NCBI GenBank assembly: GCA_033765305.1
Contig: JANRID010000011.1
Span: forward strand, 1 to 24,000
Length of the DNA stretch: 24,000 bases
Direction of reading: 5' to 3'
DNA from: Bacteroidia bacterium
GTDB taxonomy: Bacteria; Bacteroidota; Bacteroidia; J057
In this document: positions 1-24,000 of the stretch, piece after piece
Layout of the letters: the number at the start of each line of letters is the position of its first letter
Numbering within the stretch: position 1 is the first letter of the stretch
Made by a program: the position numbers and the translations under genes
Notes under the pieces: model-generated
What the model was told of the DNA's origin: nothing
What the model saw: only the letters and a program-made list of their open reading frames with translations
Database searches by the model: none

Positions 1-162
1 AAGAAATTCAGCACCAAGCGCCTCAAGGGCCTTATCGCCGAAAACGCCAAAGAGGATATGAAGACCCAGCGCGCCCTCTTCAACCTGGTGTGGAAGGACT
101 GGAAGGCCGACGACGAGCAGCTGGACGACGTGACGCTGCTCGGTATTAAGTTTCACGATTAG
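1..162 (+). CDS. 3' end of a PP2C/SpoIIE-family protein phosphatase (partial, runs off left edge)
   Basis: Frame 1 is open from base 1 to TAG at 160-162. The translation ...KEDMKTQRALFNLVWKDWKADDEQLDDVTLLGIKFHD ends in the D-D-x-T-L-L-hydrophobic strand typical of the C-terminus of SpoIIE/PP2C phosphatases. Confidence 0.45.
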   Translation, partial: KKFSTKRLKGLIAENAKEDMKTQRALFNLVWKDWKADDEQLDDVTLLGIKFHD

Positions 163-220
163 GCCTTTTTAGGGTGGGTCTTCTGGGCCCCGGTTGCGGC
201 CTTGGGCCCATCTTAGGGCC

Positions 221-2203
221 ATGAAACCGATTTATTGGGCGTTTACGCTGGTTCTTTCTGGTGGCCTGGTACCCCTGGCGGCGCAGCAACTGCCCCCCAG
301 CGTGCGGGCCATCCACAGCAACCTGGGCGAAGACAGTGCGGGGGTATACGTGCTGACCCCGGCCGGGAACAAGGCCTACGAGGTGAACCCCCCGGCCTTC
401 CCGACCCTGAGCCAAATGATAGGCACCCGCACGGGCTACAAAGACGGCATTGCGCTCGACTTCCAAGCCCCCGACTTCAACGGCCTGGTGTACTACGGCT
501 TCTTGCCCTACGGCGACGGCACCTACATCTACCCCGTGTACGTGCGGCAGGCGCCCGAGGTCATTGGTGGCAAGGTGAAGCTGCCCATCCGCAACCTCAG
601 GGGCCGCTACGACATGATTGGCTGGGAAGCGAAGGGCTGGGGCTACCTGGGCTACCGTGTGGTGAGCAGCAAAGGCGCCATCCTCTACGACGGCAAAATT
701 GCCTTTGGCTACGACGCCAAGGCCGATTCGTTTACTGCCCTAACTACGGTTGTAGAGGGGCCAAAATCCATTTATTTTTCCTCAGAAGAACAGTACGTAT
801 CACTGGCGTTAAATGAAAAACCACATGGTATTGTGATTATTGATTTAATGCCAGGTAAAAAGGCGAGTGAGGGTGGTATATATGATTTAAATCCTACATC
901 AATTAAGTCTTTAACCCTAGTTAAAGATACGGCTACGCTCAACGCCCTTGGAAATTTCAAGGATGAGCTTATTCCGAGCCGGGTTAAAGACAATGAGTCG
1001 CTATATCTTTTTGATTCGCCTTCAATTTCGCGCCCCATTATAATTCCTAGTCGCAGTAGTAGCCCAACAGAGAAGGATCGGTTCACCTTCGCCTATTGCT
1101 CCGACAGCCGCGACAACCAGGGCGGGGGCGAGCGAAACGTGTTTGGCACCAATTTCTACATGGTAAAGCGCATTGGGGCGCTGGCCACCAGCCGTGGCGC
1201 GGCCTTCGTGCAGTTCACCGGCGACCTCATCGATGGCTACCTCACCAGCGCCGACCAGCAGCGGCTGCAGTACGCCAACTTCAAGCGCGCCCTAGAGCCC
1301 TACTGGGGCAGCATCCCCTTCATTTGCGCCCCGGGCAACCACGAGGCACACAGCCGTCTGTTCTACGACACCCAGGGCCAGACCTACTACTCCATAGACC
1401 GTTACCCCTACGCCGACAGTAGCGCCGAGGCCCTGTTTGCCAGCGAATTTGCCAACCCCATCAGCAGTCTTAGGAGCGAAGATGGCGCGGCGTACGACCC
1501 CGACCCCACCGTGCAGAACTTCCCCCCCTACGGCGAGACGGTCTTTACCTACAGCTACGGCAACACGGCCATGGTGGTGCTCAACAGCAACTACTGGTAC
1601 ACCGTGCAGCAGCGCCACGTGCCCCACGTAAGCGGCAACATCCACGCCTACATCATGGACAACCAGCTGGCCTGGCTGGCCCACCAGCTCGATAGCCTGG
1701 AGCGCGACCCGGCCATTGCCCACGTGTTCGTCACCTGCCACACGCCCATCTTCCCCAACGGCGGCCACGTGCAAGACGACATGTGGTACCGTGGCGACAA
1801 CCGCCCCCGGCCCTACGTGGCCGGTAAACCCGTGGCCAAGGGCATCCTCGAGCGCCGCGACGAGATTCTAGACCTGCTCGTCAACAAAAGCACCAAAGTG
1901 CGCGCCACCCTTACGGGCGATGAGCACAACTACTGCCGCACCCAGATCACCGAGGCCATGCCCCGCTACCCCGAGGGGTGGACCGGCCCCCGCCTAGCGC
2001 TCAAGCGCACCATCTGGCAGATCAACAACGGCAGCGCCGGCGCCCCCTACTACGCCCAGGAGCAAACGCCCTGGAGCGCCTTTACCCAGGCCTTCACCAC
2101 CCAGGTGGCCCTGGTCTTTGTGCACGTAAACGGCGACAAGCTCGAGGTAGAAGTACAAAACCCCGACACCCTGGAGGTGATCGATAGGTTTACGCTACGC
2201 TAG
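221..2203 (+). CDS. secreted calcineurin-like metallophosphoesterase with a large N-terminal non-catalytic region
   Basis: The ORF in the track is 194-2203 (TTG start). ATG at 221 is more likely because it gives MKPIYWAFTLVLSGGLVPLAAQQ, a signal peptide. Phosphoesterase motifs are present: CSDSRD, GDLIDGY (GDxxD), APGNHE, VTCHTP and TGDEHNY. Codons about 190-297 lie in the low-GC island (see findings). Confidence 0.8.
   Translation: MKPIYWAFTLVLSGGLVPLAAQQLPPSVRAIHSNLGEDSAGVYVLTPAGNKAYEVNPPAFPTLSQMIGTRTGYKDGIALDFQAPDFNGLVYYGFLPYGDGTYIYPVYVRQAPEVIGGKVKLPIRNLRGRYDMIGWEAKGWGYLGYRVVSSKGAILYDGKIAFGYDAKADSFTALTTVVEGPKSIYFSSEEQYVSLALNEKPHGIVIIDLMPGKKASEGGIYDLNPTSIKSLTLVKDTATLNALGNFKDELIPSRVKDNESLYLFDSPSISRPIIIPSRSSSPTEKDRFTFAYCSDSRDNQGGGERNVFGTNFYMVKRIGALATSRGAAFVQFTGDLIDGYLTSADQQRLQYANFKRALEPYWGSIPFICAPGNHEAHSRLFYDTQGQTYYSIDRYPYADSSAEALFASEFANPISSLRSEDGAAYDPDPTVQNFPPYGETVFTYSYGNTAMVVLNSNYWYTVQQRHVPHVSGNIHAYIMDNQLAWLAHQLDSLERDPAIAHVFVTCHTPIFPNGGHVQDDMWYRGDNRPRPYVAGKPVAKGILERRDEILDLLVNKSTKVRATLTGDEHNYCRTQITEAMPRYPEGWTGPRLALKRTIWQINNGSAGAPYYAQEQTPWSAFTQAFTTQVALVFVHVNGDKLEVEVQNPDTLEVIDRFTLR
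760..1085 (+). other. low-GC in-frame island inside the metallophosphoesterase CDS
   Basis: Hand count: 781-960 has 67/180 G+C (37%) and 961-1080 has 55/120 (46%). The flanks 601-660 and 1081-1140 each have 39/60 (65%). The reading frame is uninterrupted and codons switch to A/T-ending forms (tta, aaa, gat, att, aat). Confidence 0.9.
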
Positions 2204-3087
2204 TCGGGCTTTGGGCCCAACCGGCGGCGCATGTAGCCGTCTACGGTCGTCCAGCGCATGTGGGGGTACTCGCGCTGGAACTTGAGGTTCAGCAGCCCGC
2301 CGCGCAGGGGCCGGGGGGCCACCTGGCTCAGGGCACTGGTGGGTATGCCCTCTAGCCACACTTTCTTCTCGGGGTAGAAGGCGGCCACTTTTTGGGCCAG
2401 GTGCACGCGGCTCACGTAGTCGGTGCTAGCCAGGTGCCACACGCCCTTTTGCTCGTCGTGCATGAGCCACTGCAGGCCGGTGGCTACGTCGGTGGCGTAC
2501 ACGGGCGTAGCGTACTGGTCGATGGGCAGGCGCAGTTGCACCAGCTGCTCGGTGGCAAACTGCTGGATGAGCCGCTCGATGAAGTTTTTGCCGCGGGTTT
2601 CTTCGCCGTACACGTTGGTAATGCGCACCACCAGGCTGTGGGGCACCTGGTCGAGCACCAGGCGCTCGGCGGCCAGTTTGTGGCGGCCGTACACCGAGAG
2701 GGGGTAGGAGAGGTCGTTTTCCTCGTAGGGGCCCATCTCGCCATTAAAGACGTAGTCTGAGCTGATGTAGGCGATCCGGGCATCGCAGGCTTTGGCCAAC
2801 TCGACGAGCTGCTGGGTGCTACCTACGGTCTGGCGGTACGATTCTTCGGGGTCTTTCTCGCACTGGTCTACGTGAGTCAGGGCCCCGCAGTGCACAATCC
2901 ACTCGGGGTCAAAGGCCCGCAGGTCATAGTTGTCGGGGTGGTCTGGCGTGAGGGGGTCGTAGTAGTACGTGCCATCCACCGGGTAGCTGCGGAAGGTGCC
3001 GACCACCACCCAGTCGGGTAGCTGGCGCCACTGGTGCAGGCAGTGGCTGCCCACCAGCCCCGAAGCCCCCACAATTGCCACACGCAT
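2200..3087 (-). CDS. RmlD-like NAD(P)-dependent sugar-nucleotide reductase (dTDP-4-dehydrorhamnose reductase family, SDR fold)
   Basis: 295-aa ORF. It has an N-terminal Rossmann motif (VAIVGASGLVGS), the SDR catalytic YGRHK (YxxxK) and overall RmlD substrate-binding-domain length and layout. Its stop shares the tetranucleotide CTAG with the convergent upstream gene. Confidence 0.7.
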   Translation of the reverse strand: MRVAIVGASGLVGSHCLHQWRQLPDWVVVGTFRSYPVDGTYYYDPLTPDHPDNYDLRAFDPEWIVHCGALTHVDQCEKDPEESYRQTVGSTQQLVELAKACDARIAYISSDYVFNGEMGPYEENDLSYPLSVYGRHKLAAERLVLDQVPHSLVVRITNVYGEETRGKNFIERLIQQFATEQLVQLRLPIDQYATPVYATDVATGLQWLMHDEQKGVWHLASTDYVSRVHLAQKVAAFYPEKKVWLEGIPTSALSQVAPRPLRGGLLNLKFQREYPHMRWTTVDGYMRRRLGPKPD

Positions 3088-3176
3088 TGCGCAAAACTAC
3101 GCCGCATTTACCAGTGTGTTAAACCTGTGGTCTAGGGAATTCTACGGGCCCAGTTGTAGTTATTCGTTTACTCAAC

Positions 3177-3184
3177 TAATTTTG
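3177..3184 (+). promoter_or_regulatory. candidate Bacteroidota -7 promoter box (TAATTTTG = TAnnTTTG) for the yceI-like gene
   Basis: Exact match to the TAnnTTTG consensus, 26 nt upstream of ATG 3210, in a 122-bp AT-richer spacer. A TTG at 3154-3156 sits about 20 nt upstream as a possible -33 element. Confidence 0.35.
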
Positions 3185-3209
3185 AACCAACCTAATCCAA
3201 CCCAAACCT

Positions 3210-3755
3210 ATGAGTACTGCCACGACCACCCTGTGGGCCATCGACCCCACCCACAGCAGCATCCAGTTTAAGGTTAAGCACCTGGTTATCAGCACCGTAA
3301 CGGGCGAGTTTACCGACTACAGCGCCACCGTACAGGCGCCGGCCGAGGGCTTCGAGGGGGCCAAGGTGAGTTTCGAGGCCCAGGTGGCCTCCATTTCTAC
3401 CGGTGTCGGCCAGCGCGACGACCACCTGCGTAGCGCCGACTTTTTCGACGCCCAGACCTACCCCACCCTGCGCTTCGAAAGCACCCGGTTTGCCGCCAAA
3501 GGCGCCGATGCTTTTGAGCTCGAAGGCCACCTCACCATCCGCGACACCACCCTGCCCGTGGTGCTGGCCGTAGAGTTTGGCGGCGTGGTGGTAGACCCCT
3601 ACGGCCAAACCAAAGCCGGCTTCGAGCTCACGGGCAAGATCAGCCGCAAGGCCTTTGGCCTGACCTGGAACGCCACCACCGAAGCCGGGGGTGTGGTCGT
3701 GGGCGACGAAATCAAGCTCGTGGCCAGCGTCCAGCTCGTCAAGCAAGCCGCCTAA
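3210..3755 (+). CDS. YceI-like polyisoprenoid-binding protein (no signal peptide)
   Basis: 181-aa ORF with the family signature: WAIDPTHSSIQFKVKHLVISTVTGEF, ISTGVGQRDDHLRSADFFDAQTYPTLRFES, LEGHLTIRDTT and KISRKAFGLTWN. Confidence 0.9.
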   Translation: MSTATTTLWAIDPTHSSIQFKVKHLVISTVTGEFTDYSATVQAPAEGFEGAKVSFEAQVASISTGVGQRDDHLRSADFFDAQTYPTLRFESTRFAAKGADAFELEGHLTIRDTTLPVVLAVEFGGVVVDPYGQTKAGFELTGKISRKAFGLTWNATTEAGGVVVGDEIKLVASVQLVKQAA

Positions 3756-3777
3756 CCCTAGCGGCCCTACCTACAGC

Positions 3778-3805
3778 ACACGCCCGGCGAACTCGTCGGG
3801 CGTGT
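3778..3805. terminator. stem-loop between convergent yceI-like and rmlC genes (possible bidirectional terminator)
   Basis: ACACGCCCG (3778-3786) pairs perfectly with CGGGCGTGT (3797-3805) around a 10-nt loop. It lies in the 54-bp gap between the two stop codons. There is no strong U-tract. Confidence 0.4.
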
Positions 3806-3809
3806 TGGC

Positions 3810-4343
3810 TTACCGGGGCTTTGCAAACGCCTCTAGCCCCGGCAGGGCCCGGTCGCGGTCGCTGACGGTGGGGTTGGGCAGGGGCCAGGCAAAGCCGAAG
3901 CTGTCGTAGCGGATGCCGCCGTCGTGGCTGGGGGCGTATTCCAGGGTCGTGTGGTAGACCAGCGTGCTGGGCTCGAAGGCCAAAAAGCCGTGGGCGCACC
4001 CGTGGGCGATGTACAGCCCCTGCGGCGTGGCGGGGCTCAGCTCCAGGCTGTAGTACTGCCCGAAGGTGGGCCCATGCCGGAGGTCGACCACCACGTCGAG
4101 CACCCGGCCGGCGGTGCAGTACACCAGCTTGCCGTGGTCGTAGGGCGGCAGTTGCAGGTGCATGCCGCGCAGCACCCCGGCGGCCGAGGTCGAGAAGTAG
4201 CTCTCGCGAAAGGACCAACTGAGGCCCGGCTGAGTGGCGAAGGTGGGCGCGTGTACCGTTTTTACAAAGGTGCCGCGGGCGTCGGCCTGGGGGGCGAAGT
4301 CGAGGCGGTAGCAGCCGGGTAGGGGCAGTGGGGTCAGTTCCAC
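3810..4343 (-). CDS. rmlC: dTDP-4-dehydrorhamnose 3,5-epimerase (cupin fold)
   Basis: 177-aa ORF with a GTG start. It carries the RmlC core motifs DARGTF, LRGMHLQ, HGKLVYCTAGRVLDVVVDLR, GCAHGF and the YHTT...Y..S.D region. Confidence 0.8.
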   Translation of the reverse strand: MELTPLPLPGCYRLDFAPQADARGTFVKTVHAPTFATQPGLSWSFRESYFSTSAAGVLRGMHLQLPPYDHGKLVYCTAGRVLDVVVDLRHGPTFGQYYSLELSPATPQGLYIAHGCAHGFLAFEPSTLVYHTTLEYAPSHDGGIRYDSFGFAWPLPNPTVSDRDRALPGLEAFAKPR

Positions 4344-4346
4344 AGA

Positions 4347-4703
4347 TCAGCAGTCGGCGGTAGCGTGGCGGGTTTCGATGAGCACCTGACGGAATACCTC
4401 CAGCCGGGCGTCGTCCAGTCGGGTAAACCGTATGCAGCCTTTGCCCAGGTTGCAGCCAACCAAAGACGGTTTCAAGCCCTCGGGGATGTGCCGTAAGTAG
4501 AGCGCCAGGTAGTGCTTCTGGGCATTGAATGCATAGACGTAATCGCCCGTTTCGTCGCTGTAGGTGGGCATTTTGTACTGCATACTTTCGCGCAGTTCGG
4601 GTGCCACGTCTTTAAGCAAAGCCCGCAGGCGCTGTAGGTCGTTTTTGCGCGCCGGTGGCAGGCTTTCCAGAAAGGCCTCAACGGTGGGTTCGGTGCTCTG
4701 CAT
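4347..4703 (-). CDS. DUF1801 (YdhG-like) domain protein
   Basis: 118-aa ORF. VEAFLESLPP...LQRLRALLKDVAPELRESMQYKMPTY...HYLALY...KGCIRF is the usual DUF1801 pattern. It sits 3 nt upstream of rmlC on the same strand. Confidence 0.65.
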   Translation of the reverse strand: MQSTEPTVEAFLESLPPARKNDLQRLRALLKDVAPELRESMQYKMPTYSDETGDYVYAFNAQKHYLALYLRHIPEGLKPSLVGCNLGKGCIRFTRLDDARLEVFRQVLIETRHATADC

Positions 4704-4885
4704 ACCACGAAACTAATACCCTGCGCAAGTTTTGAGCTAGACAGATTCTAAGTAGAAAGCGCCTGTCGGAAAGCCGTTTGCATTGCGTTTGGAGAACAAA
4801 GGTCGCACACTAACTTCGCCCCATTCCGGTGAAAAGCACCCCATTCACACCTACCTCCACGACCTCTGTTCTCCCGGCCGCTGCT

Positions 4886-6076
4886 ATGAACCGAACGTTT
4901 ACCCGCGGGGTACTGCTCAGCTTCCTGCTTCTCGGTACGCTACTGGCGCAGGGCCAGGACGTAGCCGCTGGTGAGAAACTCTTTAACGCCAACTGCAAAA
5001 GCTGCCACGCAGTAGATAAGAAGGTCATTGGCCCGGCCCTACAGGGCTGGAAAGACCGCGTGCCCGGCGACGGCTGGATCTACAAATGGGTGCGCAACTC
5101 GACCGAAGTCATCAAATCGGGCGACGCTTACGCCAACCAGATTTACAAAGAGTACAACGGGACGCTCATGACGGCCTTCCCGCAACTCTCTGATGGCGAC
5201 ATCGACAACATCATGGCGTGGGTAGATAACTACACGCCACCTACCCCCCCGCCAGGCCCAGCAACTGCTGCAACTCAACCGCAAGGCAGCATACCTACGG
5301 GCCCGCTCTACACGGGTCTGGTGGTGCTCATCGGGGTACTGGCGCTCATGTCATTTGCGCTCATCTTCCTCATCGTGGTAGTCATTCACGCCGTACGGGC
5401 CAAAGAGAGCGGCACCTCGTTCTCAATGCCCCAGGTGGCGGGCAGCTTCCGCAAGGCGGCCACGAGCAAGTTTACCCTCACGACCGTAACCCTGCTGTTG
5501 GTGGCCGGGGGCCTGAACTACACGGTTAAGACCGCCCGCGGGGTTGGTCTGCACCAAGGCTATACACCTGCTCAGCCAGTAGCCTTCAGCCACAAAATCC
5601 ACGCAGGCCAATACGGTATTAGTTGCAACTACTGCCACACAGGCGTAGAGAAAAGCAAAAGCGCCACCATCCCCGGGGCGAACATTTGCATGAACTGCCA
5701 CAACTACATTGAAGAAGGCCCCAACTACGGTAAGGTCGAAATCGGCAAAGTGCGTGCGGCCTATGAGGCAAATCGGCGCATTGAGTGGGTACGCATCCAC
5801 AACCTGCCCGACCTGGTGTACTTCAACCACGCCCAGCACGTAAAAGTGGGCGGCGTTGAGTGCCAGGAGTGCCACGGCCCGGTCGAGACCATGGAAGTCG
5901 TGTACCAGTTCTCTGACCTGAGCATGGGCTGGTGCATCACCTGCCACCGCGAGAAGCAGGTGGATGTGACCAAGAACGACTACTACCTCAAGGTGCACAA
6001 CGAGTACGTGGGCAAGGAAACAGCCGTCACGGTATCTGACCTCGGTGGCCTGGAATGCGCCAAGTGCCATTACTAA
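4886..6076 (+). CDS. actA: alternative complex III subunit ActA, multiheme cytochrome c with an extra N-terminal monoheme domain
   Basis: The ORF in the track starts at GTG 4829. ATG 4886 gives the signal peptide MNRTFTRGVLLSFLLLGTLLAQG. There are six CxxCH motifs: CKSCH (TGC at 4994), CNYCH, CMNCH, CQECH, CITCH and CAKCH. The gene precedes actB. Confidence 0.85.
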   Translation: MNRTFTRGVLLSFLLLGTLLAQGQDVAAGEKLFNANCKSCHAVDKKVIGPALQGWKDRVPGDGWIYKWVRNSTEVIKSGDAYANQIYKEYNGTLMTAFPQLSDGDIDNIMAWVDNYTPPTPPPGPATAATQPQGSIPTGPLYTGLVVLIGVLALMSFALIFLIVVVIHAVRAKESGTSFSMPQVAGSFRKAATSKFTLTTVTLLLVAGGLNYTVKTARGVGLHQGYTPAQPVAFSHKIHAGQYGISCNYCHTGVEKSKSATIPGANICMNCHNYIEEGPNYGKVEIGKVRAAYEANRRIEWVRIHNLPDLVYFNHAQHVKVGGVECQECHGPVETMEVVYQFSDLSMGWCITCHREKQVDVTKNDYYLKVHNEYVGKETAVTVSDLGGLECAKCHY

Positions 6077-6131
6077 TCTTCTAACGCAGACTTCACCCCT
6101 CCTCCCTCCCTGTCCGCCCGTCATTAAGGCT

Positions 6132-9100
6132 ATGCGCGAGAACCGATACTGGCAGACCCCCGAGCAGTTGCACGCTGCCCCCGCGGGCACCGACCCCAAG
6201 CAGGAGCGCGACATCCCGGTGGATGAACTCCTCGAAAACGCGCTGCCCTCGGGCCGCCGCGATTTCTTGAAGATGATGGGCTTTGGCCTCTCGGCTGCGG
6301 TACTGGCCGCCTGCCAGAAAGCCCCGGTGAAGTATGCGCTGCCGTACGTAAAGAACCCCACCGACCTGGTTCCGGGCATCCCCAACTTCTACGCGACCGG
6401 GTTTTACGATGGCCAGGAGTTTAGCTCCATCCTGGTTAAAACCCGCGAAGGGCGCCCCATTAAGGTTGAAGGCAACAAACTAAGCCCCCTGCACAAGGGT
6501 GGGGTAGGGGCCCGTGCCCACGCCTCGATCCTCTCGCTCTACGACAACTCCGATGCTCGGCTGCGCCAACCGGCCGAAGCCAACGGCGACCAGTTCGTGC
6601 CCGTTGCGTGGGACAAGCTGGACGGTACCGTGCCCGGCAAACTCGCCGAAGCCGCCAATGCGGGTAAGCCCATCTACCTGATTACCGGCTCGGTCATCAG
6701 CCCCATGCGTATGGCCGCCATTGCGGCCTTCAAGGCCAAGTACCCCACCGCGCAGCACGTGGTGTACGATGCCATCAACTACGATGCCATTGCACAGGCC
6801 CACGAGACCCTGCTGGGCAAACGTGCCATGCCAGCCTACCGCTTCGACAAAGCGCAGGTTGTGGCCAGCTTCAACTGCGACTTCCTGGGTACCTGGCTCT
6901 CGCCCACCGAGTTTACCCGGCAATGGACGAGCACCCGCAAGGTGACAGACACCAACCCCACCGTGAGCCGCCTGTACCAGTTTGAGGCCCAAATGAGCCT
7001 CACGGGTGCGAACGCCGACCACCGCATCCCCATGAAGCCCAGCCAGGAAGCGGCTGCACTGGTGGCGCTCTACAATAGTATTGCCGCTCGGGCGCGCCAA
7101 GACATCTACAACGCCCCTAAGGTCGAGCTGGCCGGTAACTTCATTGAGAAGGCCTCGCTCGACCTGTGGGAAGCACGTGGCAAAGCCCTGGTGGTTTCGG
7201 GCACCAACGATGCCAACATCCAGCAAATCGTAGTGGCCATCAACTGGATGCTTGAGGCCTACGGTGCAACGCTGGACCTCGAGCGGCCCTGCCTGCTCCG
7301 CTCGCGCGGCGATAGCACGCTGGAAGCTGCACTGGCCGGTTTTGCCGGTGCCGGTGCGGTGCTCATTCATGGCGGTACCAACCCAGCCTACAGCCACCCC
7401 ACCGCCGAAGCCTTTACCAGCGCACTGGCCAAGGTGCCCTTGCGTATCAGCTTCAGCAGCTACCTCGACGATACGGCCGCACTCTGCACCCACGTAGCGC
7501 CCGACCACCATTACCTTGAAAGTTGGGGTGATGCCCAGCCCTACGCCGGGCAGTACTTCCTGCAGCAGCCGACCATCCAGCCGCTGTTCAAGACCCGGCA
7601 GTTTGAAGAAACGCTCCTGCTCTGGGCCGGGGTCAAGACGACAGCGTTCGATTTCCTGCGTGCGCAGTTTGCGCAAGCCCACAAGGCGTTGGCGGACAAA
7701 AAAGACGCTCCTTCGGTCGACCAGCTCTGGATGCAGAGCCTACACGACGGCTTCTACGTGCACCCCAGCGATGGCAAATCGGCCGATGCGCCCAAGCTGG
7801 CGGCTTCGGTTGCGCCTGCCGTTGCGGCGGCTACCCAGGCCATCAAACCAGCTGAACTTGAGGTTGTGCTCTACCAGAAAGTTGCCATCGGCGACGGTAC
7901 CCTGACCAACAACCCCTGGCTGCACGAACTGCCCGACCCCATCAGTAAAGCGGTGTGGGACAACTACGTGGCCGTAAACCCCGTCGATGCCCAAGCCAAA
8001 GGCATCAAAACCGGCACCCACGTCAAGGTTACGCTGGGCAGTTACAGCGTTGAGCTACCCGCCTACGTGCAGCCCGGCCAAGCCCGCGGCACCGTTGCCA
8101 TCGCCCTCGGCTATGGCCGGACCAAAGGCGGCAAAGTCGTCGAGTACAGCGGCAAAGGCCTGGGCAAGAACGCCTACCCGTTTGTCACCTTCGCCGGGGG
8201 GCTGCCACGGTACAGCGCCACGGGCGCTACCCTGGAGCTCACCGGTGGTTTTACCGAGTTGGCCCTGAGCCAGCGGCACCCCACCTCAATGGGCCGCGAC
8301 ATCATCCGCGAGACCACCTTGTCGGAGTACCGCAAGAACCCCAAGGCCGCCAATGAGCACCAGGTACACATCGTGCAGGTCTTCCCCCAGCACCCCAAAA
8401 ACGGGCACTGGTGGGCGATGGCCATCGATCTGAACGCGTGCACGGGTTGCGGCGCGTGTGTGGTGAGCTGTGTGGCCGAAAACAACATCGCCGTTGTGGG
8501 CCGCAACGAAGTGAAACGCAGCCGCGAGATGCACTGGCTGCGCATTGACCGCTACTACAGCACAAACCCCGAAGCGCTGGAGAAGCAGGACCTTAAGGCC
8601 ATGGAACTGCCCGAGGAGTACCCTCAGGTCATCTTCCAGCCCATGCTCTGCCAGCAGTGCGACAATGCCCCTTGCGAAACTGTGTGCCCTGTGTTGGCCA
8701 CCACCCACAGCAGCGAAGGCTTGAACCAAATGACGTACAACCGGTGCATCGGCACCCGGTACTGCGCCAACAACTGCCCCTACAAGGTGCGCCGCTTCAA
8801 CTGGTTCAACTACTGGAACGACAAGACGCTCTACGGCGATCTGTACTCGCACAGCGAAATGGGCCGCCTGGTGCTGAATCCGGATGTGACGGTGCGTTTC
8901 CGCGGGGTGATGGAAAAATGCTCCTTCTGCGTGCAGCGCCTCCAGGATGCCAAGCTGCGGGCCAAGGTGAATGCCAACAGCACCTTCGCCAAGCCCGAAG
9001 ACGGCGAAGTGAAGACCGCCTGCCAGCAGTCCTGCCCCACAGGCGCGATCGTATTCGGCGACTTCAACGATCCGGAGAGCGAAGTTTCCAAGCTCATCCG

Positions 9101-9257
9101 CCACGAGCGCAGCTACAAGGCACTCGAAGACATCAAGGTGCTGCCGAACGTGCAGTATATGACGCTGGTCCGCAACCGCACCGAGGCGGAAGCGGCTTCC
9201 CGCGCCCGGACCCAGAAGGGGGCAGAAACGCACGCTGCCGCCGACCACCACGGATAA
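6132..9257 (+). CDS. actB: alternative complex III subunit ActB (molybdopterin-oxidoreductase-like domain fused to a 4Fe-4S ferredoxin domain)
   Basis: The ORF in the track starts at 6045 and overlaps actA. ATG 6132 (MRENRYWQTPEQL) is the family-typical start. A twin-arginine motif (SGRRDFLKMMGFGLSAAVLAAC) is present. Cys clusters are CTGCGACVVSC, CQQCDNAPCETVCP, CIGTRYCANNCP and CSFC...CQQSCP. Confidence 0.9.
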   Translation: MRENRYWQTPEQLHAAPAGTDPKQERDIPVDELLENALPSGRRDFLKMMGFGLSAAVLAACQKAPVKYALPYVKNPTDLVPGIPNFYATGFYDGQEFSSILVKTREGRPIKVEGNKLSPLHKGGVGARAHASILSLYDNSDARLRQPAEANGDQFVPVAWDKLDGTVPGKLAEAANAGKPIYLITGSVISPMRMAAIAAFKAKYPTAQHVVYDAINYDAIAQAHETLLGKRAMPAYRFDKAQVVASFNCDFLGTWLSPTEFTRQWTSTRKVTDTNPTVSRLYQFEAQMSLTGANADHRIPMKPSQEAAALVALYNSIAARARQDIYNAPKVELAGNFIEKASLDLWEARGKALVVSGTNDANIQQIVVAINWMLEAYGATLDLERPCLLRSRGDSTLEAALAGFAGAGAVLIHGGTNPAYSHPTAEAFTSALAKVPLRISFSSYLDDTAALCTHVAPDHHYLESWGDAQPYAGQYFLQQPTIQPLFKTRQFEETLLLWAGVKTTAFDFLRAQFAQAHKALADKKDAPSVDQLWMQSLHDGFYVHPSDGKSADAPKLAASVAPAVAAATQAIKPAELEVVLYQKVAIGDGTLTNNPWLHELPDPISKAVWDNYVAVNPVDAQAKGIKTGTHVKVTLGSYSVELPAYVQPGQARGTVAIALGYGRTKGGKVVEYSGKGLGKNAYPFVTFAGGLPRYSATGATLELTGGFTELALSQRHPTSMGRDIIRETTLSEYRKNPKAANEHQVHIVQVFPQHPKNGHWWAMAIDLNACTGCGACVVSCVAENNIAVVGRNEVKRSREMHWLRIDRYYSTNPEALEKQDLKAMELPEEYPQVIFQPMLCQQCDNAPCETVCPVLATTHSSEGLNQMTYNRCIGTRYCANNCPYKVRRFNWFNYWNDKTLYGDLYSHSEMGRLVLNPDVTVRFRGVMEKCSFCVQRLQDAKLRAKVNANSTFAKPEDGEVKTACQQSCPTGAIVFGDFNDPESEVSKLIRHERSYKALEDIKVLPNVQYMTLVRNRTEAEAASRARTQKGAETHAAADHHG

Positions 9258-9264
9258 TGCATCA

Positions 9265-9284
9265 GGCGGGGGCATGCCCCCGCC
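9265..9284. other. perfect GC-rich palindrome / stem-loop in the actB-actC spacer
   Basis: GGCGGGGG CATG CCCCCGCC forms an 8-bp G/C stem with a 4-nt loop, and is fully self-complementary over 20 nt. It starts 8 nt after the actB TAA (9255-9257). Confidence 0.6.
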
Positions 9285-9329
9285 GCTTTCATACCTCTGA
9301 GCGAATATTCCCGGAACAACGAACGGAAC

Positions 9330-10730
<1,401 letters not shown>

Positions 10731-10765
10731 CATCCTCCAGACCCCTCTGATAATCTGCGGAGACA

Positions 10766-11293
10766 ATGAAAGCAAGAAACTTCGTCGTCGGAAAATTCTG
10801 GAACCCCGACCATGTGCTGGAGGCGCTCGACAAGCTGCAGCACGACCGGGTCCTGGTGTATGATGTATTCTCGCCCTTTCCCATCCACGGGATCGAGCCA
10901 TATCTCAATATCAAGCGCACACGGCTGACGGTGGCCTCCTTCATCTACGGCTGCATCGGCGTCACGCTGGCAGTCACGATGATGTCCCTGATCTACGGGG
11001 TGGTATGGCCGGTGAACATCGGCGGCAAGCCCTATGTGCCGTGGGTGGACTTTACGCCGGTGGCGTTCGAGACGACGGTGCTCTTTGCCGCGCACGGCAT
11101 GGTGATCACCTTCTTCATCGTGGGCAACTTCTGGCCGGGCAAAAAGGCCCGCCTGTTCGACGACCGCCAGACGGACGACGTGATCGTGGTGGCGATCGAC
11201 CGCCAGAAAATCGAAAATATGGACGCGGTCCGCAAGACGCTGACGGATGCGGGCGCATTTGAAGTCACCGAACAAATCTCTGAAGGGCGATGA
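10766..11293 (+). CDS. actD: alternative complex III subunit ActD (DUF3341 membrane protein)
   Basis: 175-aa ORF with two central TM helices. The N-terminus (VVGKFWNPDHVLEALDKLQHDRVLVYDVFSPFPIHGIE) is typical of DUF3341. Its stop overlaps the actE start (ATGA at 11290-11293). Confidence 0.85.
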   Translation: MKARNFVVGKFWNPDHVLEALDKLQHDRVLVYDVFSPFPIHGIEPYLNIKRTRLTVASFIYGCIGVTLAVTMMSLIYGVVWPVNIGGKPYVPWVDFTPVAFETTVLFAAHGMVITFFIVGNFWPGKKARLFDDRQTDDVIVVAIDRQKIENMDAVRKTLTDAGAFEVTEQISEGR

Positions 11294-12000
11294 ACCAGCA
11301 AGCACGCATCTTCGCAGTCCTGACGGCAGGCGTTCTGCTCCTGGCGCTCTCCGGCTGCTATACCGACAAATCCCGGCGCAACCTGGAGTATGCGCCCAAC
11401 ATGTACAACTCCCTGCCGCTGGAGCCTTACTCCCAGACGGTTTTCTGGGAGACCAACATCGGCGGCAACTACGAGGCTGCTCGCAAGGACGGCAAATCGC
11501 CCTTTGCCAACGGCCTCAATGCCCAGCGCGCACCCGAAGGCACGGTGCCCCGCACGGAATCGTGGATTACGGCTGCCGACACCCTCGTGCCCTACACGCC
11601 GTATCCGCATCCCGACTCGCCGGAAGGCTATGAGGCTGCCAACGGCTACCTGAGCCCGCTCAATCTGCCCGACCGCAACGGAAAAGGCATTCAGTGCACG
11701 GAGGAAAGCTTCAAGCGCGGCAAGGAAGTGTACGAGATCTACTGCCAGGTCTGCCACGGTGCCAAAGGCGACGGCCAGGGCACGCTGGCGCAGAAAGGGG
11801 TGCTGGGCGGCGTGCCTGCCTACAACTCCGGACGCCTTGCGACCATGACCGCCGGCCAGATGTACCATTCCATCACCTACGGGCGCAACAACATGGGCTC
11901 GTACGCAGCCCAGCTCACCCCGCGCCAGCGCTGGGAGGTGATCTGCTACATCCAGCAGTTCCAGCCGGCCCCCGGCGCTGCGCAACCCGCGACGAATTGA
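11290..12000 (+). CDS. actE: alternative complex III subunit ActE (monoheme cytochrome c lipoprotein)
   Basis: 236-aa ORF with a lipoprotein signal (LLLALSGC) and a single CQVCH heme motif. The downstream ...MTAGQMYHSITYGRNNMGSY segment supplies a likely Met ligand. Confidence 0.85.
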   Translation: MNQQARIFAVLTAGVLLLALSGCYTDKSRRNLEYAPNMYNSLPLEPYSQTVFWETNIGGNYEAARKDGKSPFANGLNAQRAPEGTVPRTESWITAADTLVPYTPYPHPDSPEGYEAANGYLSPLNLPDRNGKGIQCTEESFKRGKEVYEIYCQVCHGAKGDGQGTLAQKGVLGGVPAYNSGRLATMTAGQMYHSITYGRNNMGSYAAQLTPRQRWEVICYIQQFQPAPGAAQPATN

Positions 12001-12029
12001 TTCCCTGAACCCCCATAAACCGTAATACT

Positions 12030-13376
12030 TTGAAAGCGGTACACTATACAAAGGAACAGCTGACCGAACGCTTCGAGTTCACGCCCAAGCTGCGGAACTT
12101 CATCTTCGGTCTGATTGGGGTGGGCCTGGTGCTGGTGCTGCTAGGCGCATTCCTGGGCGGCGGCGGCGAAGAGCACGCCACGGAAGGCGGACACCATGCG
12201 GCAGCTGCCGCAGGCGAGGTGATCGCCGTAGCCGATACGGACGGCGGCCATCATGCCGACCATCCGCCGGTGCTCGTGCGCCGGATTCTGGCCAACCTGC
12301 TCATCAGCAGCCTGTATTTCATGACCATTGCGATGGGCTGCATGTTCTTCCTGACCGTGCACCGCATCGGCAATGCCGGCTGGCATACGGCCATCAAGCG
12401 CGTACCGGAGGCGATCGTGACCTGGCTGCCTGTAGGCGCCGCCGGCTTCGCCATCCTGTGCATTTTCCTGAATCAGCTGTATGAATGGGCGATTCTGCCC
12501 GCAGGGGCCGATGCCATCATCGACTCCAAGCGCGCATATCTCAATCAGCCGTTTTTCATCGCCCGCACGTTTGTGTTCTTCCTGATCTGGGGGGCTGCTG
12601 CCTGGTATTACCGCCGGCTCTCGCACAAACAGGATGCAGCTGCCAGCTCCGATGAAGGGGTGGCCTGGTTCAAGCGCAGCGAAGCCCTTTCCGCTGGGTT
12701 TGTGGTATTCTTTGCCCTTTCCTACAGCTTCTTCGCGGTGGATTGGATCAAGTCGCTGGAGCCGCACTGGTTCAGCACGATCTTCGGGGTGCAGGTGTTT
12801 GCCGGCTCGATGGTGATTGCCAACGTGACGATGTACCTGCTGCTGCTCTACCTCCAGAACCAGGGCTACATGAAGTATGTGAACCCGTCGCACTACCACG
12901 ACCTGGGCAAATACACCTTCGGCTTCTCGATCTTCTGGGCCTATACTTGGCTGGCGCAGTACCTGCTGATCTGGTATGCGAACATTCCGGAGGAAGGCAT
13001 CTACTATGTCAAGCGCTACCGCGTGGAAGATCCTGAGTATCTGGGATATGCGTTCTTCTTCTACGCCAACATCATCATCAACTTCATCACGCCGTTCTTC
13101 GCGCTGATGACCCGCGATGCCAAGCGCCATGCCACGACCTTCGTGCCGGTGGGCATCCTGCTGATCTACGGCCACTGGCAGGATCTGTTCCAGATGGTGA
13201 TGCCCGGCGCAGTCGGGAAGAACCAGGGAATCGGCTTCCTCGAGATCGGTTTCTTCCTGGCGTTTGCAGGCCTGTTCATGCTGGTGGTGTTCCGCTCGCT
13301 GACCCGCGCCAATCTGGCGCCCGTCAACCACCCCTATCTGGAGGAAAGCCTGCACCATACGACCGGGGCCGTTTGA
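12030..13376 (+). CDS. actF: alternative complex III subunit ActF (NrfD-like membrane subunit)
   Basis: 448-aa polytopic ORF in the actF position. Only a TTG start (12030) is available upstream of the first TM helix, so the start is uncertain. Confidence 0.8.
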   Translation: MKAVHYTKEQLTERFEFTPKLRNFIFGLIGVGLVLVLLGAFLGGGGEEHATEGGHHAAAAAGEVIAVADTDGGHHADHPPVLVRRILANLLISSLYFMTIAMGCMFFLTVHRIGNAGWHTAIKRVPEAIVTWLPVGAAGFAILCIFLNQLYEWAILPAGADAIIDSKRAYLNQPFFIARTFVFFLIWGAAAWYYRRLSHKQDAAASSDEGVAWFKRSEALSAGFVVFFALSYSFFAVDWIKSLEPHWFSTIFGVQVFAGSMVIANVTMYLLLLYLQNQGYMKYVNPSHYHDLGKYTFGFSIFWAYTWLAQYLLIWYANIPEEGIYYVKRYRVEDPEYLGYAFFFYANIIINFITPFFALMTRDAKRHATTFVPVGILLIYGHWQDLFQMVMPGAVGKNQGIGFLEIGFFLAFAGLFMLVVFRSLTRANLAPVNHPYLEESLHHTTGAV

Positions 13377-13456
13377 CGGATTAAGAAAATCGTATATTTG
13401 GATCAACAATCCTTCCCCTCTCCCAGTTATAGACTTACCATACCGAGATACGCTGC

Positions 13457-14521
13457 ATGGATGCACAGTCCCTTATCAGTCTCGCGCAATGGCTGCTGGT
13501 GCTCATTTTGGGCATGGTCTGCGCGAACCTTTACCTGGTATTCCGCCTGAAGGATCTCGATCCCTTCGCCCGCTGGAACGCAAACCTGATCAATGCCTGG
13601 CTGCTGCTGCTCTTTATGATCGGCGGATTCATCGCAGCTGCGGTGTCGACTGGCGTGTGGAAGGAGCATTTTACGCTCGTCTTCGATTCCGCATCGGAGC
13701 ATGGGGAATGGATCGATGCGATGTTCTGGCGCACCATGGCCGTATCGATCTTCGTGACGGTCATTACGAATGTGCTGCTCTTCTATTACGCATGGCGCTA
13801 CCGCGCCCGCGAAGGCCAGAAGGCGCTCTTTTATCCGCATAACAACAAGCTGGAGCTGATCTGGACCATCATTCCGGCCATCGTGCTCACGGCCCTGATT
13901 CTGGACGGCGCGTTCAAGTGGCTCAAAATCACAGGTCCTGCTCCGGACGACGCGCTGCTGGTGGAAGTCAACGGCAAGCAGTTTGCCTGGACGGCCCGCT
14001 ATCCCGGCGCAGATCTGGAATTTGGCGAGACGAATGTCCGCCTGATCGACGAAGGCAAGGGCAACACGCTCGGATTCAACCTCGAAGACAAGCGAGGCCA
14101 TGACGATCTGGTTACCAATGAAATGGTGATTCCGGTCAACACGGATATTGAGATGAAGATCCGCTCCCGCGATGTGCTTCACAGCGCTACGCTGGCCCAT
14201 TTCCGGGTCAAGATGGATGCGGTGCCCGGCATGATGACCCGCTTCCACTTCAAGCCGACCAAAACGACGGCTGAAATGCGGGAGATCAAAGGCAATCCGG
14301 ACTTCGAATACGAAATGTCCTGCCAGCAGATCTGCGGCGGCGGCCACTGGAACATGCGTCTGGTGGTGAAAGTGGTGACGATGGAGGAATACAAAGCCTG
14401 GGCTGCCCAGCAGCAGACCTTTATCGCCTCCTACCGTCAGCTGAATCCGGAAGCCGGCGGAGCACAGGCCGATGCTTCCGAAGCAGAAGCCACAGCGCCT
14501 CAGATGGCAGTTTCCCGCTGA
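13457..14521 (+). CDS. coxB: cytochrome c oxidase subunit II (CuA subunit, no fused cytochrome c domain)
   Basis: 354-aa ORF with N-terminal TM helices and a cupredoxin domain. The CuA ligands are DVLHS ... SCQQICGGGHWNM (H, C, C, H, M). Confidence 0.9.
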   Translation: MDAQSLISLAQWLLVLILGMVCANLYLVFRLKDLDPFARWNANLINAWLLLLFMIGGFIAAAVSTGVWKEHFTLVFDSASEHGEWIDAMFWRTMAVSIFVTVITNVLLFYYAWRYRAREGQKALFYPHNNKLELIWTIIPAIVLTALILDGAFKWLKITGPAPDDALLVEVNGKQFAWTARYPGADLEFGETNVRLIDEGKGNTLGFNLEDKRGHDDLVTNEMVIPVNTDIEMKIRSRDVLHSATLAHFRVKMDAVPGMMTRFHFKPTKTTAEMREIKGNPDFEYEMSCQQICGGGHWNMRLVVKVVTMEEYKAWAAQQQTFIASYRQLNPEAGGAQADASEAEATAPQMAVSR

Positions 14522-14569
14522 TTGAATGGTACCCGAATCGTAATACTCAGAGCATAAGCGTTCGTATAT

Positions 14570-16459
14570 ATGGCTGAAGTCACTTCGCATGCAGCCGTGA
14601 CAGTTGGGGGGCACGCACACGAGCACCACGATCACGAGCACCACGGAAATTTCTGGACGAACTACGTGTTCAGCACCGACCATAAGGTCATCGCCAAGCA
14701 GTTCATGATCACCGGGATCATCATGGCGATCATCGGGATCGGGATGTCCACGCTGTTCCGTCTGCAACTGGCCTTTCCGGACACCAACTTCCCGGTCCTG
14801 GAGTTTTTCCTCGGGAAATGGGCCCCGGATGGCAAACTCGATCCGAATTTCTACCTGGCCCTGGTAACGATGCACGGGACTTTCATGGTCTTTTTCGTGC
14901 TCACGGCCGGCCTGAGCGGCACCTTCAGCAACTTCCTGATTCCGCTGCAGATCGGCGCGCGCGACATGGCGTCGGGCTTCATCAATATGCTTTCGTACTG
15001 GTTCTTCTTCGCATCGTCGGTAATCATGCTGATTTCCCTCTTTGTGGAGACGGGCCCTGCTGCTGCCGGCTGGACGATTTATCCTCCGCTCAGCGCACTG
15101 CCTGAAGCGATTCCGGGCTCCGGTGTCGGGATGACGCTCTGGCTGGTGGCCATGGTGCTCTTCATCGCCTCGTCGCTGATGGGCGGCATCAACTACATCG
15201 CCACGGTGCTGAACCTCCGCACGGAAGGCATGTCGTTCGACCGCCTGCCGCTGACCATCTGGGCCTTCTTTGTAACGGCGATCCTCGGGGTGCTTTCCTT
15301 CCCCGTGCTGCTGGCCGCAGCGCTGCTGCTGCTGTTCGACCGCTCATTCGGCACCAGCTTCTATCTCTCCGACATCTTCATCGGCGGTGCCGCCATGCAC
15401 CACCAGGGGGGCAGCCCGATCCTGTTCCAGCACCTGTTCTGGTTCCTCGGCCACCCGGAAGTATATATCGTGCTGCTGCCCGCACTGGGCATCACCTCCG
15501 AGATTGTATCGGTGCACAGCCGCAAGCCGATCTTCGGCTACAAGGCTATGATCGGTTCGATTCTGGGCATCGCTTTCCTTTCGTTCATCGTGTGGGCGCA
15601 CCACATGTTCGTGACCGGGATGAACCCCTTCCTCGGAACGGTGTTCATGCTCTTCACGCTGGTGATCGCCGTGCCTTCGGCCATCAAGGCGTTCAACTAC
15701 ATCGCCACGCTTTGGAAGGGCAATATCCGGTTTACGACGCCGATGCTGTTTGCAATCGGTCTCGTATCCTTCTTCATCACCGGCGGCATCACCGGCATCT
15801 TCTTGGGCAATGCAGCGCTGGACATTCCGCTGCACGATACCTACTTTGTGACGGCGCACTTCCACCTCGTGATGGGTTCGGCTTCGGCCTTCGGCTTCTT
15901 CGCCGGGATCTACCAGTGGTTCCCCAAGATGTTCGGCCGCCAGCTGAACGCACGCCTGGGCTATCTGCACTTCTGGTTTACGTTTGTATCGCTGTATCTC
16001 GTGTTCTTCCCGATGCACTTTATGGGCATGGGCGGTGTGGCACGCCACTATTACAGCCAGACGGCGTTTGACTTCATGAACGTGTTCGGCGACCTGCAGG
16101 TGTTCATCACCATTGCGGCGATCATCGGCTTCTTCGGGCAGTTCTTCTTCCTGTGGAACTTTGTGACCAGCATTTTCTGGGGCAAGCAGTCTTCGCTCAA
16201 CCCCTGGGAATCCAACACGCTGGAGTGGACTACGCCGCTGCATCCGGGCCACGGCAACTGGCCGGGCGCGATTCCTGCAGTGCACCGCTGGCCGTATGAC
16301 TATTCCCGCCCCGGTGTGAAGAAGGATTACCTGCCGCAGCACATTCCGGATGAGGAAGTAGAATACGAAGAAGGATTCAAGCCGGAACTCGATCCGCATC
16401 ATGCCCCTGCGCCCAAGCGCAAGCAGGAGACGGGCGAGAAGACGGAAACAGCTGAATAA
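14570..16459 (+). CDS. coxA: cytochrome c oxidase subunit I (heme-copper oxidase catalytic subunit)
   Basis: 629-aa ORF with the classic motifs HGTFMVFF, GAAMHHQGGSPILFQHLFWFLGHPEVYI, WAHHMF and HDTYFVTAHFH. It has a His-rich N-terminus and an acidic C-terminal tail. Confidence 0.95.
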   Translation: MAEVTSHAAVTVGGHAHEHHDHEHHGNFWTNYVFSTDHKVIAKQFMITGIIMAIIGIGMSTLFRLQLAFPDTNFPVLEFFLGKWAPDGKLDPNFYLALVTMHGTFMVFFVLTAGLSGTFSNFLIPLQIGARDMASGFINMLSYWFFFASSVIMLISLFVETGPAAAGWTIYPPLSALPEAIPGSGVGMTLWLVAMVLFIASSLMGGINYIATVLNLRTEGMSFDRLPLTIWAFFVTAILGVLSFPVLLAAALLLLFDRSFGTSFYLSDIFIGGAAMHHQGGSPILFQHLFWFLGHPEVYIVLLPALGITSEIVSVHSRKPIFGYKAMIGSILGIAFLSFIVWAHHMFVTGMNPFLGTVFMLFTLVIAVPSAIKAFNYIATLWKGNIRFTTPMLFAIGLVSFFITGGITGIFLGNAALDIPLHDTYFVTAHFHLVMGSASAFGFFAGIYQWFPKMFGRQLNARLGYLHFWFTFVSLYLVFFPMHFMGMGGVARHYYSQTAFDFMNVFGDLQVFITIAAIIGFFGQFFFLWNFVTSIFWGKQSSLNPWESNTLEWTTPLHPGHGNWPGAIPAVHRWPYDYSRPGVKKDYLPQHIPDEEVEYEEGFKPELDPHHAPAPKRKQETGEKTETAE

Positions 16460-16467
16460 TTCCGCTA

Positions 16468-17457
16468 TTGGAATCTCCTATCCCGACGGCAGCGCCCGCA
16501 GTGAAACGCTATCGATGGATGGCAGGCATCACGGTGGGCGCTGTCATCTTTTTGATCCTGGTAGGTGCGCTGGTGCGCATGACGGGATCGGGCATGGGCT
16601 GCCCTGACTGGCCGAAATGCTTCGGGCAGTGGGTGCCGCCGACGGATATTTCACAGCTGCCGGCGGATTATAAGATCCGGTTTCAGGTGGCGGGGAAGGA
16701 AATCGCCGATTTCGACCCGTACAAGACCTGGATCGAGTACATCAACCGGCTGATCGGGGTGCTGATCGGGCTCTTTGCGCTGATTACGGCGGCGCTGTCG
16801 CTGCCGTTGCGGCGGCTAGATCCCTGGATCACGCGGTGGAGTGCAGCGGGGCTGGTGCTGGTGATCCTGCAAGGGGGGCTGGGTGCGTATGTTGTGCGCA
16901 CGAACCTGAAAACCGGCATCATTACGCTGCACATGCTGATGGCGCTGCTGGTGCTGGCGGCCTTTATGGCGGCGTGGATGCGGACCCTGCGCACACAGGC
17001 GAATGCAGAGCCCGGGCTGTTCCGGCTGTCGCTGGCGGCGCTGCTGCTGACGCTGGTGCAGATTCTGCTGGGCACCCAGGTGCGCGAGCAGATCGACGAG
17101 CTGGCGATTGCGCTGGGATCGGACCGGCGTGCGGAGTGGATTGCGGGGCTGGATGCGCTGTACGACGTGCACAAGGTATTTTACTATGTGCTTGCGGCAG
17201 CGGCGGCGGCGGTGTGGTGGCAGGGAAGACGTTCGGGCACGCGCGCATTGCGGCTGCTGAGCTGGAGCTTGCCTGCGGTGGTGGCAGCGGAGGTGCTGCT
17301 GGGGCTGGGGATGCATCACCTGGCTGTGCCGGCGGTCTTTCAGCCGTTGCATTTGTTGGCTGCAACGCTGTTATTTGCGGGGTTGTTTCTGATGACGGGA
17401 TTGGCCTGGCCGCGGCGGCCGGGTGCAGAGCAAGCACATGATGAACATGCAAGATAA
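16468..17457 (+). CDS. ctaA: heme A synthase (COX15/CtaA family)
   Basis: 329-aa polytopic ORF carrying VRMTGSGMGCPDWPKCFG and conserved His-containing helices (HMLMALL, HKVFY, HLLAATLL). The start is ambiguous: TTG 16468, GTG 16501 or ATG 16519. Confidence 0.85.
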   Translation: MESPIPTAAPAVKRYRWMAGITVGAVIFLILVGALVRMTGSGMGCPDWPKCFGQWVPPTDISQLPADYKIRFQVAGKEIADFDPYKTWIEYINRLIGVLIGLFALITAALSLPLRRLDPWITRWSAAGLVLVILQGGLGAYVVRTNLKTGIITLHMLMALLVLAAFMAAWMRTLRTQANAEPGLFRLSLAALLLTLVQILLGTQVREQIDELAIALGSDRRAEWIAGLDALYDVHKVFYYVLAAAAAAVWWQGRRSGTRALRLLSWSLPAVVAAEVLLGLGMHHLAVPAVFQPLHLLAATLLFAGLFLMTGLAWPRRPGAEQAHDEHAR

Positions 17458-18343
17458 AGCTGCTGCGCGGGCGTCGTCCGCGGGTGCTGCCTGGCGCAGC
17501 AAGGCGCAGGCCTTGTTCGAGCTGACCAAGGCCCGGCTGAGCCTGCTGGTGGCGCTGTCGGCATCGTTCGGGTATGCCATGGCGGCAGCTCCGGAGCTGG
17601 ATCTGCTTGGCAGCCTGCTCATCGGGCTGGCCGGATGGCTGATTACCGGCGCCTCCAATGCGCTCAATCAGGTGATCGAGCGGGAATACGACCGGGAAAT
17701 GATGCGCACGGCGCGCCGTCCGATGGCGGAAGGGCGTCTGCCGGTGCGGGAGGCAGTAGCCTTTGCGGTGGTGCTGGCGGTGTGCGGGGTTGTGCTGCTC
17801 CATGAGCGCTTCAACCTGCCTGCGGCGCTGCTGGGGATTATCGGGCTGCTTTCGTATGCATTTGTATATACGCCGATGAAGCGGATCTCGCCGGCCTCGG
17901 TGTTCATCGGGGCGATTCCGGGCGGCCTGCCGCCGCTCATCGGATGGGTGGCCTGGACCGGATCGCTGGATCCGGGCGGCTGGGTGCTGTTTGCCTTCCA
18001 GTTTTTCTGGCAGTTTCCCCACTTCTGGGCCATTGCCTGGCGGCTGGATGAGGACTACCGGCGGGCAGGCTTCCGCATGCTGCCTTCGGCAAGCGGACGC
18101 TCGAAATTCAGCGCGACGCTGATTCTGATGTACACGGTGTGCATGATCCCGCTGGCGCTGTTTGCGCTGCGTGCAGGCCTGACCGGTCCCTGGGGGGCTG
18201 CGGTGCTTGCCGTGCTGGGGCTGGGATTTTCCATTCCGGCCTTCCGGCTTCAGCAGACGCTCGACGATGTCCACGCAAAGCGGCTGATGTTTTTCTCATT
18301 TCTGTATCTGCCTGCAAGCCAGGTGGTATTTTTGCTGTTATAG
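17423..18343 (+). CDS. cyoE: protoheme IX farnesyltransferase (heme O synthase)
   Basis: UbiA-family motifs are present: NALNQVIEREYDREMMRTARRPMAEGRL and YTPMKRISP...GAIPGGLPPLIGW. The start is one of GTG 17423 or ATG 17438/17441/17447, and all of them overlap the ctaA 3' end (TAA at 17455-17457). Confidence 0.9.
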   Translation: MQSKHMMNMQDKAAARASSAGAAWRSKAQALFELTKARLSLLVALSASFGYAMAAAPELDLLGSLLIGLAGWLITGASNALNQVIEREYDREMMRTARRPMAEGRLPVREAVAFAVVLAVCGVVLLHERFNLPAALLGIIGLLSYAFVYTPMKRISPASVFIGAIPGGLPPLIGWVAWTGSLDPGGWVLFAFQFFWQFPHFWAIAWRLDEDYRRAGFRMLPSASGRSKFSATLILMYTVCMIPLALFALRAGLTGPWGAAVLAVLGLGFSIPAFRLQQTLDDVHAKRLMFFSFLYLPASQVVFLLL

Positions 18344-18358
18344 GGTTGAGTCCGGGAT

Positions 18359-18946
18359 ATGATGGCTGAACAAAGAACCTATCTGATCCATCCGCAGAAG
18401 TTTCTGCTGTGGCTCTTTATTATATCGGTGATCATGGTCTTCGGCGGGCTGACGAGCGCATACATCGTGCAGCGCTCGTTTGTGCGGCCTGACCAGCAGG
18501 TGCTGTTTGCCCTGCCCGATGTGCTGTGGTACAATCTGGCGCTGGCGCTCCTGAGCAGCGTGACCATGCAGCTGGCGGTCTATTGGGAAAAGCAGAGCCA
18601 GATGCGGCTGGTTTCCCTGGCGCTGGGGATGACGTTTGTGCTCGGCTGCCTGTTTTTGCTGGGGCAATGGCAGGCTTTCGGGGATATGACGGCAGGCGGC
18701 CTGCCCTTCGTGGACCGGCGGCGGCTGGACAATTCGGTCTCGTACTTCTACGTATTCACTGGCCTGCACGGCGCGCATATCGTATCGGCTGTGATCACCG
18801 TGCTGGTGCTGCTGATCCGGTCCCTGCTGAACCGGTTTCCAGCGGGCCGCCGCCGGCTCATTTTTGAGATGAGCGCGGTATTCTGGCATTTCCTCGGGCT
18901 GCTCTGGGTATATCTCTTTGTGTTTCTGAACTACACCCAGCGCTGA
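18359..18946 (+). CDS. ctaE: cytochrome c oxidase subunit III
   Basis: 195-aa ORF with about five TM helices. FYVFTGLHGAHIVSAV and FWHFLGLLWVYLF are subunit III signatures. Confidence 0.85.
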   Translation: MMAEQRTYLIHPQKFLLWLFIISVIMVFGGLTSAYIVQRSFVRPDQQVLFALPDVLWYNLALALLSSVTMQLAVYWEKQSQMRLVSLALGMTFVLGCLFLLGQWQAFGDMTAGGLPFVDRRRLDNSVSYFYVFTGLHGAHIVSAVITVLVLLIRSLLNRFPAGRRRLIFEMSAVFWHFLGLLWVYLFVFLNYTQR

Positions 18947-19012
18947 GGCATGCGGCGGCCGGGCATCCGGCACCGGGAAAATCCTGCTTGGCACCGTATT
19001 CAACCCCTGCAT

Positions 19013-19417
19013 ATGGCTTCGATTTTCACCCGGATTGTACAAGGCGAAATCCCCTGCTACAAGGTAGCGGAAACGGAGGATTTCCTCGCGTTTCTGGACA
19101 TCCGTCCGATGGCCAAGGGCCATACCCTCGCCATTCCCAAACGGGAGGTCGACTATCTCTTCGATCTGCCCGACGACCTGTATGTCGGCCTGCAGGTATT
19201 TGCGCGGGAAGTGGCCCGCGGGCTGCGCAAGGCGGTGCCCTGTCTGCGGATCGGGACGGCCGTCATCGGGCTGGAGGTGCCGCATGCGCACATCCATCTG
19301 ATTCCGCTCAATGCAATTTCAGACCTGAGCTTCAGCAAGCCGCCGCTGCAGATGACGCCGCAGGAGTTCGAAGCGCTGGCGCAGGAGATCCGGGAGGCCA
19401 TTGCATCGGAGGGCTGA
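19013..19417 (+). CDS. HIT-family (Hint-like) nucleotide hydrolase
   Basis: The histidine triad HAHIHLIP is present. The N-terminus MASIFTRIVQGEIPCYKV matches the family start. The longer ORF in the track (from ATG 18950) would add 21 non-family residues. Confidence 0.85.
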   Translation: MASIFTRIVQGEIPCYKVAETEDFLAFLDIRPMAKGHTLAIPKREVDYLFDLPDDLYVGLQVFAREVARGLRKAVPCLRIGTAVIGLEVPHAHIHLIPLNAISDLSFSKPPLQMTPQEFEALAQEIREAIASEG

Positions 19418-19419
19418 GG

Positions 19420-20007
19420 CTACTCGTCGGATTCGGCCTGATTGCGTGCGACGACCCGGCCGGGGTTGTTGCGGATAAATGCGGCCCAGTCGCCGGATTT
19501 GCCCTGGGCAGCGGGCAGCTCGCCTTGGTAGGCATGGCACACGGCTACGGCGAGGGCATCGGTGGCGTCGAGGTATTTGGGCGTTTCCTCGAATTTCAGC
19601 AGGCGCTGGAGCATGCGGAAAACCTGCTCCTTGCTGGCGTTTCCATTGCCGGTGACCGCGGTTTTGACCTTTCGGGGCGCATATTCGGTGATGCCGAGGC
19701 CGCTGATCATGCCGGCTGCCATGGCGACCCCCTGGGCGCGGCCCAGCTTGAGCATGGACTGGGGGTTTTTGCCGTAAAAAGGCGCCTCGATCGCCATTTC
19801 ATCCGGGCGGAATTCCTCGATGAGTCCGGCAATGCGCTGGTAGATGCGCTTGAGTTTTTCGGGATGGCCGGTTTCGACGCGCCCCAGCTGGATCACACCG
19901 CAGGCGACCAGTTCGAGCCGGCGGCCGCTGCTGCGCACGAGGCCGTATCCGGTGACGGCGGTGCCGGGGTCGATGCCCAGAATCAGGCGGGAGGCAGGCT
20001 GTACCAT
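19420..20007 (-). CDS. ruvC: crossover junction endodeoxyribonuclease RuvC
   Basis: 195-aa ORF with ILGIDPGTAVTGYG (catalytic Asp), AIEAPFYGKNPQSMLKLGRAQG and DATDALAVAVCH. It is the only minus-strand gene right of 4.7 kb. Confidence 0.95.
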   Translation of the reverse strand: MVQPASRLILGIDPGTAVTGYGLVRSSGRRLELVACGVIQLGRVETGHPEKLKRIYQRIAGLIEEFRPDEMAIEAPFYGKNPQSMLKLGRAQGVAMAAGMISGLGITEYAPRKVKTAVTGNGNASKEQVFRMLQRLLKFEETPKYLDATDALAVAVCHAYQGELPAAQGKSGDWAAFIRNNPGRVVARNQAESDE

Positions 20008-20096
20008 GCAGGCAAGGTAGGCAAAATCCGGCTGGAATGTTAGGACGCCGGGCGGCTTCGTTTTGGATTGCGGCGCTTGTACGCTAGTTTGGCGCG

Positions 20097-21026
20097 ATGA
20101 TCCACAGCATACGACTTGGCGGGCTGCTGCGGCCTGTTCAGCGCCTGATGCCGGCGCTGCAGGTGCTGCTGACAGCAGCTGCGCTGGCCTATATCTGGCT
20201 GGCCCTGCGGCAGTACGGTCCGCAGGTGCAGGCGCTGGCGGCTGCGATGGCAGGGCGGCAATGGCTGCTGCTGGCAGCAGCAGCCGGGCTGATGCCGCTG
20301 AATCTCAGCCTGGAAGCCTGGAAGCTGCGGGTGCTGGGCAGTGCGGCTACCCTGCGTGAAGGCTGGCGGGCGGTGCTGGCAGGGATGTCGCTGGGCATCT
20401 TTACCCCCAACCGGGCCGGCGAATACGCCGGGCGGCTGATGTCGGCGGCGCCGGGCCGCCGGGCCGCCATGCTGGCCCATACCTGGATCGGGCGGATGGC
20501 TCAGATGCTGCCCACGCTGGCGGCCGGCGGGCTTGCCGGGCTGCTGCTGGCGCCGGACTGGCCCTTTCCGCTGCCGGCCGCCGTGCCGGGGCTGGCCATC
20601 GGGCTGGCAGCGGCAGGGGCGTTGCTGCTGGTGTTCGGCTGGAAATATGCGGCCCGCTGGCGCCCGCTGCGCGGCAGCCTGGACGGCGTAAGCGGATTTT
20701 CTGTCCGAATGGTTTTGATATTCAGTGCCTTGCGGTATGCTGTGTTTTCGATCCAGTATTTGCTCATCCTCTATGCCTTGGGGGCCGGGGGCGGAGCGGC
20801 ATTTCTGCTGTCGCTGACGGCGCTGCTTTTCTGGGTCAAATCGCTGATTCCCTTCATGTCGGTAGCGGAGCTGGGCATCCGGGAGTCGGTAGCGCTGTGG
20901 CTGCTGCCGCAGTTCGGCATCGGGCCGGCGGCAGCGCTGGGCAGCGCATTCCTGCTGTATCTGATCAACCTGGTCATTCCGGCGCTGATGGGGCTTCCGG
21001 AGCTGCTGCGGAGGCGGGCATGCTGA
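20097..21026 (+). CDS. flippase-like polytopic membrane protein (UPF0104 / lysyl-PG-synthase TM-domain family)
   Basis: 309-aa ORF with about eight TM helices. It has the two family-like P/G-x-x-x-E motifs (TPNRAGEYAGR and SVAELGIRESVALW). Confidence 0.6.
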   Translation: MIHSIRLGGLLRPVQRLMPALQVLLTAAALAYIWLALRQYGPQVQALAAAMAGRQWLLLAAAAGLMPLNLSLEAWKLRVLGSAATLREGWRAVLAGMSLGIFTPNRAGEYAGRLMSAAPGRRAAMLAHTWIGRMAQMLPTLAAGGLAGLLLAPDWPFPLPAAVPGLAIGLAAAGALLLVFGWKYAARWRPLRGSLDGVSGFSVRMVLIFSALRYAVFSIQYLLILYALGAGGGAAFLLSLTALLFWVKSLIPFMSVAELGIRESVALWLLPQFGIGPAAALGSAFLLYLINLVIPALMGLPELLRRRAC

Positions 21027-22153
21027 TGGAGCTGACGGCAGCGGTGCTGGCGGCCTGCGTGCTCTACTACGCCGGGTATGTCGTGCTGCGCGCCTGGGGG
21101 TTCGGCAGGCTGGTCTGCCATCCGCCGAGGGAGGTGCTGCTGCCCTCCGTCAGCGTCATCGTGCCGGCCCGCAACGAAGCGGAGCATCTGGCCGCCTGCC
21201 TGCACAGCCTGATGCAGCAATCCTATCCGGCGCATTTGTACGAGGTTCTGGTCGTCAACGACCAGTCCACCGATGCCACGCCGGGCATTGCGCGGGTATT
21301 TTCGGTACGGCATCCGGGACGGATCCGGGTGCTGGATCTTCCTGCCGGGCTGCCGGGGTCCAAGAAAGCGGCAGTCAGTGCGGGGGTATCGCAGGCTGCG
21401 GGGGCGATCATCCTGCAGACCGATGCGGACTGCATCGTGCCGCCGGGCTGGATTGCGTCGATGGCGGCACAGTTTCAGGGCCGGACGGTTCTGGTATCGG
21501 GGCCGGTGCTGGCTGCTGCGGGGCCGCACTGGATGGAGCAGCTGCAGAGCCTGGAGCTGATCGGACTCACGGCGCTGGGCGCAGGCTCCATCGCGCTGGG
21601 GCGCCCCAACCTGTGCAACGGGGCCAATCTGGCCTATCTGAAGTCGGTTTTCGAAGCTGTAGGCGGCTTCGAGGGGGTAGACCATTTTGCCTCCGGCGAC
21701 GACGAGCTGCTGCTGCAGAAGATTGTGCGCAGCCAGGCCGGGGCGGTCCGGTTTGCCCGCTGCCGGAGCGCCATTGTGCAGACCGCGGTGCAGCCGGGCT
21801 GGAAGCAGCTCAAAGCGCAGCGTATCCGCTGGGTCAGCAAGGCGCGGCATTACCTGCAGCGGGGGGTCAACCTGACCCAGGCGGTTTCGTACCTGGCTTT
21901 CTGGGCGTTTCCGGTGCTGGCGATCTTCAGCCTTGCCGACGCCCGGTACGGGGTGCTGCTGGCGGAGCTGCTGCTGCTGAAAGCCGCCGCCGATCTGCCG
22001 CTGATGTACCGGTCTGCGGCATTTTTTCATAAATTGCCCCTGCTCCGGATGCTGCCGCTGCTCGAACTCGTGTATATTCCGTATGTGATCTGGGTGGGAC
22101 TGGCGGGCAATCTGGCGCGGAGCTATGACTGGAAAGGGAGGATGGTGCAATGA
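21020..22153 (+). CDS. membrane-embedded family-2 glycosyltransferase (D, DxD, DD, QxxRW type; ceramide-glucosyltransferase/CesA-like)
   Basis: ATG 21020 overlaps the upstream stop by 7 nt. Motifs are VSVIVPARNE, VVNDQSTD, LQTDADCIV, ASGDDELL and AQRIRW. There is one N-terminal TM helix and several C-terminal ones. Confidence 0.8.
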   Translation: MLMELTAAVLAACVLYYAGYVVLRAWGFGRLVCHPPREVLLPSVSVIVPARNEAEHLAACLHSLMQQSYPAHLYEVLVVNDQSTDATPGIARVFSVRHPGRIRVLDLPAGLPGSKKAAVSAGVSQAAGAIILQTDADCIVPPGWIASMAAQFQGRTVLVSGPVLAAAGPHWMEQLQSLELIGLTALGAGSIALGRPNLCNGANLAYLKSVFEAVGGFEGVDHFASGDDELLLQKIVRSQAGAVRFARCRSAIVQTAVQPGWKQLKAQRIRWVSKARHYLQRGVNLTQAVSYLAFWAFPVLAIFSLADARYGVLLAELLLLKAAADLPLMYRSAAFFHKLPLLRMLPLLELVYIPYVIWVGLAGNLARSYDWKGRMVQ

Positions 22154-22425
22154 ATGATTCCGAACTCAACGATGTGCAGTTCCGCATCCTGGATGCGGTA
22201 TACTTTGTGGAGCCCTTCGAGCGGATCGCGGAAGAGGCCGGGGCGCCCCTGCCGGTGATGGTGGATGAGATGCGCTACCTGATCGACCGGGGCTGGATTC
22301 AGGTGATGCAGTTCGATCCGGAGCGCAATGACTATGTGCGGACGGGCATTTTCGATACGGATCATCTGGAGCAGTACCATTTTCTGGCTACGAAGGCAGG
22401 CCTGCTGAAACACAACGGCGGCTGA
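22150..22425 (+). CDS. 91-aa hypothetical protein, possibly winged-helix-like
   Basis: ATGA start/stop overlap with the GT2 gene. The composition is non-repetitive and acidic. The ending ...YHFLATKAGLLKHNG is reminiscent of a wHTH wing. I recognise no family. Confidence 0.5.
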   Translation: MNDSELNDVQFRILDAVYFVEPFERIAEEAGAPLPVMVDEMRYLIDRGWIQVMQFDPERNDYVRTGIFDTDHLEQYHFLATKAGLLKHNGG

Positions 22426-22454
22426 GCGGCCTGCGCCGCGCGTGAACCTGAGCG

Positions 22455-23567
22455 ATGAGCGATACCCAGACCCAAGGAGCGACGGCCTGGCGCCGGTTCC
22501 GCCGAAATCCGGCGGCACTGGCGGGTTTGGGGTTTGTGGTGCTGTGCACCTGGGCGGCAGTGTTCGGCTATGTGCTGGTGCCGGACGGGAGCCGCCATGC
22601 CAACCTGCAGGTGCTGGAGCTGGCCAAGCAGGAACCGGGGGCCCGGGGGGTTCTGCTGATGGTTCCGCTGCCGGGCGTGCCGGCGGTGCCGTGGTATGCG
22701 CGCTGGCTGCTGGGGGATGCGCAGCGGCATCAGCCGCTGCCGCTGGCGGGTGCTGCGGACCTGGCAGCCGATGCCGGGCAGGTATATTTCACGACGCTTT
22801 CGGGGCTGCGCGACAGCCTGCCGCTGTCAGATTTCGGCTATGAAGCCGGCGCTGCGCCGGCGGTGCAGGACTTTCGGGCTGCGCATGTGCGGGAGATGCG
22901 GTACTGGCTGGGCACCGACCTGTACGGGCGGGATTTGCTGAGCCGCATTGTGCTGGGGGCGCGGGTGTCGCTGGCTACCGGCCTGCTGTCGGTGCTCATC
23001 AGCCTGCTGCTGGGCATTGTACTGGGCGGCATTGCCGGCTATGCCGGCGGGCGGACCGATGCGCTGATTGTGTGGCTGATCTCCGTGATGTGGTCCATTC
23101 CCACGCTGCTGCTGGCCCTGGCACTGAGCTTTGTGCTGGGCAAAGGATTTTGGCAGCTTTTCGTAGCCATCGGCGTATCGATGTGGGTGGAGCCTGCGCG
23201 GCTGGTACGCGGCCAGATGCTTGCTGCGCGGGAGCTGCTCTATGTGGAAGCGGGCCGGGCGCTGGGATTTCCGGATGCGCGGCTGCTCTTCCGGCATATG
23301 CTGCCCAATCTGATCAATCCGGTGATTATCACGGCAGTAGCCAATTTTGGCACAGCGGTGCTGATCGAGTCCGGGCTGAGCTTTCTGGGGATCGGGGTGG
23401 AGCCGCCGGCGCCTTCCTGGGGCCGGATGGTGTACGAGGGGTATACCTACATCGTCTTCGAGCACGCCCGTGCGCTGGCCTTTTTTCCGGGGCTGGCTTT
23501 GCTGTTGCTGATCGTTTCTATTAACTTGGTCGGGATCGGCCTGCGTGATGCATTTGATGTGAGATAA
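22455..23567 (+). CDS. ABC transporter permease, OppC/DppC (BPD_transp_1) type, with a long loop after TM1
   Basis: 370-aa ORF with N-terminal WRRFRRNPAALAGLGFVVL, then YWLGTDLYGRDLLSRIVLGARVSL and the EAA-like loop YVEAGRALGFPDARLLFRHMLPN. No ATPase, partner permease or binding-protein gene is in the window. Confidence 0.85.
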   Translation: MSDTQTQGATAWRRFRRNPAALAGLGFVVLCTWAAVFGYVLVPDGSRHANLQVLELAKQEPGARGVLLMVPLPGVPAVPWYARWLLGDAQRHQPLPLAGAADLAADAGQVYFTTLSGLRDSLPLSDFGYEAGAAPAVQDFRAAHVREMRYWLGTDLYGRDLLSRIVLGARVSLATGLLSVLISLLLGIVLGGIAGYAGGRTDALIVWLISVMWSIPTLLLALALSFVLGKGFWQLFVAIGVSMWVEPARLVRGQMLAARELLYVEAGRALGFPDARLLFRHMLPNLINPVIITAVANFGTAVLIESGLSFLGIGVEPPAPSWGRMVYEGYTYIVFEHARALAFFPGLALLLLIVSINLVGIGLRDAFDVR

Positions 23568-24000
23568 TGGGCAACGCCTACCAGACGAACGACCCGCAGA
23601 AACTCCTGGAACTGAAGCGACTCGAAGCCGACGCGCTCCTCGATGTCGTGCGGACGATCAACCAGTCCGAGCTGAATATCCGCCAGCTCTGCCTGATTGC
23701 GCGCAATGTGCTGCGTGCCCAGATCGGGATCCGCCGGCTGGCCTTTTTCTTCGAATCGGAGGACATGTGGAAAGAGGGAATCCGGGTAGGGTTTCCGGTA
23801 TTTACGGAGGATGTATTTGCGGAGATCATCGAAATCCGCCAGACTACGCCGGTGGATGCGGCGCGTCATCCGGGCCTGCAGGCCATCGGGGCCGAGTTTG
23901 TCATCCCGATCACCAACCGGGGGCTGGTAGCGGCCTTTTTTGTGCTGGCAGAATTCGCCGATTCGGAGATCGAGCGGCAGAACGACCTGATCTTCATCGA
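23567..24000 (+). CDS. 5' part of a GAF-domain PP2C/SpoIIE-type phosphatase (partial, runs off right edge)
   Basis: ATG at 23567-23569 overlaps the permease TAA by 1 nt (TAATG). The frame is open to the window end. LLELKRLEADALLDVVRTINQSE...LRAQIGIRRLAFFF...FVIPI resembles the N-terminal GAF-like region of Bacteroidota SpoIIE-family phosphatases. This ORF is not in the supplied track because it has no stop. Confidence 0.5.
   Translation, partial: MGNAYQTNDPQKLLELKRLEADALLDVVRTINQSELNIRQLCLIARNVLRAQIGIRRLAFFFESEDMWKEGIRVGFPVFTEDVFAEIIEIRQTTPVDAARHPGLQAIGAEFVIPITNRGLVAAFFVLAEFADSEIERQNDLIFI

Follow-up and report, generated by a model that had tools for sequence, protein, structure and literature searches.

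A phosphatase gene at the start of the analysed stretch of DNA (24 kb in all, hereafter the window) carries, directly ahead of its first catalytic strand, a tract of foreign, coding-like, low-GC DNA that has taken the place of the segment found there in the closest relative (L001), while the catalytic gene around it remains intact. The best explanation, to which we assign a probability of roughly 60%, is that the replacement is real and specific to this lineage, low-GC coding DNA having been acquired horizontally at this slot on a sub-genic scale. The features involved are collected in Table 1.

Table 1. Features of the phosphatase locus, in window coordinates
Feature	Position	Strand	Description
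Metallophosphoesterase gene	221..2203	+	ATG 221 to stop 2203; 660 aa, secreted PhoD/purple-acid-phosphatase-type
Left junction zone	742..763	+	encodes L-T-T-V-V-E-G-P (family-conserved T-x-x-E-G-P); 6 substitutions relative to L001
Foreign low-GC tract, core	764..1081	+	106 codons in place of the sister's 95
Antisense ORF, 104 codons	772..1086	-	judged a by-product of the sense frame, not a gene
Right junction	1082..1111	+	native sequence resumes at the first codon of FTFAYCSDSR

Composition of the tract and comparison with relatives

The core of the tract has a GC content of 0.396, with GC1/2/3 values of 0.45/0.40/0.34, against ~62% GC in its flanks, where GC3 is 0.81 and 0.87. Across the 24-kb window, 318-nt windows outside the tract average 0.615 GC (SD 0.041, minimum 0.516), and the tract is the sole outlier among them (GC 0.393, 5.4 SD below). 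The base counts given in an earlier, sequence-only reading of this DNA were reproduced (39/60 in both 601-660 and 1081-1140, 67/180 in 781-960 and 55/120 in 961-1080), as was its claim that the frame stays open through the island: the peptide it quoted corresponds to residues 179-297 of the 660-aa ORF. A log2 likelihood ratio comparing low-GC and native codon models gave +73.7 bits for the tract, as opposed to -85 and -221 bits for the flanks. Under a codon model from genomes of 34-44% GC, the + frame of the tract scores +16.4 bits, at most 1.3 SD from genuine in-frame chunks, a score that only 0.02% of random stop-free sequences reach. The + frame of the tract resembles genuine coding sequence of ~40% GC genomes. 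A search of the AT-rich patch for internal promoters, including the Bacteroidota TAnnTTTG motif, and for terminators was negative.

The comparison with L001 defines the limits of the foreign segment. The two sequences are 92-95% identical at the nucleotide level and syntenic for 9 kb, with 95.2% identity over window positions 1-763 and 92.4% over 1082-9091, and outside the slot their divergence is uniform at 3-10%. The L001 slot (its positions 2600-2884) spans 285 nt, compared to 318 nt in the window, and is of native composition at 64% GC (GC3 0.68), so that the earlier description of foreign low-GC codon usage between native flanks holds up well. No nucleotide or protein similarity was found between the tract and L001 2600-2884, and both break points relative to L001 fall on codon boundaries; the alignment to orthologues proposed in the sequence-only reading thus has the island replacing, between conserved flanks, a segment of unrelated sequence. 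The slot of a more distant member of the clade (L002) is 44 aa long, giving lengths of 106, 95 and 44 aa across the three members, and the three peptides are unrelated to each other and to the family domain in any reading frame. Since L001 has an unrelated segment of native GC and L002 only 44 residues in the slot, the island is, as judged from these sister sequences, a derived, lineage-specific replacement.

At the left junction, the mismatches to L001 (742, 743, 745, 748, 751 and 754) form a cluster of 6 in 22 nt compared to a flank rate of 31 in 741 (P = 2e-4). The Pro codon of this junction is the same in L002 as in L001, which argues that the state in the window is derived, and this outgroup supports the L001 junction states as the ancestral ones. 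At the right junction, the L001 alignment picks up again on a codon boundary, at the start of catalytic strand 1 (FTFAYCSDSR), which bears the first metal ligand, Asp295. Neither terminal inverted repeats nor a target duplication were found at the edges of the tract, where there are only short imperfect chance repeats.

The opposite strand is indeed free of stops over this stretch, as the earlier reading had observed; its judgement that this is unexpected did not stand, as an antisense open run of this length arises in 7% of permutations among synonymous codons and in 2% of shuffles of codon order. The antisense ORF shares its third codon positions with the + frame, is not coding-like (-6.9 bits under the codon model), and its peptide has no homologues and no Pfam or PHROG match. 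An antisense gene is discounted by the permutation statistics, the codon structure and this lack of homologues. We likewise rejected an invertible or shufflon-type cassette: the antisense frame that is aligned to the codons is interrupted by stops (its longest open run is 27 codons), and the open one lies one base out of register, which means that inversion would break the downstream frame. A MITE or palindromic-element insertion is discounted by the absence of edge repeats and of any other copy in IMG/VR, JGI metagenome contigs, the 24-kb window and 22 kb of a further related assembly (L003), and a DGR variable region by the lack of a second copy in the last two. An intein was also considered and set aside: the first residue of the island is K, its C-terminus reads KDR with F following, it has no Pfam match at E<=10, and known mini-inteins are longer than its 106 aa.

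The phosphatase and its pre-catalytic slot

By its Pfam match, motifs and predicted catalytic fold, the encoded protein is a calcineurin-like metallophosphoesterase of the PAP/PhoD type. Its predicted layout comprises a signal peptide, an N-terminal beta domain (~25-180), the variable slot (181-287) and the catalytic domain (288-660). PF00149 is matched at 25.2 bits (cut-off 21.5; E = 2.5e-5), and the metal-ligand motifs are SDSR at 294, GDLIDGY at 334, GNHE at 372, CHTP at 506 and GDEHNY at 566. More than 1000 homologues were retrieved, and the protein retains every invariant catalytic column: D295, D335, N373, H374, H507 and H569 are invariant among 121 sequences, as are F288, Y292, D295 and R297 around the first motif. 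The full-length AF2 model (mean pLDDT 85) has PhoD (2yeq) and the PAPs 3zk4 and 1ute as its best fold matches, with a Foldseek probability of 1.00 against 2yeq, 3zk4, 1ute and 1kbp (E 1e-12 to 1e-8); no sequence-level relative was found in the PDB, and the closest GTDB species representative is 48% identical at best. The taxa in which the phosphatase homologues occur suggest a Bacteroidota-like lineage. Relative to L001, the codon changes number 19 synonymous to 8 nonsynonymous in one flank of the slot and 57 to 11 in the other, and both flanks are under purifying selection. At least one gene call has been misled by the low-GC patch, yielding a 347-aa version that starts at Met314 and is without the first metal ligand.

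The island was correctly placed by the sequence-only reading at the position of the family's pre-catalytic domain: homologues carry there a 79-aa FN3-like domain, directly before the catalytic FTFAY-SDSR strand. For the island itself being a beta-sandwich domain, or a homologue of that of the family, we found no support. A profile of the 79-aa domain built from 118 homologues reached the island only at E = 0.13-0.6, the similarity to the family consensus was no better than that of shuffles, and there was no Pfam match at E<=10. In the full-length AF2 model no fold is predicted for the island, with a pLDDT of 27-47 over residues 204-281, and two strands are placed at 177-185 and 191-197; the slot of L001 is modelled with 6 strands (pLDDT 45-65) as a degenerate FN3-like sandwich. 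A PF16656-like pre-catalytic domain is thus recognisable in the homologues but not in the window protein.

Origin of the tract

We searched for a donor or homologue across several collections. The island peptide has no homologue among 5.8e9 cluster representatives, and a full HMMER search of 1.84e9 representatives returned a single match, a 2618-aa SdrD-B-repeat adhesin-like protein (P0131; E = 3e-5), aligned to the island in constant register over at least 7 repeats. An SdrD-B or prealbumin-like (Cna-B type) identity was rejected, as this E-value sums near-identical repeats: against a profile of 19 P0131 repeats the island scores 9.2 bits, and whereas the P0131 repeat itself matches PF17210 at 1.7e-19, the island matches none of PF17210, PF13620 and PF17802 at E<=10. 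We treat this protein as a lead only. No match was obtained with back-translated island patterns in IMG/VR and JGI metagenome contigs, with blastn against plasmids, phages and E. coli genomes, or in Pfam, PHROGs and Rfam; contamination by PhiX, lambda, E. coli or plasmid DNA is ruled out by these sequence searches. tblastn of the island against 80 family loci from GTDB species representatives, many of them 28-40% GC, found nothing, and none of the >1000 retrieved family members has a similar slot. Of the earlier proposal that a cassette came in from a low-GC donor, the derived, in-frame, low-GC replacement relative to L001 stands, while the island-alone search that was to reveal its source yielded no donor in the protein clusters, metagenomes, viral contigs, plasmids and phages covered.

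Under the preferred reading, ~320-340 nt of coding DNA, from a donor of perhaps ~35-42% GC, would have replaced the segment from T-V-V-E-G-P to the first catalytic strand, bringing its own frame. The slot would tolerate arbitrary sequence because the sandwich domain of the wider family appears to have been already degenerate (L001) or largely deleted (L002) in this high-GC clade. Selection would then act only for an open frame, such that the downstream catalytic domain is made, and, as nothing else is required, the patch is most likely a poorly structured linker from the N-terminal beta domain to the catalytic domain rather than a new functional module. As a mechanism, we favour homeologous or homology-facilitated illegitimate recombination, at which the patchy substitutions at 742-754 hint.

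Several other origins have to be weighed against this. A homologous domain swap, in which the orthologous metallophosphoesterase of a low-GC relative contributed a very divergent FN3-like domain by recombination anchored in the flanking motifs, is unlikely. It would account for the substitutions at 742-754, which keep L-T-T-V-V-E-G-P with other codons as if the import began inside the homologous motif, for the coincidence of the replacement limits with the domain boundaries, for an insert in its own reading frame and for the two AF2 strands; by eye, the island ends weakly resemble the consensus (VSLALNE vs ISFxTN; LYLFDSP vs YxFxTAP). However, this resemblance is at shuffle level, the native codons GAG GGG CCA are unchanged at 755-763, and the domain profile, the tblastn of family loci and the survey of family slots described above were all negative. 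It is also improbable that the slot is a hot spot for repeated, cassette-like swaps of unrelated modules between two conserved anchor motifs. In such a case, some modules might come from distant low-GC organisms absent from current databases, the island being a freshly captured ORFan module, and recognition pressure on the exposed enzyme could be a driver, by analogy with the hypervariable centre of flagellin. An origin within the same genome, with a low-GC region such as a prophage, a polysaccharide locus or a large adhesin gene serving as the source for gene conversion or illegitimate recombination, seems less probable still. Genes for SdrD-B-repeat adhesin-like proteins are common in Bacteroidota-type genomes, and the sole database match is of this kind; but that match is repeat-inflated, with no SdrD_B or CarboxypepD_reg match at E<=10, and neither the 24-kb window nor the 22 kb of L003 contains a second copy of the island.

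Improbable as well is an assembly or binning artefact, whereby the assembler joined in 318 nt of a low-GC community member. The source is a MAG contig along which identity changes: as far as 8101 the window tracks the L003 haplotype, from 8102 to 8800 it agrees fully with L001 (100% identity), and beyond 8800 its identity to either is only ~75%, such that path switching may have occurred. The break at 9 kb that the sequence-only reading had taken for a first mosaic signature is accordingly a real divergence point with respect to these two assemblies, but it is no compositional mosaic; its appearance is that of strain haplotypes switching at 8.1 and 8.8 kb, by recombination or a change of assembly path, and hence of an assembly or population mosaic. 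For the island, an artefact would require both junctions to rejoin at precisely the homologous codon, with no k-mers common to 40% and 62% GC sequence at either one, and also an insert with a multiple-of-three length, its own coding frame and no stops, together with a coding-like score that few random stop-free sequences attain. Moreover, a second NCBI assembly, GCA_964440845.1, carries the island without any difference in sequence, although both assemblies are MAGs and may not be independent: the accession style of the second is that of third-party co-assemblies, which may use the same reads. Finally, low GC arising in native sequence from local constraint or relaxed selection, without transfer, might be suggested by an apparently unconstrained slot that holds three unrelated peptides in the clade and by the somewhat lower GC3 of the L001 slot (0.68 vs 0.81-0.87). 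The sister comparison effectively refutes it: a flank divergence of 5-8% would leave too little time to erase all similarity and to lower GC3 from ~0.7-0.85 to 0.34, a value that amino-acid composition does not explain.

Relation to known systems

In keeping with its relatives among the PAP/PhoD-type enzymes with an FN3-like domain (PF16656 + PF00149; 2yeq, 3zk4, 1kbp), the window protein has the catalytic fold and the metal-ligand motifs; unlike them, it has lost the recognisable pre-catalytic sandwich and has an extra N-terminal beta domain of ~155 aa. We see no sign of new function in the patch.

Flagellin, an exposed protein, has a hypervariable central region (D2/D3) between conserved termini. 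The phosphatase slot is similar in having conserved flanks around a centre that differs wholly in sequence, length and composition among close relatives; it differs in being represented by three clade members only, in showing no sign of diversifying selection or a cassette pool, and in belonging to an enzyme rather than a known antigen or receptor. Rickettsia palindromic elements are small mobile repeats inserted in frame into genes. Like them, the island is a short foreign segment that a functional gene carries in frame and that adds a surface peptide, but it has no inverted repeats, target duplication or other copies, and it replaces existing sequence.

Close parallels come from fragmentary lateral transfer and mosaic genes. 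Chan, Beiko, Darling & Ragan 2009 (PMC2817436, PMC2639706) report break points within genes in 19.6% of 1,462 orthologous gene sets, which makes such transfer common, and find that domain-encoding regions do not generally serve as modules of transfer. As in those cases, a foreign piece of a gene lies here between native flanks with break points inside the ORF. Compared to those cases, the island stands apart in having no detectable homology to the piece it replaced, in being unameliorated (22 GC points lower), and in limits that coincide with a domain slot. The significance of the locus would lie in horizontal transfer acting below the level of the gene, with the domain slot of an enzyme overwritten by foreign coding DNA and the frame kept intact within an otherwise vertically inherited, functional gene. 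The transfer of gene fragments is already well documented, and the island, though a clean example, is an ordinary one.

The low-GC segment of the phosphatase gene

The 660-aa ORF (ATG at 221, stop at 2203) encodes a calcineurin-like metallophosphoesterase whose PF00149 score exceeds the Pfam gathering cut-off and which has over 1000 homologues (~47% identity, 624-635 aa), chiefly in Bacteroidota-type MAGs. The structures closest to its AlphaFold model (121-sequence alignment, mean pLDDT 85, pTM 0.87) are PhoD (2yeq) and the purple acid phosphatases (3zk4, 1ute and 1kbp). All family-invariant columns are kept in the window protein, including the metal-ligand motifs SDSR, GDLIDGY, GNHE, CHTP and GDEHNY, and a hydrophobic leader at the N-terminus suggests that the phosphatase may be exported. 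In the family, an FN3-like domain of 77-83 aa lies between the motifs T-I-x-E-G-P and F-T-F-A-Y-x-S-D-S-R, with PF16656 matches there in several homologues; the sequence-only reading, which had put a low-GC island at the family's pre-catalytic domain site, thus placed it correctly. The peptide it quoted spans residues 179-297, and its GC counts were all reproduced on recounting (39/60 in both 601-660 and 1081-1140, 67/180 in 781-960 and 55/120 in 961-1080).

The limits of the island, set by comparison with the nearest relative, enclose 318 nt with a GC of 0.396 (GC1/2/3 of 0.45/0.40/0.34); the flanks within the same gene have a GC3 of 0.81 and 0.87. The 318-nt windows of the 24-kb stretch that exclude the island have a mean GC of 0.615 (SD 0.041, minimum 0.516), making the island a unique outlier at 5.4 SD. 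The nearby respiratory genes indicate that the phosphatase resides in a housekeeping chromosomal region, not a mobile island. On another NCBI record, an 80,895-nt contig that is probably the record of the window itself, a 347-aa call (P0122), the representative of the 90% cluster, matches in length the stretch from Met314 to the phosphatase end and would leave out Asp295, which belongs to the first metal-binding motif. The low-GC patch, scoring as non-coding, probably caused this shortened call, and the island is consequently invisible in the clustered protein database.

Coordinates of features in the window and on related contigs
Feature	Sequence	Position	Remarks
Left junction	Window	742-763	Last 22 nt before island
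Island	Window	764-1081 (+)	318 nt
Antisense ORF	Window	772-1086	
Stretch matching P0122 in length	Window	1160-2203	Met314 to phosphatase end
Intergenic stretch	Window	4401-4800	Upstream of cytochrome c gene (ORF from 4829)
Core respiratory machinery	Window	4829-18340	
Alternative-complex-III-like operon	Window	within 4829-18340	Multihaem cytochrome c, molybdopterin/Fe-S subunit, NrfD-like, ActD-like, cytochrome c
Genes downstream of that operon	Window	within 4829-18340	COX2, COX1, CtaA, UbiA-type haem O synthase
actB-like ORF	Window	6045-9257	Holds all haplotype switches
Haplotype switches	Window	8102-8812	
Phage-type holin, amidase, two PIN-domain genes	L002 (distant clade member)	766-1694, 5565-5966, 9880-10215	Adjoin phosphatase gene
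Nucleotidyltransferase/HepT-like toxin-antitoxin pair	L003 (GCA_964440845.1)	2737-3367	Insertion between two Fe-S/CCG-domain genes, ~7 kb upstream of phosphatase

Comparison within the high-GC clade

Only two proteins in a collection of 5.8 billion clusters are closer than 50% identity, namely P0001 (82%) and P0002 (74% over 57% of the query), encoded by the sister contig L001, which comes from Logan, and the more distant L002, respectively. A scan of genome contigs found no close phosphatase relative among the GTDB species representatives (best 48% identity), and this three-member high-GC clade belongs to a lineage lacking a representative genome among them. L001 is syntenic with the window over 9 kb, with 95.2% identity between window 1-763 and L001 1837-2599, and 92.4% between window 1082-9091 and L001 2885-10916. 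Between these blocks, the slot of 318 nt in the window and 285 nt in L001 shows no similarity at the nucleotide or protein level, and each of its two break points lies at a codon boundary. The divergence of the flanks is even (3-10% per 200 nt), with no increase near the island. Further, their codon differences are mostly synonymous (19 versus 8 others on the left, 57 versus 11 on the right), which places the phosphatase gene under purifying selection in both lineages. Elsewhere, the intergenic stretch before the cytochrome c gene differs from L001 by 15-25% per 200 nt and is locally lower in GC (0.53), the genes around it differing by 3-10%. The L002 phosphatase neighbourhood is different from that of the window and not syntenic with it.

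The L001 slot is native in composition (GC 0.64, GC3 0.68), and that of L002 has just 44 residues. L001 and L002 have in common the proline preceding T-V-V-E-G-P and continue after E-G-P with L-L-Q and L-R-Q, respectively; the window differs at both places. Thus, the L001 state looks ancestral and that of the window is derived. AlphaFold models about six beta strands in the L001 slot (pLDDT 45-65), consistent with a degenerate FN3-like sandwich, but predicts no fold for the island, which it models as two short strands followed by unstructured sequence (pLDDT 27-47 over residues 204-281). The three slot peptides are related neither to one another nor to the family-domain profile in any reading frame, and the slot is unconstrained in this clade. 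The island has overwritten a decaying, apparently dispensable domain.

Coding character and search for a donor

In its + frame, the island has the codon-position composition of real genes from genomes of ~38-40% GC, the first position being purine-rich, the second G-poor and the third T-rich. Under a codon model whose training set was 250 kb of long ORFs at family loci with 34-44% GC, it scores +16.4 bits, compared to 25.6 ± 7.1 for genuine in-frame 318-nt chunks, -75 ± 27 for out-of-frame chunks and -6.2 ± 7.2 for stop-free random sequences matched in composition, only 0.02% of which score as high. Setting the low-GC codon model against the native one gives a likelihood ratio of +73.7 bits for the island, whereas the flanks come out at -85 and -221 and the L001 slot at -45. 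Hence, the patch looks like foreign coding DNA in its own frame, unlike random AT-rich filler. The stop-free opposite strand, which the sequence-only reading had called unexpected, is judged a by-product of the sense frame, with which it has wobble positions in common: permuting synonymous codons leaves it equally open in 7% of cases and shuffling codons in 2%, the codon model scores it at -6.9 bits, and it has no homologue or family match.

The domain-sized cassette envisaged in that reading held up as foreign, in-frame, flanked by native sequence and seated in a domain-sized slot, but not as a recognizable domain, given its low pLDDT and lack of any Pfam match. No donor emerged either: the peptide has no word-sharing relatives among 5.8 × 10^9 representatives, and neither donor nor homologue was found in IMG/VR viral contigs, JGI metagenome contigs, plasmids, phages (PhiX and lambda included), E. 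coli genomes or 80 family loci of 28-57% GC. There is no second copy in the window or L003. A full HMMER pass over 1.84 × 10^9 representatives gave one match, a 2618-aa SdrD-B-type repeat protein (P0131, E = 3 × 10^-5), with a constant alignment register but a score summed over near-identical repeats. Scored against a profile built from its 19 repeats, the island reaches 9.2 bits (5.7 for the best of 2000 shuffles). It has no Pfam match, whereas a single such repeat matches PF17210 at 1.7 × 10^-19. We treat this match as a lead, not as evidence.

Origin of the island and known parallels

The island is best read as a sub-genic horizontal replacement, which would make the phosphatase a mosaic gene. 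The same 660-aa protein is present in GCA_964440845.1 (contig CAYTTT010000008.1), which is identical to window 1-8101, island included, apart from one base. However, its accession style resembles that of third-party co-assemblies, so the two assemblies may share reads and would not then be independent proof of the island. Even so, an assembly artefact is improbable, as it would have to return to the homologous codon at two junctions, join sequences that differ by 22 points in GC and have no k-mers in common, and yield an insert divisible by three in its own coding frame. The "9-kb break" of the sequence-only reading is a real divergence point that looks like a haplotype switch: window 8102-8800 is ~100% identical to L001 and 1-9% different from L003, and beyond ~8810 the window is only ~75% identical to both, with the gene order continuing. 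Co-occurring strains or species may have recombined here, or the assembly path may be chimeric.

Intein, invertible-cassette and DGR readings of the island were tested and rejected, as was a MITE, the edges having no terminal repeats or target duplication; likewise, the island matches no Rfam family and contains neither promoter nor terminator motifs. The return to native sequence at 1082 is abrupt, and the 22 nt leading up to the island carry six differences from L001 where about one is expected (P = 2 × 10^-4), while still encoding L-T-T-V-V-E-G-P, with codons 755-763 the same as native. This patchy left junction hints that the exchange may have begun inside the homologous motif, in which case the donor would have had a related gene and the heteroduplex would have been repaired patchwise. 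In this clade, which apparently no longer needs the slot, selection would have demanded only that the frame stay open, and the patch probably serves as a flexible linker.

Exposed proteins such as flagellin have hypervariable centres, which the island slot resembles. We found no evidence of a cassette system at the slot in the three clade members. Within-gene transfer is common. Chan et al. report recombination break points within 19.6% of 1,462 orthologous gene sets (PMC2817436), and also that regions coding for domains do not generally act as transfer modules (PMC2639706). In contrast to this rule, the island does coincide with a domain slot; it is also non-homologous to the segment it replaced and compositionally fresh. 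Within-gene transfer is already known, and the island is a clean instance of it.

Follow-up and report, generated by a model that had tools for sequence, protein, structure and literature searches.

The window, as the whole 24,000-nucleotide stretch of DNA analysed here is termed, is most likely an inter-genome chimeric contig of a metagenome-assembled genome (MAG), arising from an assembly error and not from a biological event (probability about 0.8, judged from sequence comparisons). Up to base 8804 it belongs to lineage A, which carries the GTDB placeholder JANRLA01, and from base 8805 onward to a distantly related Bacteroidia lineage, here termed lineage C. The act operon in the window thus combines subunits of two organisms, and the codon "dialect" switch that had drawn attention to the region is the genome signatures of these two organisms side by side. 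The mosaic structure, the two signatures, a junction stretch common to lineage A and a C-like relative, and both arms as separate non-mosaic contigs were all observed directly.

Codon usage along the window

The initial annotation had described, largely from hand tallies, a switch in synonymous codons that splits the act operon between actB and actC. The switch is real, as pooled proline and threonine counts differ strongly across base 8804 and a changepoint scan agrees. For proline, the CCC:CCG counts are 110:29 in 1-8804 and 35:63 in 8805-16459 (odds ratio 6.8, p=1.5e-11); for threonine, the ACC:ACG counts are 118:45 and 55:84 (odds ratio 4.0, p=9e-9), in line with the shift that had been proposed. 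The G3-C3 skew moves from -0.27 to -0.10 between the same two segments, and total GC is flat, as had been stated (0.620 in 8001-9000 and 0.619 in 9001-10000). A likelihood changepoint scan of 1-16459, based on synonymous codons alone, places the best split at 8778-8787 with a log-likelihood ratio (LLR) of 109. The maximum among 100 permutations was 28, and control scans on three contiguous relatives (L081, L089 and L090) gave LLRs of 29-42, with no split at actB/actC.

Most of the hand tallies were reproduced exactly. The third positions of actB 6480-6599 are C21/G11/T4/A4, the first 130 codons of coxA contain five CCG and no CCC, the first 150 codons of the GT2 gene (start 21020) contain nine CCG, one CCC and one CCT, and the proline codons at the 3' end of actB are CCC at 8778, 8994 and 9036 and CCG at 8880, 9072 and 9144. 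The MPE tally was slightly off, with eight CCC and four CCG on recounting versus nine and three as claimed. The proposed alanine shift from GCC to GCG is present across 8804 (177:58 vs 97:60, p=0.005), but most of it sits near 16460 and not at actB/actC, and a shift of serine towards TCG was not found (TCC:TCG 9:25 in the left arm and 42:49 in the right). Likewise, the GT2 gene, which had been offered as an example of the switch, belongs equally to this switch and to a second shift near 16460. The underlying premise that one operon has one codon bias is only partly true, given a natural shift from coxA to ctaA in contiguous relatives.

At this second shift, between coxA and ctaA, glycine codons change from GGC to GGG, arginine from CGC to CGG, leucine from CTC to CTG and alanine from GCC to GCG. 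The same shift is present in the contiguous relatives L089 and L090. The shift stands apart from the switch in actB and is native to lineage C; natural codon heterogeneity within one genome accounts for it best. A replication origin at the GC-skew sign change at 16.2-16.5 kb was considered and rejected, as the shift is at the codon level, is common to relatives and lies in a region that is contiguous in independent contigs. Additional joins at 16460 (coxA/ctaA) and 18946 (COX3/HIT) were also rejected, as two independent contigs, L093 and L094, span both positions at 100% identity.

Relatedness and genome signature of the two arms

A different history for each arm, as had been suggested, is supported by a drop in DNA identity, flipped protein affinities and different tetranucleotide signatures. 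In a base-level DNA alignment, the match to the nearest relative drops from ~100% to ~73% identity at base 8805, after which the window is no closer to lineage A than to Rufibacter or other Bacteroidota. An earlier placement of the break at 9091 by BLAST was discarded as an over-extension through a conserved block. The break had been expected in either the Fe-S domain of actB or the actB-actC spacer; at 8804/8805, it falls in the former, and the spacer option is dropped.

The lineage A reference is L081 (contig CAYTTT010000008.1 of GCA_964440845.1, a JANRLA01-type Bacteroidia MAG). To L081, ActA shows 100% and the N-terminal part of ActB 99.5% identity; to the MAGs L089 and L090, the values are 47-53% (48-49% for the ActB part). 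The C-terminal part of ActB is 64% identical to L081 versus 68-72% to L089 and L090, and this part together with ActC-F shows 38-65% identity to lineage A and 59-86% to L089 and L090. Tetranucleotide frequencies of the left and right arms correlate at r=0.63, versus r=0.96 between the left arm and the true downstream DNA of lineage A; parts of the right arm correlate with further lineage C DNA at r=0.86-0.95. Both the abrupt swap of the nearest relative at one point and the unlike codon and tetranucleotide signatures of the flanks are features of an inter-genome chimeric contig.

Features of the window and their coordinates
Feature	Coordinates	Strand	Remarks
Lineage A segment: MPE, rmlD(-), YceI, rmlC(-), DUF1801(-), actA, most of actB	1..8101		matches L081 with one mismatch (4496)
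Hybrid actB ORF, 1041 aa	6132..9257	+	Pfam; protein comparison; join in frame
Sister-strain B patch	8102..8599		27/28 variable sites as in L082, not L081
A haplotype resumed	8600..8804		3/3 diagnostic sites A
Junction stretch TACAAGGTGCGCCGCTTCAACTGG	8781..8804		identical in window, lineage A (L081) and C-like relative L090
Lineage C 3' end of actB	8805..9257	+	indel pattern of L089/L090
actC, actD, actE, actF, CCG/ACG-type codons	9330..13376	+	lineage C
35-mer in actC	10464..10498		longest exact match of C arm to lineage A's own actC
coxB and coxA	13457..16459	+	lineage C; codon style as actC-F (RSCU r=0.96)
ctaA, ctaB, COX3, HIT, RuvC(-), LPG-synthase-like, GT2, small ORF, oppC, SpoIIE start	16519..24000		lineage C, G3-rich; Pfam

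The hybrid actB gene and the junction

The proteins of the operon are those expected of alternative complex III (ACIII). ActA is a multihaem cytochrome c (Cytochrome_C7/c3 and Cytochrom_C families), ActB has molybdopterin-like and 4Fe-4S domains (Molydop_binding and Fer4), ActC is NrfD-like, ActD matches PF11821 and ActE is a monohaem cytochrome c. ActF lacks a Pfam match, and its homologues are named quinol:cytochrome c oxidoreductase.

In the hybrid ActB, lineage A accounts for the MoCo-like domain and the greater part of the Fe-S domain, and lineage C for the last 150 codons. The hybrid protein (P0121) and P0001 part ways directly after ...NCPYKVRRFNW, and the actB 3' end has gaps of 3 nt and 30 nt relative to lineage A that are common to L089 and L090. 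The segment just upstream of the join encodes the most conserved Fe-S motifs of the protein (CDNAPCETVCP...NCPYKVRRFNW). Its last 24 nt, which encode YKVRRFNW, form the junction stretch, and the crossover from A to C appears to lie within this stretch or at its 3' edge. The 24-nt identity is that between lineage A and L090, which serves as a proxy for lineage C, whose sequence is known from 8805 onward only. No exact match between 8000-9300 and any relative is longer than the 45-mer at 8781-8825 that the window has in common with L090. An exact match of 24 nt suffices for k=21 and is short for the larger k at which assemblers finish; the actual C parent may have a longer stretch in common with lineage A. 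An in-frame crossover with a different phylogenetic affinity on each side is characteristic of recombinant mosaics, and a chimera shows the same feature; an in-frame join that leaves ActB intact would be expected from a real homologous exchange too. A consensus terminator scan of the actB-actC spacer found none.

Upstream of the junction, the left arm contains one patch that resembles a sister strain, termed strain B and represented by L082, a Logan contig from SRR22746113 that is 92-95% identical. All 650 sites up to 8033 that separate strains A and B are A-type in the window. The patch at 8102-8599, in which nearly all differences from L081 are at third-codon positions, is the only one of B type along the 8.8 kb of the left arm and sits just upstream of the join.

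The two arms in independent assemblies

Both arms match free-standing, non-mosaic contigs of other assemblies at 100% identity. For the left arm, these are L088, L095 and L081 (the latter bar the mismatch at 4496); L095, from DRR729083, is identical to 3883-4907 with the SNP at 4496 included. The right arm is covered by four contigs that together span 13.5 kb, namely the Logan contigs L083 and L084 (10473-15445), L093 from DRR729085 (15416-24000) and L094 from DRR729084 (15581-24000), and in independent assemblies 16519-24000 is joined to coxA without a break. This identity implies that neither arm has diverged since any putative event. Both exact strains occur in the run series DRR729082-85, the left arm in DRR729083 and the right arm in DRR729082, DRR729084 and DRR729085, and thus the two source populations co-occur, as is expected of a chimera.

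The 35-mer in actC points the same way. It is the only stretch of at least 31 nt that lineages A and C have in common in the right arm, and C-type Logan contigs, assembled at k=31, begin inside it, at 10473 and 10482. Such starts suggest that an A-type actC is present alongside that of lineage C in DRR729082 and DRR729084. More generally, assemblies fork around shared stretches in the act genes, as is seen in the end of the A-type contig L092 and in the start of C-type Logan contigs in the 35-mer.

The native continuation of lineage A is contained in L081, L082 and L092, and consists of an A-type actB 3' end, actC-F and an M16 peptidase gene, in the A codon style (proline 13/5, 4/3, 11/4 and 11/7; threonine 30/6, 10/3, 10/3 and 16/4). 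L092 (GCA_033763015.1) ends at the equivalent of 8682, 123 nt upstream of the join. The hybrid join, in contrast to this native arrangement, is in no independent contig, and no second instance of the junction, which would recur in independent genomes or assemblies if it were a recombinant, was found. In a database of 5.8 billion protein clusters, neither a hybrid ActB nor a C-type ActB C-terminus was found in any protein besides P0121, and scans of metagenome contigs with a degenerate pattern for the C-type peptide that immediately follows the join and with the exact spacer palindrome gave no match.

A native upstream half of lineage C, with its own actA and the 5' part of actB, was not found anywhere, and this second parent is known from 8805 onward. 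A search with the C-terminal 185 aa of ActB returned neither a native C-type protein nor a second hybrid (best match 71% identical). P0002-P0004, the best non-A ActB matches, were rejected as native lineage C ActB because their C-termini are A-like. For ActF, a 100% identical protein (P0124) was found, and a scan of genome contigs with ActF returned only distant Bacteroidota (at most 46%) and no parent. Exact-protein look-ups of ActC (466 aa), CoxA and P0121 returned no record, and 8805-10473 is in no independent contig. Downstream, C-type DNA could be followed over at least 19 kb, reaching ~28 kb (window coordinates) on L093. This tract has the lineage C signature and lacks A-like synteny, and within it the A backbone did not resume, as it would in a recombinant.

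Origin of the join

The initial annotation had left two explanations side by side, and the evidence favours an assembly join of two related genomes at a conserved stretch over recombination or HGT. The assembler, and not a cell, presumably made the join. Both populations would carry an ACIII operon, and their actB genes would be identical over a stretch that encodes the conserved Fe-S motif YKVRRFNW (8781-8804). The assembler may have come onto this shared node by the A path and left it by the C path, having strayed shortly before, at 8102-8599, onto the path of a co-existing sister strain.

It is unlikely that the join reflects a real and very recent recombination, in which a lineage A cell gained at least 19 kb of lineage C DNA, from the 3' end of actB through the cox and cta genes and beyond, by one crossover at the 24-nt microhomology, such that its own actC-F and downstream genes were replaced and a hybrid ACIII resulted. 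The mosaic is homologous and in frame with ActB intact, the two lineages share communities in which a donor could meet a recipient, an ActB C-terminus, ActC-F and oxidase from one donor make a coherent membrane module, and the B-type patch, at 500 bp, is about as long as gene-conversion tracts commonly are. However, over 8 kb of the left arm and 13.5 kb of the right arm there is no divergence from the free-standing A and C populations, so a recombination event would have to be extremely recent, and the junction is in no second assembly, as opposed to three contigs with the native A arrangement. In addition, the lineage C DNA does not return to the A backbone as far as it was followed, and A and C subunits are so dissimilar (38-65% identity) that a hybrid complex may not assemble. 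RecA-type exchange between ~73% identical DNAs anchored on 24 nt is rare, which also counts against recombination. A shade more doubtful still is the corresponding biological scenario, in which a Bacteroidia strain of the Microcystis phycosphere very recently exchanged the C-terminal part of its ActB, the entire ActC-F membrane module and a neighbouring caa3 oxidase and haem A cluster for their counterparts from another family-level lineage through one 24-nt crossover and now makes a hybrid complex.

Natural codon heterogeneity within one genome, with G-ending codons in membrane or differently expressed genes and C-ending codons in soluble ones, is a very improbable cause of the switch at 8805. 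Most C3-rich genes in the window encode soluble proteins and most G3-richer ones membrane proteins, and contiguous relatives show a mild drift in third-position skew from actB to actC (-0.17 to -0.07) in addition to their clear coxA to ctaA shift. Yet the membrane subunits in the contiguous operon of lineage A keep CCC>CCG and ACC>ACG, and since its actC-F are in the left-hand codon style, membrane-protein or expression effects are not the cause of the switch. The low LLRs of the control scans, with none at actB/actC, and the fall in identity with flipped protein affinities, for which heterogeneity has no account, complete its refutation. Least probable of all is that the window is native and that L081-type contigs are the chimeras. 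L081 is the product of a third-party re-assembly and L092 begins at a contig end within a conserved stretch, but the A-type continuation is found in three contigs from three sources, strain B (L082) included, and its codon usage and tetranucleotide frequencies match the left arm.

Implications

If the join is an artefact, a public Bacteroidia MAG holds an 80.9-kb (80,895 bp) contig stitched from two organisms, and the ActB entry MDX2283269.1 is a hybrid with no natural counterpart. Contig and entry alike would need flagging, as ACIII phylogenies, gene-context analyses and metabolic models of Microcystis phycosphere bacteria that draw on them would be misled. If the join is real, it would be a rare case of distant lineages caught in the act of swapping half a respiratory operon. 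A per-amino-acid reading of codon dialect places the chimeric join within ~20 bases, despite flat total GC.

Comparison with known systems

Mosaic genes and operons arise by recombination of diverged lineages, as in the pbp genes of streptococci. Such mosaics resemble the window in having an in-frame crossover in a conserved motif and sides of different phylogenetic affinity. True mosaics are met again in independent isolates, and the recipient backbone usually resumes after the imported tract, whereas the join in the window is a single observation with no return within reach and both of its sides are identical to separate contemporary populations.

Clusters encoding ACIII and a caa3 oxidase have the order actABCDEF, coxB, coxA, ctaA, ctaB and COX3 in L089 and L090, and Rhodothermus has a cluster of the same order. 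The right arm follows it identically from actC to the first COX3 gene. Unlike these clusters, lineage C stops after the first COX3, with HIT and RuvC following, and the act operon of lineage A has no cox genes downstream. Codon heterogeneity within genomes is linked to expression and protein class, which fits the shift near 16460 and not the proline and threonine switch at 8805.

Interspecies translocation is a recognised class of metagenome misassembly, defined in MetaQUAST, and GUNC and ResMiCo were built for its detection (PMC8201837; PMC10174551). Unlike the usual cases, the join in the window lies in the gene of a respiratory protein and not in an rRNA operon or mobile element, with a 24-nt stretch that is shown via a proxy genome. 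As in this class, the flanks differ in both relatives and signatures and meet in what appears to be a short common stretch of a conserved gene, the source populations co-occur, and neighbouring assemblies break at similar shared stretches.

Relatedness of the two arms

A search with ActB returned a single 94%-identical cluster, with the next matches at no more than 54% identity, and the representative of this cluster lies on L081 (GCA_964440845.1, 113.8 kb), a contig of a JANRLA01-type Bacteroidia MAG (lineage A). Synteny between L081 and the window extends from the window start through actF, after which L081 carries an M16 peptidase and other genes, with no coxBA there. At base level, positions 1-8101 differ from L081 at a single site (4496), 8102-8599 at 28 sites and 8600-8804 at none; from 8805 onward identity is only ~73%, with indels in addition. 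Within the 8102-8599 patch, the window equals L082, a Logan contig of a sister strain (strain B; SRR22746113), at 27 of the 28 variable sites. L082 shows 92-95% identity outside the patch, and all 650 diagnostic sites upstream of it are A-type (650/650). These four zones, including the B-type patch, therefore give the window the order A, B, A and then C, a distant Bacteroidia lineage, within 700 bases.

Protein affinities reverse at the same break, from L081 before it to L089 (GCA_033762375.1) and L090 (GCA_054679755.1) after it; of the other relatives, these two are closest to the right arm. ActA is 100% and the N-part of ActB 99.5% identical to L081, both being 47-53% identical to L089/L090. 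The relation is inverted for the C-part of ActB (64% to L081 vs 68-72% to L089/L090), ActC (65% vs 86%), ActD (38% vs 65-74%), ActE (46% vs 59-65%) and ActF (44% vs 66-67%). L089 and L090 share the order actABCDEF-coxB-coxA-ctaA-ctaB-COX3, which agrees with the window from actC on.

Independent Logan contigs match the right arm with 100% identity at 10473-15445 (DRR729084, DRR729082), 15416-24000 (DRR729085) and 15581-24000 (DRR729084). Hence the right arm represents one real, unbroken piece of genome that runs from actC to past the window end. Further joins at 16460 or 18946 are ruled out, as such contigs run across both.

Sequence identical to A runs up to 8804, with ...NCPYKVRRFNW as the last residues encoded. 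Lineage A, the window and the C-like L090 agree at all 24 bases of 8781-8804 (TACAAGGTGCGCCGCTTCAACTGG), so that the A/C stretch shared at the join can be put at 24 nt through this proxy only. No relative matches 8000-9300 exactly over a longer stretch than the 45-mer 8781-8825, which the window shares with L090; 3' of this 45-mer, the indels of the window follow the pattern of C-like genomes. Native C-type actA and the 5' part of actB were not found by ActB C-terminus search, by contig pattern scans or among the best non-A ActB matches.

Codon usage

The initial annotation described a switch in Pro, Thr, Ala and Ser codons at 8600-9330 that split the act operon between actB and actC, suggesting different histories for the two arms. 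Its hand tallies were nearly all exact on recount. With genes read in the coding sense and pooled over 1-8804 and 8805-16459, CCC:CCG moves from 110:29 to 35:63 (OR 6.8, p=1.5e-11) and ACC:ACG from 118:45 to 55:84 (p=9e-9), as described. Ala also shifts (GCC:GCG 177:58 to 97:60, p=0.005), but much of the overall Ala shift lies at ~16460 rather than at actB/actC, and Ser makes no move towards TCG. Codon counts also locate the Gly, Leu and Arg shifts at ~16460, away from actB/actC. Third-position G-C skew goes from -0.27 to -0.10, and total GC is flat over the break, as had been noted. In a likelihood changepoint scan of synonymous codon choice only, 1-16459 divided best between 8778 and 8787 (LLR 109; maximum of 100 permutations, 28). 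Applied to three contiguous relatives, the scan gave LLRs of 29-42, near the permutation maximum, with none of the three splits at actB/actC. Of the two positions proposed for the break, the conserved Fe-S domain of actB holds, at 8804/8805, and the actB-actC spacer does not.

Natural codon heterogeneity is ruled out as the cause of the 8805 break, as lineage A's own membrane subunits retain the left-hand style. In its contiguous operon, CCC/CCG is 13/5, 4/3, 11/4 and 11/7, and ACC/ACG 30/6, 10/3, 10/3 and 16/4, in actC, actD, actE and actF, respectively. The RSCU of window actA+actB correlates at 0.92 with L081 actC-F vs only 0.79 with window actC-F, which correlates at 0.96 with window coxBA and 0.92 with L090 actC-F. 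The tetranucleotide profile of the left arm correlates at 0.96 with lineage A's true downstream DNA vs 0.63-0.67 with the right arm. Together with the relatedness break and the reversed protein affinities, these signatures support different histories for the arms.

A stronger step occurs at the coxA/ctaA boundary (16200-16520) and extends onward to 24000: G3-C3 skew rises from -0.09 to +0.52, and G-ending codons gain ground for Gly, Arg, Leu and Ala (p=1e-5 to 1e-9) but not for Pro and Thr. Because L089/L090 share this step (coxA -0.01/-0.06, ctaA +0.32/+0.23) and independent contigs span the boundary, the shift at ~16460 belongs to lineage C itself. A difference between structural and assembly-factor genes in one genome probably underlies it, and it also explains the sign change of GC skew seen as a cumulative minimum near 16 kb. 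Read in its own sense, RuvC, the right arm's sole minus-strand gene, has a strong C3 excess (skew3 -0.39), as has a minus-strand hydrolase of L090 (-0.38), and the plus-strand genes around RuvC are G3-rich. This suggests a marked strand asymmetry in lineage C, which is not seen in lineage A minus-strand genes.

Gene content

Genes of the window, from Pfam domain searches and from genes called on contigs of identical sequence
Feature	Position	Strand	Group
Metallophosphoesterase-like	221-2203	+	left side
rmlD-like	2200-3087	-	left side
YceI	3210-3755	+	left side
rmlC	3810-4343	-	left side
DUF1801	4347-4703	-	left side
actA	4886-6076		alternative complex III operon
actB	6132-9257		alternative complex III operon
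actC	9330-10730		alternative complex III operon
actD	10766-11293		alternative complex III operon
actE	11290-12000		alternative complex III operon
actF	12030-13376		alternative complex III operon
coxB	13457-14521		oxidase and downstream genes
coxA	14570-16459		oxidase and downstream genes
ctaA	16519-17457		oxidase and downstream genes
ctaB	17438-18343		oxidase and downstream genes
COX3 gene	18359-18946		oxidase and downstream genes
HIT	19013-19417		oxidase and downstream genes
RuvC	19420-20007	-	oxidase and downstream genes
LPG-synthase-like membrane protein	20097-21026		oxidase and downstream genes
GT2	21020-22153		oxidase and downstream genes
91-aa ORF	22150-22425		oxidase and downstream genes
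oppC	22455-23567		oxidase and downstream genes
SpoIIE gene (start only)	3' of oppC, at window end

The metallophosphoesterase-like gene has a local GC3 of ~0.54 at 600-900 vs 0.7-0.9 in its remainder; the Metallophos profile matches residues 335-404 only, with no domain assigned to the N-terminal half. In ActA of lineage A and L089, the multihaem c7/c3-like part is preceded by an additional monohaem cytochrome c domain at the N-terminus (PF00034/PF13442, residues ~45-134); L090 ActA lacks this domain. The actB-actC spacer is only 11 nt in lineage A vs 72 nt in lineage C, where it holds a perfect 20-nt GC-rich palindrome, GGCGGGGGCATGCCCCCGCC (9265-9284), followed by GCTTTCAT; a consensus scan found no canonical terminator at the palindrome. 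The lineage C oxidase cluster ends at its first COX3 gene, followed by HIT and RuvC(-), an order corroborated by the C-type Logan contigs L093 (DRR729085) and L094 (DRR729084). At this point a second COX3 gene, COX4, a 225-aa ORF and DUF420 follow in L089 and L090, and the oxidase subunits absent from the lineage C cluster are presumably encoded at other loci.

Origin of the join

On sequence comparison, the window would be an assembly chimera in a public MAG, with two co-occurring Bacteroidia genomes wrongly joined (probability about 0.8). Genuine, very recent recombination is unlikely: each arm has identical counterparts among free-standing, non-mosaic contigs of other assemblies, which leaves an age of essentially zero for any biological event. 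Moreover, three contigs (L081, L082 and L092, an A-type MAG contig) show the native A continuation, whereas the hybrid is seen in this contig alone. L092 (GCA_033763015.1, JANRLA01) is 100% identical to L081 and has one of its ends 123 nt upstream of the join; another assembly thus broke within this conserved stretch. The sole strain-B patch in 8.8 kb lies directly upstream of the join. DRR729083 contains the exact left-arm strain, down to the private SNP at 4496, and DRR729082/84/85 contain the exact right arm. The 35-mer 10464-10498 is the only exact A/C match of at least 31 nt in the right arm, and k=31 Logan contigs of C type start inside it, at 10473 and 10482; A-type actC therefore co-occurs with C, and shared words in these genes fork the assembly graph. 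Since a mis-join is the most likely cause, the break at 8804/8805 is most likely not a real biological feature.

Two A-type Logan contigs (L087, SRR12977061; L088, SRR12989705) share one end point, base 6331 within actB, and an exact 38-mer there is shared by strain B, which suggests another co-occurring-strain fork.

The value of the case lies in quality control of the public MAG record and its hybrid ActB entry. The 80,895-bp 'Bacteroidia bacterium' MAG contig whose ActF (P0124) matches that of the window at 100% also encodes this ActB (P0121, MDX2283269.1) and is the contig from which the window comes. The public annotation of this ActB begins at an internal GTG (886 aa vs 1041 aa), so that the entry, besides being hybrid, lacks the N-terminal Tat-signal region. 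The name JANRLA01 is in use as a GTDB placeholder, and the Bacteroidia taxon that it denotes is associated with phycospheres of cultivated Microcystis (PMC13533211). Among misassemblies, interspecies translocations form a recognised class (PMC10174551, PMC8201837).
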